In this document: positions 1 through 64,000 of the stretch, one piece after another
How the letters are laid out: each line of letters starts with the position of its first letter
How positions within the stretch are numbered: position 1 is the first letter of the stretch
IMG/VR virus record: IMGVR_UViG_3300027917_000019
Span: 1 to 64,000 of that record
Source: a virus
Length of the DNA stretch: 64,000 nt
Strand: one strand, 5' to 3'
The notes under the pieces: generated by a model
Told to the model about the DNA's origin: nothing
Databases searched by the model: none
The model's input: only the letters and a program-made list of their open reading frames with translations
Translations under genes and position numbers: made by a program

Positions 1-10
1 CAGAGGAGGA

Positions 11-34
11 GGCTGGGGTCGGTTGACCCCAGCC
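11..34 (-). terminator. GC-rich hairpin downstream of the 82-381 gene (possible terminator)
   Basis: GGCTGGGGTC-GGTT-GACCCCAGCC perfect 10-bp stem; no U-tract. The core recurs near 1710. Confidence 0.4.
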
Positions 35-81
35 CCCTACCCTGCCCGCCGGCCGGAGCCGACGGGTGGGGTGTGTAGACC

Positions 82-381
82 CTAGCAGGGGCGCAGGGCT
101 TCGAGGGTGGCCAGGATCTCCCGGGCGCCGTCCACGTCTCCCGCCTCCTCGGCGGCCATGTAGTCCACGAGGAGGCTCTGGATCTCCTTTTCGCTGGCGT
201 TCCGGGCCTTCCGGTAGTTGCGGCGGATGTTGAAGCCGCGCGACTTTCCGGCCGAATCGCCAGCCTTGCGAGCCTGCACACACTCGGGGACGGTTCCGAC
301 GCGATCGGAGGTATCGGAATCGTGGTCAGGGGTCACGGGGGCGAGAACGGCGAGGGAATCGGTCTGGTGAAGTACGGTCAT
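82..381 (-). CDS. hypothetical protein, GC-rich host-like codon usage
   Basis: ATG with AGGAG RBS on the minus strand; much higher GC than the rest of the window. Confidence 0.7.
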   Translation of the reverse strand: MTVLHQTDSLAVLAPVTPDHDSDTSDRVGTVPECVQARKAGDSAGKSRGFNIRRNYRKARNASEKEIQSLLVDYMAAEEAGDVDGAREILATLEALRPC

Positions 382-1135
382 TTTCTCTCTCCTAGTTTCG
401 TGGCGACATTGCCACGGTATTTGATGCGAAAGGTTGGGGCGATTACCTTTCGCGTCAAATACCGGGGCAACCTTGCCAGGGTTGCCTATACCGGTTCGCT
501 ACTCTCACAAAGAAGGTTGACTATTTGCTCTGTGATTTTGCTGTTTCCACTGGGAATGCTGTTAGGCTCATCTCCCGCCGTTACTTTGTCCCTTTGTTTC
601 TTTCCTTTCTTTGGGCTTCCCGTTTTAGGCGTTCAGTGGCAGGGCTTTGTCCGTTTTCACGGTACCCCTAGGATCACAGTGTGATCCCCAACACTTGTTC
701 CATGTATCACGCCTAGGAATGTTTCCCAACATTCCCCGTTGCGACTGCGCTCCCTGTATATTCCTACCTGCTTTTATGTTTGATCGTCGGTCCTACCTTC
801 CGGGGTTATCTAGTAACCCTGCCGGGGCGGTATCGATCCACGTTAGAAAAGCAGGCCAGGGATTCCCTTCCCATAACCCGCGCAGAATGCGTGATTAGAA
901 ACCGTGTTTGATTGTCAATGGAAAAACCCCGACTGCAAACCAGGATACAGGGGCGGCCCGTCCACCTGGCGACCATCGGGGAATCACTGAACAAATGGCC
1001 CCACCGTTTTTTACCACCCTGTCAAAAAACGCCAAGGGGCGCCAGGGTCGCGGGGCCGGCCGGAGCCGGGCTGGCGAGCACCCCTATTCGGGGGCCGGAG
1101 CCACCCCAAACCTCTGCAGCACCCGTGCCAGCGCC

Positions 1136-2587
1136 AAATTCCCTAATGATTTCAAGCACTTACGAGCGGCCCGTAAGTATGCGGAATCATTGAGGAATTT
1201 GGGCATGACCTAAGTATGCGGAATCATTGAGGAATTCGGGAAACTACTGCGCTTTAGTTCAGTGTCTTGTGAACAAAGGTTTACAGAAGGCGTGTGAACA
1301 AAGGTTTACGAGCCAAATTCCCTAATGATTTCAAGGGTTTGCATGACCATACATCCTAAGTATGCGGAATCATTAGGGAATTCGGCCCCATGCGAGCTCG
1401 CGGGCGACAAATTCCCTAATGATTTCAAGGGTTTAGATATATGGTCACGTAAGTATGCGGAATCATTAGGGAATTTTGACCTTACCCTCCGCGCGCCCGC
1501 ATGCGAGAGGGCCGAATTCCCTAATGATTTCAAGGGTTTAGATGTATGGTCACGTAAGTATGCGGAATCATTGGGTTTTTGGCCCTACGCGCGCGTGCGC
1601 GCTCGCCCAGCCGCAGCGAATTCCGTAATGATTTCGGGGGTTTAGATGTATGGTCACGTAAGTATGCGGAATCATTGAGCTTTTCAGCTGGGGTCTAGAG
1701 ACCCCAGGCGGGGTCGGCTGACCCCATATAACTTTGCATGAATTAAGCTAATTCATGGGGACAAGTAGCCCCAGTGAGCTAAGTATGCGGAATCATTGAG
1801 CTTTTTGGTGGAGACTTTTGTACCCACCCGTAAACCCTTGAAATCATTGAGCTTTCGGCAAACACTGCACAAATGTTCAGGAAAACCGCCGGCCCGGGGA
1901 GCTGGCGCCGAATTCCCCAATGATTTCGCATACTGAACAAAATACTGAACAAAACCCTGAACAAGTGTTCAACGCTAAGTATGCGGAATCATTACACTTT
2001 TCGGTTTCAGCGAGCTAAACCCTTGAAATCATTGAGCTTTCGGCGATTGATCCAGATCAACCGCGCCGGCCGGCGTTTTACTGAACCTTTGTTCAGGCTA
2101 ATCCGCTAAGTACTTGAAATCATTGCACTTTTTAAGGGTATACCCCGAAAACCTCAATGATTTCGAGCACTTACCGTAACACTATAATCCAGTGTCACTG
2201 TAACCCCGCCGCGCGGCCGTGACACTGAACACTTGTTCAGTAGGGTGTAAAAATACACTCTCACTGTAACCACGGCGCGCGGCCGAAACCTGGAAAGTCT
2301 GGAATGGCCCTATGTGACCCTATGTGACCCTATGTGACCATACATGCGAGTGACCATACATGCGAGTGACCATACATGGCCCTATGTGGCCCTATGTGAC
2401 AGCCTGTCACACCCTATGAAAAGTTTGCAGAGCAGCCCCGAATTCCGCAGTGATATCAAACACTTACAAGACCCTTTCCCGAATTCCTCAATGATATCAA
2501 GTACTTAGAATTCTGCACAAATACTGGATCTTTGAACATTTGTTCAGGTATATATGGCAACTTTTCTTGAATGATTCCGCATACTTA
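1136..2587. repeat. dispersed inverted/direct repeats TAAGTATGCGGAATCATT and AATGATTTCAAGNNNTTA (IHF-site-like)
   Basis: Exact TAAGTATGCGGAATCATT at 1174, 1211, 1357, 1450, 1555, 1659, 1780, 1976 and reverse at 2570; perfect WATCAANNNNTTR at 2454 and 2495. Confidence 0.9.
2305..2400. repeat. tandem ~10-bp repeats TG(A/G)CC(C/A)TA(TG/CA)
   Basis: TGACCCTATG, TGACCATACA and TGGCCCTATG in tandem. Confidence 0.85.
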
Positions 2588-3155
2588 CATGTATGGCAAT
2601 CTCTAAGGCCCGGAAATGACCCCCCCTGGTACCACCCTACCAGCGACCCCCCGAAACGCCTTAGACGGGCTGCTAGGGCCCTTTACGTGGAAAGTAGTAT
2701 TCTACCCTTGTATTCTACTAGGTGACTAATCTAACCCCTCGAAATCACTACGCTTTTCCCGAAACTGGCCAATCGGCCTAACGAATTCCACAATGATTTC
2801 CTACGCCGCGCCGCGTCAATTCCCTAACCCCGCGATATTACACACTTTTTCGACGTACCCCTCCATAACTACGCGAAATCATTACCCTTTTCCCGATACC
2901 CCTATATGGGGACTATGATCCCAATGTCAGACCATACGGACATCCGTGTCATGCGTGTCAAAAAGTACACGGACATCTATGTCATAGTAACCTACTATTC
3001 ACAGTGTAAACCCTTGTTCACGTATGATCCAAATGTCGTACCATGTATGGTCAAACCACGACATTTATGTCATACCCCCTATATGGGGTGGCTACTGGCA
3101 TAGCCTGTACAAAGGTTCAGAGTATCCATATGGGGACTACCCACCCCGTGCCCGC

Positions 3156-3335
3156 GTGACCATATGTGACCATACATGGCCCTATATGGCCATACCCGCG
3201 CGTGACCATGCGTGACGCTACGTGACCATACGTGGCCATGCCCCTATGTGACCATACATGGCCCTACGCGCGCCCCTGGGGGCTGCCCTACGTGACCCTA
3301 TGTGCCGTGACCATACATGTAGTGTATGGTCACAG
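3156..3335. repeat. second cluster of TG(A/G)CC(A/C)TA decamer repeats
   Basis: Repeated GTGACCATA, TGGCCCTA and GTGACCCTA interspersed with CGCG. Confidence 0.8.
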
Positions 3336-3490
3336 GCGGCCGGCCAGGGGCACTGAACGGGCGTGCAGTGTGGCCCCACGGCACACCCCCAAATAGGGTG
3401 TATCCAATAGGCCACACTGAACAAGCACGCAGGGGGTTTCCTTACGTAGTAGGCGCCTAACAGGTAACCATCTGAGCCTCTATACCTTTT

Positions 3491-3724
3491 TCAGAAAATT
3501 AATTCAGAATTTTCGTAGAAAAGGTTCAACTCTATATTGAAGAGGTAGTAGACCAGAATCCTGATAACACCCCTCTCATAGTTCGAAAGACACCCGTTGA
3601 GACTCACTAGCTGGTCAGCCTCTACTACTAGCTGTCTTTGAAGGTCATCTACGTTCAGGAGCAGACGACCATCGCAGCTATCTTGACCAAGCCAACCTTC
3701 ACAGTAGTATTCGTATTCAGTCAT
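3491..3724 (-). CDS. small paralog-array protein (LVVE family)
   Basis: QLVVE..NYERGV..YYLFN signature. Confidence 0.85.
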   Translation of the reverse strand: MTEYEYYCEGWLGQDSCDGRLLLNVDDLQRQLVVEADQLVSLNGCLSNYERGVIRILVYYLFNIELNLFYENSELIF

Positions 3725-3915
3725 TAGTGTCCACAGTCGACATCAAAGAGATAATCAATCAGAAATCGTAGAGCACTCCTTTCGTAGTTCTCACGATGCC
3801 GTTTATAGAATGCTACTTGAAAAGCCTCTACGACTAGCTGCTTTTCAAGAGTCTCGTACAGGTATCGCAGCTCATACCTCACGTAGCTTTCACAAAAGTA
3901 TTCGTAGTCACTCAT
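3724..3915 (-). CDS. small paralog-array protein (LVVE family)
   Basis: QLVVE..NYERS..DYLFD. Confidence 0.85.
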   Translation of the reverse strand: MSDYEYFCESYVRYELRYLYETLEKQLVVEAFQVAFYKRHRENYERSALRFLIDYLFDVDCGH

Positions 3916-4107
3916 TTAGATTCCGCAATCTATATCGAAGAGGTAGCGGATCAGAATCCGGATGACGTTTCTTTCAAAGTATCTGTGATACCTTTTAAGC
4001 GTGATCAGCTGCGAAGGCTCTATTACTAGTTTGTTTTGTAGGACTGGTATTAGGCGCTGAAGTGTGTAATCTGACCAAACTGCACAAAGGCGTTCATATT
4101 CAGTCAT
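3916..4107 (-). CDS. small paralog-array protein (LVVE family)
   Basis: KLVIE..YFERNV..RYLFD. Confidence 0.85.
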   Translation of the reverse strand: MTEYERLCAVWSDYTLQRLIPVLQNKLVIEPSQLITLKRYHRYFERNVIRILIRYLFDIDCGI

Positions 4108-4321
4108 GGTTCACTTCGACGGGGACGGGATAGTACTTTGGGAGTGTGGTATCGAAGAGATATTGAACTATGAGCCAGACGACGTTTCTCTCGTAACACT
4201 CAAGACCAAACTGAAAACGCATTAGCTGATCTTTCTCTATGACTAGTTGATTCTCGTTTTCAACTAATTCGTACTCTACCCAGTGTGCGCAGTAGAACTC
4301 GTAGTCAGTTTCCCATTTCAT
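4100..4321 (-). CDS. small paralog-array protein (LVVE family)
   Basis: QLVIE..CYERNV..QYLFD. Confidence 0.85.
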   Translation of the reverse strand: MKWETDYEFYCAHWVEYELVENENQLVIEKDQLMRFQFGLECYERNVVWLIVQYLFDTTLPKYYPVPVEVNHD

Positions 4322-4342
4322 AGGACTCCTAAACGGGGTGGT

Positions 4343-4573
4343 TCATCCTCGATACTCATACCAGTCGCGTGCGCCCGTAGCTGATACTTTCACGTCCCAG
4401 AAGAATAGAACTAGGATATATATGACGTGAATCTCCCAGGACCTGATATCAGCGTAAAGCCTTCTTCGTTCTAGACCTTCTTCTAGGACTAGATTGTCCT
4501 TGAGAGCTTCTAGGTCTTGTTCTATCCAGTTTTCGTAGTAGGACTTATATTCGTAGTACTTATATTTAGACAT
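4343..4573 (-). CDS. small paralog-array protein (LVVE family)
   Basis: NLVLE..SWEIHV..FFWD. Confidence 0.85.
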   Translation of the reverse strand: MSKYKYYEYKSYYENWIEQDLEALKDNLVLEEGLERRRLYADIRSWEIHVIYILVLFFWDVKVSATGARDWYEYRG

Positions 4574-4584
4574 AGATTACGACA

Positions 4585-4797
4585 TCAGCGTTGGCTTAAG
4601 TAGTCTGGGACGTTGAAAGCGCCGTATGCGTTGACGTCCCAGAGGTACATAACTAAGAGCCATATAACACCTCTCTCAAAGTTCCCGACGTTACTTACAA
4701 GCCATGCTACTTGATTAGCCTCTACAACTAGTTGGCCTTCAATGGCATTAAGAGGGTGGTTTACCCAACCTTCGCAGTGGTACTCGTATTCAGTCAT
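4585..4797 (-). CDS. small paralog-array protein (LVVE family)
   Basis: QLVVE..NFERGV..YLWD. Confidence 0.85.
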   Translation of the reverse strand: MTEYEYHCEGWVNHPLNAIEGQLVVEANQVAWLVSNVGNFERGVIWLLVMYLWDVNAYGAFNVPDYLSQR

Positions 4798-5008
4798 TCT
4801 GATGATATTTCCAGTATTCGTCCAAAGTAACGTCTATATTTGCATTAAAGAGGTAGTAGATTAGAACGAGGAGTACGTGGAGTTCAAAGTTGTTAATATC
4901 ACTCGTAAGGAGTGCCCATTGACCAGGCTCTATTACTAGCTGTTTTTCAACGACTCTTACGTCGTCTCGTATCCAGCGTTGGTAATAAGGTTTGTATGTT
5001 AACGTCAT
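4790..5008 (-). CDS. small paralog-array protein (LVVE family)
   Basis: QLVIE..NFELHV..YYLFN. Confidence 0.85.
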   Translation of the reverse strand: MTLTYKPYYQRWIRDDVRVVEKQLVIEPGQWALLTSDINNFELHVLLVLIYYLFNANIDVTLDEYWKYHQND

Positions 5009-5232
5009 GGTATGTTGTTCAAGAACTGGTCTTCAGTGTAGTCTGAAATGTATTCAGCAACTGTAATATCGAAGAGGTAAGAAAACAGACAGTAGAGGAC
5101 TTGGCGTTCAAAACACCTAATATCATGCCGGAGATCCGCTAGGTCGTCGTGCTCTATTACTAGACCACATTTGATTATATCTAAGTGGTTTTCTATCCAG
5201 CGTTGATGGTAAGATTTGTATGTTAGTGACAC
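5005..5232 (-). CDS. small paralog-array protein (LVVE family)
   Basis: GLVIE..CFERQV..SYLFD. Confidence 0.85.
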   Translation of the reverse strand: MSLTYKSYHQRWIENHLDIIKCGLVIEHDDLADLRHDIRCFERQVLYCLFSYLFDITVAEYISDYTEDQFLNNIP

Positions 5233-5233
5233 A

Positions 5234-5428
5234 CTACTTCCAAAGATCTAGGTCTATATCAAAGAGAAACCGAACAACTGTAAATAGGGAATGTTTTTCA
5301 AAGTGTTTCTTATAGGATTTGATTACGGCCAACTCCACGGCTTCTACTACTAATTCATCGGCAGCACTCCATACATACCTTTGTAAGAAGGCGAGGTAGT
5401 CTTTGTTGTAGCTGTAACGAATTATCAT
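5234..5428 (-). CDS. small paralog-array protein (LVVE family)
   Basis: ELVVE..HFEKHS..RFLFD. Confidence 0.85.
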   Translation of the reverse strand: MIIRYSYNKDYLAFLQRYVWSAADELVVEAVELAVIKSYKKHFEKHSLFTVVRFLFDIDLDLWK

Positions 5429-5443
5429 ACAGTATCTCCAGAC

Positions 5444-5635
5444 TTATATAGCCGTATCGAAGAGATACCAAACAAGACAAAACAAGGTATATGCTTCATA
5501 GTTTTTCTTGTAGTACTTAATTGTAGTCAACAAGTCTGTTTCTATCACCAAACTGTTAGAAGCTAAAGCTGTTTCTACAAGCTCCTGTAATTGGTCCTGA
5601 TAATAAGAGCTGTACCTAATCGCGTTATCGTACAT
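5444..5635 (-). CDS. small paralog-array protein (LVVE family)
   Basis: SLVIE..NYEAYT..WYLFD. Confidence 0.85.
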   Translation of the reverse strand: MYDNAIRYSSYYQDQLQELVETALASNSLVIETDLLTTIKYYKKNYEAYTLFCLVWYLFDTAI

Positions 5636-5677
5636 GTCTAAGGCGCCTAAAGGATTGGAATTTAATCGGCATGAGTA

Positions 5678-5863
5678 CTATTCTCGTAGAAAACACAAAA
5701 AGTTGACGAAAAGTCGCACGATAGCTTCGTTACGAAGAGATAGTTCTTGTTTGATCCGAGACAATGCTTCTTCCTCTATGACTAGGCGCCCCTGGATCTC
5801 CCTTACGGAGCTTTTAAGCCACCACTCGTAATAGTTGTAAGAAAAACTACGTAGACCAGCCAT
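5678..5863 (-). CDS. small paralog-array protein (LVVE family)
   Basis: WWL..RLVIE..hydrophobic C-terminal helix. Confidence 0.8.
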   Translation of the reverse strand: MAGLRSFSYNYYEWWLKSSVREIQGRLVIEEEALSRIKQELSLRNEAIVRLFVNFLCFLRE

Positions 5864-5868
5864 ATCTT

Positions 5869-6093
5869 TCAGATTCGAATTCGAATTCGATTATCAAACA
5901 AAAACAATACGAGGACTTGTATAACGTGCTGACTAAGCCAACGTTGATATGTTTCGAGGTTGTCCAATTGCTGTTCTTCTACTACCAATCCAGGAGATAC
6001 TATTTCAATCTCCATTTTTAACCACCTCTGGTAAACAGGGTCATACTGAAGGGGGAGTATTGAGGACCGCATGCGCTCCAACATGTTGTTCAT
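5869..6093 (-). CDS. small paralog-array protein (LVVE family)
   Basis: YQRWL..GLVVE..LFLFD. Confidence 0.85.
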   Translation of the reverse strand: MNNMLERMRSSILPLQYDPVYQRWLKMEIEIVSPGLVVEEQQLDNLETYQRWLSQHVIQVLVLFLFDNRIRIRI

Positions 6094-6290
6094 TCGAACC
6101 CCGCAGGAAAGTATATGTGTTCACCAAAACAGAAGGAGAATACAACCCCAACTACGTGAATTTCATACCAATCTTTGCAGCTGTAGATACTATCTAATTG
6201 CTGTTCTTCTATTACCAACTGCGTAGAAGCTTGGTCGAGGTGCGCTGCTAGTACTCTTTTGTAGACACGCATGTTGGAAAGATAGTCCAT
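6090..6290 (-). CDS. small paralog-array protein (LVVE family)
   Basis: QLVIE..WYEIHV..FCFG; start moved to MDYLSN. Confidence 0.8.
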   Translation of the reverse strand: MDYLSNMRVYKRVLAAHLDQASTQLVIEEQQLDSIYSCKDWYEIHVVGVVFSFCFGEHIYFPAGFE

Positions 6291-6291
6291 A

Positions 6292-6510
6292 TTACCAGTC
6301 TGCTCCATAAGGCAGTTCACAACCAAAGAGAATGGCAACTACTTTCTTGATGTAAGCTTTTTCCAAATCACAACGCAACCCTACCAACATCCTTACCGTC
6401 GCATCTTCTACAACCAGCTGATATGAACATTCTTCAATGATGCTCTCAATACTCCTTTCAAGAATATTGTTATACCAACGTATTTGGTCAATGTCTACCG
6501 TGCCCATCAT
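6292..6510 (-). CDS. small paralog-array protein (LVVE family)
   Basis: QLVVE..DLEKAY..ILFG. Confidence 0.8.
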   Translation of the reverse strand: MMGTVDIDQIRWYNNILERSIESIIEECSYQLVVEDATVRMLVGLRCDLEKAYIKKVVAILFGCELPYGADW

Positions 6511-6755
6511 AGCCACCAAGGATGGCCAGTAAAGTCTATGTTAGTATCGTTGAATAGGTATCGGAACAACATCATTACCAAAAGCCCATTTACATGCATA
6601 AGTGCCGATTGTATGTCAACAAGGTCTTTTTCTTCTACTGCTAGATAATCTTCTACCCTCTGCATTAGAAGGTTAAGATTCTCGACCTCTGTCTCCATTC
6701 GATACTGAATGATGCATACATCTATGTAAAAAGTAGCGTTGTTGTAGTCACTCAT
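6507..6755 (-). CDS. small paralog-array protein (LVVE family)
   Basis: YLAVE..RYLFND. Confidence 0.8.
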   Translation of the reverse strand: MSDYNNATFYIDVCIIQYRMETEVENLNLLMQRVEDYLAVEEKDLVDIQSALMHVNGLLVMMLFRYLFNDTNIDFTGHPWWL

Positions 6756-6764
6756 ACTTCTCAA

Positions 6765-6944
6765 CTAAGGGCAAGTATCAAAGAGGTAGTAAATCAGAAC
6801 GCGAATGATATGTTTTTCAAAATTCTCTTTCTCTCTTTCAATAATCCTCAAAAGCCTCTTTTCTACTACCAGTGAGTCTTTGACTGCCTGCACGTCCTGA
6901 TTTAGCCAGTACTGATAGTGTGGGGAATATACCTCGTATTTCAT
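6765..6944 (-). CDS. small paralog-array protein (LVVE family), absent from the ORF track (59 aa)
   Basis: Hand translation MKYEVYSPHYQYWLNQDVQAVKDSLVVEKRLLRIIEREKENFEKHIIRVLIYYLFDTCP. Confidence 0.85.
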   Translation of the reverse strand: MKYEVYSPHYQYWLNQDVQAVKDSLVVEKRLLRIIEREKENFEKHIIRVLIYYLFDTCP

Positions 6945-7153
6945 GAGTTTTCATCCAAGGTGCACAGGAAGTCTGCAACGCTCTGCACCCACCACTCCAT
7001 AGCGTGCTTGTGGAGGTTTCTGAGGCGTCTAACATCGGGTTGCTCTAGGACCAGCTGCTGACCGTTTAGGAGGCGGTGCGTGGCTTTTAGGGCCCTTGTT
7101 TCGTGAACTAGAGCCCACCGCACTGCAGTGCTGGCTGGGTCATAATCAGTCAT
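6941..7153 (-). CDS. small paralog-array protein (LVVE family)
   Basis: QLVLE..AMEWWV..DFL. Confidence 0.8.
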   Translation of the reverse strand: MTDYDPASTAVRWALVHETRALKATHRLLNGQQLVLEQPDVRRLRNLHKHAMEWWVQSVADFLCTLDENS

Positions 7154-7340
7154 TTAGTATTTTCTCAAGAAATTCAACAAAGATATATACCCACTCAGTA
7201 GCAATTGTTTCTCTACAATCCTCTATAAATTTCACTTGGCCCTGTTCCACGACAAGCACTGCTTTGAGTAGCACATGCCAGGTCTCTATTATCACTTGAT
7301 AACTGTGTATGATTTGTTTTCGTCGTGAGGAATAGTACAT
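7146..7340 (-). CDS. small paralog-array protein (LVVE family)
   Basis: VLVVE..EWV..EFL. Confidence 0.8.
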   Translation of the reverse strand: MYYSSRRKQIIHSYQVIIETWHVLLKAVLVVEQGQVKFIEDCRETIATEWVYIFVEFLEKILND

Positions 7341-7573
7341 TACTCTTCTCTAAGGTACTCAAGAACTCCTTGAAAAAGCGCAACCCATCCACGATTTATT
7401 AGTTCTTTATTAAACCGTAGGTCATTTATGTCAAGATGCTCAAGCGTCAATCGCCTACCGTTTTTTAACCTAGAAATATACTGAACGAGTTGGTCTTCTC
7501 TATCCGTCACCCAGTCAACGTTTCCAAACACAGGATGACCTCGATATACACCAATCTGTCGAAGTGTGCCCAC
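7340..7573 (-). CDS. small paralog-array protein (LVVE family, divergent)
   Basis: RLTLE..GWV..EYL. Confidence 0.75.
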   Translation of the reverse strand: MGTLRQIGVYRGHPVFGNVDWVTDREDQLVQYISRLKNGRRLTLEHLDINDLRFNKELINRGWVALFQGVLEYLREE

Positions 7574-7646
7574 AGCAATACCATAAGGCCGAATTGGGTA
7601 AGTGCAATCCCAATTCGGCCCTTACATATACCCTCATAGGTATAGG

Positions 7647-7892
7647 CTACAGAAACAACCACTTAAGTAGATAGTACACTACTTGTTGTTCACCGAGTTT
7701 CGCATGTTCTGTACAAACACCTAGTGTTTCTAAATCAACATGCTCTGCAACCAGCTTATCATCGTAAGCTTCTACTCGCTCTTTAAGCGTAAGCTTCCTA
7801 GCACGCCAGGTAGTAATCCAGTATGACAACGAGTCGTCGAGCAGCGCATGGAGAATGGTTTGGCCATGCTTAGTGACGATAACCTTACTCAT
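7647..7892 (-). CDS. small paralog-array protein (LVVE family)
   Basis: KLVAE..LGEQQV..KWLF. Confidence 0.8.
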   Translation of the reverse strand: MSKVIVTKHGQTILHALLDDSLSYWITTWRARKLTLKERVEAYDDKLVAEHVDLETLGVCTEHAKLGEQQVVYYLLKWLFL

Positions 7893-8097
7893 CTAAGCTC
7901 CACTCTAATATTTCCTGCAGCGCATATATCCACCGCTGATTAATGCACTCTTTTCCGTTCTCAAGCACCAAAAGATCATAGCCTTCTGTAACAAGCTGAT
8001 TTTCTACACGCACTACATTATCATGTAAATCTTGTGTGTAGTTAAGGGCCCATCGGGTCCAATAGCTTATCCATGCTAATCTAGGTTCCCTTTTCAC
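7885..8097 (-). CDS. small paralog-array protein (LVVE family)
   Basis: QLVTE..RWI..EWSL. Confidence 0.8.
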   Translation of the reverse strand: MKREPRLAWISYWTRWALNYTQDLHDNVVRVENQLVTEGYDLLVLENGKECINQRWIYALQEILEWSLDE

Positions 8098-8179
8098 GAA
8101 AACTAACCATAGCTAAGCCAAGTCCCCAGAACAACTAGAGAAACAAACAAAACAGCATTCAGGTAGTATTCTACTGGAT

Positions 8180-8401
8180 TCATAGCTTGGTAGAAAGCCT
8201 GCGATTGATATTCAGTGCAACAATACCCTCCAACACTGCAACAGTCGCAGACTCATATTCCTCATGAACCTGATAGTTCGTCTTGTCATCGATAGCTACA
8301 AGACCAATCTTCCCGTTTTCCTTCTCGATGATGTGTAGTGTGAAACTAGAAAGTGTTTGGTCTTCGCGCTTCTCTTCAGACTTTGTCATAGTAGATTCCA
8401 T
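8180..8401 (-). CDS. hypothetical protein
   Basis: ORF co-oriented with and overlapping its upstream neighbour. Confidence 0.7.
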   Translation of the reverse strand: MESTMTKSEEKREDQTLSSFTLHIIEKENGKIGLVAIDDKTNYQVHEEYESATVAVLEGIVALNINRRLSTKL

Positions 8402-8595
8402 TCTCCGGCCTCCTCGTCGATGTATGGTCTAGTGTCCTTTGGAGGGACTTGAACCCATTTATATCCAAGCGCCGTTTTTTCAGTCTTGTGGTACGTAATA
8501 TTGAAAGTACTGGTGTTATAGTGATCAGGATTTCCCCAAGCTGCCGCGCTGTAATCAACACCGCCAATATAAAGGTCACTCACAACAAGCTCCAC
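8386..8595 (-). CDS. hypothetical protein with C-terminal EEAGEWNLL tail
   Basis: ORF; C-terminal motif shared with four other proteins. Confidence 0.75.
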   Translation of the reverse strand: MELVVSDLYIGGVDYSAAAWGNPDHYNTSTFNITYHKTEKTALGYKWVQVPPKDTRPYIDEEAGEWNLL

Positions 8596-8921
8596 TCTCC
8601 CTCTTCACTAGGGTCGTACAATTCAAGCTCTGTCAGGTCTACAAACGTAATAACCCCACGAGCTTCTACATTTACCCCAAAGTAGTTGCTGTCCACAGTA
8701 TATCCAGATCCATGGTCAGATACAGACGCTGTGTGCTTCTTAGCAACCAAGCGCTCTTCAGATTTCGTCCCATCCGGCCAGCGAACTTTTACTATCTGCC
8801 CCGCAATCAAGGTGATACCACGAGAACGAGACGCAGTACCTGCAGTTGATAGGCCCTCGCCGCTATAGGCGTAATAGATGTAGCCCCAATCATCGAACCT
8901 TTCAATCTTCCTATAACTCAC
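8580..8921 (-). CDS. hypothetical protein with C-terminal EEGEWSLL tail
   Basis: ORF; shared C-terminal motif. Confidence 0.8.
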   Translation of the reverse strand: MSYRKIERFDDWGYIYYAYSGEGLSTAGTASRSRGITLIAGQIVKVRWPDGTKSEERLVAKKHTASVSDHGSGYTVDSNYFGVNVEARGVITFVDLTELELYDPSEEGEWSLL

Positions 8922-8924
8922 ATG

Positions 8925-9182
8925 TCACCCACAGCCGGCGCCTGTCTGGCGAGGCTCCTCTTTCTCCTCGGACGGGTGGTCTACCGTAGCGCGTAATTCG
9001 TTGACAGCAGCAGTCAGGTCTTCAATCAGTACCTGTAAAATGACAAGGTCAGCCTTAACGTTGTTCAATTCGGCTCGCATGCACGTCAAGTCTAGTTGTG
9101 TAAAGTCCATCGCCCGCATCGTAAGCACCTTCCTGCACGTCGTCAAGAGGTTATGAAAGGGATCGTTTTGAAAACGAAGCAT
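8925..9182 (-). CDS. hypothetical coiled-coil protein
   Basis: Heptad Leu pattern; first gene of the leftward block. Confidence 0.65.
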   Translation of the reverse strand: MLRFQNDPFHNLLTTCRKVLTMRAMDFTQLDLTCMRAELNNVKADLVILQVLIEDLTAAVNELRATVDHPSEEKEEPRQTGAGCG

Positions 9183-9489
9183 TCAAGGTGTAAACTAACA
9201 TCAGAATAGACCCTTAAATAAGTACTTGTCTGTGAATAGATCACCATTTCTAGCTTGTTTTCACAAAACGAGGTGTTAGAATGGTGCTGAAGACTGCTCA
9301 GAATGGCCCTATTTGGTGTTGACAGGGGTTATGGTAGTGCTTATTTGGTACCTAACTAGGTATTACGAGTACGTGGAGAGATCCGGGCTGGTCTGACGGC
9401 CTGAAATTATGCCCCGTGGGTATACCTATCTTGTATGCGGGCCGTTGTCCGGACCAAAATAGGGACAGACTTTAAAAGAGGGACAGTAC

Positions 9490-9855
9490 ATGAGTGAGGA
9501 CCAAGACATTTGTCGAATAGTTCTACATCTGATTGAACCTGATGAAACGTTAGAGTTCGCGGTGGTTAGATCTGAAGTAGTACACTTTCTATCTGTGGTT
9601 AACAACCTGAACACAGTGTTCGTAAACATAAATGGAACAGGTATTCCAATCCGCCGCATCGCCTCCTATAATGAAGAAGACATGAACGGTGAGAGTGTTT
9701 ACAATAAGGCATTTATCTACACATCCCTGCCTATTCAAACAGTCGTACTTCCCCCAGCAACAGGATCCCCCCCATCGTTACCAAACGTCACAACAAGCGA
9801 GGACTGGTATCTGCACGCAGGTGACATAGGTCCCCTAAAGAAGGAAGGCTTCTGA
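9490..9855 (+). CDS. hypothetical protein
   Basis: ATG with GAGGGA RBS; distantly similar to the next ORF (LEFAVV..IASYNEEDMNG vs AEFEAV..VAVYSAEDMDG). Confidence 0.75.
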   Translation: MSEDQDICRIVLHLIEPDETLEFAVVRSEVVHFLSVVNNLNTVFVNINGTGIPIRRIASYNEEDMNGESVYNKAFIYTSLPIQTVVLPPATGSPPSLPNVTTSEDWYLHAGDIGPLKKEGF

Positions 9856-10157
9856 TGGCTATTCGAGCAACGACACATTCACCCCGTAGGACTAATAAGC
9901 CTACCTCTAAGGATGTCGATGTAGTAAAGATGATCGTAACTCTACACTCTGGTGCTGAGTTTGAGGCTGTCGGCGGCCGTGACGACGCTATTGATTTTCA
10001 CAGGCGTTTCAAAAAGTGGGTAGACGGTCAAGTTCACAAAACAGATAACCACAAGATTGTATTCTTTGGTGGTATTTACTTTGCCGCGAATGCTGTCGCT
10101 GTATATTCTGCTGAAGATATGGATGGGAAGAAGGTAGACCTTGGCCCCGCACATTGA
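9855..10157 (+). CDS. hypothetical protein
   Basis: TGATG coupling with the upstream gene. Confidence 0.75.
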   Translation: MAIRATTHSPRRTNKPTSKDVDVVKMIVTLHSGAEFEAVGGRDDAIDFHRRFKKWVDGQVHKTDNHKIVFFGGIYFAANAVAVYSAEDMDGKKVDLGPAH

Positions 10158-10548
10158 TGTGCCTGAAGGTAAAGACGTAATAGACGTTTTCCACAAGTGG
10201 CACGCAAAGCTTGACAGTGAAAACAGAGAGATAATCTTCTCTGTATCTACACAATATTATTTGGAAGAAGGACAGGCTGATCTTCTTGACCCAGAAGATG
10301 AGACGAAGTGGACCAAGGTTTTGGTACTACCTTTTCCTAAGGATAATGTTGTAACCGAGAAAGGTGAGATGTTAGTCGGCGCGTCTGTTCCTACTTTCTT
10401 TGACACAGAACAGCTCAAAAAACGGTTCATCCCTATAGACGACTTTGTACAAGTCGTCTATAAGATGGTTGAACAGATAAACGCCGATTTAGAAAACGCA
10501 ATGCTATTGCAGCAAATGGAAGATAACGCTGAGTGGAGTCTTCTGTAG
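10141..10548 (+). CDS. hypothetical protein with C-terminal EDNAEWSLL tail
   Basis: TTG start with GAAGG RBS; shared C-terminal motif. Confidence 0.75.
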   Translation: MAPHIDVPEGKDVIDVFHKWHAKLDSENREIIFSVSTQYYLEEGQADLLDPEDETKWTKVLVLPFPKDNVVTEKGEMLVGASVPTFFDTEQLKKRFIPIDDFVQVVYKMVEQINADLENAMLLQQMEDNAEWSLL

Positions 10549-10595
10549 TTATTTGTTAGGGGTTGACAAACAGAAATGTTTGACGTGGATACCTA

Positions 10596-11030
10596 ATGAT
10601 AATAGTCAATGATTTCATATTTATCAAAGTGTTTCCAGACTTATTCTGGGCACAGTGTGGAGATGGTTGGTTACTGCTTGGGGCTGAGTCATTAGCACAA
10701 GACCCCCACATCCTAGCAGCGGTGACGTATGATTCTGAAGTTAAAACAGGAAGGTTTGTACATCTGGTAAAGGCAGACATGCGTCTGAAGGCTGACAAGA
10801 TTTCTGGCGATGACGTGTACTATTCAACAGGTCAAACAAGCCCTCGTGCTCTTATGACAACATATCCAGACTTTGTGTACATAGTACAAGCCGATAACAG
10901 TGATGATCTAAAAGGGCACATTCTAGAACTACTATTCAGGAGTGATGTTCCTACTCCTAGTGTACCTTCTGAAAAAGTAGACCGTCGCCCAAGTTTTGAA
11001 GATCTTGAGGGAGATTGGTCCCTTCTGTGA
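10596..11030 (+). CDS. hypothetical protein with C-terminal EDLEGDWSLL tail
   Basis: ORF; shared C-terminal motif. Confidence 0.75.
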   Translation: MIIVNDFIFIKVFPDLFWAQCGDGWLLLGAESLAQDPHILAAVTYDSEVKTGRFVHLVKADMRLKADKISGDDVYYSTGQTSPRALMTTYPDFVYIVQADNSDDLKGHILELLFRSDVPTPSVPSEKVDRRPSFEDLEGDWSLL

Positions 11031-11556
11031 TCTTTCTTCACTTTCTTTCCTCACACCCATTGACAACCCTTGGTATTACCCCCAATTTAGATCAGACGGT
11101 TTAAGGGTAAGGCTTAATTCTCAGACTAAAGAGTTAGTAGTTATGTACGGTGAAGATATAGATGCTATTGACGTAGTAGACTGTGTATTCGAGTACTATG
11201 ATAAATACGGTAAGCGTATTACATTTGACGACCTAATAGAACTAGAAGACGACCAGAAATACGGTATAGTCGGTGTGTGGGTAAACTGGGTAGGAGAAGA
11301 AGTTATTACTACCACTTGGAATGGTGTACCTGTCTATCCTATAGAGGAGAAGGAAGGTCCTGACCCTCTCATCTTTGAGACTGTCTGTCATCGGGAAGAT
11401 CGGTACCGAAATATCATTCGTAGGTACTCTACACTGGATAGGGCTATAGAGGGGCATCGAACCGCTGTTTTGCAAGCAGGTGGTGATCCTGATTCAAATT
11501 ACGACAACATGCCTGACTGGATGCCTCCGTACTTCCTAGACTCGGATTTTTACTGA
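10996..11556 (+). CDS. hypothetical protein, WVxWxGE..EGH..GGDP family copy 1 (start uncertain)
   Basis: Motifs shared with the next two ORFs. Confidence 0.7.
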   Translation: MKILREIGPFCDLSSLSFLTPIDNPWYYPQFRSDGLRVRLNSQTKELVVMYGEDIDAIDVVDCVFEYYDKYGKRITFDDLIELEDDQKYGIVGVWVNWVGEEVITTTWNGVPVYPIEEKEGPDPLIFETVCHREDRYRNIIRRYSTLDRAIEGHRTAVLQAGGDPDSNYDNMPDWMPPYFLDSDFY

Positions 11557-11557
11557 G

Positions 11558-11833
11558 ATGACTAACACATATGTTGCTCCCTCAGGGTATATACTTGTAA
11601 AAGCTTGGGTAGACTGGCTTGGAGAGACTGTGGTTGAAACTTCAAGGGCACGTGAAAAAGGAAGGTATATTACGTTTGTGTCTACAAAGAACGGGCCGAT
11701 AGGCCCTGTTGCTTTCTATGACACGCTTGAAGACGCCGAAAAGGGGCATGACCTTGAAGTTAAATCTCATGGTGGTGACCCCGAAGGTTTTTACCCTCGT
11801 CCAGATTGGTATATCAAACGAGTGTGTGGGTGA
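11558..11833 (+). CDS. hypothetical protein, WVDWLGE family copy 2
   Basis: WVDWLGETVVET..GGDPEGFYPRPDWYIK. Confidence 0.8.
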   Translation: MTNTYVAPSGYILVKAWVDWLGETVVETSRAREKGRYITFVSTKNGPIGPVAFYDTLEDAEKGHDLEVKSHGGDPEGFYPRPDWYIKRVCG

Positions 11834-12191
11834 ACTAGTGCCTTATTTTGATATCAACACTCTAGATATTCATAAGGACTATCTGTCTCCTACAGGTTAC
11901 CAAGTTATAAACGTTTGGGTAGACTGGCTTGGAGAGACTGTAATTGAGACTGTCTTTGATAGTGCTTCGAATGCCAGGATTGAGTACACTTCTGAGTATA
12001 CTCCTACCTTGTTTTACACGTATGTGGCTACACATAAGGGGGCTATAACTTCTCTTAATGATTACTTGACTGTGCAGGAAGCTAAGGACGGGCATGTTGC
12101 TTTAGTTAGGGCTCATGGAGGCAATCCTGAAGGTTTTTACCCTCGTCCAGATTGGTACATCAAAAGTGTCGCTAACATCGTTCGTTTTTAA
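11826..12191 (+). CDS. hypothetical protein, WVDWLGE family copy 3
   Basis: WVDWLGETVIET..GGNPEGFYPRPDWYIK; start placed at GTG. Confidence 0.75.
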   Translation: MGELVPYFDINTLDIHKDYLSPTGYQVINVWVDWLGETVIETVFDSASNARIEYTSEYTPTLFYTYVATHKGAITSLNDYLTVQEAKDGHVALVRAHGGNPEGFYPRPDWYIKSVANIVRF

Positions 12192-12372
12192 GGGTTTGGT
12201 AATATTGCTGGTAGGTTGTGGCTCTACCATCACTATGACCCTTCCTAACTTGCAGAAGGGTACTTGTACTGGTGACGAGAATGTTCGCTACTGTGTTGAA
12301 GCAAATGGTACCTCTTGGTTGTGCACCCGCTCTGGTACGTGGTGGGAGTGTACGGTGACCCCTAATGACTAA
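12166..12372 (+). CDS. small Cys-rich putative lipoprotein
   Basis: LVILLVGC lipobox-like segment plus four further Cys. Confidence 0.55.
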   Translation: MSLTSFVFKGLVILLVGCGSTITMTLPNLQKGTCTGDENVRYCVEANGTSWLCTRSGTWWECTVTPND

Positions 12373-12601
12373 CGCGGAAATTCGTGAATGGTTTACGCCT
12401 GCAGAGGATTGTGTTCCTAACAGACATGCGGTCATCACTTATGAGACAGACTGCTGGTGTGTTCTAGTAGAAGAGTACATTGTTTCCACAAAGACTCCTC
12501 GGAAGATTGTACACAGTGCTCATGGGTATGGGTCAACCGTTTGGGAGGCACTAGTTAATGCTATAGCGGAGTGGGGCCGCACTAGGTGTGGTGCCATTTA
12601 G
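12365..12601 (+). CDS. hypothetical protein
   Basis: ORF overlapping the upstream stop, followed by a terminator. Confidence 0.7.
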   Translation: MTNAEIREWFTPAEDCVPNRHAVITYETDCWCVLVEEYIVSTKTPRKIVHSAHGYGSTVWEALVNAIAEWGRTRCGAI

Positions 12602-12619
12602 CTCAATGTTGTCAAAATA

Positions 12620-12641
12620 AAACCCCGCGCTTGCGGGGTTT
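12620..12641. terminator. intrinsic terminator
   Basis: AAACCCCGC-GCTT-GCGGGGTTT. Confidence 0.7.
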
Positions 12642-12951
12642 ACAAATTAAAGACACTGATTTGTGCGTTACGTGGTTTGTTATATATAAGAACTGCTTTG
12701 AACTATCTCAGATAGCTGGTGCTGCTAACAGATAGCTCGATATTTGAAAATTATCAATACACCTAATGCGACACATTCCGGGCTTGTGCTAGATTTATCG
12801 GTACCAGGGTTATACATGGTAGTTGCAACTATACGCTCCACAGAGCAGATAGTTGCAAATAATATTGTTTTTATTTAGTTATGTTTTTTCCACAATACCG
12901 TTATACCTTCGCTGCGCGTTGTTATGTACAATCTCTGTTATCAGGATAGGT

Positions 12952-12980
12952 TTGACAAGTGTGATGTTCTCAGTTACACT
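12952..12980 (+). promoter_or_regulatory. sigma70-type promoter
   Basis: TTGACA-17-TACACT just before GTG 12986 (leaderless-like). Confidence 0.65.
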
Positions 12981-12985
12981 AAAGT

Positions 12986-13657
12986 GTGTCCAGATGGTTG
13001 AATTTCTTAGGATTTCTGGTATTGGCCCTGTTTATCGAGGCATGCATACCAACATCCTTGAAACTAGATAGTGGTCCCATGCTGGTCCCTATAACGCAAG
13101 CAGGTTACCACTGGACTCCTGACCGCTTCCCTATTCCAGTATATGTACATCCGCAGATGGACCCTATCCGCAAGTTGGCTGTATTACTAGCCATAGACCA
13201 GTGGAACGAGTCTGTAGGTGGTGACGTGTTTGAGTACATAGACGCTCCTCCCAACTGGCCCATGTTTGAAGAGAACGGAGCGTTTACAGCATTGGGATTT
13301 GTTAGTGTGGAGGAAGGGCTTGTTGGTGTTGACCCAGATATGAACGTACAGCGTAATGCGTGGGCAGCTGTTTCTCTCAGACCTGGAAGGTACGAACTTC
13401 TAGGTGAGATTCATGGGGCTAGGGTTATGATTGGTACACACGTATCCGGTCTAGAAGACGCCGCTCGGATCACATTCCATGAGCTTGGGCACTGTTTAGG
13501 CTTGGCACATGATGGAAATGATCGTACAAGCATCATGTACTATAGCGCCACTCTTTCTATGAGTCAGCATCTACAGGAAGAGGATTTGGCCTATGTTAGA
13601 CAACAAGTGGGGACTTGGACTGCTGTCGAGGTCTTCCGTGAGTCACTCCAACTCTGA
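12986..13657 (+). CDS. matrixin (M10-like) zinc metalloprotease, putative lipoprotein
   Basis: HELGHCLGLAH zinc motif plus Met-turn SIMY; N-terminal hydrophobic segment ending IEAC. Confidence 0.9.
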   Translation: MSRWLNFLGFLVLALFIEACIPTSLKLDSGPMLVPITQAGYHWTPDRFPIPVYVHPQMDPIRKLAVLLAIDQWNESVGGDVFEYIDAPPNWPMFEENGAFTALGFVSVEEGLVGVDPDMNVQRNAWAAVSLRPGRYELLGEIHGARVMIGTHVSGLEDAARITFHELGHCLGLAHDGNDRTSIMYYSATLSMSQHLQEEDLAYVRQQVGTWTAVEVFRESLQL

Positions 13658-13853
13658 GTTATGGCATTTGCTGTTTGATCTTCAAATTCTCGTAAACGGG
13701 CATTGTGACGTTACAACTACTCCAGAATACGATGATGCAGTAGAAGCTTTTGATCCAGAACATGATGAAAGATACAGAGCGGCCATGTTGAAGGCTCGGG
13801 AGGCTTGTCCAGCAACGATTGACGATGAGGAGGGAGATTGGAGCCTCCTCTGA
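13638..13853 (+). CDS. hypothetical acidic protein with C-terminal DEEGDWSLL tail
   Basis: ORF; shared C-terminal motif; start placed at GTG. Confidence 0.7.
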   Translation: MSHSNSELWHLLFDLQILVNGHCDVTTTPEYDDAVEAFDPEHDERYRAAMLKAREACPATIDDEEGDWSLL

Positions 13854-13854
13854 C

Positions 13855-13883
13855 TTGACAAGTATGAGGATTGGTCTTATGTT
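13855..13883 (+). promoter_or_regulatory. sigma70-type promoter
   Basis: TTGACA-17-TATGTT. Confidence 0.6.
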
Positions 13884-13924
13884 CAGGACACGCAGTTTAT
13901 GCGTGTCTTTTCAATTGAGGAACT

Positions 13925-14518
13925 ATGAAGACAGTATTTGTTATCGACATCGACACATCGATTGCGAACAACGATGAGAGAGCTAAGCTCCTCGATAAAG
14001 AATGCATGGTGTGTTTAGCTAAGATTGGTGAGCACAAACCAGATAAGTGCCCTACATGTGGCTCATCTGATTTTAAGGTGTCTCAGTCTTCTTGGGATTC
14101 TTTCTTATCTCCGTCTGTGATGAAGACGGATACTCCAGTGCCAAAGGCTCAGGTTGCTATCCGCAGGATGCGTGAACTCGGTATGGAGTTTCACTTCATT
14201 ACCGGACGTGGTGAGAATCTGAGAAAGGTCACTGAAGAGTGGTTGCAAGAACATTTCGGTTGGGACCCAGCCAGAGAAGCTCTGTACATGAGGGGCATAG
14301 AAGACGAAGGTGTTGCAGCTTCTGTGTACAAGGAGGGTGCTCTTAAGCGCCTGATCAAAGAGTACGGGTTGCAGGATTCTAGGTTTATCTTCATGGAGGA
14401 CGACAAACACGTGTTTCGAATGTTTCAACAGTACGGGATAGTCATTCAATGTCCAGAGGGTTGGGAGCATTGGGTTCCTGATGTTGCTTCTGGTGTGGAG
14501 CCTACGTGGAAACGATGA
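13925..14518 (+). CDS. HAD-superfamily phosphatase (PseT/PNKP 3'-phosphatase-like) with Zn-ribbon insert
   Basis: DIDTS motif I, FITGR motif II, K and MEDD motifs III/IV; CxxC..CxxC insertion. Confidence 0.8.
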   Translation: MKTVFVIDIDTSIANNDERAKLLDKECMVCLAKIGEHKPDKCPTCGSSDFKVSQSSWDSFLSPSVMKTDTPVPKAQVAIRRMRELGMEFHFITGRGENLRKVTEEWLQEHFGWDPAREALYMRGIEDEGVAASVYKEGALKRLIKEYGLQDSRFIFMEDDKHVFRMFQQYGIVIQCPEGWEHWVPDVASGVEPTWKR

Positions 14519-14593
14519 ACATGGAATCTTTTCTTTTCTTCTTAGGGCTGTGGGTTGTCATACTAGCTTTCCCAGTTATTTGGTTCATGTATA

Positions 14594-14926
14594 ATGACTA
14601 CAAGCAACGTAAGTAGTGTTAAGTGTGCGTATGATGAGGGGAACTACTCGTTTACTCTACAGCAGCTTGGTTACCCTGCGTTTGTAGTACCAGAAGGTTA
14701 CCTACAGCGACTTGTTGATGTGTTCCTGGAACCAAGTGAATATGAATTGTCTGAGAGCCTTTGGAACACTTTTCGCGTGACAGAAGCTGAACAATCTCTT
14801 ATACTTGAACGATCCAGCAAGGGCAAGTCCGTGCTGTTGATGAAGCTGTCCAAATCAGCCGCTAAGCAGTTGGCTGAGAAGATAGAAAGTATCCACGGGT
14901 CTGTGATTCGTTCTTATACTTGGTAG
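14594..14926 (+). CDS. hypothetical protein
   Basis: ORF in the operon. Confidence 0.65.
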   Translation: MTTSNVSSVKCAYDEGNYSFTLQQLGYPAFVVPEGYLQRLVDVFLEPSEYELSESLWNTFRVTEAEQSLILERSSKGKSVLLMKLSKSAAKQLAEKIESIHGSVIRSYTW

Positions 14927-14934
14927 GGAAGAGT

Positions 14935-16908
14935 ATGCGAGATTTCAAGCTTTCCGCTGGGTTCCTCGATCAATTTCGAGGACGCCAGCCGGAGTGGGGC
15001 CCTGTTGGGTATGTTTCATACAAGCGCACATACGCCAGACAAAAAGACGACGGTACTGTTGAGGAGTTTTGGGAGACCTGTGCTAGAGTCGTTGAAGGTG
15101 TCTACAGTGCTCAGAAGAGACACTGCAGAGAGCTGAAGCTTCCCTGGAAGAACGAGAAGTCTCAGAGATCTGCACAAGAGATGTTCACGAGGATGTGGGA
15201 GTTCAAATGGCTCCCTCCCGGACGTGGCCTCTGGATGATGGGCACAGACTATGTCGACCGTGTAGGCGGTGCGGCATTGAACAGTTGTGGATTCGTCTCT
15301 ACGAAGGGTATAACCGAAGACTTCGCAGATCCCTTCGTGTGGATGATGGACATGCTCATGCTTGGCGTTGGTGTTGGCTTTGACACCAAGGGTGCGGGGC
15401 TTGTTCGCATTCAGGAACCAAGGAAGGGGGATGACATTCATGTTGTTGAAGATTCGAGAGAAGGTTGGATCGATCTCGTTAGGAGAGTACTTACTGCATA
15501 CTCTGGGCGCGGTAATCTTCCTAACAGTGTTGACTGGAGTTTGGTTCGCCCCTTGGGCAGCCCTATTCGTGGATTTGGAGGCACTGCCTCTGGACCCGGT
15601 CCTTTGGATGAGTTGGTAACGTCTATACAGGAAATTCTCAATGAACTGGTCGGAAAAACGATCACTTCAGAAGCTATTGTGGATCTTTGTAATCTCATCG
15701 GCAGGTGTGTTGTCTCTGGTAACGTGCGACGCTCTGCTGAAATAGCTTTTGGCGATCCACATGATCAAAGCTTTTTGGAGTTGAAAGACCCCCGTAAGCA
15801 CCGTATAGCTTTGAAACACCACAGGTGGGCATCAAACAACTCTATCTTTGCCGACGTTGGGATGGACTACTCAATCGTTGCAGAGATGACCGCCAAGAAT
15901 GGTGAGCCTGGCTATGAATGGCTAGAGAACGCTCAGGACTATGGCAGAATGGGAGGACTTCCGAACTATCGCGACAAGCGCGCGATGGGTGGAAATCCTT
16001 GCCTTGAGCAGACTCTTGAGGATAGAGAGTTGTGTTGCCTGGTTGAAACGTTCCCCAGTCGTCATGATAGCTACGAAGACTACGAAAAAACACTCAAGTA
16101 CGCCTACTTGTACGCCAAGAGTGTCACACTAGTCTCTACGCATGATTTTCGAACCAATGCAGTGATGATGAGGAATCGCCGCATTGGTTGTTCCATGTCT
16201 GGAATTTCAGAGGCTATGGCTAAGCAAGGTCGCCGCGAGTTCTTCACGTGGTGCGATCAAGGGTACAACTACCTTGAAGAGCTTGACGATGTTTACTCCG
16301 AGTGGCTTTGTATCCCTAGGAGTATCAAGAAGACCTCTGTCAAGCCTTCTGGTACTGTATCTCTTCTCCCGGGCGTTACACCGGGCATCCATTATCCACA
16401 CGCTGAGTACTACATTCGTAGGATCCGTTTTCAAGAGGACCATCCGATCGTTGATGCCCTCTATCAGTGTGGGTACACTATAGAGAAGGACACGTATAGT
16501 CCGAATACAGTTGTAGTGGAGTTCCCTGTACAGTCTAGTCGTTACGACCGTAGTAAGGACGAAGTAAGTATGTGGGAACAGCTTGAGAATGCGGCTCAGA
16601 TGCAGCAGTACTGGGCTGACAATCAGGTAAGCGTTACAGTTACTTTCAAGCCTGAAGAGGCTAAAGACATCAAATATGCTCTAGAATTGTACGAAGTGCG
16701 TTTGAAGGGTGTGAGCTTTTTGCCTGTGGAAGAGCACGGCTACGAACAAGCTCCGTACGAAACAATCACTGCAGAACAGTATTATGAGCGAGCCTCTAGG
16801 TTGGACTACGAAAAGCTTCCCAAGATACTTCAGGCTCAACAGACTCTCCACGATACAACAGAAAGATTCTGTGATGGAGATTCTTGTGTAGTAGTTCGCA
16901 AAGCTTGA
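14935..16908 (+). CDS. nrdJ: class II (adenosylcobalamin) ribonucleotide reductase, monomeric RTPR type
   Basis: PPGRGLW, NSCGFVS, GNVRRSAEI, GGNPCLEQ, KPSGTVS, C-terminal CDGDSC. Confidence 0.95.
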   Translation: MRDFKLSAGFLDQFRGRQPEWGPVGYVSYKRTYARQKDDGTVEEFWETCARVVEGVYSAQKRHCRELKLPWKNEKSQRSAQEMFTRMWEFKWLPPGRGLWMMGTDYVDRVGGAALNSCGFVSTKGITEDFADPFVWMMDMLMLGVGVGFDTKGAGLVRIQEPRKGDDIHVVEDSREGWIDLVRRVLTAYSGRGNLPNSVDWSLVRPLGSPIRGFGGTASGPGPLDELVTSIQEILNELVGKTITSEAIVDLCNLIGRCVVSGNVRRSAEIAFGDPHDQSFLELKDPRKHRIALKHHRWASNNSIFADVGMDYSIVAEMTAKNGEPGYEWLENAQDYGRMGGLPNYRDKRAMGGNPCLEQTLEDRELCCLVETFPSRHDSYEDYEKTLKYAYLYAKSVTLVSTHDFRTNAVMMRNRRIGCSMSGISEAMAKQGRREFFTWCDQGYNYLEELDDVYSEWLCIPRSIKKTSVKPSGTVSLLPGVTPGIHYPHAEYYIRRIRFQEDHPIVDALYQCGYTIEKDTYSPNTVVVEFPVQSSRYDRSKDEVSMWEQLENAAQMQQYWADNQVSVTVTFKPEEAKDIKYALELYEVRLKGVSFLPVEEHGYEQAPYETITAEQYYERASRLDYEKLPKILQAQQTLHDTTERFCDGDSCVVVRKA

Positions 16909-16933
16909 CGAAGAATACCTAGTACGCTACAAT
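16905..16933 (+). promoter_or_regulatory. sigma70-type promoter
   Basis: TTGACG-17-TACAAT. Confidence 0.6.
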
Positions 16934-16975
16934 TTGAATACCTTTAGACTACGTTATTAGTGTAGGAAGTGTGAT

Positions 16976-17329
16976 ATGAATCCTGTTGTTGCAAGTACAA
17001 TTTTGGCCCCTTCTGGAGATTCTCCGGACGCTTCTGGTAACTACACTAGAGATTTACAGACACTGTCAGGGACGGGAACTGCTGAGTCTCATAATGCACG
17101 AAAGCTGACCGCCGGTTCAATGGCGACCCTCGTTGTAGGGGAAGCTTCCGTACGGGTTGTCTTTAGATCCGCTGCGGGTCTTGCTGATGTAGTAGCTATA
17201 GACTCTATGATTTTTGCTGCTGGCAGTACGTTCACATGGACAGTGGATAAGTACACACGCCACGTTTACGTTGAAGCGGCTAATGGAACCTCTCCTTATG
17301 AGGCTTGGGTGTGGAGATCTAGTACATGA
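16976..17329 (+). CDS. putative virion-associated beta-rich protein
   Basis: ORF with RBS, coupled to the fibre-like gene. Confidence 0.65.
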   Translation: MNPVVASTILAPSGDSPDASGNYTRDLQTLSGTGTAESHNARKLTAGSMATLVVGEASVRVVFRSAAGLADVVAIDSMIFAAGSTFTWTVDKYTRHVYVEAANGTSPYEAWVWRSST

Positions 17330-19620
17330 GCTTTGTTTTCCCGCAGTCTCGTAGACATTCCTCTTCAGGACTGATCTATAGAGGCAGAGGTTTGATCCAG
17401 GAGGTTGATGCTAGCCCCGTCTTGTTCAAGATATCTGACGGGTTTCAGTCTCGTGCGTCTACAGCCTGGTGGGTAAGTGATGACGGTACAGAGGTTTTAG
17501 AGTTTCCTGCTGGGTATCCTAGGCTGGTAAACGGCTACGTTGTCATTGAGGGTCCCGTGAATAACCTCATCGATGACAATCCGAAGGATATTACAACTAC
17601 TGGAGGATGGGCTCCGGTCGACGTTTCAGGTGATTACACAGTTGATCGCAACGCGGGGGTAGCGCCAGATGGTACTACCACTGCCGCCCGCCACAACTTC
17701 GGCGCAAATTTTTCCGACCGGGTCTCCACCGACAACGTCGGCGGCCTCATGGTGGCGAACGCTACTTACGTTTTCGAAGTCTGGGCTAGGACGGAAAGCG
17801 GAACGAAGAATTTCCGGATTTCTCTCACCAACGGCGTTGGTGGACAGATAACGAGCGGACATAACCTGGCTACAACTACATGGCAGAGATTCACCTTTGA
17901 ATCAACCATGCCGGCGTCTCCTGTCGCGGCGAATATGCGGGCCTGGTTGTACAATGCCTCTACAGCAGACGCCGGTTCCGTTCTGTTTTGGGGAGCAACG
18001 TGTCAATATGCACTAGACGATCTCCACCCTGCACCGGTACTTGAGGCTAGTGCAACTAAACCGCTAGATGTATATGACTTCAATCCGTCTATTGGAGAGG
18101 TTCCACAGAGTTTTTTTGACGACGGCTTTGTTTTGGTGACCCGCCCTTACTATGCAGCATCAGAACATATCACACAAGGCAATAGTGAGTATCTCATTGA
18201 TTGGAATACTTCTAACGCACAACTGCTGTTGAACAACGGTAGCAGTACCTTCAGATTTCGCGATACTGCAGGTACAATCTTTACAACAGGATCTTGTGCT
18301 TGGAATGAGCGTGACATAGTAACTCACGTCGTTGATTTCGACGAACTCATGTATCGAGTGTTGGTTAACGGTGTGCTAGATGAGCAGGTATCTATAGGCC
18401 CTTCATCTAGCGTTCTTTGGGATGCTGCATCGGCTTATACTCAAATGCGTATAGGGGCTGAGACTGCAGCTGGATCAGCACCAGCGTATGTGGAGTTTTT
18501 GGATAACGTACAACCCATTTCAGAATCTTCGTACGTCAAGGGTCAGATACTTATTGATTGGGCGGCAGATTGGGATAGTTATTCTCGTGCTGGTGAAGCC
18601 AGCTATATGTTTTCTGAAACTGAAATGAGGTGGGCTCCTGCTGGTGTTTTGCGTGATGATACCTTAGATTATCGTTGTTCTGAGAATGGTGGCGGGGGTG
18701 TTTTTCTTGAAAGTGCATCTACAAACCTACTTACGGACGATCCTATGGATCAAAGAGGGTGGGCTGTATCTGGTGCTACTAGAACAGATGGAACATCAGG
18801 AAGTTTTTTGGACGGCTCCACCCCGACTGAGGTTACTTGGTTAACCGGTGCTGGGTCTAATAGGTTGATAGGAGACTTTACTGGAGCAGCTAGCACTGAT
18901 TACATCATTAGTGCTTATGTTAGAGCTAAATCAGGGAATCCAAACATACAGTTGGCACTGTTTGATGACATTACCGGTGTACAGAAAGGGTCTGTTGAAA
19001 CCGCATTAGTGGGTGAGTGGTTGCGTTTTGATACTATAGCCACAACCGGAGCAGGTTCAACTTCTTTTGAAATTCGTTTGTATTGTGACGGATCTGGTGT
19101 GGGGGTTGTGGAAGTGAGTGGCTTTCAAGTAGAAATCAAACCTTCAGGAGATAGTGCTCCTACTTCACTAATTCGTACGGCAGGAGCTACTAGACCTGTT
19201 GACTTGTTGGGCATAGCTAATACATCCCTTCCTGTTAGGCATGGTGTAGAACTTACTTATCGTCCGATTTATTCAAATACAGAAGCTACGAGTAACTTCG
19301 GTGTTTTTGTCACGTCCTATATCGCTGGAAATCAGGGCTATGCCGAACGCAAAAATAATGGGGGTCTCATGCTCCGAGATACCGGCGGGATTCGAGCAGT
19401 GACCGGCGCACTTACCTACAGCCGCGATCAGTTACTTACTTACCGTATGTTCGAGAATTCTGAGATTCGCGCGATAGGTCACACGTCAGGTGACGGAATC
19501 AATACTTCGGCGGCGTGGGATTTCAACTCTGATGATGTGACGGCTGATTGGTATCCACACAGCTCCTCTAGTGGTGCGGGTGCTGTGTCAGGTATTTTTT
19601 ATCCCATGAGGCAAATGTGA
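17326..19620 (+). CDS. fibre/spike-like protein with duplicated carbohydrate-binding-like module
   Basis: Two repeats of SRA..IE/LE..NL..D.P.D..GW..jelly-roll (WQRF/WLRF); rich in G/T/S/A. Confidence 0.7.
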   Translation: MSFVFPQSRRHSSSGLIYRGRGLIQEVDASPVLFKISDGFQSRASTAWWVSDDGTEVLEFPAGYPRLVNGYVVIEGPVNNLIDDNPKDITTTGGWAPVDVSGDYTVDRNAGVAPDGTTTAARHNFGANFSDRVSTDNVGGLMVANATYVFEVWARTESGTKNFRISLTNGVGGQITSGHNLATTTWQRFTFESTMPASPVAANMRAWLYNASTADAGSVLFWGATCQYALDDLHPAPVLEASATKPLDVYDFNPSIGEVPQSFFDDGFVLVTRPYYAASEHITQGNSEYLIDWNTSNAQLLLNNGSSTFRFRDTAGTIFTTGSCAWNERDIVTHVVDFDELMYRVLVNGVLDEQVSIGPSSSVLWDAASAYTQMRIGAETAAGSAPAYVEFLDNVQPISESSYVKGQILIDWAADWDSYSRAGEASYMFSETEMRWAPAGVLRDDTLDYRCSENGGGGVFLESASTNLLTDDPMDQRGWAVSGATRTDGTSGSFLDGSTPTEVTWLTGAGSNRLIGDFTGAASTDYIISAYVRAKSGNPNIQLALFDDITGVQKGSVETALVGEWLRFDTIATTGAGSTSFEIRLYCDGSGVGVVEVSGFQVEIKPSGDSAPTSLIRTAGATRPVDLLGIANTSLPVRHGVELTYRPIYSNTEATSNFGVFVTSYIAGNQGYAERKNNGGLMLRDTGGIRAVTGALTYSRDQLLTYRMFENSEIRAIGHTSGDGINTSAAWDFNSDDVTADWYPHSSSSGAGAVSGIFYPMRQM

Positions 19621-20090
19621 TTGTAGTTTTACGAAATCGAGATACAGTTGATTTCGGTCCTCCAAGTGGTGAGGCTCCGGATCTTATTCCTACGCCACAG
19701 CTGCCCGGTACTTGGACACAAATAGTACAAGGGCATACAGGGTGGGTTTACCTTACAGACCCTGATGGGGATAACTTCTGGTGGTATACTGCTCTTGATG
19801 GTTCAGATTTCGGGTATCCGACGAAGATTGTAGGGATGGTTACTGCTACAACTCCTGCCGGACGTGCGAAGCTCAAGGCGTTTGCACTGGCTAGTGACAG
19901 CGCGTGGTCTCTCAAAGAACTACGCGCGGATGTAGGTGTTCAGGCTACAGCTATCAAGACCGCTTGGAAAATGTCTCGTCGTAACAGCGCTGGGGATGTT
20001 ATTGAGGCAATTGCAATGTCAAGGACAATCGCAGGGTTTAATTACCAACAAGAGGCTGAAGACCTCAATACTGTGGAGGATCTTCCGTGA
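19617..20090 (+). CDS. hypothetical protein
   Basis: GTGA coupling. Confidence 0.7.
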   Translation: MIVVLRNRDTVDFGPPSGEAPDLIPTPQLPGTWTQIVQGHTGWVYLTDPDGDNFWWYTALDGSDFGYPTKIVGMVTATTPAGRAKLKAFALASDSAWSLKELRADVGVQATAIKTAWKMSRRNSAGDVIEAIAMSRTIAGFNYQQEAEDLNTVEDLP

Positions 20091-20497
20091 CTGAAAAGTT
20101 TGACCCCATGCACCTTCTACTTGAGATCAAGGAGGGGCTTGAAAATACCAATTCCAGCTTCGAACAGCATATGAAAGACGCTGAGATTGACCGTGCCCAC
20201 TTGACATATCTATGTGATCAAGTTCATTCATTGAGTAGAATGATCATGTATGATAACGGTAAAGACTCCATATTGACTAAACTCAATAAACTAAACTCTG
20301 AAGTATCAGCAGTACGTGAAGATACTGTAGAGAATAGAGACAACATTCGATCTTTGGTGAACTCTCTACTAAGCAGAACTCCTGAACCTTCATTCGCATC
20401 TGTCACTCGTGCGCGTTGGATAGCTATTGGTAAGATTGCAGGGTTGCTAGCTTTAGCTATTCCAGGCTTGTTAGCCTTTTTTTCTAACTTTGGTTGA
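20087..20497 (+). CDS. coiled-coil protein with C-terminal transmembrane helix
   Basis: Hydrophobic C-terminus IAGLLALAIPGLLAFF. Confidence 0.7.
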   Translation: MTEKFDPMHLLLEIKEGLENTNSSFEQHMKDAEIDRAHLTYLCDQVHSLSRMIMYDNGKDSILTKLNKLNSEVSAVREDTVENRDNIRSLVNSLLSRTPEPSFASVTRARWIAIGKIAGLLALAIPGLLAFFSNFG

Positions 20498-20503
20498 ACT
20501 GAT

Positions 20504-20866
20504 GTGAACAACTCTAAGTTACTGCTATTTTGGATCCCGTTGGTGTCTGTGCTTTTGATGGTCATCTGGGGGTTTGTGGGCTGGTTTAGTCTTGGTATTG
20601 AGAAGGCGGGAGTTTTAGGAGACGCTATGTCTCCTATTTCTGCGCTCATTACTGCCTTTGCCCTAGGCGCTGCCTTGTATTCTTTGGATGTTCAGCGTAA
20701 AGCTTTCGAGACTCACAAATCAGAACAAGAGAAGCTGAGAGAGCAGTCTACAGAGGCTGAGAAGTTTGATAGATTCATACACAGGCTTGAACAGCTGGAT
20801 TCACAACACCACATTTCGGCACAATGTCCGTGGTGCGATTTGCTGGAAAAAGCGAAACAAAAGTAA
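20504..20866 (+). CDS. two-TM membrane protein
   Basis: Two hydrophobic segments followed by a charged coil. Confidence 0.7.
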   Translation: MNNSKLLLFWIPLVSVLLMVIWGFVGWFSLGIEKAGVLGDAMSPISALITAFALGAALYSLDVQRKAFETHKSEQEKLREQSTEAEKFDRFIHRLEQLDSQHHISAQCPWCDLLEKAKQK

Positions 20867-20944
20867 GTATGACGACGTGTGAGGGTTGACGTCTGCGATT
20901 CTCATACTTATGTTGTCATACGCAGGTCTTTGAGAGGAAATTAT

Positions 20945-22309
20945 ATGCCCAGACCCCTAGACTATGTTCATAAGGAAATTCTTCGTGTAGCTGCCGAATT
21001 GGAGATAGATCCAAGAGGTTCAGATTACACACGCAGAACTTTTCTTCGTCATGGCCGCAGCGCTTCCTTGGAGTGGACAGAAGGGCCCGACGGTTCTCTA
21101 GTAGCTACTCCAGATGAATTGGGGCATAGAGCTTCTGCTGTAACCAAGCATGACCTTGAAATTTTGGGAGGTTGGGCTAAAGTTCGGCATGATGCTGCGC
21201 ACGTAGCCGGAATTCCTGCAGAAAAGAATCTCGCCGCTGTTCGTGGCGTTGAGCTTCGAAATCTATACGTTCGAAGGCTGGAACGAAAAGTAGGAACTGC
21301 GGAGTATTTTCAAGGACTTCTTTCTGAGGTCTTTGAGGATGTTTTTTCTAAGAACGTAGTTGCCTTAACTACAAGTAGTTATGTCAAGCAGAAGAAAGAC
21401 CCCAAGAAGATTTTGACTCTGCTTTGGTCTGACCTACACTTTGGTGTGGATGTTCATGATTATGAGGTGCTTGAAAGCCGCTTTAACTGGAAGGTTGCTT
21501 CAAGAAGGTTGGCTAAGCTGTGTCAAGAAGCAGTTGAATGGGGAGATCCTCTAAATACGCATCTTCGTGTGATTTTGAACGGTGACATCATGCAGGGGGT
21601 AATTCACCTCAATGATGCAAACATTCGTCCCATGACAGAGCAGATTTGGGGAGCTACTGCCATTCTTACTAGTGCTTTGGATTTTCTTCGTCGTCATTTT
21701 GGTAGGGTTACTGTAGAGTGTCTTCCAGGTAACCATGACCGCATGACGTATAGAGATTCGAGTCGTTCTACTACACAGCGTTGGGATTCTCACTCCCATT
21801 CTGTGTATCTTGCGCTGAAGCAGGCGTTTAGGAACGATAAGGGGATTGTTTTTAACGTTCCTACTACTGGCATCAGCTTGTCTAGCGATATGAACAGTGG
21901 TTACATTCTTGCAACTCATGGAGATGTTGAACCTGATCCTAAGAACGTCTCTAAGAAGATAGACACTGAACGCTTGGCTATAAAGCTCTTGAAACTCAAA
22001 GAGGGTGAGGCTGTTGATCAAAAGGTTAGTGTTGCGCTATTTGGACACTGGCACACCCCTACAATTCAGATGTTGCCTACAGGCACGTGGATTATCGTCA
22101 ATGGTTCTCTCATTGGGGCTGAGTTGTTTGGTCAGAATGTGATTGGGGAGTTTAAGTCACAGTCAGCACAGGTGATGTTCGATTCTGTCCCTGGAGAACC
22201 TTTGAACAAGATTCGTATCGTAAAGGTAGGGGACGCTGATGATGTTGATGACTACAACAAAATCATTCCAGTTCCCGCTATCATTGAGGAAGGTCAACTT
22301 GTAGTCTAA
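20945..22309 (+). CDS. calcineurin-like metallophosphoesterase
   Basis: SDLHFG, NGD, GNHD, THGD and GHWH motifs; promoter TTGACG-17-TATGTT at 20886 and GAGG RBS support the ATG 20945 start. Confidence 0.9.
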   Translation: MPRPLDYVHKEILRVAAELEIDPRGSDYTRRTFLRHGRSASLEWTEGPDGSLVATPDELGHRASAVTKHDLEILGGWAKVRHDAAHVAGIPAEKNLAAVRGVELRNLYVRRLERKVGTAEYFQGLLSEVFEDVFSKNVVALTTSSYVKQKKDPKKILTLLWSDLHFGVDVHDYEVLESRFNWKVASRRLAKLCQEAVEWGDPLNTHLRVILNGDIMQGVIHLNDANIRPMTEQIWGATAILTSALDFLRRHFGRVTVECLPGNHDRMTYRDSSRSTTQRWDSHSHSVYLALKQAFRNDKGIVFNVPTTGISLSSDMNSGYILATHGDVEPDPKNVSKKIDTERLAIKLLKLKEGEAVDQKVSVALFGHWHTPTIQMLPTGTWIIVNGSLIGAELFGQNVIGEFKSQSAQVMFDSVPGEPLNKIRIVKVGDADDVDDYNKIIPVPAIIEEGQLVV

Positions 22310-22318
22310 GGGGACTTG

Positions 22319-22834
22319 ATGACTATTATTGTGCTAGACACAGATAAGACCTCAGTGGTGTTAGCTGCTGACCAAATGTGGGTTGAAGCTGAACTAATAA
22401 CCAAATATAGCTCCAAGCTCGTGCCCATCATGAGAGGTACTAGAGTAATTGGAATGATAGGGACTGCTGGCAGTGCTAGAAAAGGCATGCAGTTTGAGCA
22501 ACTAATCCTTTCTGAGTTCAGGAAGTCCACGGCTAGTGCTAATCCCTTGGAACTTTTGCGCACTGTTATAGACACTTCTTGGGAGGCTAAGAAGTGTCCG
22601 CAAGCAATTGTGGTCTTGCGGGGTGTGGGCTACGTTGTAGACGAAGACGGATTGGTAACTCAACAGGATAGGTTTGCAATAGGCACTGGAGCGCATATTG
22701 CTCTTGGTGCGATGTGGGGGCGCAAGGGGACGGCTGCCCGGCTCGCTAAATTTGGGTGTGAGGCTGCATGCGCGCTAATTACCAACTGTGGGGGTAAAAT
22801 AGACGTGTTTGAAATGCCTAGACAATCTTCTTGA
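22319..22834 (+). CDS. Ntn-hydrolase / proteasome-beta (HslV-like) peptidase
   Basis: Met-Thr N-terminus, LAAD, FAIGTGAHIALGAM, CGGKI. Confidence 0.7.
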   Translation: MTIIVLDTDKTSVVLAADQMWVEAELITKYSSKLVPIMRGTRVIGMIGTAGSARKGMQFEQLILSEFRKSTASANPLELLRTVIDTSWEAKKCPQAIVVLRGVGYVVDEDGLVTQQDRFAIGTGAHIALGAMWGRKGTAARLAKFGCEAACALITNCGGKIDVFEMPRQSS

Positions 22835-22890
22835 CACTCACACTTAGTATGATAGACTCCAGTTATTACTTTATTCCCACTTGAGGGCTT

Positions 22891-23040
22891 ATGACTACTG
22901 ACAAGAAAAACAAGGTGCGTACTAGCATCACAATCGACCCTGATCTTTTGGCCTCCGTTAGAAAGGACGCAGAACACTCTGTAAGTGCTTACATTGAGGA
23001 CGCCCTTAGATTTTACAGAAAGTCAAGGGGTGAAGAGTGA
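22891..23040 (+). CDS. ribbon-helix-helix DNA-binding protein (49 aa, not in the ORF track)
   Basis: MTTDKKNKVRTSITIDPDLLASVRKDAEHSVSAYIEDALRFY; GAGG RBS; promoter at 22831. Confidence 0.75.
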   Translation: MTTDKKNKVRTSITIDPDLLASVRKDAEHSVSAYIEDALRFYRKSRGEE

Positions 23041-23486
23041 CCATAGGAAATGAGGAGTACATCTCCACGCTTGAGGATTTGTCTAGCGACCTGGAGAAGG
23101 GCTACGCTCGCGGAGAGGGGGGATTCCAGCTAGAGGCTTTAGAGGCCGCTCAAGAAGCGCTAGCGTTCGGACAAGCCCTTTGGAACCTCTTTGAGGATCA
23201 GGCGTTGCACACAGGAGATAAGGCTCCAGATTATGATATGATGCTTAATTATATCGATGCTCTAAATGGTGAGCTTGCGGCTGCGGTATTGTTTTTGGTA
23301 AACAACAAGGTGGATGCTACTAGGGCGCTCAACATGGCTGCAGACAACCTTGAAAAGATGGAAACAGAATCGGTGGAAATTCCCTTGGTAGTGCTCAAGG
23401 GATACCGTAGGCTCGCTAAGCGTGTTAAGAATACTCAAGCAATCTTGAATGCGCGCAATATTACAAAGCTAGTACCATCTAAGTAG
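23037..23486 (+). CDS. hypothetical helical protein
   Basis: GTGA coupling. Confidence 0.7.
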   Translation: MTIGNEEYISTLEDLSSDLEKGYARGEGGFQLEALEAAQEALAFGQALWNLFEDQALHTGDKAPDYDMMLNYIDALNGELAAAVLFLVNNKVDATRALNMAADNLEKMETESVEIPLVVLKGYRRLAKRVKNTQAILNARNITKLVPSK

Positions 23487-23490
23487 CTTA

Positions 23491-23519
23491 TTGACTGGAT
23501 CATGTCGGCATGATAAAAT
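23491..23519 (+). promoter_or_regulatory. sigma70-type promoter
   Basis: TTGACT-17-TAAAAT with TG extension. Confidence 0.6.
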
Positions 23520-23545
23520 TCCTGGTGTAAACCAAGGGTTTTATC

Positions 23546-24973
23546 ATGCCGTCTCCAATTACAGACATAGATCGAAGTATTCGCAGACTCGAAGGTAAGG
23601 TTGTCATCAGAACAACCGCCCCTCTGGATATCTATGTGAACGGAGTTACTGGAGATGATAGTAACCCTGGCACTGCTGAAGCACCTCTAGAGACCATCGG
23701 TGCTGCATATCAACTGATTCCAGATCGTGTCTCGAACCGCGTGATTGTCCATCTTGGGCCACACAGTGGTGATGGGTACCGAATACCGCTTCTTCGTAAC
23801 AGATTTACGGACAAGAACATCTATGTGGTGGGTGAAGTAGACACGGTTCTATACACAGGTACAGTGGCTGCGGGCAGTGATGACCACACGCTGGTAGATA
23901 GCGTTGGTGGTTTCACTACCGACGAGTATATGACCAGATCTATTGAGATCTTGACAGGAGCAGCTGCCGGTGATCGTCGTACTGTATTTGGACACGATGC
24001 TACTACCATAACGCCTCTAGCTCAGTTTAGTGCCGCCTTGCAGGCTGGAGATACGTATAGAATCTTCGAACCTGCTGTGATTGTACGAGAACCCGGCCCT
24101 GATAAGAGCATCTACTGGGCAGAGGGTGTTCGTGGTAGCTCTACTGGAAAGCATGATCTTTATACTGGAATCTTCTTTGTAAACCTGACTGTTTCTTTGT
24201 ATAACATTCTAGGAGACCAGAACTTAGTCAATACTAACAGTGTAACTGGGTTTTATGGTTGTAACACTCGCTACAACGGTCTAGCGTCGGTGGGTAGCCA
24301 CGATTCAGTTTTCCTGGCTGGTATGGACCAAAATATCAATGGAGTAGGTGCAGTAGCTCTTGGTCCTGAAGCGGATTTTGACTTGCCCAGCAGAACAAGC
24401 TGGAGGGGTTGGGGTTTGGCTTATGCTCAAGACAATCTAGATGATAGTTACATGGCTGGAGGATTCCACAGTGGCTATTGGATTTTTGGAGACTTGGGGC
24501 ACATCATCAGGTCGGGGAACGTCACTATCTGGAACTGTAGGTGTCCAGGTAGGATTGGTGTACTAAACAACTCTGAAGACCCTGTTATCATTCGTATTTA
24601 CGGGGTCTATAACAAGATTCCTGCTGAAATTGAAAACTACCTGGATGTTGATGGTCCTAATGTTGATTTGACTTTGAGCGTCGTCAACATCACTACTACA
24701 ACTAACCCAGGAATTAAGGCTCAGCGCGGCGCACATGTGTATATAGCAGGGGCTACAACAATCGATTCTGGTTCTCAAATAGGGATTTTGGCACAAACCG
24801 GTGCTGTTGTAACGTTTTCAGGTGCTGCAGCCCCAACTATTACTACTACTGGAAATGATACTGAAGTTGTAAATGCCGAGGGTGTTAATGCAACTCGTGC
24901 CATGTCTGGATACGACGCGCTAGGTAAACATATTGCTGCTCCAGATGGAACTGTAATCAAGAGAGTGTTCTAA
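23546..24973 (+). CDS. pectin-lyase-like beta-helix spike/fibre protein, paralog 1
   Basis: IYVNGVTGDDSNPGTAEAPLETI (DUF1565-like N-terminus); beta-helix-like C-terminus. Confidence 0.75.
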   Translation: MPSPITDIDRSIRRLEGKVVIRTTAPLDIYVNGVTGDDSNPGTAEAPLETIGAAYQLIPDRVSNRVIVHLGPHSGDGYRIPLLRNRFTDKNIYVVGEVDTVLYTGTVAAGSDDHTLVDSVGGFTTDEYMTRSIEILTGAAAGDRRTVFGHDATTITPLAQFSAALQAGDTYRIFEPAVIVREPGPDKSIYWAEGVRGSSTGKHDLYTGIFFVNLTVSLYNILGDQNLVNTNSVTGFYGCNTRYNGLASVGSHDSVFLAGMDQNINGVGAVALGPEADFDLPSRTSWRGWGLAYAQDNLDDSYMAGGFHSGYWIFGDLGHIIRSGNVTIWNCRCPGRIGVLNNSEDPVIIRIYGVYNKIPAEIENYLDVDGPNVDLTLSVVNITTTTNPGIKAQRGAHVYIAGATTIDSGSQIGILAQTGAVVTFSGAAAPTITTTGNDTEVVNAEGVNATRAMSGYDALGKHIAAPDGTVIKRVF

Positions 24974-26403
24974 TGGGTACCACAGACATAGACAGGCGTA
25001 TAGATATACTGGAAGGGCGTACTCTTCATTCGACCACAGGTACCCTTGACATCTATGTCTCTGGTGTAAGTGGAGATGACTCAGCCGCAGGCACTGAGAG
25101 TGCTCCTATTGCTACTATCGCTGAGGCTTACCGACGGACCCCTGACATAGTTAGAGATCCTGTTCGTATTCATTTGGGGCCTCATGCAGGTGCTGGGTAC
25201 GAGATTCCAACTTTTCAAAACAAGAAGCTGTATAACAACGTTTATGTATTCAGTGACGAGACTACAACACTTTCCACAGGTATTGCAGATGCGGGAGGTA
25301 GTGTAAACGCTCTTGTAGACACCGTTGGAGGGTTTACAGTAGACGAGCATCTTGGTGTCTCTATCGAGATCCTGACTGGTGATGCAGCCGGAGACCGTAG
25401 AATGGTGACAGCAAACACTGCTGACACTTTTACACCCTCTGCTCCGTTCAGTGCTGCTATTTCTGCTGGAGACACCTATCGTTTGTTTGAACCTTCTGTA
25501 GTAGTTTTCTGTGAAGAAGGATTACCAGCAACTCCTGGTTCTGGTTTGGTTGCTAAGAACGCAGGTAACTTCGGAAGACTTGGAGATTCCCTTTCTCCCT
25601 TTGGTATTGATGATGGTCGCGGGATGTTGGTGTTTGCTAACCTGATCTGGGACACTACATCAGTTGAAGGCGGTTTGGCTTCTTCTACTATAGCTTTTTG
25701 GGGGATAAAGATAACCGGAGATGATTGGCAGCCTATTTCTCAAGGTGATTCGCTAGTACTGATGGGAATGGATGTATCTCAACCGAGTGCGTTTGCCCCG
25801 ATGTATGATTTGGGAGCAAAAAGCAGCACAAGCTGGAAAGGATGGGGAGTTTCCCAAACCAACGCACCTGGAGGTATGTCATTCTTTACAAAAGCTAGTG
25901 GCTACATAATTTCAGGGCCTGCTGGAACGCTGGGAATTCAACAAAGTGCTCAGGTTGTCCTTTACGGGGGACGAATTCTAGCTGGACTTATTTCTTTTTC
26001 TCCCGGGCAATTGCCTAACCCACACAGCATGTTGATTAAGGGAGCGTCTGCATCACTTCCGTTCATAATAGACGGCAAAGTGACCCTACAAGGGCTTAAC
26101 GTAAAAGCACAGTTTCTCTGGTGTACTATAGATTCTGCTGAAGATGGTGTTGCTGTATTGGACGGTGCTGAGTGCAGGCTTGGGTCCACTACCATTACAG
26201 TGACTGGAACCAACGATGGTATAGTAGCTAGTACTCAAGGAAAGGTTACGTTTTCCAACGTAACTGTGAATGTGGCTACAGGTGTAGAGACTCGCGTAAC
26301 GGACGCAGAGGGTGTTGACGTTACTAGGACAATTGCTGCATACGATGCTAAAGGGAAGTACATTGCAGTCTCAGACGGTACTGTTATCCAAAGGGTAATC
26401 TAA
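24973..26403 (+). CDS. pectin-lyase-like beta-helix spike/fibre protein, paralog 2
   Basis: Clear paralog of the previous gene at both termini. Confidence 0.75.
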   Translation: MGTTDIDRRIDILEGRTLHSTTGTLDIYVSGVSGDDSAAGTESAPIATIAEAYRRTPDIVRDPVRIHLGPHAGAGYEIPTFQNKKLYNNVYVFSDETTTLSTGIADAGGSVNALVDTVGGFTVDEHLGVSIEILTGDAAGDRRMVTANTADTFTPSAPFSAAISAGDTYRLFEPSVVVFCEEGLPATPGSGLVAKNAGNFGRLGDSLSPFGIDDGRGMLVFANLIWDTTSVEGGLASSTIAFWGIKITGDDWQPISQGDSLVLMGMDVSQPSAFAPMYDLGAKSSTSWKGWGVSQTNAPGGMSFFTKASGYIISGPAGTLGIQQSAQVVLYGGRILAGLISFSPGQLPNPHSMLIKGASASLPFIIDGKVTLQGLNVKAQFLWCTIDSAEDGVAVLDGAECRLGSTTITVTGTNDGIVASTQGKVTFSNVTVNVATGVETRVTDAEGVDVTRTIAAYDAKGKYIAVSDGTVIQRVI

Positions 26404-26984
26404 TGACTGGTAGTCTAGGATCTTTGAATTTGACTCCCGAGCTTACTGAAGCTTTGGAGAAGGCGTGTGGTGCTGTCTATGAACTAGAACGTATACACGT
26501 CCCCGCAGTCACTCCTTCTGCAGCTTCAAACTCTCCCGGAAAACAACCAACCGTTGTTTTGGTGAATGCTTCTATTCTTGGGCTAGCAATGACCGTAGAT
26601 ACTGATGATGCTTTGCGGTTGTACAAGCTACCCTTTAGTTATGCGGGTAACGCTTCATTCCATGTACATTGGACTAAATCTACCAATACAGACGATTCTG
26701 GAAAGACAGTTCGTTGGAGAATTAGTTATACTGTTTTCGACGGTAAGACTGAAGAGGTTACTGGAGCACCAGCTACTGTTGAGTACGAAGATACCTATGT
26801 AGACTCTGGAACAACTACTCGCTATGTATATTGTACTCCAGACATCCTTGTTGATGGTGAATTTGAATCGGCGCACTATGTGGGTGTGAAGATTGAGGCT
26901 ATTTCCCCCTCTGCAGGTACGCCGTTGACAGACCCCGTCGTTGTTTCATTGGATCTGGTTTACGATCAACAGATTCACCTTTGA
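26403..26984 (+). CDS. putative virion beta-sandwich protein
   Basis: TAATG coupling; beta-rich. Confidence 0.65.
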   Translation: MTGSLGSLNLTPELTEALEKACGAVYELERIHVPAVTPSAASNSPGKQPTVVLVNASILGLAMTVDTDDALRLYKLPFSYAGNASFHVHWTKSTNTDDSGKTVRWRISYTVFDGKTEEVTGAPATVEYEDTYVDSGTTTRYVYCTPDILVDGEFESAHYVGVKIEAISPSAGTPLTDPVVVSLDLVYDQQIHL

Positions 26985-27031
26985 GTAAAAAAAGGCTTGA
27001 CGGTACCTATAGGTATGCTATCATGAGGGAT

Positions 27032-27157
27032 ATGTTGTCTAAGCGCTATACATCTTTGTCGAAATCCCTAGCCTTCCTCGCAGAAGGACAGGGATGGTGC
27101 GCCTTTGTACAACCAATTCATGTGCGCGATAATAACACGGAGGACGGCTCCGCATAG
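27032..27157 (+). CDS. 41-aa leader-peptide-like ORF (not in the ORF track)
   Basis: Promoter TTGACG-16-TATCAT (26997-27024), GAGGGA RBS, TAG stop, followed by a terminator. Confidence 0.5.
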   Translation: MLSKRYTSLSKSLAFLAEGQGWCAFVQPIHVRDNNTEDGSA

Positions 27158-27182
27158 ACTTACAGGTAGGTCATATTGCAAC

Positions 27183-27213
27183 GCCGTCCCGGATTTCCGA
27201 GACGGCTTTTTTT
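27183..27213 (+). terminator. intrinsic terminator (possible attenuator)
   Basis: GCCGTCCCGGA-TT-TCCGAGACGGC followed by T7. Confidence 0.8.
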
Positions 27214-27223
27214 GTTTGTGGGG

Positions 27224-27252
27224 TTGACAAGAGGTTCGAGGGTACCTAGATT
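27224..27252 (+). promoter_or_regulatory. sigma70-type promoter of the tRNA array
   Basis: TTGACA-17-TAGATT. Confidence 0.7.
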
Positions 27253-27262
27253 CCCTCCACAC

Positions 27263-27335
27263 GCTGTCGAAGCTAAACAGGCGAAGCACCTGGTTCTTAC
27301 CCAGGCAATAGGGGGTTCGAGTCCCTCCGGCAGTA
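27263..27335 (+). tRNA. tRNA-Lys(CTT)
   Basis: Cloverleaf, CCTGG-TTCTTAC-CCAGG. Confidence 0.85.
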
Positions 27336-27336
27336 C

Positions 27337-27412
27337 TCGGGATTAGCTCAGCGGTAGAGCGACGGTCTCTGACACCGTGTCAGCGGGGGTTCGAATCCCT
27401 CATCCCGGACCA
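27337..27412 (+). tRNA. tRNA-Gln(CTG)
   Basis: ACGGT-CTCTGAC-ACCGT; CCA. Confidence 0.9.
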
Positions 27413-27413
27413 T

Positions 27414-27489
27414 TGTAGGGTAGGCTAACTGGGAAGCCGCCTGACTGTTACTCAGGAAGATGCAGGTTCGAAGCCTGCCCCTACAGCCA
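27414..27489 (+). tRNA. tRNA-Asn(GTT)
   Basis: CCTGA-CTGTTAC-TCAGG; CCA. Confidence 0.9.
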
Positions 27490-27492
27490 CCC

Positions 27493-27521
27493 TTGACAGG
27501 GTTTGTGATCGTGACTATGTT
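27493..27521 (+). promoter_or_regulatory. sigma70-type promoter
   Basis: TTGACA-17-TATGTT. Confidence 0.65.
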
Positions 27522-34278: not shown

Positions 34279-34458
34279 ATGGCACGTACACATCACCACA
34301 ATCGTGGTTGGGCTAAACGTCGAATGAACAAGGATCACAAAGAAGATCGTCGTTTGTGTCAAAGACGTTTTCGTAGTATACAGAGAGGGATGATACATCA
34401 CGAACGTTGGGATGATATTCCAAGGTTCCGTAGAGACAGTGGGTGGTTGACATGGTAG
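34279..34458 (+). CDS. small Arg/His-rich protein (59 aa, not in the ORF track)
   Basis: MARTHHHNRGWAKRR...FRRDSGWLTW. Confidence 0.6.
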   Translation: MARTHHHNRGWAKRRMNKDHKEDRRLCQRRFRSIQRGMIHHERWDDIPRFRRDSGWLTW

Positions 34459-34578
34459 AAAGCATTTTGACCAGCGTCACGACTACGCAGTGAATCACAA
34501 GACCGGTAAGCAGATTTGCTACAAAGCCTATTGCAAGGGGCACGTTTCGGACTTATGGTGATGCGGAAGGAGACACGT

Positions 34579-34833
34579 ATGGACTTTGAGAAGGAAATTA
34601 CAAAGGCTCAGAAGACTGCAGCCCAAAAGGCTATGAAGGAAGCGGCTGCTCGAACACTCAACGATCTTGCAACGGATCTTGGTAAGAAAGTTGCTGCTAC
34701 ATGGTTTAAGACTCACCGCAAAGAACTGGAGCAAGAACTAGCAGAAGCTCTAGAAGAGCTTTGGCCGGGGATTCTTGAAAAGACTGCACAACGTTGGGCG
34801 AAGGAAGCTGAACTAACGGTGGATGGTTGGTGA
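34579..34833 (+). CDS. hypothetical helical protein
   Basis: AAGGAG RBS before MDFEKE. Confidence 0.7.
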   Translation: MDFEKEITKAQKTAAQKAMKEAAARTLNDLATDLGKKVAATWFKTHRKELEQELAEALEELWPGILEKTAQRWAKEAELTVDGW

Positions 34834-35063
34834 TGAAAATTGTAGCAACAAACGAACAGCTGTATCTGGTGGATATCTATGATCTCGGGGATATCGGTGA
34901 AGAAACACCAGATCAGCAGCGCTTCAACAGGGATATCACGGTCCCTAGTAACCTTTTGTTCATGGAGTATGCTGAGTACCTGCAGACTCTCTATTCACAG
35001 GCAGCTGGGGAACGAGAGTTTCAAGAAAGGCGTGATTCCATGAAGGTTGTGGTGTCTGGATGA
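34833..35063 (+). CDS. hypothetical protein
   Basis: TGATG coupling. Confidence 0.7.
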   Translation: MKIVATNEQLYLVDIYDLGDIGEETPDQQRFNRDITVPSNLLFMEYAEYLQTLYSQAAGEREFQERRDSMKVVVSG

Positions 35064-35572
35064 CTGTTCGTTCCATCAGTGTGTGGCCTCACGAGGTTTT
35101 GCGTGAGGTAGCAGAAGCTGTAGAGGATGTGCATGCTGAAGAGGTTGTGCAACTGGTCAAAGACCTTCGTGACACGACAACGGCTTACAGGGCCCACGGT
35201 GTTGCTGCTCCACAGATAGGTGTGTCAAAGCGGGTCATTATCGTACGAGACGGTGAGATACATAGGGTCCTAATTAACCCAGAGTATCTCACCACCTCTG
35301 CAGTCCCCATTACTTCGTTTGAAGGTTGTTTGTCCTTTCCTGGCGTAAGAGTGAAGATTAAGCGTGCAGATTCTGTGCATATTTCGTACTTAGATGAACA
35401 TGGACACGCTCATTCTTGGGAAGCAGAAGGTTTGTCTGCGGTGGCGGTTCAACACGAGATTGATCACCTGAATGGCGTTGTCATGATAGATCATCTTTCA
35501 AAGTTGGAGCGCAACATAGCTCTACGGCGCCTCAAGAAGGTTAAGAAGAGGTTGGGAGCATACGCTGCATGA
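35060..35572 (+). CDS. def: peptide deformylase
   Basis: GVAAPQIG, EGCLS and QHEIDHLNG motifs. Confidence 0.95.
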   Translation: MTVRSISVWPHEVLREVAEAVEDVHAEEVVQLVKDLRDTTTAYRAHGVAAPQIGVSKRVIIVRDGEIHRVLINPEYLTTSAVPITSFEGCLSFPGVRVKIKRADSVHISYLDEHGHAHSWEAEGLSAVAVQHEIDHLNGVVMIDHLSKLERNIALRRLKKVKKRLGAYAA

Positions 35573-35769
35573 ACTTTGATATCGTGGCTATTACTCGACA
35601 GGCTGAATCTCGGGGGTGGAAAGTAAAGCCAACTAAGAGCGGTCATTACTGTTTCTTGGCTCCTGACAAGAGTATTCGGCCAATATATGTCTCATCTACT
35701 CCTAGTGATTGGAGAGCTATTCACAAGATTAAGGCACAGTTTCGGCGGGCAGGGTTGGAGTTGAGTTGA
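35569..35769 (+). CDS. HicA-like dsRBD-fold protein
   Basis: GWKV..KSGH..TPSD.RA..K...RRAG. Confidence 0.65.
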   Translation: MNFDIVAITRQAESRGWKVKPTKSGHYCFLAPDKSIRPIYVSSTPSDWRAIHKIKAQFRRAGLELS

Positions 35770-35986
35770 TGAACACCAAGGATGTTAAAAAACACGGGGA
35801 TCCGTTGCCATGTTGTAATGGTTACATCTACTATGACGGCCGCTGTGGTGATGGTCCGATACCAATCCACGAAAAAACGTGTCCTGTCGGCAAGCGCGAG
35901 GAGGCTGAGTGGGCATATTGGAGTCGCGAGCGCAGATAGGATTAACACTTGACAACACCGTAAAAGGTGTTACACTGAGGCTCTTC

Positions 35987-36063
35987 GGCCCTATCGTCTA
36001 CGTTGGTTAGGACGCTAGCCTCTCACGCTGGAAAACCCGGATCGTCGCCGGGTAGGGTCACCA
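35987..36063 (+). tRNA. tRNA-Glu(CTC)
   Basis: CTAGC-CTCTCAC-GCTGG; own promoter TTGACA-16-TACACT at 35949. Confidence 0.9.
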
Positions 36064-36072
36064 AGGGGTATC

Positions 36073-36678
36073 ATGCAAAAGATCAAGTATCTACTTTCAG
36101 TTTTGAAGCTTTTCTATAGGTATATACGTGCCTTTTCTACGGGTTGGACACCGTATGATTATCGTCAGGCTGGAAGGCTTCTTAAGGAACAATACTTGGG
36201 TACTGCTGTTGAGCTTTTTCATGACGGTAAGTTCTCTAGGTTGGATTTGTTGAAGCTGGATTCATGTTTGCCTATGAGTGATGAGGGAATTGCTGCGTTG
36301 AAGAATCCGGAAAAGGCGCCTCTTCTACCGGATCCTTATCGCAAACACAGCGGGACCGGAATTGCCGATCTACCCCTACCGCCGTATCCGATAGAACCAC
36401 CTGCTCCTGGAGTTGGTCCAAACTATTCAAATGTACCGAGGCGTTCAAAGGGCCTTTCTAAGGCAGCGTTTCAGCAACTAGCTGGAGGGTATGTTTCTCG
36501 AAGCGGTGGCGTCAATGAGCTTGAACGAGTTTCTTTTGAGTTAGAGAATGCTAAGAAGATCCTTGCAGTGGCACAAGAGCGTTATGATAAGGTACTAGAG
36601 CAACACATTCCCATAACTGTTGCTGAATATTACGAGCGCCTTGACAAGTCTGATACAGACCCACAGAATTCTCATTGA
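36073..36678 (+). CDS. hypothetical protein
   Basis: 201-aa ORF with RBS. Confidence 0.7.
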   Translation: MQKIKYLLSVLKLFYRYIRAFSTGWTPYDYRQAGRLLKEQYLGTAVELFHDGKFSRLDLLKLDSCLPMSDEGIAALKNPEKAPLLPDPYRKHSGTGIADLPLPPYPIEPPAPGVGPNYSNVPRRSKGLSKAAFQQLAGGYVSRSGGVNELERVSFELENAKKILAVAQERYDKVLEQHIPITVAEYYERLDKSDTDPQNSH

Positions 36679-36683
36679 AATTT

Positions 36684-36763
36684 CGCGGGGTAGGGGAGTT
36701 AGGTCGTCCCCGCTAGGCTCATACCCTGGAGATCGCAGCGTTCGAATCCTGCCCCCGCAACCA
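36684..36763 (+). tRNA. initiator tRNA-fMet(CAT)
   Basis: CGCGGGG 5' end with C1:A72 mismatch; loop CTCATAC. Confidence 0.85.
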
Positions 36764-36764
36764 A

Positions 36765-36839
36765 GGCCCGGTCGTCTAGCGGCTAGGACAACAGCCTTTC
36801 AAGCTGTGAACCGGAGTTCGATTCTCCGTCGGGTCACCA
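36765..36839 (+). tRNA. tRNA-Glu(TTC)
   Basis: ACAGC-CTTTCAA-GCTGT. Confidence 0.92.
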
Positions 36840-36840
36840 T

Positions 36841-36915
36841 GGCAACACACTCGGGATGAGTACGCGACTCTCATAAGGTCGTCGGCATAGAGTTCGAGTC
36901 TCTTCGTTGCTACCA
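36841..36915 (+). tRNA. tRNA-Met/Ile2(CAT)
   Basis: CGACT-CTCATAA-GGTCG; ACCA. Confidence 0.8.
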
Positions 36916-37159
36916 TGAATGTGCGTTGTGGTGAGATACACAAGTTCTTTGAGGAGCTTGCCAGAGTTTTTCCCTTCAAAGTCCTATACGTAACGAACCT
37001 CCTGGCAGAGGGGTGGCCGTTAGAATCGGCCCACATTCAGCAGTTTGTCTAGAACGAGTGTGGTCCTCCTACCATAATCGCTAGAGTGCTACAGTCCGCG
37101 CCTACCCGGCGTGGCGTCCTATGAGGGCACGGGACGAAAAAAAACAGAGGCCCTCATTT

Positions 37160-37234
37160 GCGGCTATAGTTCAGTGGTAGAACGTCACGTTGCCAACGTG
37201 AATGTCGCGGGTTCGAATCCCGCTTGCCGCTCCA
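37160..37234 (+). tRNA. tRNA-Gly(GCC)
   Basis: TCACG-TTGCCAA-CGTGA; TCCA. Confidence 0.92.
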
Positions 37235-37442
37235 ATACCCACAAACCTTTCGGATATGTGCCGGACCAGTTGAAGGCAGGGTATTTCTTCGGTCCAATCG
37301 CGGCTCTTATGACCTAAAAAGACTGAGTATGCGGTGTTGCTTTTTGACCCACTCAAGAAGATAAATCCTATGGCTCTGCAGAAGAGGAGTTGTAGGTGGA
37401 CTGCTTAGCGGTAGTCTTTGAGGGGCTTAGCGGCTCCTCTTT

Positions 37443-37516
37443 GCGGGTGTGATGTAGTGGTAACATGGAAGCCTTCCAAGCTTTTCTCATGGGTTCGAAT
37501 CCCTTCACCCGCTCCA
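37443..37516 (+). tRNA. tRNA-Gly(TCC)
   Basis: GAAGC-CTTCCAA-GCTTT. Confidence 0.92.
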
Positions 37517-37517
37517 T

Positions 37518-37590
37518 GACACGGTCCATCTGGGATGGTGTTTGGTTGCAACCCAAATTGAGGTCGGTTCGATTCCGACTCGTGTCTCCA
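37518..37590 (+). tRNA. tRNA-Cys(GCA)
   Basis: TTTGG-TTGCAAC-CCAAA; U73. Confidence 0.9.
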
Positions 37591-37696
37591 TGTCCTTAGA
37601 AGCGCTTATAGTAGGTCCCGCTATTGTGGTTGGTTTTGTAGTTGGCACCGTGATTATTTACGGCGGGGCGTTTTTAATGGGAAGGTTGTTGTACAG

Positions 37697-38293
37697 ATGG
37701 CTGTCCTGATTCCAGGAAAGTTTCTATATCTAGCAACACCACACACAGCCTCGGTCGCTACTACTCACGCTCTTGCACAACTCCCCGAAGCAAAGACTAC
37801 TCGTTTGGGTGGTTTGGAGAAGTTTGGGCATCTTCCTGTAGCACATCACGCAACTAGAAAAGATGTGGAACCCTACTTGACAGGTACTGAGGTAGTGGTT
37901 ACTACGATACGGAATCCACATGACTTAGTAGTAACGTGGTGGGTTCGTCAGCAAGGGGCCGTCAAGCATTACCTAGGTCCTGGTGCCACTTTCTTAGACT
38001 TTGTGAAAAACGTAGACAAAGTGATTGGCCCGTCGGGTCCTTTTCTACAGGATGGGCAGTTGTTTTGGCACGACGTAGATCGCGTGCTCAGATATGAAAA
38101 CTTAGAGACAGATTTGAACAGTCTTCTTGTAGAACTAAATCTACCTATTGTAACGTTAGAATTAAAGAACGTAACTAAAGACAAAGAACATTGGCGTTCT
38201 TACTACGATGAAGAGAGCTTTGAGGTAGTTAGGGCTCGCTTCGAAAAGGAACTAAAACATTTCGGGGGTGAACTGGTTTCGCCAAGGGAGTAG
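37697..38293 (+). CDS. sulfotransferase family 2-like protein (degenerate PAPS motifs)
   Basis: PHTAS, IRNPHD, RYENL and WRSYYD pattern. Confidence 0.7.
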   Translation: MAVLIPGKFLYLATPHTASVATTHALAQLPEAKTTRLGGLEKFGHLPVAHHATRKDVEPYLTGTEVVVTTIRNPHDLVVTWWVRQQGAVKHYLGPGATFLDFVKNVDKVIGPSGPFLQDGQLFWHDVDRVLRYENLETDLNSLLVELNLPIVTLELKNVTKDKEHWRSYYDEESFEVVRARFEKELKHFGGELVSPRE

Positions 38294-38548
38294 ACGGTAA
38301 AGACTCGTGCCGGGGCGCCGCTGGCCCCGTAAAAAGCGGCAACCAATAACTGCAGATAACGCAGCCCTTCCTCTCGCGGCCTGATCGCGGAGGCGCTCTA
38401 TAGGTAACGTCTGTCAGTACCTAACCTAATTAGAGTGTCATTCAGAACTGACTTTGTCTTAATTTGAGCTTCTCTTAGTTATTCTACGCACGTCAACCCT
38501 TTACTTGAGCTTTTTTGTACCCGGGTTCGATTCCCGGCACCTCCACCA
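38264..38548 (+). ncRNA. ssrA: tmRNA, tag (A)ADNAALPLAA
   Basis: GGGGGTG/CACCTCC-ACCA with G3-U70, T arm, pk1 followed by ATAACT-GCA resume codon; tag ORF 38352-38384. Confidence 0.92.
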
Positions 38549-38549
38549 A

Positions 38550-38624
38550 GCCTTAGTCGTATAATGGCAAATACTTCGCTTTCGTACTGCGAAAATGGGG
38601 GTTCGATTCCTCTCTAAGGCTCCA
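38550..38624 (+). tRNA. tRNA-Thr(CGT)
   Basis: Loop TTCGTAC; TCCA. Confidence 0.88.
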
Positions 38625-38626
38625 CC

Positions 38627-38809
38627 ATGAAACTAACTGGTAGTAAGGCAATCTTTCGAGAGAAAGCTGGTGTGATCAGCGAAGGTCCCATATGGGTCTT
38701 TACCGACACTAAGGGTTGGCTATATCTACACGAGAGTTTCTTTGGACTGTTGTGGCAAGTACTAACTGAATGGCGACACGATCGCCACTTGGTTGGTTTT
38801 CTGCCTTGA
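38627..38809 (+). CDS. hypothetical protein
   Basis: 60-aa ORF between the tRNA and the Ro60 promoter. Confidence 0.55.
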   Translation: MKLTGSKAIFREKAGVISEGPIWVFTDTKGWLYLHESFFGLLWQVLTEWRHDRHLVGFLP

Positions 38810-38872
38810 CACACGTGAAATCGTAACTATACTGCACCCACTTGTCTCCCATGAAGGGAATAGGAGAATATC

Positions 38873-40483
38873 ATGGCAAATCAGCAGCTTTTCAGCAACA
38901 AGGGTAAGACCCCTAAGACCGATACCGTAAACCGTGCTGGCGGAAAGGCGTATGAGCTAGAGGCGAAGGCCGCTCTTGCGCAGTACGCTGCAACGGGAAT
39001 GTTGGGATCTACCTTCTACGCGAAGGCAGAGGACCATCTTGATGCTGTCTTGGAGCTTGCAAAGGCAGTTCCTCCGAAGTATCTTGCACAGGTGGCTGTG
39101 TACGCTCGCCGTACCGCTCACTTGAAGGATATGCCTGCACTGTTGCTTTCAGTGCTTGCAACTCGTGACACTGAACTTTTCAAGCAGGTTTTCCCGTTGG
39201 TTATCGACAACGGACGTATGGTGAGGAACTTCGTTCAGATCATGCGCTCTGGTGCCGTGGGTCGTACTTCTTTGGGCTCTGCTCCGAAGAAGGCTGTACA
39301 AACCTGGCTTCGCAACCAGTCTGATGAGTACATCTTCAAGGCATCTGTGGGTAATTCTCCGTCCCTTGCTGACGTGATTCGCCTTGTACACCCGCGTCCG
39401 AAGACGAAGTCTCGTGAGGCTCTTTATCGCTATCTTATTGGGCTTCCCATGAAGGGCTACAAGTCCAAGCTTCCGAAGATCGTCAAGGAATTTGAGAAGT
39501 TCAAGACTCAGAAGGCCGAGAAGCGCCAGATTCCTGACGTGCCTTTCCAGATGCTCACCGCTCTAGATCTTTCTGAGGCTGAGTGGTCTAAGATCGCTGA
39601 GAACGGTGCTTGGCAGTTTACGCGCATGAACCTCAACACGTTTGAGCGTCATGGTGTATTCAAGGACTCAAACATGGTGAAGATGATTGCCGATCGTCTT
39701 CAGGATGAGGGACTTGTACTGAAGTCTCGTAACTATCCTTACCAGATGTTTACGTCCTTCAAGGCTACTTCTTCCAAGATTCCTGCGAAGGTTCGTAACG
39801 CTTTGCAGACTGCTTTGGACCACTCTTTCAAGAACGTTCCCGACTACTCAACCATTCTTGACAAGCCGGACGTACATGTGCTTGTAGACGTGTCTGCGTC
39901 TATGGGTGGCCCGGTTTCTGGTCACGGGTACCACACCACTTCTGAGCAGGTAGCACACGTTGATGTGGGTGCTCTGTTCGCAGCGGCTATTCGCGTTCAG
40001 AACGACGAGGGTTTGGTTATTGCATTCAATAACCATGCTCAGGAAGTAGACCTAAACGCGCGTGACTCAATCATCACCAATGCAACAAAGGTTCGTGAGT
40101 GTCTCGGCGGTGGAACCGACTGCTCTGCTCCTCTGCGTTACTTGAATATCAAGAAGGCAACGGGGGATTTGGTGGTTATGATCAGTGACTATGAATCTTG
40201 GTACTCCGTTCAGTCAAAGCACCACAGCGGTCCTGGTTTCATGTCTGGGTCTACTGACATGATGCAGGAGTGGAAGAAGTACAAGAATCGCAACCCGAAG
40301 GCTGTTTTGGTTTGCATCGATACGATTCCTCAGTGCACGACTCAGGCTGTTGGAAAGGACGTACTACTTGTAGGCGGCTTCAACGACAAGGTCTTTGACG
40401 TAATCGCGACTTTCCTTGAGGCCGGTGGGGATGATACCCATTGGGTAAAGGAAATCGAGAAGACTTCTCTTAAGGTAAACTAA
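38873..40483 (+). CDS. rsr: Ro60 / TROVE-domain RNA-binding protein
   Basis: NRAGGKAY, LKDMPALL, SLADVIRLVHPRP, RMNLNTFERHGVF, vWA DVSASM and GGGTDCS; promoter TTGACA-16-TATACT at 38806. Confidence 0.95.
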   Translation: MANQQLFSNKGKTPKTDTVNRAGGKAYELEAKAALAQYAATGMLGSTFYAKAEDHLDAVLELAKAVPPKYLAQVAVYARRTAHLKDMPALLLSVLATRDTELFKQVFPLVIDNGRMVRNFVQIMRSGAVGRTSLGSAPKKAVQTWLRNQSDEYIFKASVGNSPSLADVIRLVHPRPKTKSREALYRYLIGLPMKGYKSKLPKIVKEFEKFKTQKAEKRQIPDVPFQMLTALDLSEAEWSKIAENGAWQFTRMNLNTFERHGVFKDSNMVKMIADRLQDEGLVLKSRNYPYQMFTSFKATSSKIPAKVRNALQTALDHSFKNVPDYSTILDKPDVHVLVDVSASMGGPVSGHGYHTTSEQVAHVDVGALFAAAIRVQNDEGLVIAFNNHAQEVDLNARDSIITNATKVRECLGGGTDCSAPLRYLNIKKATGDLVVMISDYESWYSVQSKHHSGPGFMSGSTDMMQEWKKYKNRNPKAVLVCIDTIPQCTTQAVGKDVLLVGGFNDKVFDVIATFLEAGGDDTHWVKEIEKTSLKVN

Positions 40484-40519
40484 GAGGGGATGGTGACAGC
40501 CGGGAAAGACCGGCACTAA

Positions 40520-40595
40520 GCCTCAGTAGCTCAATGGCTAGAGCACCTGCCTTGTAAGCAGGGGGTTATGAGTTCGACTCTCATCTGAGGCTCCA
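40520..40595 (+). tRNA. tRNA-Thr(TGT)
   Basis: CCTGC-CTTGTAA-GCAGG. Confidence 0.93.
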
Positions 40596-40661
40596 AAGCA
40601 CTCTAACTACTTGTGCTTTGACACTATACCTAAAGGTTACTTAATCGTTAAGTAAAGTGGA

Positions 40662-40696
40662 CCCCTGCTAGGCTATAAGCTTAGCGGGGGTTTTTA
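40662..40696 (+). terminator. intrinsic terminator
   Basis: CCCCTGCTAGGCT-ATA-AGCTTAGCGGGG followed by a T-tract. Confidence 0.75.
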
Positions 40697-40737
40697 TTTA
40701 GGTTGCTACTATTGCCTATATTTGCTAAACTCACGGT

Positions 40738-41037
40738 GTGCTTACTGTGGCTTGGCCTAGTACGACAGACTGCAACGCTCAGGTCTGGAGGATTTTAGAC
40801 TTGAGCGGTATGACTAAAAGTGTGAGAGAATCCAAGAACTTTACCCGCGCAGGGTTTGTGTACTTGGATGGTGTGCGTGTATCTGGGTTTAAGACTACAG
40901 TTGCTACAGGTTCGTTGTTTGTCTTGGAAATTCGCTTTCCTAATGGTAAGATAGTATCTAGAGAAATTCGCTTGGTTACTTCAACGCCTCCGAGACAACA
41001 AAGAAACCCCAACCCTACCAACAACTACCGTGGCTGA
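40738..41037 (+). CDS. stand-alone S4-like RNA-binding domain (TyrRS C-terminal type)
   Basis: ILDLSGMTKSVRESKNFTRAGFVYLDGVRV matches the S4 pattern. Confidence 0.65.
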   Translation: MLTVAWPSTTDCNAQVWRILDLSGMTKSVRESKNFTRAGFVYLDGVRVSGFKTTVATGSLFVLEIRFPNGKIVSREIRLVTSTPPRQQRNPNPTNNYRG

Positions 41038-41225
41038 TGTATAAACCACACGTTATATGCCCTTACTGTGGGACAACCATAGAAGCTAAGGTAAGTGGTA
41101 CTACCTTGGATGGCCTTGCACACGGCTATCAGCCGGCTTGTTCCTGTGCTGAAAGTCAGCGTGCGTGGGAACTAGAACATCGTGCGCGCATAGAAGCCCG
41201 TAAACGAGCTAAGAGAGGCAAATGA
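41037..41225 (+). CDS. small Zn-binding protein
   Basis: CPYC..CSC. Confidence 0.65.
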   Translation: MYKPHVICPYCGTTIEAKVSGTTLDGLAHGYQPACSCAESQRAWELEHRARIEARKRAKRGK

Positions 41226-41758
41226 AAATAGGAAAGTATATAACTTACCTATGGACGTGGCCATTTGATGTTTTTGTATGGCTCGTGTGGGTGCTACCGT
41301 TTCGCGCGTTGTGGGGTGAGAACTTGCGTTGGGAGGAGGGGTCTCTTGTATTCAATCTTACTGAAGACAGTTGGCCGTCCAGAACGTGGTATAAGGATTG
41401 GCTGGGTACGTCTATTTGTCATGCAATAATGTACTCACACAACACACCACAGGATCAAATTCCACCACACAGAATAGTTGTACATGAGCAACACCATGTG
41501 AAGTGGTTTGAGGGGATAGTGCTTTCGGCACTAGTTTTGGCGCTTGTGGTTCTTGGTGTTCTAGGGGCAGCTGGTTTGTGGACCTACGCTCTTGTTTGTG
41601 GTTTTCTTATATATAGTTTGAGCTACCCACTACAGTTTCTAGGAAATTTCTTTGTGGCGTGGTTGCTTACTGGAAGACCATATCGTGACAGCTTTCATGA
41701 ACAAGCAGCCTATGCAGTAGACTTTAAGTACCAACGTACTGGAAAGAGGGACACATGA
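41222..41758 (+). CDS. membrane protein with HExxH (putative zinc metallopeptidase)
   Basis: VHEQHH, two TM helices, YRDSFHEQAAY. Confidence 0.65.
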   Translation: MKIGKYITYLWTWPFDVFVWLVWVLPFRALWGENLRWEEGSLVFNLTEDSWPSRTWYKDWLGTSICHAIMYSHNTPQDQIPPHRIVVHEQHHVKWFEGIVLSALVLALVVLGVLGAAGLWTYALVCGFLIYSLSYPLQFLGNFFVAWLLTGRPYRDSFHEQAAYAVDFKYQRTGKRDT

Positions 41759-42441
41759 GATCAGTTTCAAAGAAGAGACCGTCAGTTAATCCTAGAGCGC
41801 TCCCGAAGGTTTCTAGAAGTCGTCGAAAGTACCAAGACTCTGTTGAGGTAGCAGGCAACCGTGAGCGCACTAACCAAGGCTATCGTATTGCGGGAACCAC
41901 TTGTGCTGATTATGAAACATTCTTTGAGTACGTCAGTGAAGGACAAGTTACGGATAAGGTTGTTAGTAAGGACAAAATTAGAACGTACCGAATAATGAGT
42001 GGGCAGGGTTTTGCTATTCTAGAGAAGAATGGTGTGCAGAAGTCCGTTGTTCTTGTTGCGGGGCAGGAACTTACTGTAGAAGCCGGTATTGCTCACCAAC
42101 TGATTACCACATCAACAAACGAGTTGGAGATTGTTGTAATCCAATCTTCTAAGTATGAAGACAGCATTACTGTTCTTGAGAAGTCTTCAACAACTGCTCA
42201 GCTGGCCGCAAAATTGATGAAGTCTACGTCTAACGAGGAGGCTGTTCAAAAGACAGTCAACTCAGTGCGTCGTAGTAGATCAAAGGCTGCAGAGCAACAA
42301 GCTCAACTTGCTGCAGAGCGTGGACGTCGTGCCCCGACGCCGCCTCCAGATGTTCAAACCGCTGCAGCAGCTGGAGACCCCACCTTTTCTGTGAATTTGC
42401 CTCCTTCATTTGGACGTGATCTAAGAGGAGCAGACGGCTGA
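41755..42441 (+). CDS. cupin-like domain protein
   Basis: YRIMSGQG..LVAGQELTVEAGIAHQL cupin barrel pattern. Confidence 0.6.
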   Translation: MRSVSKKRPSVNPRALPKVSRSRRKYQDSVEVAGNRERTNQGYRIAGTTCADYETFFEYVSEGQVTDKVVSKDKIRTYRIMSGQGFAILEKNGVQKSVVLVAGQELTVEAGIAHQLITTSTNELEIVVIQSSKYEDSITVLEKSSTTAQLAAKLMKSTSNEEAVQKTVNSVRRSRSKAAEQQAQLAAERGRRAPTPPPDVQTAAAAGDPTFSVNLPPSFGRDLRGADG

Positions 42442-42443
42442 TA

Positions 42444-45400
42444 ATGAACCGATTGTACATTTCCACAGATCTGGTCAAGGCAGTGGGTGCTCGCTACGGT
42501 AAGACTGTCCCTCCCAAGGGTGCTCCTACTGATGCACCCGCTGTTCCTAAGGCTCCTGCTCCAGGTGCCGGCCAGGAAGTGGATTACGTACAATCAGACA
42601 AGCCACCCCCCGGTAACCTCGGAAGGACTGAGGGAGGCTATTGGCGTGTTCCTAAGGGGGCGGTGAGTCCCAAGTCTGGAAAGGTTGAAGACGAGAAGGT
42701 CAAGCGAGAGGCTGCCAAGGAGGAGATGTCCAAGGACCCTCTGAAGACAGATGAGGACCCTCCCAAGGAGGCAGATGTTGAAGGCGCTGCAAAGATCCAG
42801 GAGCAGGCTACACAGCCTGACGTAGATCCTCTCAAGGAGGGTGCTCCTGAGGGAGAGGATGGCCCTGCTCAAATGCAGGCTATGATTACTAGGGACATGC
42901 GGCAGCAGCTTGCTGACCTTGGTCACGATAAAGACGCTGTGGGACGTATGACTCCACAAGAAGCAGCGGACCACATAGCCTCTGGAAAGACTGTAGGTAA
43001 GGAGCCTGGTGGGGGTGCTCCTACCATCGCAGAGCCTGATAAGCCTTTTCCTGGAAAGGAACCGCTAACCCTCAAGGACCCGCAGGCTACGTTTGCTACT
43101 ATGGACCCCGAGGCACATGCCAGCACAGACCCCATGGGGCATTATGTCCACGCTGGAATTGCAGAGAAGCTTGGAGACAAGAAGCTTGCACACTTCCATC
43201 GTGAACAGGCTCGCTCAAAGGTTGGAGCGGAGGAAGAAGATCCTAACCGCCGTGGTATTTACCACCACGAGTTGGCTACTAAGCTTCAAGCTGCTGGAAT
43301 GCACGAGGAAGCTGCACACCACAGAGATGCTGCGGCACGTGCAGTCGAGGCTCGCGTGGCTGCTGAAGCTGCTACCCAAAAAGACGCATCTAAGGTTACA
43401 GATGTTGAAGGAATAGCTTCTAAGCGTCAAGCTGAGAAAATGAGGCAAGAGGCTGAGCTTGGTGTTGCGGATACTATGCTGAAGCCCCCTGCTGAAGGTG
43501 CGCCTAAGGCAGCAGAGGCTAAGGCTGAGCCACCTAGTGGTGCTGAGCCCCCTGCTCCTAAAGGATCAGCTACAACGACACAACAAGACAAGGGGCAAAC
43601 TCAGCCTGGTGTTGATACGCTTAGACAACAACAAATGGCCGCTCAGAAGCGCGCTATTGAGGAATTCCATGAGGCAGGCCAGAAGCATGAAAAGGCTTCC
43701 GCTGACTATAAGAAGAAAGTTTCTGAGTATGAGGCTAAGCTCAAGGAACATGCGGATGCTAGAAAGGAGCACGCTGCTGACTTGAAGAAGGTTAGCCAGA
43801 AGCTGAAGGATGTTCGTGATAACAAGCCTGTAAAGGACGACAGTGAGCTTAACAAGTTGAAGAAGAAAATGAAGGCTGTTCGTATGGAGGCGGCTCGTCA
43901 TAAGGACGAGCTGTCTCCTCAGCATGAGAAGCATGCGAAGGCTATTGAGAAGGTTAAGCAGAGTATTGCTAGTCACCAAAAGAAGCTCAGCGCTGCTGAA
44001 AAGAAGTTGAAGGCCCACCAAAAGAAGAAGCTAGTTCGTGGTGAGATGTCAAAGGATGCTTTTGAAACTGCGTCTAAGAATCACCACGCGGCAGGTGTTA
44101 AACTACAAGATAAGTACGATAAGCTAAAGCAGAAGGGCGCAGATCTGTCTGCTCAACACAAGGTCATTAAGCAAGCCAGCGACTCTTACAAGGCAGACCA
44201 CAAGAAGCAGCAAGTTACCTATCGTGAGAAGCTTCGTAAGATGCAGGAGAAGCACGACAAGTTGAAGGAAACTATCGGCGCCAAGCACGCCAAGGCTGTA
44301 GAAGCACACAAGAAGAAGCTAAAGACCGCTCAAGCCGCTGTGGACAAGCATAAGGCTAAGAAGGATAAGCTCCCTGAGAAGCCCAAGAAGGTTTCAGGAA
44401 AGCCTCCGGAAGCTCCGGCTGGTAAGCCTAAGTCTGATGAAGAGAAGATGGCACACAGCGAGCACCAGGCAAGTGCTCGTAAGATGCGAGAGAATATCGA
44501 ATCTCACCTGCGGGATAACCCGGATCTGGACCCGGCTGCTAAGAGTAAGTTGATGAAGCTTCATGAGATGGCAGCACGGCATGAACATATCCAAAATGTT
44601 CCCACCTCAGACCAGAAGAAGGAGATGAGAGACTTGAGTTCTCGTGCTAAGGAGCACGGAGCCGATCGTCATCACTCAGAGGTCAAGGCTGAGCAGGATG
44701 CAAAGGCTGCTAAGGAGCAAGAAAAGGCTGACAAGCAGAAGGCTCGTGAAGATAAGGAATTCGCGCGCAAGCGTGCTGACGCTGAAAAGCGTGTACAAGC
44801 AGAGCATGCTAACACCCCCAGACCTCCTGAGAATGAGTTTGAACAGGCAGAGGTACTACAACACGCAGGAGCAGCCGAAACGGCTCTTGAAAATATACAG
44901 TCACATCTCGATGATGGAGATCTCGATGACGAGACTAGGGCTAACCTAGAAGAGATGGTTTCTAAGCTGGAAGAACATTCAAAGCTTGATACGGTTCCCA
45001 CAGAAGACCAAAAGGCAGAACTGAAGAAGATTCAGAGTCTTACAAAGCAACACGGTAGTAAGCACTTCCACGATACCGCTGAAGGCAAGCAGGCTGTTGC
45101 CGGGGCTGCTCCTATTAAGAAGGAGTCTGCACCTTCGCGTGTCGCGACGACTGGAAGGCGTGGTACTGGTTTGTCTAGCATCTATCGCAGGGCCTCTGCG
45201 TTTGGAAGTAAGATGGGAGCGGCAGCTGCATCCCCGTACGGCGGTGCCGGTTCGTTTGCAGACACTCTAGACTATGCCGGCCAAGGTGCAGCTACAGGCG
45301 GTCATTATCTCCTGAACAGTGGGAAGAAAAAGCCCACCAGTAAGCCAGTAGGAAAGCCTGCAGGAGATACAAAGGTGTCTCCTTCGGAAGAAAAAGACAT

Positions 45401-45494
45401 GGCCAGGTTGTCTAGTAAGCGTGCAAAGGCGAAAGACCAGTCCAAGACTCAGAAGAGTATAAACAGCAATCCTAGTCTTTGGGTAAGAAAGTAA
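42444..45494 (+). CDS. large Lys/His/Ala-rich low-complexity coiled-coil protein, putative internal head protein
   Basis: 1016-aa ORF upstream of the portal; duplicated ENIESHL/ENIQSHL module; LVKA and QKS termini. Confidence 0.75.
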   Translation: MNRLYISTDLVKAVGARYGKTVPPKGAPTDAPAVPKAPAPGAGQEVDYVQSDKPPPGNLGRTEGGYWRVPKGAVSPKSGKVEDEKVKREAAKEEMSKDPLKTDEDPPKEADVEGAAKIQEQATQPDVDPLKEGAPEGEDGPAQMQAMITRDMRQQLADLGHDKDAVGRMTPQEAADHIASGKTVGKEPGGGAPTIAEPDKPFPGKEPLTLKDPQATFATMDPEAHASTDPMGHYVHAGIAEKLGDKKLAHFHREQARSKVGAEEEDPNRRGIYHHELATKLQAAGMHEEAAHHRDAAARAVEARVAAEAATQKDASKVTDVEGIASKRQAEKMRQEAELGVADTMLKPPAEGAPKAAEAKAEPPSGAEPPAPKGSATTTQQDKGQTQPGVDTLRQQQMAAQKRAIEEFHEAGQKHEKASADYKKKVSEYEAKLKEHADARKEHAADLKKVSQKLKDVRDNKPVKDDSELNKLKKKMKAVRMEAARHKDELSPQHEKHAKAIEKVKQSIASHQKKLSAAEKKLKAHQKKKLVRGEMSKDAFETASKNHHAAGVKLQDKYDKLKQKGADLSAQHKVIKQASDSYKADHKKQQVTYREKLRKMQEKHDKLKETIGAKHAKAVEAHKKKLKTAQAAVDKHKAKKDKLPEKPKKVSGKPPEAPAGKPKSDEEKMAHSEHQASARKMRENIESHLRDNPDLDPAAKSKLMKLHEMAARHEHIQNVPTSDQKKEMRDLSSRAKEHGADRHHSEVKAEQDAKAAKEQEKADKQKAREDKEFARKRADAEKRVQAEHANTPRPPENEFEQAEVLQHAGAAETALENIQSHLDDGDLDDETRANLEEMVSKLEEHSKLDTVPTEDQKAELKKIQSLTKQHGSKHFHDTAEGKQAVAGAAPIKKESAPSRVATTGRRGTGLSSIYRRASAFGSKMGAAAASPYGGAGSFADTLDYAGQGAATGGHYLLNSGKKKPTSKPVGKPAGDTKVSPSEEKDMARLSSKRAKAKDQSKTQKSINSNPSLWVRK

Positions 45495-45497
45495 CCC

Positions 45498-46247
45498 ATG
45501 AAGCTATACATCGATTTGAATAAAGCAGTCAGTCAGACACCCAACACTGGGGTAGATACTCCGTTGGAAGACCAATCTGTTGAAGAGTATAAGACCTCCT
45601 TTGCTCGCCGCCCGGTAGGTGTAGCTGCTGGCGAAGAAAATGATCCTGATGATCCCAAGGTTGGTAAGCGTTGGAATCGCGCTTCTGACACTGAGGTATC
45701 CGAGCGTAAGGCTAGACAGAAGAAGCGTACAGCAGACGCAGCAGCGGAAGGGTTGATTAAGCCTCCAATTAAGAAGGCACAACCTTTTGATGGTGGGTTT
45801 ACAAGAGAAGAAGCTGAGCGTGCTGCCGACAGTTTGAAGGTTGATTTTAGTGAAGAGAAGTTTGGTCTTAGTGAATTTGTCGCAGGAATTAACGTAGAGC
45901 GCGAGCATGCTGACGTTAGTAAGGATGCTTCAACACTAGGTAAGATTACTCTTGCACACCTTCGTGAAACTCCAGACTACTACAAGAAACTCAAGCAAGT
46001 AGAGAAGAGTGTTGATATTCTAAAGAGTATTAACAACAAGCTTGCTACCGAAAAAGCTAGGCGAATGCCTAACATACGAGAGCAAGAGTTTTTGATGGAT
46101 GTCCTTGGGTATTCTCAGGAAGACATCACCAAGGGTGTTGCTGTCATTACCGGACGTAATAGGCGTTTGTTCAATAGGTGGTTGTGTGATAGACTAGCTA
46201 ATTCCACCTCTGACCTGCTAAAGTCCGTAGGAGCTGACATTGGCTAA
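45498..46247 (+). CDS. DUF5661-like domain protein, head-associated
   Basis: GINVEREH..KITLAHLRETPDYYKKL. Confidence 0.7.
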   Translation: MKLYIDLNKAVSQTPNTGVDTPLEDQSVEEYKTSFARRPVGVAAGEENDPDDPKVGKRWNRASDTEVSERKARQKKRTADAAAEGLIKPPIKKAQPFDGGFTREEAERAADSLKVDFSEEKFGLSEFVAGINVEREHADVSKDASTLGKITLAHLRETPDYYKKLKQVEKSVDILKSINNKLATEKARRMPNIREQEFLMDVLGYSQEDITKGVAVITGRNRRLFNRWLCDRLANSTSDLLKSVGADIG

Positions 46248-47973
46248 CGACTACGAAAGTTGGAATGACCATATCAAGCAGTGGCGCGATGCAACTGCAA
46301 ACGTACCCGTATTGGTTCGTGAAGACATTCTGAAGGGGAAATATCGTCCTAGTAAGCCTACAGAGGGTATTCGTGCCCTCATGGAAGATCCGCTTTCCAT
46401 TCAATACTCTCTGGGGTATAAGGATCGCAAATATTCTCTTACGTACGATGTACTAAAGCAGACGGTCCAGAATCTAGCAATTTTGTCTGCAATCGTACAG
46501 ACGCGCACTCATCAGGTAGCTTCGTTTGCAGTACCGTTTAGATCTTCAAAGAGCCTTGGGTATGTTATCAAGCACAAGGATTCAACCAGAGAGACCACTA
46601 AGAGTGAGCGCCAGATGATCCAGGATATGGAGAAGTTCATCTATAATTGCGGCGCAGCAGAGCCAAATCCACACAACAAAGGCTTTGTAAGAGATGATTT
46701 TGAAACATTCCTGAAGAAGATTGTAAGAGACTCTCTTGTTTACGACCAGTGTTGTTTTGAAATTGTTCCAGACCGCTCTGGACAGCCATATGAGTTCATG
46801 GCTGTAGATGCCAGCACTATTAGGTTGGCTGCACAGAATCAGGTATTCGGTCCCAATAATACATGGTTTGACCGTCCACCTGTGGCAAATAACAAAGCCC
46901 GCCATACGAATCTCTCTAATCCGTACACTACCTTGCGTATGTATGGTAAGGATGCGCGAAAGAAGGCGGCGTTCGTACAGCTTATAAATGGGCAGATTGA
47001 GAACGTTTTCGCTAGAGATGAGCTTGCTTTTGGTGTGCGTAATCCACGTTCTGACATCTACATCCAAGGGTACGGATACGGTGAGATTGAGCAGCTGATT
47101 ACCATTATCACTGCACATCTGTATGCTGAAGAATACAACAGACGTTTCTTCATGCAGGGCAGCGCTCCCAAGGGTTTGTTGAATTTGAAGGGTGATGCTA
47201 TGACGCCGGACCAGCTTGAAGGTTTCCGACGTCAGTGGCGTGCTAATCTTGAAGGTGTTGAAAACGCTTGGCGCACTCCCATTCTTCAGGCCGAACAGGG
47301 TATTGATTGGATTAACCTCAACCCCACTAACCGTGAAATGGAATACGGGCAGTGGATGGAATATCTAATTAAGATTACTTGTGGAGTGTTTCTTATCGAC
47401 CCTGCTGAGTTGAACTTTGACCTTGCCGGAGGAGTTCAACAGACCCCCTTGTTTGAGTCCAGTTCTGAGTGGAAACTCAAGGCATCTCGTGACAGGGGTC
47501 TTCGTCCGCTTCTTCGCTTCATTGCGAAGATGATCAATGATAATATCATCGCAAAGATTGATGACCACTTTGTCTTTGATTTTGTAGGACTTGATGAGCT
47601 TACTGAGCAAGAAAAACACGAGCTTCGCAAGGAGCAGGTCGCTTCCTACATGACTCTTAATGAGATTCGTGATGCAGAAGATCTGCCGCGCGTGCTGGGT
47701 GGAGATATGATTCTCAACCCAACATATACTCAAGCACTTCAGGTCATGCAGCAGATGCAGCAGGCTGAGCAGGCACAACAAGGTCAAGAGCAGCCTGGAC
47801 AAGCACCACAGCAAGCTGCCCCTGCCGGTGGAGAAGAAGAGAGCGCTCCTGAGCCTTCTCCAGACTACTCCGACAACTTTACGAAGTCTTTGTCTAGAGA
47901 TAGGCCCATTCTGGAGATTTCTGTAGGGGAAGATTATGACGAGTGGCTAGAGGTATGGCGTGATGACTCGTAA
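46240..47973 (+). CDS. portal protein (SPO1/Twort-like)
   Basis: FLKKIVRDSLVYDQ, AVDASTIR, GVRNPRSD..GYG, YNRRFF..GSAPKGLL, SRDRGLRPLL, MTLNEIR. Confidence 0.93.
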   Translation: MANDYESWNDHIKQWRDATANVPVLVREDILKGKYRPSKPTEGIRALMEDPLSIQYSLGYKDRKYSLTYDVLKQTVQNLAILSAIVQTRTHQVASFAVPFRSSKSLGYVIKHKDSTRETTKSERQMIQDMEKFIYNCGAAEPNPHNKGFVRDDFETFLKKIVRDSLVYDQCCFEIVPDRSGQPYEFMAVDASTIRLAAQNQVFGPNNTWFDRPPVANNKARHTNLSNPYTTLRMYGKDARKKAAFVQLINGQIENVFARDELAFGVRNPRSDIYIQGYGYGEIEQLITIITAHLYAEEYNRRFFMQGSAPKGLLNLKGDAMTPDQLEGFRRQWRANLEGVENAWRTPILQAEQGIDWINLNPTNREMEYGQWMEYLIKITCGVFLIDPAELNFDLAGGVQQTPLFESSSEWKLKASRDRGLRPLLRFIAKMINDNIIAKIDDHFVFDFVGLDELTEQEKHELRKEQVASYMTLNEIRDAEDLPRVLGGDMILNPTYTQALQVMQQMQQAEQAQQGQEQPGQAPQQAAPAGGEEESAPEPSPDYSDNFTKSLSRDRPILEISVGEDYDEWLEVWRDDS

Positions 47974-48823
47974 CGTATTACCCATAAGGCTATTGATAGC
48001 TCTTGATACTTCTGCTAGAATTCCTAACACCACTAGTGTATCTAAGAGTGTTGACTCCGCTATGGAAAAGGTTCCTGAAAAGGACAAGATTTCGAAGCCA
48101 TTCCAGTCTGAAGCTCAGCGGGGTAAATTCTATGCCATGGCAGAACAGGGTAAGATCTCTGAGGAAACTGTGGAAGAGTGGGAGCATGCAACTCCAAAAG
48201 GTAAGAAGCTCCCAAGGAAGAAAAAGATGAATAAGGCTCTAACAGACGCGATTGAGATTTTGAAGGCAGTTGCCTGTATGCCAGTTTCTGGCGACAAGCT
48301 AGAGAAGGACGCTACTGAGAAGGGCGTTTCTAAGGCGGCAGGGGCTCCTCCAGTGGGCGGTGAAGAGCGCAGGGTGTCTAAGCCTGTAGCTCCAAAGGTG
48401 GCCCCGGGAGCGTCTCCTGTGGGCGGCGAAGCTAAGAGAACGCCTGGTGCTTCAAGTTATGGTTCAAAGGGGACTAGCTACAACCCCATGAATAAGAGTG
48501 CTGAAGATGAGGATGTTGACAAGGCTCTTAAGTCTTCGGCAATTGTAGGCATTGCCCGCCGCATGCGGCTGCACGACTATTCTGCCGGCGTTGCTGGTGA
48601 TCAGCCCGTTATCGGTACAAACCGTGTGAGGAACGATCATGAACCTCCGGTAGTTCCTGTTCGTAGGGTTGAGACTCCAGAGCCTACGAAGGTTGTTGTA
48701 GACACATTTGTAGATTGTGAGCAGTGTGGTTGCGTATATAAGAGTTTAGGCAAGTGCCCTAAGTGTTCTAAAATTTCAGAATTGGGCGGCGAAGCGATTC
48801 CGTTTCATTTCCGAGGTCGTTGA
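47960..48823 (+). CDS. putative head-associated protein with C-terminal Zn ribbon
   Basis: PFQSEAQRGKFYA module, many KS/KA sites, CEQC..CPKC. Confidence 0.7.
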   Translation: MMTRNVLPIRLLIALDTSARIPNTTSVSKSVDSAMEKVPEKDKISKPFQSEAQRGKFYAMAEQGKISEETVEEWEHATPKGKKLPRKKKMNKALTDAIEILKAVACMPVSGDKLEKDATEKGVSKAAGAPPVGGEERRVSKPVAPKVAPGASPVGGEAKRTPGASSYGSKGTSYNPMNKSAEDEDVDKALKSSAIVGIARRMRLHDYSAGVAGDQPVIGTNRVRNDHEPPVVPVRRVETPEPTKVVVDTFVDCEQCGCVYKSLGKCPKCSKISELGGEAIPFHFRGR

Positions 48824-49233
48824 TGTTGTACCTGCGTCACGATCTCATAAAGGGTGACTCTTCCACCAAGCCTGAGAAGGCTAAGAAAGAAGGAGGAGCC
48901 TCATCCAAAACCGGTGAGCAGCGTGGAGGCAAGTATGTTGCCCGCGTTCAAACTGGTTATGAGAAGGACGGTAGTCCTCGATATAAGTACTTTGATACTC
49001 TAGAAGAAAGAGATAAGTACTTACAGAGTCGTGGTACTAGTGGTGACGGAAAGAAGCGTCTTAAGGACAAGCTCACTGATGAGCAAAAAGAAGCAAAGCA
49101 AAAACAGAAAGTTAGCCATGGTAAGGTAGAGTCCGGCAAGCTTTTTGTAGCCAAGGACAAAAAAGAAAAGAAGGAATCGGAGGAAGATACTAAGAAGAGT
49201 ATTTCCGTTTTCATCTGGAGGCTAGAAGAATGA
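48823..49233 (+). CDS. basic putative internal head protein
   Basis: RGGKYVAR..YKY; LIKG and KKS termini. Confidence 0.7.
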   Translation: MLYLRHDLIKGDSSTKPEKAKKEGGASSKTGEQRGGKYVARVQTGYEKDGSPRYKYFDTLEERDKYLQSRGTSGDGKKRLKDKLTDEQKEAKQKQKVSHGKVESGKLFVAKDKKEKKESEEDTKKSISVFIWRLEE

Positions 49234-49703
49234 GTCATTTCCCGCGTAAGCCTGTTCGTTTCATTGAGGCGAATGATGAGCTATTGGACATACAAAAGGC
49301 CGTAGCCTCAGATATGCGTACTTCCACAGATTATGGTGGGCCTACTGAAACTGCATACCCTGCACAGTCAGAACCGCAGTATCGTACGCCCCATGATCGT
49401 GTTAGCGGTAACGAGATGTTTCGTAGGTACCCAGACGGAAGCCTTGATTATGCATATGCTAAAGACAAGGTAGTAGAAGCTGTACATAAGGTGCGTGATG
49501 GGGGTGTCTTGACGTCCGTGGAGCGTGTAGCTCTTAGTTGCATGTTTCCTCACATGTTTTCTGGTGTAGACTCTGGTGTATCTGCAGCAGTTCGCGCTGT
49601 AAATCTACGCCTTTCTGCAGAAGAGTCTATGAAGGTTGCCTTGTTGGTTGCTAAGCATCTCAGCCAGGAAATGTCCTTCATGCACTCTAGCCACGCACGA
49701 TGA
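49230..49703 (+). CDS. hypothetical protein
   Basis: ATGA coupling. Confidence 0.7.
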   Translation: MSHFPRKPVRFIEANDELLDIQKAVASDMRTSTDYGGPTETAYPAQSEPQYRTPHDRVSGNEMFRRYPDGSLDYAYAKDKVVEAVHKVRDGGVLTSVERVALSCMFPHMFSGVDSGVSAAVRAVNLRLSAEESMKVALLVAKHLSQEMSFMHSSHAR

Positions 49704-49915
49704 AGATTAGGACAAACCTATCTCCTGAACAGTTGGAGAATATTGCTAAAGGCATTAAGGTCGCTGCTGATAAACAGCGCGTTAGACCGTATGTTCCGGA
49801 AAACAACGCAGAGTCTGAGTTGCTTAGAAAAGCAGACAGTGCCCTTGATCTAATGCTAGACAGTTTACAAGAAGAAGTAGCAAACATATTGCTAGATAAG
49901 GAACACAATGAGTGA
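49700..49915 (+). CDS. hypothetical protein
   Basis: ATGA coupling. Confidence 0.7.
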   Translation: MKIRTNLSPEQLENIAKGIKVAADKQRVRPYVPENNAESELLRKADSALDLMLDSLQEEVANILLDKEHNE

Positions 49916-50366
49916 ATGGTGGAGTCCGAAGCCTCGCCGCGAATTGAACAAGTCCGGCCTCTTTTCCTACGATGAGGGAGAAGTGAAGATCGAAAAGAGT
50001 CAACCTAATCGCTGGAAGCAGCAACGTGACGCTGACGGAACTCCGCACACTCGTGGTGGTCCCAGCGCGCTTGCGCCTCCTCTTGCAGGCCCTGCGTTGT
50101 TCATTGCTGACATGGAGAAGGCCACCTCTGGAGATGATGGTCCACAGCCGAGGATAGAAGACGCGGAAAAGGTCGTTAAGGCATACTTGGAACTTTCCCA
50201 AGATCTTATCGCTAAGGGATTTGGGGATACTGTTAGAGCCGCAGGAAAGCAAATCAGTGCTGGTGCTAAGGAAGGTGCTAGTGCTGTCAATAAGCTGACA
50301 AATGTCGTTTCAAAGGTAAGTCCTGGAGCAAAGTCTTGCTCCGCAGATGACGACGACGACGAATAA
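49908..50366 (+). CDS. hypothetical protein
   Basis: ORF in the operon. Confidence 0.7.
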   Translation: MSEWWSPKPRRELNKSGLFSYDEGEVKIEKSQPNRWKQQRDADGTPHTRGGPSALAPPLAGPALFIADMEKATSGDDGPQPRIEDAEKVVKAYLELSQDLIAKGFGDTVRAAGKQISAGAKEGASAVNKLTNVVSKVSPGAKSCSADDDDDE

Positions 50367-50373
50367 GGGTTGA

Positions 50374-53055
50374 ATGCCGCTAACGAAGGGTAAACTGGAG
50401 AAGCTACGCCAGGCGGTAAAGCTTCATGTGAACTGGTTTGTCGCGGCTATCTTAGGAGAGGACGCGCTTACAGCACAGGAGCGTGCTGAGCTTGAGAAGT
50501 TTAAGAAGCTTCCTAAGCAGGCTCTAAGCTTAATTGAGCGTGGATTTGTCCTTGGGCGTCTTAAGTCCATCTTCAAAAAGAAAGAATGGAAGGGCCTTTC
50601 TTGGGAAGACTTTATAGATTTAGCCAAGCGTCAATCTCTTTCACCTCTAGAGAAGCTCGTATTGCAGCAGGCTAAGCTGTCAGCGGCTCAGCACATCAAA
50701 GGTCTCGCCGACGACATCGCCGCTGGCGTTTTCAACCAGCTAGCAAAGACTACCAATCAGGTCGTCAGCGAGGCGTCTCTCAAACAAATCATCAGTGATG
50801 AAGTTCAGCTTGCAGTTCTAGAGAAGAAGTCCTACACACAACTCGCTTCAAGTCTAGCGGCAAAGACAAAGACGCAGTATGGGTACAAGTGGGAACAAAT
50901 CTCTAGGACAGAACTCCACTCTGCTAAGACTCACGGACTTGCTCAGGCGATTATCAACAAGGTAGATGTCTACAAGCACAGTAAGGGCATCGATTCCATG
51001 GTTTCCCTCGTTCCAAAGCCTGGAACTTGTCCAGACTGTGCAAGGCACTATCTAGATAAGAGCGGAAATCCTAGGGTATTCTCACTGAGACAGTTGATGG
51101 GGGCAGGGTCTAACGCTGATCCTGGTGTTGTTCATAAGAAGACAAAGGGTGTGCATTTGCAATGGAAGACTACACTTCCGCCGTTGCACCCAAACTGTCG
51201 TTGTGAGTTGGTGTTCATTCCTCCTGGGTATACGTGGGTGAACGCACAGCTTACACTGACCAATCCAAGCGTACTAAAGAAGGCCATCGGGGATTCTAAG
51301 CTTAGTGGAACAGTAAAGCCGCAAGGGCCTGCGAGTGCAAAGGCATCTGGACCTGTCAATCCTCCAACTATCCCCGGTATCAAGAGTCCTGGGCAGGCTG
51401 ACAACGGTGGCCGTCCTGCGGCTCCTAAGTCTGCTTGGGCAGGCATGGAAGTTGACTACATTCCTAAAGCAGGGACAGCAGAGAAGCCTGAGGGTGCTGT
51501 TGGAGACACTGAGTCTAGTTGGGTTGTCCCGAAGGGCTTTAGACCGGGTAAGGCTCTCACCCCTGAGCAGGAAGCTCAGAAGAAGCAATTGGAGAAGCAA
51601 GCAGCCATTGAGTATGGTAAGGCAGACAATCCGCACGCTGAGATTCTAAGCCACCTAAGCAAGGGTGAGTTTACCGATATGCGCCAGCTTTCTGGGGATG
51701 AAGCTGGGCTATCAGGGATGGCTACATATCTTGTGCAGTTTAAGGATGGCCCCCGAGGGCTGTTGAAGGCGACTACTAAGAAGCTATATGCCAACTCTGG
51801 AGACCCTGAGCTGCTTCAAATTGGTGAGGGAACAACTATTCCTGGAACAGGCCCACAACGCGAAGCAGCTGCATACAACATGCATATGCAGTTTGGTTTG
51901 AAAGACCATGTTCCTCCTACAACAACGCGAATACACAATGGGGCTAATCACTCCATTCAAAGTTGGGCAGAAGGATTTGGACCTGCCAGAAGCATGCTCA
52001 GTTCTGCAGAAAAAGAAGAATCTGGCGTGGTGGTTGCTGGAGAAGGGGCTAAGAAGTCCACAGCAACTAATGAAGTAAAGAGCTTGTTGGAGAGGTGCCC
52101 TGCAGATAAGAAGGAGGCTCTAAAGCAGAAGCTCTTCGAAGGGGCTACTATGAACATCGTCTGCAACAACGGAGACGGGCATAACGGTAATATTCTCGTC
52201 AAAGAAGACTTCAGTGATGTTCGCTTCATAGACAACTCCGCTAGTTTTGGGCACGGCATGGTAGGTGTGTCTAGTGAAATCCACGGAGACATGCACAACG
52301 CTGGAATGAAGCTGAAAGTTCCGGACCACCTCATGGAGAAGTTCTCAAAGACTTCTTACGGAGATATACAAAAGGCTACAAAGGGACTTGACGATAGAGA
52401 ATCTGCTCAGACGTTTCTTCGTATGCGTTACGTTCAGCATTTGATGGATACTGAGGGACATCTTGATTTTGAAAAGTTTCGTCCAGAAGTCATGGGTCCC
52501 GGTGGTGGTGGTCCCCGTATTGGTATGTGGAATGGCTCAGGCTTTGAACAAGTTCTTGATTATGCAAAGAGGCGTGAGAAGGGAGAGCTTGCGCACGATC
52601 AGTTTGTTGCGTTTGCCAAGGATTTCATATCCTCTGCACAAGATGAGAACCACCCCGACAACAAGTCTGTTAGTGCTATGTTTGCTAAACAGTCTCCGCA
52701 AGATGTTCTTATTAGTGGGGAGGAGTTTTACGACAAGCATGTGGTTCCTAACTCTGAGGCAGGAGAACACCCTTCTGTAGCTGCTGAGCGTAAGAAGATG
52801 GAGCGCGCACATACACTACAAGACGCTCCCGGCTCTTCGGCTCCTTCTGGAAAGAAGTCTGAGTTTGAACCAAAACGCACACAAGTCTCTACCAAAGAGT
52901 GGATGGCTGCTTCAAAACCAGTGAGCACTAAAGCACAGAGCCCTAAAGCACACAAGACTTCTGCAGAACCAATTGGCACTAAAGCAGCCAAGCCTTCACG
53001 CATTAAGAAGTCACTATCTCTCTACATTGACGACCCAGGTCGACCTTGGTCTTGA
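50374..53055 (+). CDS. MuF/SPP1-gp7-family minor head protein fused to a PI3/4-kinase/HipA-like domain
   Basis: ISRTE..CPDC..PPLHPNCRC (MuF); LLK..REAAAY..VPPT..SIQSW..NGDGHNGN..FIDNSASFG (kinase). Confidence 0.8.
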   Translation: MPLTKGKLEKLRQAVKLHVNWFVAAILGEDALTAQERAELEKFKKLPKQALSLIERGFVLGRLKSIFKKKEWKGLSWEDFIDLAKRQSLSPLEKLVLQQAKLSAAQHIKGLADDIAAGVFNQLAKTTNQVVSEASLKQIISDEVQLAVLEKKSYTQLASSLAAKTKTQYGYKWEQISRTELHSAKTHGLAQAIINKVDVYKHSKGIDSMVSLVPKPGTCPDCARHYLDKSGNPRVFSLRQLMGAGSNADPGVVHKKTKGVHLQWKTTLPPLHPNCRCELVFIPPGYTWVNAQLTLTNPSVLKKAIGDSKLSGTVKPQGPASAKASGPVNPPTIPGIKSPGQADNGGRPAAPKSAWAGMEVDYIPKAGTAEKPEGAVGDTESSWVVPKGFRPGKALTPEQEAQKKQLEKQAAIEYGKADNPHAEILSHLSKGEFTDMRQLSGDEAGLSGMATYLVQFKDGPRGLLKATTKKLYANSGDPELLQIGEGTTIPGTGPQREAAAYNMHMQFGLKDHVPPTTTRIHNGANHSIQSWAEGFGPARSMLSSAEKEESGVVVAGEGAKKSTATNEVKSLLERCPADKKEALKQKLFEGATMNIVCNNGDGHNGNILVKEDFSDVRFIDNSASFGHGMVGVSSEIHGDMHNAGMKLKVPDHLMEKFSKTSYGDIQKATKGLDDRESAQTFLRMRYVQHLMDTEGHLDFEKFRPEVMGPGGGGPRIGMWNGSGFEQVLDYAKRREKGELAHDQFVAFAKDFISSAQDENHPDNKSVSAMFAKQSPQDVLISGEEFYDKHVVPNSEAGEHPSVAAERKKMERAHTLQDAPGSSAPSGKKSEFEPKRTQVSTKEWMAASKPVSTKAQSPKAHKTSAEPIGTKAAKPSRIKKSLSLYIDDPGRPWS

Positions 53056-53085
53056 CTCCTCCCACATAGGTGATATCATACTACC

Positions 53086-53310
53086 ATGCCACGAGAACAC
53101 GAACACGAACTCTTCGACAATACAAAAGGTAAGTCTTTAGGCAAAGCCTGGTGGAATCCTGACACTGAGAAGATTGAGTGCAGCAACCACACTGTGTTGA
53201 AGATGATTTTCAACAACCACTCTCTTGCTTCTAAATCTGACAAAGCTTTGATTAGCAATCTAGCTCGGGCCTTCAAGTCAGGTTACATAACTGCGAGGTT
53301 GGTCAAGTGA
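53086..53310 (+). CDS. hypothetical protein (candidate immunity)
   Basis: Small ORF directly after the MuF fusion, preceded by a TTGACT promoter-like motif. Confidence 0.6.
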   Translation: MPREHEHELFDNTKGKSLGKAWWNPDTEKIECSNHTVLKMIFNNHSLASKSDKALISNLARAFKSGYITARLVK

Positions 53311-53825
53311 GTGACTATATTCGTGTGTTTGAACTGAAGGGATTGGATGAGAACTTTGATGACGATCTGTCAAAGTCAATTCTAGAAATTCACCTAGATA
53401 AAGCATTGCACCCACAAGAAGCTGTTGAGAAGTCTCTGTACAACTTCGATTTAGATACGCCAGACGGCGTAGATCGCCTGTTAGAGCTTCTCCCAATACT
53501 AGACCCCGAGATTATAAACGAGGTTTATCAAGAGATTTTTCCTGGGTATCCTGTGGATACCCTCGCTCCGCGTATGGCTCGTTTAGAGTTGCGGGGTTAT
53601 TTAATGGACTACTTGGCGAATAATGGAACACAAGAAGGACAAGGAGCTGGAGAAGAAGCGGCAACTGCAGGAGGACCTGGATCGCCTGGCGAAGAGCCGC
53701 GATCTGAGGTACCAGGAGCCCAGCCTTCTGAGGAAGCTGGGGCAGCGGGTGTTCCTCCAGAACCTGAGCCTGGTGCCCAAGCTGACGAAGCTGAAGTTGT
53801 TGAGCCTGGGGCTGCACCCAGCTGA
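53307..53825 (+). CDS. acidic hypothetical protein
   Basis: GTGA coupling; LSKS, LDKA and VEKS sites. Confidence 0.7.
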   Translation: MSDYIRVFELKGLDENFDDDLSKSILEIHLDKALHPQEAVEKSLYNFDLDTPDGVDRLLELLPILDPEIINEVYQEIFPGYPVDTLAPRMARLELRGYLMDYLANNGTQEGQGAGEEAATAGGPGSPGEEPRSEVPGAQPSEEAGAAGVPPEPEPGAQADEAEVVEPGAAPS

Positions 53826-53925
53826 TATAGATTATCTCCTCAACAAGAAACATCTTGTTGAGGTTCGTGACCCTGTCACCAAAATATGCTACTATTCAGT
53901 CAATATTGATCCAGTAGGTGAGTGA
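53623..53925 (+). CDS. hypothetical protein overlapping the acidic tail of the upstream gene
   Basis: Fills the gap to 53918; about 200-nt overlap in another frame. Confidence 0.5.
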   Translation: MEHKKDKELEKKRQLQEDLDRLAKSRDLRYQEPSLLRKLGQRVFLQNLSLVPKLTKLKLLSLGLHPADIDYLLNKKHLVEVRDPVTKICYYSVNIDPVGE

Positions 53926-55273
53926 TACGTTGCCTGTAGAGGATAACATCAACAAGGCGTTTGGCCTACCTGAAGGAATAGACGCGGACCACGAGTATGT
54001 TTACCGCTCGGGGGAACGTGGTATCTATGATTTCTGGTACAAGGACCGCGCAGGAAACTACTGGAAATATACTAACGCACCGGAGGGCCATCAGGATTAC
54101 GATCCGTATGGTGGCGCTGCGATGCTAATAGCCGACCAGCCCATGCCTCATACCGCTCCTCAGTTTTATTCCGAGGATGGTAGAAAGCTCCATGTGGCTG
54201 TCCCGCAAGGGATGGAACTTACAAGAAACGAAGCATACGACCCTGAGAACCCGCGTAGTGTTTGGTACGGCGTGTACCAATCTGAGGACGGCGAGCCTCG
54301 CTTTGTCTACTACGACGCCGACGTGCGAGAGAATCTAGACCTCTGGGTTCAATATATGCTTCGTGTAACCGACGCTGGCCTAGTGTCTTATCGTAAGTAT
54401 GCATCTAAACTCTTTGAGTCTCCACACCCTAAGGACCGTATTATCGGTGTGATGCTCATGCTGGTCGACCAGGGTTTCTACGATGCATTTGAACTTGCGC
54501 AGGCTAGAGTTGAAGACGTGGAGTATGTCGACAACACCATAAAGTTGTTGAGCCGTAAGTTGGTATGTGACATTGGGCTGGTCGACTTTTTCACGTCAAT
54601 AACGAGTAAGCGCATTCCCAGCGATCCTCTGTTTGTACTAGACACGGTACACGGTAAAGAGCCGCTTGGCGAGCGTCATTTCTACAGCATTTTCAAGGCT
54701 TTGAAGGTGTCTCCACATGTTCTTTTGTACTGGCATGCGTCACAAATGTTTAGTCGTATTGTGCACAGACTTGCTGCCAATCATACACCTCTTGAAGAGG
54801 TAGAAGAGCGTGCATACGCAGAACTTGCTTTGGCATTGAACACGGTAGAAGACGTCACCCACCTTGTTGACTACAAGGTGAAGGAGGCGTTGTTGCGCAA
54901 TTATGAACCAATTGAGGAGCCTGAAGTAAGTGGTGAATCAACCCCTGCGCAAGACGTGGCAGAACAAGAGCCCGTTGCAAAAAGCATTCTTCGTACTGGT
55001 GGTGATAGCTTCGGCGTTGCTACCGTTTGGTCTGATCTTGTTGCTCGTAGACCCGATGAGCAGGAATTCAGTGTCTGGCTTCATGCTACGCCTTTGCACG
55101 ATACTACGGAGGAAGAGCAGGCAGAGATTGAAGAACAGCTAGTCGCTCAGCAGGAAGAAGCAGATCAGGAGGCTCCTCCTGAAGGGGGTGGTGGAGGTCC
55201 TGAAGCGCCCAATATGGGTACGTCTCCTACTCCTTCCGAAGGAAAGTTGCCGGCAGGAGAAGCTAGCGAATGA
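53918..55273 (+). CDS. head-cluster protein with degenerate topoisomerase IB-like domain
   Basis: MLMLVDQG..DPLF..YWHASQMF..LALALNT..VD pattern lacking catalytic R/Y. Confidence 0.55.
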   Translation: MSDTLPVEDNINKAFGLPEGIDADHEYVYRSGERGIYDFWYKDRAGNYWKYTNAPEGHQDYDPYGGAAMLIADQPMPHTAPQFYSEDGRKLHVAVPQGMELTRNEAYDPENPRSVWYGVYQSEDGEPRFVYYDADVRENLDLWVQYMLRVTDAGLVSYRKYASKLFESPHPKDRIIGVMLMLVDQGFYDAFELAQARVEDVEYVDNTIKLLSRKLVCDIGLVDFFTSITSKRIPSDPLFVLDTVHGKEPLGERHFYSIFKALKVSPHVLLYWHASQMFSRIVHRLAANHTPLEEVEERAYAELALALNTVEDVTHLVDYKVKEALLRNYEPIEEPEVSGESTPAQDVAEQEPVAKSILRTGGDSFGVATVWSDLVARRPDEQEFSVWLHATPLHDTTEEEQAEIEEQLVAQQEEADQEAPPEGGGGGPEAPNMGTSPTPSEGKLPAGEASE

Positions 55274-56235
55274 TTTTCGACGCACTAGAAGACATAGTCA
55301 AGGCTCGCAAGGCTAAGGGGCTGGATAGTTGGAAGAAGCTAGATCACCTGAAGGACAAGCTTCAAGGTAAGCAAGCTTCTCACATCACATTCACCACCTG
55401 CTATCCTGGACAGGAGGGAACTAAGAAACACCTCGGTTCTGCTTCTGGAAACCTTCATTTTGTGCTTGGGTACGTTAGCCCTGGTTTTCATGTTGCTCCC
55501 TATCATTGGCAACTAGTCGACCCGAACCTAACTGACCAAGAAGCAGCGGCAAAGAAGCACCCCACAAACCCCAGATACTGGAAAGACTCAGGACTACCGA
55601 TTGAAGATGAGGGAGACTTTGACCTCGGTAAGCCTCACAAGTTGTCACAGAATAGTGCCAACTCAGTGGCAAGAGCTTCTGTTAGAAAGACAGGGGCTAT
55701 GCAGGTCAAGTCTGGGTATGGAAAGTATGTTGCTGTCCCTGGAGAGGGGGCTGTCTACTCTCTTTCTAACGGGCATGTTTACAAGTGGGACGTTATCAAG
55801 GAATCTTTCTTTGCAGCAACTCAGCCTGATGTCACAGAGGCTATGAACGAGTCTGAGGAGGCTCCTGAGGTAGAAAAGAGTCTTAGAGGTCCCAGGGAGC
55901 CTTTCAGTGACTTTGTCTATCCTCTTGTGCGTAGACACTTCCCGAAGCCTGGATCTGTCTTTGACGCCGGTTCTGTAAAAGTACTGGTGAAATCAGACCG
56001 CGTAGTATTTTTCGATGAAAACAAGGACCCTACATACATTAAGGTGTTTGACCGTGTGTATGACCACTTTGATTTGAAAAAAGGTGGTGACATCCACCCA
56101 TCTATCCTGCTACAATTCGCAGTACACTATCTAGGCGTAAATCAACAAGAACTTGCTCAATTTGTTCACAATGAGGAAACTACAACTGGTGACGATTCTT
56201 CTCCTAATGTAATACAGAGGAACTCTAGTGGATAA
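55270..56235 (+). CDS. hypothetical protein
   Basis: ATGA coupling. Confidence 0.7.
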   Translation: MIFDALEDIVKARKAKGLDSWKKLDHLKDKLQGKQASHITFTTCYPGQEGTKKHLGSASGNLHFVLGYVSPGFHVAPYHWQLVDPNLTDQEAAAKKHPTNPRYWKDSGLPIEDEGDFDLGKPHKLSQNSANSVARASVRKTGAMQVKSGYGKYVAVPGEGAVYSLSNGHVYKWDVIKESFFAATQPDVTEAMNESEEAPEVEKSLRGPREPFSDFVYPLVRRHFPKPGSVFDAGSVKVLVKSDRVVFFDENKDPTYIKVFDRVYDHFDLKKGGDIHPSILLQFAVHYLGVNQQELAQFVHNEETTTGDDSSPNVIQRNSSG

Positions 56236-56449
56236 TGCACTCTGTTGCACGAAATGTGGTGAAGTCGTCATTAAGTCGATGGGTACTTCAACGAAAATCC
56301 GTGCTAAAGTATTAGTGGTTAGAGATAACCAAACATTTGCTGTATGTAAAGGGTGTGACAGCGAGATACCTGTACCGCTCGTAATGAATGAAACTATGGC
56401 AAAGGCTTTAGGAAAAACTGCCAAGCTAAGACTTTACGTTAGAAAATAG
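56228..56449 (+). CDS. small Zn-ribbon protein
   Basis: CTKC..CKGC. Confidence 0.7.
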   Translation: MDNALCCTKCGEVVIKSMGTSTKIRAKVLVVRDNQTFAVCKGCDSEIPVPLVMNETMAKALGKTAKLRLYVRK

Positions 56450-56452
56450 TGC

Positions 56453-56481
56453 TTGACAACCTGTTTAGCCTAGACTAAACT
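56453..56481 (+). promoter_or_regulatory. sigma70-type promoter upstream of protease/capsid genes
   Basis: TTGACA-17-TAAACT. Confidence 0.65.
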
Positions 56482-56509
56482 TATCAAACGGTTGAATGAA
56501 CTCCAAATA

Positions 56510-56544
56510 GGGAGATCACCTTCGGGTGGTTTCCCTTTTTTTTT
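56510..56544 (+). terminator. intrinsic terminator between the promoter and the protease gene
   Basis: GGGAGATCACC-TTCG-GGTGGTTTCCC followed by T9. Confidence 0.85.
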
Positions 56545-56551
56545 AGGTTTT

Positions 56552-57295
56552 ATGGGCTGGATCGATAACGATACTTTTGAATTCTGGATGCCGGCGCAAG
56601 CTATTTCTTTGACGAAGTCTAAGAAAAACGGTGCTGACGCAGAAGGACGACGTTGGGTTCAGGGAATTGCTTCTACTAGCTCTAGAGACCTACAAGGCGA
56701 GATCATTGAACAGCAGGGGATTGATTTCTCTTATTTTGTAAAGCACGGCTTTTTCAACTGGGACCACAAAGAAGGTCCTGATAATAAGGTTGGAGAGCCT
56801 ACTGAGTGTAAACTCACCAAGAACGGGCTTTGGGTCAAGGGTTTTCTTTGGAAGAATAAGGCGAGAGCAGACGACATCTGGGAACAGATGAACTCTATGG
56901 CTTCTTCAGGTTCTTCCCGCAGAATGGGATTCTCCATTCAAGGAAAAGTCAAGAGACGCTCAGGGAACGTTATTAAAGAGTGTTGGATTCAAGACATAGC
57001 AATTACGGCTTGTCCTGTGAATACCTCCACTTGGGCTGAAATCGCCAAGAGCCTGTCTGCACAGACCTGGGATCTCAGCAAGTCCCTAGAGGAAGATGAG
57101 GAAAAGGCGCTTAGCGCGGGCGGTTCTCCGCTGGTTCCTGAATCTCTCGAAGGGAAACAAAAGGACGTCAAGACATTGGATAAGAGTCTTACGTTCGAAG
57201 AATCTGTGGCATGGATTAGTTCCACCACTGGTATGCCTGACGACGCAGCAGAAGCAGCGGCTAGGGTAATTTTCTCAGTACTCACTAAGGAGTGA
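56552..57295 (+). CDS. prohead protease
   Basis: GIAST..RDLQGE, GFFNWDH, GLWVKG, MGFSIQG, IAITACPVN. Confidence 0.92.
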   Translation: MGWIDNDTFEFWMPAQAISLTKSKKNGADAEGRRWVQGIASTSSRDLQGEIIEQQGIDFSYFVKHGFFNWDHKEGPDNKVGEPTECKLTKNGLWVKGFLWKNKARADDIWEQMNSMASSGSSRRMGFSIQGKVKRRSGNVIKECWIQDIAITACPVNTSTWAEIAKSLSAQTWDLSKSLEEDEEKALSAGGSPLVPESLEGKQKDVKTLDKSLTFEESVAWISSTTGMPDDAAEAAARVIFSVLTKE

Positions 57296-57302
57296 AACCG
57301 AC

Positions 57303-58274
57303 ATGAGCGATCAGACTGTAAAGCAGGACGACCTCGCGAAGGCACTCGCTGGACTTCAGGAAATTGCAAAGGGTCATTCTTCTCGTGGTACCGCTACCAC
57401 GAAGGTAGAATCCATGCGCGATTCTGGGGCTGGCGCAGGTTCTGATGCGGGATCTACTCAGGTCTATCACACGCCGTCAAACTCTGAACCCGGAAGCTGG
57501 GCTGGTTCTACTGCTAGAACCGTCCCGGAAGACGGTGCTACCGATTCTGTTGGTCCTGATGGAACAGACTATGTAGCTCAGGGTAAGGTGATGAAGTCCA
57601 TCATCGAAAAGATGGCTAAGGGCCTTCCACTTACTGCGGACGAAGCTTCCTTCTACGCAGCTATTGCTAAGGGCGGCATGCCCGACTTCTTGAAGAAGGA
57701 CGACAAGAAGGACAAGGACGACGCTGAAAAGTCCGTTAAGAAGTCAGATGATGACGACGCGGACGACAAGGATGACAAGATGGGTAAGTCTTTGTCTGAC
57801 CACGCAGCGGAAGACGACACAGTTTCTAAGGGTCTTGAAGTCTCTGAGTTCTTGGCTGGATTCGCATCAGTCATTCACAAGAGCCTCCAGTCTACTGAAG
57901 AGCGTGTTGTTGCTCGCGTTCTCAAGGCACTCGCTAGCGATGCTGAAGGTACGGGCGAGTTCAACAAGTCTCTTGCAGAGGCGGTTGGTCGTCTTGCAGA
58001 GTCCGTGGCGGCAGTTTCTCAGCGTGTAGATCAGGTTGAGTCTCAGCCTGCGCATGCTCCGCGCGCTGCTCACAATGTACAGGTCCTCGAAAAGGGCTCG
58101 TATGATGGTCCTGCGGGGGGAGAACCCCTCAGCAAGGCTCTAGTAGCTGCAACACTTGTCGAACTAGTACAGCGCGGTGAAGCTACCACGCAAGACGTTC
58201 TAAAGTTCGACTCATCCCAGACTCTTTCACCTCGACTTGAGCAGAAGGTTCGTGCTGCTCTCGGCGGGCGCTGA
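57303..58274 (+). CDS. capsid scaffold protein
   Basis: Position between protease and MCP; acidic/coiled-coil; many K-(S/A/G) sites. Confidence 0.75.
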   Translation: MSDQTVKQDDLAKALAGLQEIAKGHSSRGTATTKVESMRDSGAGAGSDAGSTQVYHTPSNSEPGSWAGSTARTVPEDGATDSVGPDGTDYVAQGKVMKSIIEKMAKGLPLTADEASFYAAIAKGGMPDFLKKDDKKDKDDAEKSVKKSDDDDADDKDDKMGKSLSDHAAEDDTVSKGLEVSEFLAGFASVIHKSLQSTEERVVARVLKALASDAEGTGEFNKSLAEAVGRLAESVAAVSQRVDQVESQPAHAPRAAHNVQVLEKGSYDGPAGGEPLSKALVAATLVELVQRGEATTQDVLKFDSSQTLSPRLEQKVRAALGGR

Positions 58275-58294
58275 TAGAATAGGAGTAATCAGAG

Positions 58295-59746
58295 ATGATT
58301 GGACTTCAGGCGTTCTCTAAGAACAATGGCTATAACGGTCCTGGTACCGCTACTGCTGGCGAGATTGAAGAGCTTGCAAAGGCTCTTGAAGCTGGCTATC
58401 AGGTAGGTGCAGGAAAGACCGGAGGAAGTGCCCTCCGCGTCGAGTCCCTTGAGGCTTCCCTTAAGGTACTTACCTTCACTTCTTCCCATATAAAGCTTTG
58501 GAAGAAGATTCCCAAGTCTCCGGCATATTCAACTGTCGAAGAGTATAACCAGCTTACTGATTACGGTGGACAGGCTACTCCGTGGGTACAGGAAGGTGAA
58601 CTTCCCCAGGCCAGCGATAGCTCCTACGTTCGTCGTACTCAGCTCGTAAAGTTCCTCGGAACAGTTCGAGAGGTAACGCACCAGGCTTCACTTGTGCACC
58701 CTGCACACGGTGACTTGATTGCGCTAGAGAATCACAACGGAATTCTCTACTTGCTTGAGCAGGTAGAAAAGTTCCTCTTCGCTGGTGATTCCTCTCTTGC
58801 TGCTGACGGCGAAGCTGAGCAGTGGGATGGTCTTGACGCCCTTATCGATAGCACGGCAGTGCTCGATCTTGAAGGTAATAGCCTTCAGGAGGCAGATATC
58901 GAAGAGGCTTCTAACCTCATCATTGAGTCTTACGGATTCCCCACGGACATGTTCCTTGGAAACCGTACGCACTCTGACCTTACGAAGACGTTCTATCCGC
59001 GTCAGCGCATTCAGATGCCTGCTCCGGTGAACGGCAAGGTTGGTCTCACTGTTTCTTCCATTGCTACGCAGGGTGGAGACATCGAGTTCAATCCTGACAT
59101 CTTCATTAAGCAGACCCCGCCGCCTCCGTCCGCTGCGTCTTCAGTAAACGCTCCGGCAACTCCGGCATCTATTGCATCCGCATTGAATGCTGGTGCATCT
59201 AATGGTGACCACGAGAAGGGCGCTCCTGCTGGTGATACGGACGTTGCTTATGTCGTTACGGCAGCAAACCGCTTCGGCGAGTCTGCTCCTACGGCGGTGC
59301 AGGGTGCTACCACTCAGCTTACGGCAGCTCAGAAGGCGGCTGGAAACACCATTACTCTTACGGTTACAAACCCTGGAACTATTGGTGCATTCCCTCCGGA
59401 ATACTTCAAGATTTATCGTTCCCGTGCACAGGTAGGAACCACCGTCCCGACGGCGCTCTCATCCTACGCTCTTATCGCAACTGTGCCGGCATCTTCCCAG
59501 CTTGCTTCTGGCACGACTGTGGTTGAGGACGTAAACCTTCAGCTTCCGTTTACTTCCACGGCTTATCTTGGTGAGATGAACCCCAACGTGTTGACCTTCC
59601 GTCAGCTTATGCCCATGATGAAGATGGACCTAGCAGTCCTCTCCCCGGCATTCCGTTGGATGATCCTCCTCTACGGAACGCCCATCATGTTCGCTCCGAA
59701 GAAGTGGCTCCGTCTTATCAACATCGGACAGCTTGACACCCGCTGA
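58295..59746 (+). CDS. major capsid protein (SPO1/Twort-like)
   Basis: LAKAL..GSALRVESLEASLKVLTF, STVEEYNQ, EQWDGL, PTDMFL, MPMMKMDLA..LYG. Confidence 0.93.
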   Translation: MIGLQAFSKNNGYNGPGTATAGEIEELAKALEAGYQVGAGKTGGSALRVESLEASLKVLTFTSSHIKLWKKIPKSPAYSTVEEYNQLTDYGGQATPWVQEGELPQASDSSYVRRTQLVKFLGTVREVTHQASLVHPAHGDLIALENHNGILYLLEQVEKFLFAGDSSLAADGEAEQWDGLDALIDSTAVLDLEGNSLQEADIEEASNLIIESYGFPTDMFLGNRTHSDLTKTFYPRQRIQMPAPVNGKVGLTVSSIATQGGDIEFNPDIFIKQTPPPPSAASSVNAPATPASIASALNAGASNGDHEKGAPAGDTDVAYVVTAANRFGESAPTAVQGATTQLTAAQKAAGNTITLTVTNPGTIGAFPPEYFKIYRSRAQVGTTVPTALSSYALIATVPASSQLASGTTVVEDVNLQLPFTSTAYLGEMNPNVLTFRQLMPMMKMDLAVLSPAFRWMILLYGTPIMFAPKKWLRLINIGQLDTR

Positions 59747-59755
59747 GTTGTGTAG

Positions 59756-59784
59756 GTGAGGGGGAGTAACTCCCCCTCACCTTC
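59756..59784 (+). terminator. hairpin terminator after MCP
   Basis: GGTGAGGGGGAG-TAA-CTCCCCCTCACC. Confidence 0.7.
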
Positions 59785-59792
59785 CACTTATT

Positions 59793-60365
59793 ATGTCTCA
59801 AAACGGCGCAATTAAGGGCACTAGCGATCTAGTTCTTGCTATGCAAGATAAGGCTGAAGTTGCTAAGCGGCGTGCCGGAAGGCGTTCCATTCAGCAATTG
59901 CAAGCGCGTTTGTATGAGAAGTCTAGAGAAGGTCTGTCCACAAGTTCAGGAAACGACCAAATGAAGAGTTTGAAGGTAAGAAGTAATTTTGCACGAGATC
60001 GTGTTATCGTTCTTGGAAATGGAGAACTTGTTCTCCACTTCGACGGTTCTGGTCTCGCAACATTCCCGGAACACCTTCTTCCTCTTTTGCAAGCAGAAAT
60101 GCGCTCTAGGCCGGGACGCTATAGGCTTGAAGAAATTCCGGTACCCTCTCCTGAGCCTAAGGTAGTTGCACCTGTCAAGGTTGAGGCTAAGGTTGCTGAA
60201 CAAGTACAGGAGCAAGTCAAGGAATTGCTTTCCTCTTTGAAAGCCTCGGAAGAAACAGGAGATGCGGAACCTGTTTCTGAAGAAGTTGAAAAGGCTCCTG
60301 AAGTTAAGAAACAACGTCGCCCTAAGCGTCGTCGAACCCGCAAGAAAGAATCTACGGAGGAATAA
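59793..60365 (+). CDS. hypothetical protein
   Basis: ORF after MCP; basic C-terminus. Confidence 0.7.
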   Translation: MSQNGAIKGTSDLVLAMQDKAEVAKRRAGRRSIQQLQARLYEKSREGLSTSSGNDQMKSLKVRSNFARDRVIVLGNGELVLHFDGSGLATFPEHLLPLLQAEMRSRPGRYRLEEIPVPSPEPKVVAPVKVEAKVAEQVQEQVKELLSSLKASEETGDAEPVSEEVEKAPEVKKQRRPKRRRTRKKESTEE

Positions 60366-60367
60366 TA

Positions 60368-60685
60368 ATGGCTTTTGTACGTCTTATACAAGGCGACCAG
60401 TCTAGTGCTGAATTCGATCAGCTTCGTAGGACCAGTAACGCATTGCTCCTAGTTCTTGAAAATCTGGCAGGTACTACATTCACTACCTTGGCAGACCTTC
60501 AAGAGGCGTTGGCTAATACGCTAAGCACCGGTACAGATAGTGATTTCACTACAGGTACTAGCGCTGATTCGTATGTCGGCACTGGAGTAGAGCTAGTAGG
60601 ACTGCGTCCGATGAACCGCCATCCGGCGCGACCCGGTAGTGTTGGTCAAACGAAGGCAATGGTAACGGACGACGGCGCCAAGTAA
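60368..60685 (+). CDS. putative virion protein
   Basis: GGAGG RBS. Confidence 0.7.
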   Translation: MAFVRLIQGDQSSAEFDQLRRTSNALLLVLENLAGTTFTTLADLQEALANTLSTGTDSDFTTGTSADSYVGTGVELVGLRPMNRHPARPGSVGQTKAMVTDDGAK

Positions 60686-60783
60686 TCGTTTGAATCTAGC
60701 TTTACGCTCGTTCAAGAGGAGTATACTATTGTCCGACTGCAATCGGCATGGTATACTCCTTTTGTTGTTATACGGAGACCAAC

Positions 60784-61719
60784 GTGACCCCTCTACTTAT
60801 TCAGAATTCGGCAGGGAGCGTAGTAGTATCTCTTGAGACCACGGGTGGATCTTCCGCACTGGGTCTTAGCACTACGGACGTTCAGGTAGACTTGAAGAAA
60901 GATACTGATGCTTTCTTCTCTAACAAGGCTCTTACCGCTCCTGTAGACGCTACCGCAGCTATCGGCTCCGGTGCAGATGGTACGGTTAACTTGGCTGTGC
61001 CTGGATCTGCAGGAAACTCATATACTGTAGAAGTTACAGTTCCTGGTGGTACTTCTGGACTGGTTGCTGCGAAGACCGGGACGGCTGTGACGGTTGCCCT
61101 TGCAGTTACAGCCGGCGTACCGGCCCCAGCACAAAACACGGCAACACTTGTCGCTGCCGCTATTACCGCGCTAGGTACCGAAGTAACGGCCACCGCCTCT
61201 GGAACAGGGGCAGATGCACTTACAGCTGCAGAAGGTCCTACTGCTTTTACTGGTGGTGTAGATGGCGACTTTACTGCGTTAGGTAGCGGAAGCTACGAAC
61301 TTGACTTGGTTGCGGCCGACACTGACATACTTGGGCAGCTTTTCATTCGCTTCAGTGGTCCGACGATTAGGACTATCGTTATTTCTGCTACTGTTGCAGT
61401 AGCTACTGCTAATCCGCCCACACCAGATCTTACTATTCCAACTACCACAATCTTTGGGTATGTTAGAGATGTTAGTGGTGGTGCTGTGGCTGGTGCTTCG
61501 GTCGGTATTCGTGTTTTGAGTACCCCCACATTGTTGCATCCAACCACTGATGGTGTTTTGGTAACTAGTTCTCTTCTAACCACCACTACAGACTCTACAG
61601 GGTTTTTTACCATAGATTTGGTTACAGGATCACAGGTGGATGTTTTCATACCAAGTGCTTCTTATAGGCGCACTTTCACAGTACCGGCTGTTTCAACCAA
61701 CCTCTTTGATATCCCTTGA
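60784..61719 (+). CDS. virion structural protein with G/T/A-rich repeat domain and C-terminal beta-sandwich
   Basis: IGSGADGTV..AEGPTAFTGG module; GYVRDVSGGAVAGA..TTTDSTGFF; start placed at GTG after GGAG. Confidence 0.7.
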   Translation: MTPLLIQNSAGSVVVSLETTGGSSALGLSTTDVQVDLKKDTDAFFSNKALTAPVDATAAIGSGADGTVNLAVPGSAGNSYTVEVTVPGGTSGLVAAKTGTAVTVALAVTAGVPAPAQNTATLVAAAITALGTEVTATASGTGADALTAAEGPTAFTGGVDGDFTALGSGSYELDLVAADTDILGQLFIRFSGPTIRTIVISATVAVATANPPTPDLTIPTTTIFGYVRDVSGGAVAGASVGIRVLSTPTLLHPTTDGVLVTSSLLTTTTDSTGFFTIDLVTGSQVDVFIPSASYRRTFTVPAVSTNLFDIP

Positions 61720-61734
61720 TAAGGAGCGCTCTAA

Positions 61735-64000: not shown

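Follow-up and report, generated by a model that had tools for sequence, protein, structure and literature searches.

A tandem array of 21 small, highly diverged paralogs in the genome of an uncultured phage

In SPO1-like phages, host takeover is carried out by small early genes clustered in the terminal region (PMC6873191, PMC7414437); SPO1 early proteins act by binding host targets, namely RNA polymerase (Gp44), HU (Gp46), and ClpC (Gp53) (PMC8208478, PMC8892312, PMC6873191), and the takeover genes have strong ribosome-binding sites (PMC6873191). Tandem copies of small viral genes are also known from gene accordions, as summarized for poxvirus K3L (Elde et al., 2012, via PMC13359090) and as described in phage for T4 tifA and for anti-defense amplifications in T6 (PMC9391042, PMC13096335). 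Here we describe a locus that recalls both situations in the record of an uncultured phage (IMGVR_UViG_3300027917_000019; 165.8 kb, "linear, no end repeats"), of which positions 1 to 64,000 were analysed as the window and supply the coordinates below.

Layout of the array and its surroundings

Positions 3491-8097 hold 21 intact, co-oriented genes of 59-82 aa on the minus strand. The initial annotation had listed 21 consecutive ORFs here, and all were borne out at their coordinates, including the 59-aa ORF at 6765-6944 that it had added to the program-made list and that proved to be among the best members of the family (66 bits in a leave-one-out search). Gene-caller starts shorten four members (6090-6290, 6292-6507, 6507-6755, and 7340-7531). 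The features are as follows, with leave-one-out bit scores.

1100..3460, no strand: gene-free repeat region, directly downstream of the array
3491..3724, minus strand: m01, 77 aa, subfamily A, YLF(D/N) end; 61 bits
3724..3915, minus strand: m02, 63 aa, subfamily A; 44 bits
3916..4107, minus strand: m03, 63 aa, subfamily A; 52 bits
4100..4321, minus strand: m04, 73 aa, subfamily A; 57 bits
4343..4573, minus strand: m05, 76 aa, subfamily A; 43 bits
4585..4797, minus strand: m06, 70 aa, subfamily A; 55 bits
4790..5008, minus strand: m07, 72 aa, subfamily A; 60 bits
5005..5232, minus strand: m08, 75 aa, subfamily A, GTG start; 67 bits
5234..5428, minus strand: m09, 64 aa, subfamily A; 44 bits
5444..5635, minus strand: m10, 63 aa, subfamily A; 39 bits
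5678..5863, minus strand: m11, 61 aa; 36 bits
5869..6093, minus strand: m12, 74 aa, subfamily A; 55 bits
6090..6290, minus strand: m13, 66 aa from ATG (82 aa from upstream TTG at 6338); 38 bits
6292..6507, minus strand: m14, 71 aa from ATG (75 aa from TTG at 6519); 16 bits, among the weakest
6507..6755, minus strand: m15, 82 aa from ATG (85 aa from TTG at 6764); 24 bits
6765..6944, minus strand: m16, 59 aa, minimal core member, used for fold prediction; 66 bits
6941..7153, minus strand: m17, 70 aa, subfamily B; 18 bits
7146..7340, minus strand: m18, 64 aa, "..FLEKIL" end; 31 bits
7340..7531, minus strand: m19, 63 aa from GTG at 7531 (77 aa from GTG at 7573); weakest member, 13 bits versus its own shuffle maximum of 9.7
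7587..7620, minus strand: stem-loop, 14 bp, between m20 and m19 in the array's one large intergenic gap
7647..7892, minus strand: m20, 81 aa, divergent member; 20 bits
7885..8097, minus strand: m21, 70 aa, subfamily B; 29 bits
8180..9182, minus strand: four unrelated small ORFan genes (85, 113, 69, and 73 aa), upstream of the array
9183..9489, no strand: intergenic region from which the leftward arm (with the array) and the rightward main arm diverge

The genes are mostly abutting or overlapping, as had been proposed: 13 of the 20 junctions are overlaps or gaps of at most 1 nt, which suggests an operon-like coupled row with m21 as its first family gene. The TAA stop of m03 lies directly against the ATG of m02 and in frame with it, the TAG stop of m11 is in frame with m10 with no intervening stop, and the TAG stop of m16 is in frame with m15. 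The stem-loop (-25.1 kcal/mol, z -4.4, 0/200 shuffles) could be an attenuator, a terminator, or a processing site. Shine-Dalgarno-like motifs precede 5 of the 24 copies in the genome, a rate equal to random (19%), versus 54% for long genes. Lying first in the minus-strand arm and adjoining the divergent region, the array opens the leftward gene arm. We infer that 9183..9489 is a promoter region; sigma-70-like sites were found at chance level (17 versus 16.6 expected) with a consensus that may not be that of the host.

The array adjoins a repeat-rich non-coding region, as stated in the initial annotation. This region contains 104-bp units, a AAGTATGCGGAATCATT motif in both orientations, which is common to the relative L033, and 10-bp phased GTGACCATAC-type repeats. 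All neighbors of the array are ORFans, and ten of them lack a Pfam domain. An acidic C-terminal W(S/N)LL tail is present in two of the four upstream ORFans, several ORFans flanking the array on both sides share a C-terminal tag, and tags in L033 are similar (EWDLF, EWDII, EWDLV, and EWDVL). The closest relative covering the region (RNR 71%, portal 66%) has the repeat motif, the flanking phosphatase-like gene, and RNR in common with this phage, and the genes in between are entirely different, with no LVxE copies among them. Given that the same flanks enclose different genes, this is a hyperplastic accessory region. The portal, the core gene compared for lineage, is 44% identical to those of Bacillus and Lysinibacillus SPO1-like phages, consistent with a distantly SPO1-like placement of this virulent phage. 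The structural module lies at 42-64 kb. Outside the window, three more diverged copies in tandem (142309-142989 of the record) bring the total to 24; their neighbors encode an AAA ATPase, an HD_4 protein, and a HerA-like ATPase.

Family conservation, age, and predicted fold

The 21 genes belong to one real protein family, as the initial annotation had supposed: every member was recovered by an HMM built from the remaining 20, with scores of 12.9-66.6 bits versus a shuffle maximum of 12.2 (200 self-shuffles each), the weakest being 7340-7573 (12.9), 6292-6519 (15.9), and 6941-7153 (18.2). BLASTP alone joins 12 members at 1e-4, and by the same method the family is by far the largest paralog group of the genome, no other group exceeding three. 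The proposed skeleton of Y..Y..W, LVxE, (F/Y)E..V, and YLFD describes the 16 downstream copies; in the five upstream ones (6941-8097) the end is "(I/F)LE(W/Y)L" instead. The L-V-x-E motif has an invariant Glu, for which 13 copies use GAA and 11 use GAG, its Leu is encoded by five different codons, and identity by codon position is 0.37/0.49/0.32; judging from these codons, conservation acts at the protein level. Neighboring copies are more alike in a weak sense, with 27.2% identity at lag 1 versus 24.6% over all pairs (permutation p = 0.01).

The family tree is poorly resolved. We observed that m18 belongs to the upstream group by motif and in alignment A5, and that the tree places it with the other group on a very long branch.

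An origin by tandem duplication is supported, and the copies lie head to tail. The suggestion that the array had been amplified accordion-like, in a recent or ongoing process, did not hold: pairwise identity ranges from 11 to 45%, no pair exceeding the upper value, identity at third positions is close to random (0.32), and the median length of terminal tree branches is 1.64 substitutions per site. DNA repeats between copies are at most 46 nt long with 61-76% identity, and in a second assembly of the same phage the array is identical and its copy number unchanged. All 24 copies are intact in spite of near-saturated synonymous sites and long terminal branches, which indicates that each copy has been kept by selection. 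By these sequence measures, the array is a very old, long-kept product of tandem duplication and not a recent accordion.

No known family had been recognized from the letters, and searches of Pfam, PHROGs, PADLOC, and PDB sequences agreed. In PHROGs, the best single-member E-value was 0.014 and no family was matched by more than one member; Pfam and PADLOC gave no family common to the members and no match to an immunity or antitoxin family. When 1.84 billion representative proteins were searched exhaustively with a profile, this phage's own proteins were the only hits, and two members queried by tblastn against 50,697 phage genomes gave no match. The family appears to be new and private to one phage lineage. 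Twenty-four genes without a relative among about 15 billion predicted proteins show the extent of truly private phage gene content.

In the AF2 model (pLDDT 87), m16 folds as a simple antiparallel hairpin whose two helices, at 9-22 and 29-55, are joined by the LVVE turn at 23-28. The conserved positions correspond to a/d-type hydrophobic sites of both helices and to LVxE at the turn, positions between them have entropies above 3 bits, and the lengths of the termini differ among members. The hydrophobic scaffold is thus conserved and the surface positions hypervariable. Net charge is negative in 20 of the 24 members, aromatic content is 14% versus a 7.8% background, and no membrane segment was found in the members. 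Fold searches returned generic hairpins alone, in a flat list with a best Z of 7.2. A model of the m03-m02 read-through fusion reached a pTM of 0.47, its alignment-less half having a pLDDT of 55-64.

Candidate functions

We tentatively propose that the array encodes small cytoplasmic proteins, expressed together as a panel, that bind host or defense proteins, a putative role that we regard as quite possible and by no means assured. The genes would be co-transcribed at the start of the leftward arm, which is probably early or accessory, and translated largely by stop-start coupling. In the host cytoplasm, the shared hydrophobic scaffold would perhaps dimerize into a four-helix bundle, and 24 differing surfaces and tails may be offered to different host proteins or defense components. 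In favor of such a panel are the intact copies, constrained core, variable surface, acidic and aromatic-rich soluble proteins, and ORFan accessory setting, together with the operon-like packing, the place at the head of the leftward arm, the likeness of the portal to SPO1-like phages, and the size of the paralog family. Against it stand a generic two-helix hairpin, searches that found no target, partner, or homologue of known function, promoter-like and Shine-Dalgarno-like motifs at chance frequency, and the lack of confident pairing in the fusion model; absence from relatives could equally mean that the array is dispensable. A more elaborate version, which we consider unlikely, is that the 24 hairpins are a germline-encoded repertoire in which a shared scaffold and docking element (the invariant LVxE turn and hydrophobic face) engages a common host hub or other members, and each surface neutralizes a different host immune protein or allele. 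Mixed bundles might multiply specificity, and two-domain forms could arise in addition if the phage's own suppressor tRNA reads through amber stops.

Other explanations were weighed against the binder panel. Co-translated hairpins might be homo- or hetero-oligomerizing blocks that join via their hydrophobic face into mixed bundles or a larger intracellular or virion-internal structure, with paralog diversity tuning assembly. The hydrophobic face of the C-terminal helix (m16 residues 46, 47, 50, 51, and 53-55) exceeds what a monomeric hairpin needs, stop-start coupling favors near-equimolar synthesis, and three copies, two ending in amber and one in ochre, share the frame of the copy that follows, which would allow tandem two-domain products. 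However, the fusion model showed no confident packing, with one half alignment-less, the array is far from the structural module, and structural proteins are usually conserved among relatives, yet the array is missing in the closest one; we find this reading doubtful. It is improbable that the hairpins are adaptors or regulators of the phage's own proteins, chaperone-like or anti-factor partners each paired with one protein such as the neighbors with W(S/N)LL tails. The array is indeed embedded among ORFans with shared tags on both sides, and similar tags occur in L033, but no numerical or positional pairing was seen, and because the relative keeps tagged proteins without LVxE copies, tags and family are not coupled.

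An immunity or antitoxin-type array, in which each paralog would neutralize a different toxin of host abortive-infection systems or competing elements as in polyimmunity loci, draws on the layout of tandem, small, diverged genes with a conserved core, which resembles published immunity-gene arrays (PMC3482391), and on the acidity of the proteins. We judge it hardly probable, given that neither cluster has a toxin domain or cassette beside it and that no Pfam immunity family or PADLOC model was matched. It is very improbable that the ORFs are functionless or selfish filler persisting in a recombination-prone region. Their absence from relatives, the lack of homologues in any search, and the missing ribosome-binding sites of most copies would fit, but all 24 copies have kept their frames open and share an invariant Glu and a conserved heptad core despite saturated synonymous sites, which argues against it, as does the packaging constraint under which phage genomes stand.

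If the binder panel is real, it would represent a naturally diversified and compact library built on a 60-residue scaffold, which could help to find new defense systems and their inhibitors, and a clear example of phages keeping duplicated genes very long in addition to expanding and collapsing them. For the time being, the uncultured state of the phage restricts practical use.

Comparison with described systems

In structural class, there is a likeness to ROP-like helical-hairpin dimers of about 60 residues, whose two antiparallel helices form four-helix bundles. The predicted fold similarly pairs antiparallel helices (9-22 and 29-55 in m16) and has a heptad-like hydrophobic core, and no sequence or specific structural match to those dimers was found. 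Polyimmunity loci of polymorphic toxin systems (PMC3482391) likewise consist of small, diverged paralogs that stand in tandem and keep a conserved core. The present array differs from them in having no adjacent toxin and no known immunity family, and in lying in a phage rather than a bacterial genome.

Gene accordions share with this locus the head-to-tail tandem copies of a small viral gene, read as a response in an arms race. Their copies are recent and near-identical, and their copy number is unstable, whereas here identity is 11-45%, silent sites are saturated, no recombinogenic DNA identity is left, and two assemblies have the same copy number.

SPO1 gp37-gp60 and Herelleviridae homologues have no sequence similarity to the present family by profile search or by tblastn of two members. 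The genes here are likewise small (59-82 aa), but neither strong promoters nor strong ribosome-binding sites were detected for them. The cited accounts do not describe the genes of the SPO1 module as copies of one family, whereas here 21 genes form a single one. The two loci are alike in being dense clusters of about two dozen small genes, mostly ORFans, close to an end of the genome or to a repeat region, in an SPO1-type myovirus or, in the present case, a probable distant relative of one.

Array layout and family membership

The 21 successive, co-oriented small ORFs that the initial annotation had placed at 3491-8097 are present on the minus strand, with lengths of 59-85 aa counted from the first start codon, or 59-82 aa when the ATG/GTG starts of public gene callers are used (members are numbered m01-m21 by rising coordinate, m21 being first in the direction of transcription). 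The ORF at 6765-6944, said to have been missed by the ORF track, is there as well; it is simply 59 aa long and ranks among the most typical members. At 13 of the 20 junctions the genes overlap by 1, 4 or 8 nt or are separated by 0-1 nt, and the sole large gap within the array, of 115 nt, separates the second and third gene and contains a stem-loop. This stem-loop has no clear U-tract, and the word CCGAATT in its stem recurs in the non-coding repeat region. An Rfam search of positions 1-10000 gave no match.

Stem-loop and additional family members
7587-7620, minus strand: stem-loop with a perfect 14 bp stem, -25.1 kcal/mol, z -4.4, inside the 115-nt array gap
142309-142989 of the full record G000 (4310-4990 of L024, the sequence piece covering it), minus strand: distal trio of family copies, E-values 5.5e-7, 0.004 and 0.007, lengths 81, 71 and 85 aa

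Reading the block as one large repeat protein in an alternative genetic code was ruled out, because the stop codons of the 21 genes are mixed (TGA in 10, TAA in 6, TAG in 5) and the genes occupy different frames, with -1, -4 and -8 overlaps. Two of the five TAG-ended genes share the frame of the following member without an intervening stop (6507-6944 and 5444-5863, both minus strand), and amber suppression by the phage tRNA(CUA), encoded at 32246-32318, would yield fused two-domain products of 145 and 139 aa. Members m03 and m02 are contiguous in one frame across a TAA.

The claim that these ORFs form a single paralog family held up in a leave-one-out test, in which the profile of the other 20 recovered each of the 21 members above 200 shuffles of its own sequence (scores of 12.9-66.6 bits, with shuffles reaching at most 12.2), the weakest being those at 7340-7573, 6292-6519 and 6941-7153. 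L-V-x-E stands out in the 21-way alignment, with the Glu invariant. BLASTP alone connects 12 array members at 1e-4, and the next largest paralog group of the genome has three members by the same method. A scan covering each of the 1,904 stop-to-stop frames in the IMG/VR record (165,819 bp, rated 98% complete, with the window as its first 64 kb) retrieved the 21 members and three adjacent minus-strand frames, followed by noise. This distal trio aligns with the family across the whole core, shares an '(I/L)LEWL' ending with five upstream array members, and groups with m17, m19 and m21 in the tree (support 85/82). Since the trio matches, aligns and clusters with upstream members, the family comprises 24 members in two subfamilies: A, the downstream copies ending in YLF(D/N), and B, the upstream-type copies such as m17 and m21.

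Conservation, distribution and predicted fold

The invariant Glu is encoded by GAA in 13 copies and by GAG in 11, five different codons are used at the conserved Leu and four at the conserved Val, and mean pairwise identity at codon positions 1/2/3 is 0.37/0.49/0.32. Because codon choice varies at invariant residues and identity is distributed in this way over the codon positions, conservation lies at the protein level and not in a DNA motif; a conserved DNA element was ruled out both by the synonymous variation and by the second position outscoring the first and third. Open frames are intact in all 24 copies while silent sites are near random, which is our main argument that each copy is probably maintained individually; the low pairwise identity (11-45%) and the long terminal tree branches (median 1.64 substitutions per site) point the same way.

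The array had been described as accordion-amplified, and a recent event of this kind is argued against by the strong divergence of the copies at intact frames. An independent assembly of the phage (Logan, SRR6207735) is also identical through the array, differing only within the 104-bp repeats at 1435-1637, and in one ENA fragment a family member shows a single change, H9N. At the DNA level, no repeat shared between copies exceeds 46 nt, and the repeats of this length are 61-76% identical. The statement that neighbours are most alike survives as a slight excess only (27.2% identity for adjacent against 24.6% for random pairs, p = 0.01); in the tree, m09 pairs with m10 and m12 with m13. Both observations fit an origin by local duplication.

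An exhaustive HMMER search with the 21-member profile, run over 1.84 billion representative sequences that stand for about 15 billion proteins, returned 20 matches at E <=0.001, all 20 being the phage's own proteins, and a subfamily-B profile against a 5.8-billion-cluster index likewise recovered own proteins only. There was no match in tblastn searches of 50,697 phage genomes with two typical members, or in IMG/VR scans with one family member and two neighbours as queries, and no family member was present among 7,689 frames from about 45 loci of relatives, sampled through portal, ribonucleotide reductase (RNR) and phosphatase-like scans. Scores of the weakest paralogs fall to 13-20 bits in the leave-one-out test, so equally diverged orthologues would escape these searches, whereas consensus-like copies would not.

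AlphaFold2 modeled the 59-aa member, using the 24-sequence alignment, with a pLDDT of 87 and a pTM of 0.65, predicting a helix at 9-22, an extended turn at 23-28 containing LVVE, and a long helix at 29-55. Conserved columns comprise hydrophobic positions 10, 13/14, 18 and 21 in helix 1, then LVV in the turn and hydrophobic positions 32, 35, 42, 46/47, 50/51 and 53-55 in helix 2; columns between them have an entropy >3 bits, and the N- and C-termini vary in length. The model puts the invariant Glu in the N-terminal cap position of helix 2, and it is more strictly conserved than a helix cap would need. Foldseek comparisons of the predicted fold with PDB and BFVD gave generic helical hairpins at E >1, a wide VIA fold search gave a flat list of generic hairpins at Z <=7.2, and ESM Atlas gave no usable match. 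The initial annotation recognized no known family, and we agree: Pfam, PHROGs, PADLOC and PDB sequence profiles yielded no consistent match, and the folds are generic. The protein family is new, without a relative in the searches and without a specific match to its predicted fold.

Net charge is negative in 20 of the 24 members, and aromatic residues make up 14% of the family against 7.8% in the genome's long ORFs. Nucleic-acid binding is unlikely because the proteins are acidic. Membrane, holin or type-I-toxin-like peptides were ruled out, as the members have no uncharged run of >=18 residues; the highest 19-residue Kyte-Doolittle mean, 1.64, is reached in one member only, and a plausible membrane segment is lacking in every member.

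Genomic setting and relatives

Between 9.4 and 138.5 kb almost every gene is on the plus strand. The minus-strand arm spans the record ends, with one stretch going down from 165.8 kb to 140 kb and another from 9.2 kb to 1. The array is the first large block of this leftward arm, because it comes directly after the four small ORFan genes that lead away from the divergent region. It is directly followed by 2.4 kb of gene-free repeats, in agreement with the earlier placement beside a repeat-rich non-coding region.

Features around the array
1100-3460: gene-free repeat region with 104-bp units, the AAGTATGCGGAATCATT motif in forward and reverse orientation, and GTGACCATAC-type repeats phased at 10 bp
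8180-9182, minus strand: four unrelated small ORFan genes between the divergent region and the array
9183-9489: divergent region between the arms, followed leftward by the four small ORFan genes
8386-8595, minus strand: protein with acidic C-terminal tail
8580-8921, minus strand: protein with acidic C-terminal tail
10141-10548, plus strand: protein with acidic C-terminal tail
10596-11030, plus strand: protein with acidic C-terminal tail
13593-13853, plus strand: protein with acidic C-terminal tail

The closest relative reaching the array region, IMGVR_UViG_3300033121_000603 (L033), is 71% identical in RNR, 66% in portal and 43% in a phosphatase-like gene. Between its repeats and the phosphatase-like gene it carries a wholly different set of genes on the plus strand, none of them a family member. 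The AAGTATGCGGAATCATT motif also occurs in this relative (898-927), so the repeat region is conserved and its neighboring genes are not; an origin, a packaging site and the boundary of a terminal repeat are possible roles for the region. Because the closest relative has other genes and about 45 loci lack the family, the array fills a hyperplastic, lineage-specific accessory region. No Pfam domain was found in any array neighbor up to 12.2 kb. On one side of the distal trio lie a small Cys-rich ORF and an HD_4-domain gene; its other side has a coiled-coil ORF and an AAA ATPase, and a HerA-like ATPase is close by.

The portal shows 44% identity to its counterparts in SPO1-like phages of Bacillus and Lysinibacillus, and the window also encodes an RNR and an exonuclease. 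A 13-kb stretch (27263-40595) holds 38 tRNA genes, one of them an amber suppressor, together with a tmRNA (tag ADNAALPLAA); for a phage of 166 kb this set of translation genes is unusually complete. The RNR of L033 (8879-11803) has 974 aa against 662 aa in the window phage, and carries an insert of ~310 residues that by eye looks intein-like, with a homing-endonuclease region. In another relative's locus, L053, the phosphatase-like gene is 64% identical to that of the window phage, and two ORFs at 1130-2790, between this gene and RNR, are by eye what we take to be IS200/IS605-type tnpA and tnpB. The more distant relative L055 seems to have a different set of paralogs of its own, small to mid-size and in a row, at the corresponding upstream position (329-3408, plus strand), whose N-termini seem to share a pattern like E(I/L)S.PDG.

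An acidic ...E(G)(E/D)W(S/N)LL tail terminates five small proteins around the array that are otherwise unrelated, and four consecutive small proteins of L033 (6366-7859, plus strand) end in EWDLF, EWDII, EWDLV and EWDVL. Because similar endings occur in both phages, this C-terminal tag is conserved between them although the proteins are not alignable. A C-terminal segment ...GH...V..HGG(D/N)PEGFYPRPDWYIK is common to the plus-strand ORFs 10996-11556, 11558-11833 and 11709-12191, a second, small local paralog group of which BLASTP connects the two larger ones.

Proposed function and comparison with known systems

We tentatively hypothesize, as our preferred reading, that the array may encode a co-expressed set of small soluble binders, likened to SPO1's host-takeover module; the copies here would act as binders on one scaffold. 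Their translation would rely on stop-start coupling, since a Shine-Dalgarno-like motif precedes only 5 of the 24 copies, which is the random rate, compared with 54% in long genes. No promoter signal above chance was found with a sigma-70-like consensus, which may not be that of the host. This null result and the scarcity of Shine-Dalgarno-like motifs count against the binder reading. Its main rival, that the hairpins assemble with each other, we regard as unlikely. The naturally in-frame copies m03 and m02, folded as a single chain as if the TAA between them were read through, gave a pTM of 0.47 as a probe of such pairing. That the proteins serve as adaptors for the phage's own proteins is more doubtful still, as is, to the same degree, an immunity-type array, and we give least credence to the array being junk.

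As to the set of small soluble binders, the SPO1 module consists of small early genes clustered in the terminal region, and its characterized products bind host proteins (PMC6873191, PMC8208478, PMC8892312, PMC7414437). In contrast, the array here consists of 21 copies of one family, which the cited passages do not describe for the SPO1 genes. Gene amplification is a documented counter-defence route in T4 and T6 (PMC9391042, PMC13096335); unlike such gene accordions, the array described here is ancient and stable.

Follow-up and report, generated by a model that had tools for sequence, protein, structure and literature searches.

The window is a stretch of 64,000 nucleotides from the 166 kb (165,819 bp) genome of an uncultured, SPO1-like phage, the record of which is 98% complete. 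Five small ORFs between positions 8386 and 13853 each close with the pattern acidic-x-[DE]-W-[SN]-L-L-stop (Table 1). An earlier note had drawn attention to these five acidic W(S/N)LL ends, and all are present at the coordinates and with the terminal residues that it gave. The stop codon of 8580..8921 overlaps what may be a GTG start for the gene that follows, and that of 8386..8595 overlaps the ATG of the next gene (ATGA). The ORF at 10141..10548 is the sole tailed ORF with a TAG stop and has no overlapping gene downstream. The ORF at 10596..11030 is an ORFan in a search among 5.8 billion proteins, and on its 3' side is a TTGACA box rather than a coupled gene. The last of the five, 13593..13853, lies directly upstream of HAD phosphatase and RNR genes, the same position that is occupied by four tailed ORFs in a syntenic relative (locus L008, genome record G001).

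The five small ORFans adjoin an array of small paralogues that looks like a region of host takeover. These tandem paralogues are extremely diverged, and are kept by the phage. The last member of the array, 7885..8097, is doubtful and was not counted as a carrier, its core being one residue out of register and within the terminal helix of the paralogue family.

Table 1. Tailed ORFs of the window and other features discussed in the text
Feature	Position	Strand	C-terminus	Remarks
ORF, 65-69 aa	8386..8595	-	..AGEWNLL-stop	Start at GTG 8595 or GTG 8583; no family match
ORF, 113 aa	8580..8921	-	..EEGEWSLL-stop (TGA)	No family match
ORF, 135 aa	10141..10548	+	..NAEWSLL-stop	No family match
ORF, 144 aa	10596..11030	+	..EGDWSLL-stop	Tail follows a Pro/Ser-rich linker
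ORF, 71-86 aa	13593..13853	+	..EEGDWSLL-stop	Start at 13593 or 13638
Doubtful ORF, not counted	7885..8097	-	..EWSLDE	Last member of the neighbouring small-paralogue array
HslV/proteasome-beta-like peptidase	22316..22834	+		Thr directly after the initiator Met; candidate receptor if the tail serves proteolysis

The strict ending W-[SN]-L-L closes only those five ORFs in the genome (ORFs of at least 30 aa, 165,819 bp), as the genome-wide check of the pattern established. The earlier count of five carriers stands for this strict form and was too low for the motif as a whole, a looser scan adding four carriers outside the window. The looser core, [DE]-W-[D/S/N]-hydrophobic-x, is found exactly five residues from the end in nine proteins. 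The extra carriers are a DNA-binding protein of the WGR type, the product of a gene next to the primase, a further ORFan, and an ORF of 35 residues that is little more than the tail itself. Tail carriers are therefore not limited to the five early ORFs. Three of them (the primase neighbour, the WGR protein and the 35-residue ORF) are in the replication module, and the carriers as a whole are 35 to 144 aa long, on both strands and in three regions of the genome.

The ending occurs far more often than expected by chance. A six-frame search for W[SN]LL-stop found 6 occurrences against a mean of 0.33 (maximum 2) across 30 shuffles, and the more general [DE]W-x-hydrophobic-hydrophobic-stop was found 11 times, compared with 0.9 in shuffles. 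Based on residue frequencies in the 245 genes, 0.0057 C-termini of the form [DE]W[SND]-hydrophobic-hydrophobic are expected and 7 are seen. The core [DE]W[DSN]-hydrophobic is present 10 times within C-terminal decapeptides and only twice at 50,162 internal positions, and 8 of the 10 terminal matches, to which the 35-residue ORF can be added, start exactly five residues from the end. Positions and codons were counted over 13 tails, nine from this phage and four from G001. The Trp is fixed at the fourth position from the end; position 1 of the tail is Asp, Glu or Asn in all 13 and in their orthologues, every copy has S, N or D at position 3, and 11 of the 13 have L, I, V or F at positions 4 and 5.

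Conservation in orthologues had been set beforehand as the test of the earlier proposal, and the tail is kept in two carrier families and in the syntenic relative. Orthologues of the WGR protein from other uncultured phages, with 33-42% identity, end in DWDVL, DWDLL, NWDVL and DWDLL; their alignment shows an invariant Trp and Asp after a linker with many indels. Orthologues of the primase neighbour, also from other uncultured phages, end in EWDLF and EWDL, with the tail kept in the alignment while the linker varies. At locus L008, four consecutive ORFs just upstream of HAD-RNR end in EWDLF, EWDII, EWDLV and EWDVL, and no homologue of any of the four was found in the genome of this phage. Comparison of genomes with several tails covers two, this phage and G001, the record of the latter being partial (45.9 kb, 27% complete). 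Across 951 kb of related loci the motif closes an ORF only four times, all at L008, and the closer RNR relatives L036 and L058 are without tails of this kind over the 10 kb that precede RNR. The tails of G001 are hardly acidic, with Lys or Arg beside the core, and the signal is therefore the Trp-x-aliphatic core rather than the charge.

The tails are on proteins of unrelated fold, namely a WGR domain protein (PF05406, E = 1.7e-14), an alpha/beta protein and ORFans, and in the available models they are predicted to be disordered and accessible. The AlphaFold2 model of the WGR carrier has pLDDT values over 90 at residues 6-86, while residues 87-118 are below 50 and without secondary structure. 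In a weak AlphaFold model of the primase neighbour the last 22 residues (122-143) are unstructured, and the remaining carriers have Pro/Ser/acidic linkers ahead of the tail.

That the carriers have no other similarity was borne out by an all-against-all BLASTP, which aligns the tails alone, and the codons do differ between copies: Ser is encoded by AGC, AGT or TCC, from both the AGY and TCN families, and Leu by five codons. Given unrelated protein bodies and differing codons for Ser and Leu, it is the peptide that is under selection, and the differing codons exclude the tail as a simple DNA repeat. There is nevertheless a trace of DNA-level history. The tails at 10996-11030 and 13819-13853 are a recognisable 35-nt repeat with 77% identity, so that some tails have probably spread by the copying of a short 3' cassette. 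Of six Gly codons preceding the core, five are GGA, compared with 28% genome-wide, and together with the repeat this means that the similarity is partly due to the shared descent of such a cassette.

Taken further, the tails could be a by-product of nucleotide signals or of cassette copying, with no function of the peptide. The Glu-Trp codons give an ATG or GTG 16 nt before the stop, Trp-Ser (TGG AGY) gives GGAG six bases ahead of an xTGA overlap start, and GGA-GAx makes a Shine-Dalgarno-like string. An ATGA or GTGA overlap start for the next gene is possible in 6 of the 13 tails, and the stop is TGA in 12 of 13 against 54% genome-wide, which, like the GGA bias and the 35-nt repeat, would suit this reading. 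However, an intergenic TTGACA box and not a coupled gene comes after three window tails out of five and after the final tail of G001, one Ser is TCC and hence gives no GGAG, the WGR-type tails have GAY, and the residues stay the same where the following gene is in another frame, as at window position 10996. The Leu codons vary freely, the five core codons agree between copies at 62% of nucleotides on average and at only 47% in the lowest case, and the peptide is kept in the orthologues of other phages, a comparison made at the protein level only. As a sole cause, nucleotide signals or a cassette are already largely refuted, and we regard this explanation as highly improbable. Scarcely more credible is that the carriers are very old paralogues in which the tail is the last conserved segment to survive, with no common receptor. 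The neighbouring array demonstrates that the phage does keep paralogues diverged to this extent, and three of the four G001 carriers are of similar lengths with a weak match (27% over 48 residues). Against this, the carriers include a bona fide WGR domain protein, a member of a conserved alpha/beta family encoded next to the primase, and an ORF of merely 35 residues; the range of carrier sizes, the use of both strands and the spread over three regions also do not fit. Even under paralogy, retention of only the last five residues would demand a function.

It is clear that a shared motif is present at the extreme C-terminus of unrelated proteins, in a fixed terminal register, under selection at the level of the peptide and conserved in orthologues. 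The case for such a motif, first made from the window, is stronger than at first reading now that the tail proves to be kept in two carrier families and in the syntenic relative. The tail is a portable short linear motif of the C-terminus and probably serves to dock its carriers on a single shared receptor. Its architecture is a flexible and usually acidic linker followed by [DE]-W-[S/N/D]-aliphatic-hydrophobic-COOH, found on nine or more unrelated proteins. A hydrophobic cleft of the common receptor would accommodate the Trp and the terminal pair of aliphatic residues, while the free carboxylate and the acidic residue beside them would supply specificity. Diverse carriers might in this way be brought to, or compete for, one site on the receptor.

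If a receptor has to be named, our tentative choice, a committed guess that is less likely than not, is the beta sliding clamp of the host with its cleft for peptides. The bacterial clamp-binding motif, QL[SD]LF or QLxLxL, is near or at the C-terminus of many unrelated proteins, and the phage Mu regulators MuC and Mor use it to exploit the host clamp, Mor with DLF alone (PMC12867686). Like the tail, the motif is a pentapeptide, and the S, N or D of the tail at position 3 and its hydrophobic residues at positions 4 and 5 agree with it; all five positions are class-compatible with the general consensus. The tail-only 35-residue ORF fits a competitor for the host cleft. However, the Gln found at position 1 of most clamp-binding motifs is replaced by Asp, Glu or Asn, the invariant Trp at position 2 is foreign to that motif, which has Leu, and the tails are usually preceded by acidic residues. 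The clamp also leaves unexplained why replication-module proteins would need it in a phage with its own PolA, DnaB-like helicase, primase and SSB. A phage-borne clamp is a further precedent, since the C-termini of T4 gp43, gp33 and gp55 bind the gp45 clamp (review PMC2988020). There too a short hydrophobic/acidic C-terminal peptide is common to unrelated phage proteins and plugs into a ring-shaped hub. The motif sequence is different, and no match to PF09116, PF00705, PF00712 or PF02768, and thus no detectable gp45-, PCNA- or beta-type clamp, was found in this 98%-complete genome, where a very divergent clamp could escape the models.

After the host clamp, the next candidate is a partner in the phage's own replisome, on which the carriers would dock in the manner of T7 gp2.5 and gp4; this is doubtful. 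Both of those T7 proteins bind T7 DNA polymerase through acidic C-terminal tails whose last residue is aromatic or hydrophobic, and SSB ends in the comparable tip DDDIPF. The likeness lies in the acidic flexible tail, the hydrophobic end and the importance of the free carboxylate, and T7 has a clamp-less PolA replisome. This phage likewise has no detectable clamp and encodes a polymerase of family A, a DnaB-like helicase, a primase and a gp32-like SSB, and three carriers sit in the replication module. Yet its own helicase, primase and SSB have no tail, most carriers are small ORFans from the region resembling host takeover rather than from replication, and unlike those tails the ending here has an invariant Trp four from the end, with Lys or Arg adjoining the core in G001, where charge is dispensable. 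The rest of our expectation falls to a receptor as yet unrecognised.

Non-polar C-termini are also classical degrons, and the tail could be a C-terminal degron, read by an AAA+ protease of host or phage and shortening the life of the carriers, or an HslU-like peptide that docks on and activates the HslV-like peptidase of the phage, although we consider either unlikely. The phage does encode an HslV/proteasome-beta-like protein (phrog_1040, E = 6e-12) and a 653-aa AAA+ protein, an ATPase whose top PHROG match is 'ATP-dependent protease'. The last eight residues of HslU, EDLSRFIL, activate HslV as a free peptide (PMC4106860, PMC6429459), and phage-borne proteasome homologues are on record with a role that is not known (PMC8665760). 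EDLSRFIL and the tails have a common layout of acidic, aromatic and aliphatic residues and a Leu-COOH, and this phage has the HslV-like protein without an HslU partner. In HslU, however, the key aromatic is third from the end, followed by two aliphatics, whereas the tail Trp is fourth and S, N or D stands third from the end. The HslV-like gene is also present in L036 and L044, whose fetched loci have no tails, and in the tailed relative G001 it is absent from the syntenic slot and from the 45.9 kb of the record, the records of all three relatives being partial. A tail on a DNA-binding WGR protein across distant phages, and an ORF consisting of little else, are a poor fit to a degron.

Returning to a docking peptide, the earlier suggestion of an undescribed addressing system is possible, within a general principle that is already known from the T4 clamp tails, the T7 acidic tails and the beta-clamp motifs on phage Mu MuC. 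In one speculative form, which we consider rather unlikely, the tail would belong to a dedicated recruitment system: one receptor, distinct from the peptide-binding hubs known so far, would recognise [DE]-W-x-aliphatic-hydrophobic-COOH on a set of early and replication proteins that changes. The 35-residue product might then act as a competitor or timer, and the tail of 10141-10548, with its TAG stop, might be masked by a six-residue extension when the amber-suppressor tRNA of the phage is active.

Small early phage proteins are mostly ORFans without a handle, which a shared terminal peptide provides. With a single synthetic peptide the common partner could be pulled down, revealing the target of at least nine uncharacterised proteins, and that partner would expose a host or phage hub worth targeting for this lineage. 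If it is the host sliding clamp, many phage proteins would be competing for the replication hub. If instead it is the proteasome-like peptidase of the phage, the tails would be the first ligands for that enigmatic family.

All five ORFs that the earlier note had reported to end in an acidic, tryptophan-containing tail are present in the window with the C-termini described, two on the minus strand and three on the plus strand. The source record, whose first 64 kb make up the window, is 165,819 bp and 98% complete (CheckV), and no other ORF of at least 30 aa in the whole genome ends in W-[SN]-L-L. In six-frame translation, W[SN]LL followed by a stop occurs 6 times in the genome, against a mean of 0.33 in shuffled sequences. 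The looser pattern of [DE]-W-x, two hydrophobic residues and a stop occurs 11 times, against 0.9, and yields two more convincing carriers of the tail, both outside the window: a small WGR-domain protein and a 35-codon ORF. Counted over the 245 called proteins, the core sequence, [DE]W[DSN]-hydrophobic, has 10 occurrences within the C-terminal ten residues, as against two at 50,162 internal positions; 8 of the 10 begin exactly at the fifth residue from the end. This count adds the neighbour of the primase and a 126-aa ORFan and so brings the carriers of this phage to seven strict and two relaxed ones, spread over three regions of its genome.

Tail-bearing ORFs of the phage and other genes discussed with them
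Feature	Location	Strand	Length	C-terminal end	Remarks
Tailed ORF	window 8386-8595	-
Tailed ORF	window 8580-8921	-
Tailed ORF	window 10141-10548	+
Tailed ORF	window 10596-11030	+	144 aa
Tailed ORF	window 13593 or 13638-13853	+			two possible starts
Primase-neighbour carrier	genome 104584-105015		143 aa	..AEWDFD	directly after primase
WGR carrier	genome 123641-123997		118 aa	..EDDWDVL	PF05406, E = 1.7e-14
35-codon ORF	genome 125411-125518 (L085:1411-1518)	+	35 codons	..SGEWDVL
ORFan carrier	genome 149056-149436	-	126 aa	..GEWDLS
Three adjacent paralogous ORFs	window 10996-12191	+
Matrixin-type protein	window 12986-13657	+	223 aa		PF00413, E = 4e-6
HslV-like protein	window 22316-22834	+			phrog_1040, E = 6e-12
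AAA+ protein	genome 140147-142108 (L085:16147-18108)	-	653 aa		PF00004, residues 449-562

The 35-codon ORF, which simple gene calls miss, encodes an acidic peptide ending in the tail. Its ATG, preceded by a GGGAG box, overlaps the 3' end of an epimerase-like gene, and the ORF exactly fills the gap before the next gene, with translational coupling on both sides. The start codon position of several carriers is uncertain.

As had been claimed, the window carriers have no other visible similarity, aligning only over the tail in an all-against-all BLASTP; "unrelated" here means that sequence similarity is not detectable. Pfam and PHROGs hold no family for these five. An IMG/VR search with two ORFan carriers returned only the queries themselves, a search of 5.8 billion proteins gave no relative of the 144-aa carrier, and two carriers had no match above chance level in the ESM Atlas. 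Two other kinds of gene lie among the window carriers. Three adjacent paralogous ORFs (32-47% identity, no family match) share a W-V-D-W-L-G-E segment and a G-G-[DN]-P-E-G-F-Y-P-R-P-D-W-Y end. A further protein combines a lipoprotein-like signal, its lipobox Cys near residue 20, with an HExxH zinc-peptidase motif of the matrixin type, and is conserved in L036 and L058, two loci from related phages.

The loci collected from related sequences, 25 viral and 46 metagenomic, surround homologues of the class II ribonucleotide reductase (RNR) encoded next to the tailed ORFs. Across 951 kb of these loci, four ORFs are closed by the motif, and every one is in a single locus, L008, of genome G001. They are consecutive and end in EWDLF, EWDII, EWDLV and EWDVL. 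L008 is colinear with the present phage over a HAD phosphatase, RNR, an exonuclease, a Ro60-like protein, portal and capsid (30-78% identity), and is a true syntenic relative. Its four tailed ORFs match no Pfam or PHROGs family and have no homologues in the present genome; three of them could, from their sequences, be old tandem paralogues. They lie immediately upstream of the HAD-RNR pair, the exact position of window ORF 13593-13853. At this site, the bodies of the carriers turn over and the tail persists. L036 and L058, of similar RNR identity, have other small-protein families at this position and no such tail. The place of the tailed ORFs and small-paralogue array of the present phage is taken there by tandemly arrayed small paralogues of other kinds, which contain Cys and have conserved C-terminal helices (L036:3478-5934, minus strand; L058:5378-6373, plus strand). 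Two L058 ORFs, 4526-4966 and 9705-9911, resemble each other at the C-terminus alone, where L-[LM]-L-L-G-x-x comes after an acidic run; this may be a different flavour of tail (two instances, BLASTP E = 0.05).

The tail is also retained where the bodies can be followed. A HMMER search with the WGR carrier, run in full over 1.84 billion representatives, identified four small WGR proteins, 33-42% identical to it, that end in DWDVL, DWDLL, NWDVL and DWDLL, and a fifth that ends in EWDIS. Across the alignment the tail's Trp and Asp never vary, in contrast to the linker, which differs in length and sequence. The tailed orthologues are encoded on metagenomic contigs of up to 172 kb; those of P0053, P0011, P0124 and P0156 measure 172, 70, 45 and 30 kb. 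Two relatives of the primase-neighbour, 75% and 53% identical, end in EWDL (141 aa, from a 573-nt contig) and EWDLF. The conservation in orthologues on which the earlier note had staked its proposal is thus found in both families. No tailed locus for either was obtained from IMG/VR, cultured phages or GTDB. An AlphaFold2 model of the WGR carrier, built on the WGR alignment, has a confident domain (residues 6-86, pLDDT >90), and its last 32 residues are without secondary structure (pLDDT <50). The last 22 residues are unstructured in the weaker model of the primase-neighbour, for which Foldseek gave generic Rossmann-like matches only (E > 0.02).

Further small WGR proteins among the HMMER matches bear other conserved terminal peptides. 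P0035, P0109, P0111, P0136, P0149, P0060 and P0093, all metagenomic, fall into classes by C-terminal peptide, including an R-F-S-D-I-L-E type and an R-S-I-L-V type. The general design of the family seems to be a DNA-binding module with an exchangeable terminal peptide, and these sequences suggest that docking tails may be exchanged across it.

DNA-level pattern searches were discarded. The exact pattern G-[DE]-W-S-L-L-stop has 10 single unrelated matches in IMG/VR, for example in a tail-fibre/endolysin-like prophage protein. The WGR-type pattern has four matches in GTDB (three Streptomyces and one actinomycete MAG), all internal because the pattern also admitted TGG. Its one IMG/VR match is also internal, in an unrelated phage of 36.6 kb and 32% GC with terminal repeats (IMGVR_UViG_3300028914_000034; loci L089/L090). 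Under the standard code this record has short ORFs only and with TGA as sense it has long ones, of up to 1033 codons: the phage is TGA-recoded.

It could be argued that the similarity of the tails is a by-product of gene-coupling signals. Glu-Trp (GAR TGG) invariably yields an ATG or GTG 16 nt ahead of the stop, many tails close with the start-stop overlaps xTG TGA or xTA TGA, and TGG AGY provides a GGAG six bases 5' of the overlapping start. However, an intergenic TTGACA box, and no coupled gene, comes after the last L008 tail and after three of the five in the window, and one tail Ser is TCC. Coupling cannot be the cause, because orthologues in other phages keep the peptide. The earlier note had also favoured a peptide over a repeated DNA element. 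Codon use does vary from copy to copy, with AGC, AGT or TCC for Ser and codons of five kinds for Leu, and across the nine carriers the five codons of the core have a mean nucleotide identity of 62% (47% to 80%). One pair of tails, however, at 10996-11030 and 13819-13853, is a 35-nt direct repeat with 77% identity. There is also a mild nucleotide-level bias, with GGA as the Gly codon ahead of the core in 5 of 6 tails, against 28% genome-wide, and TGA as the stop in 8 of the 9 tails of this genome (54% genome-wide). The repeat, and probably the GGA bias too, points to common descent. Copying of a short 3' cassette is the probable way in which the tail spreads, and it would then be held by selection on the peptide. 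The only TAG stop is that of 10141-10548; its read-through (window 10546-10566) would lengthen the product by six residues, as far as a TGA, and leave the terminal peptide buried.

The exact terminal register, disordered linker, conservation in orthologues, unrelated bodies and internal depletion are the signature of a docking motif, and it is rather likely that the tail is a short linear docking motif at the C-terminus, recognised by a single receptor. The host beta clamp would be the most likely receptor, as a tentative choice of low probability. The phage encodes PolA, a DnaB-like helicase, primase, a gp32-like SSB, UvsX, SbcCD and ligase, and no sliding clamp of the beta, gp45 or PCNA type is detectable in the 98%-complete genome. 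The phage Mu proteins MuC and Mor use QL[SD]LF on the host clamp, Mor having only DLF (PMC12867686). The tail pentapeptide is class-compatible with this bacterial consensus at all five positions, but it lacks the defining Gln, and its invariant Trp is foreign to the clamp motif. The 35-residue tail-only product fits a competitor for a host cleft, and it is on these grounds that the host clamp is named. Ranked next, and less probable still, is a T7-like docking of the tails on the phage's own replisome: three carriers are within the replication module, but the helicase, primase and SSB have no tail and the L008 tails are barely acidic. The small-paralogue array was rejected as a receptor because G001 is without it.

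Action through a protease or peptidase is likewise doubtful. The phage encodes an HslV/proteasome-beta-like protein, with Thr directly after the initiator Met and a Pfam Proteasome match below cut-off, and proteasome homologues of unknown role occur in phages (PMC8665760). It also encodes an AAA+ protein with one classical AAA domain, whose best PHROG is 'ATP-dependent protease' and whose 380-residue N-terminal region has no known fold; a Lys/Ala-rich repeat lies near the start of the protein. An HslU partner is not evident. The free HslU C-terminal octapeptide EDLSRFIL switches HslV on (PMC4106860), but the tail has its aromatic residue in another register. The HslV-like gene, directly after the exonuclease gene, has homologues at the same position in L036 and L044, relatives' loci without tails, and not in L008; in tailed G001 it is missing from the syntenic slot and the examined 45.9 kb. 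This evidence against a protease is weak because the L036, L044 and G001 records are partial.

Terminal peptides shared in this way are known in principle from the clamp tails of T4, the acidic tails of T7, SSB tips and clamp-binding motifs. The tail pentapeptides themselves had no relevant match in a literature search. As far as could be found, the tail motif appears to be new, as do its occurrence on early ORFans as well as replication proteins, the fact that two orthologue families conserve it, and an ORF that is the tail alone.
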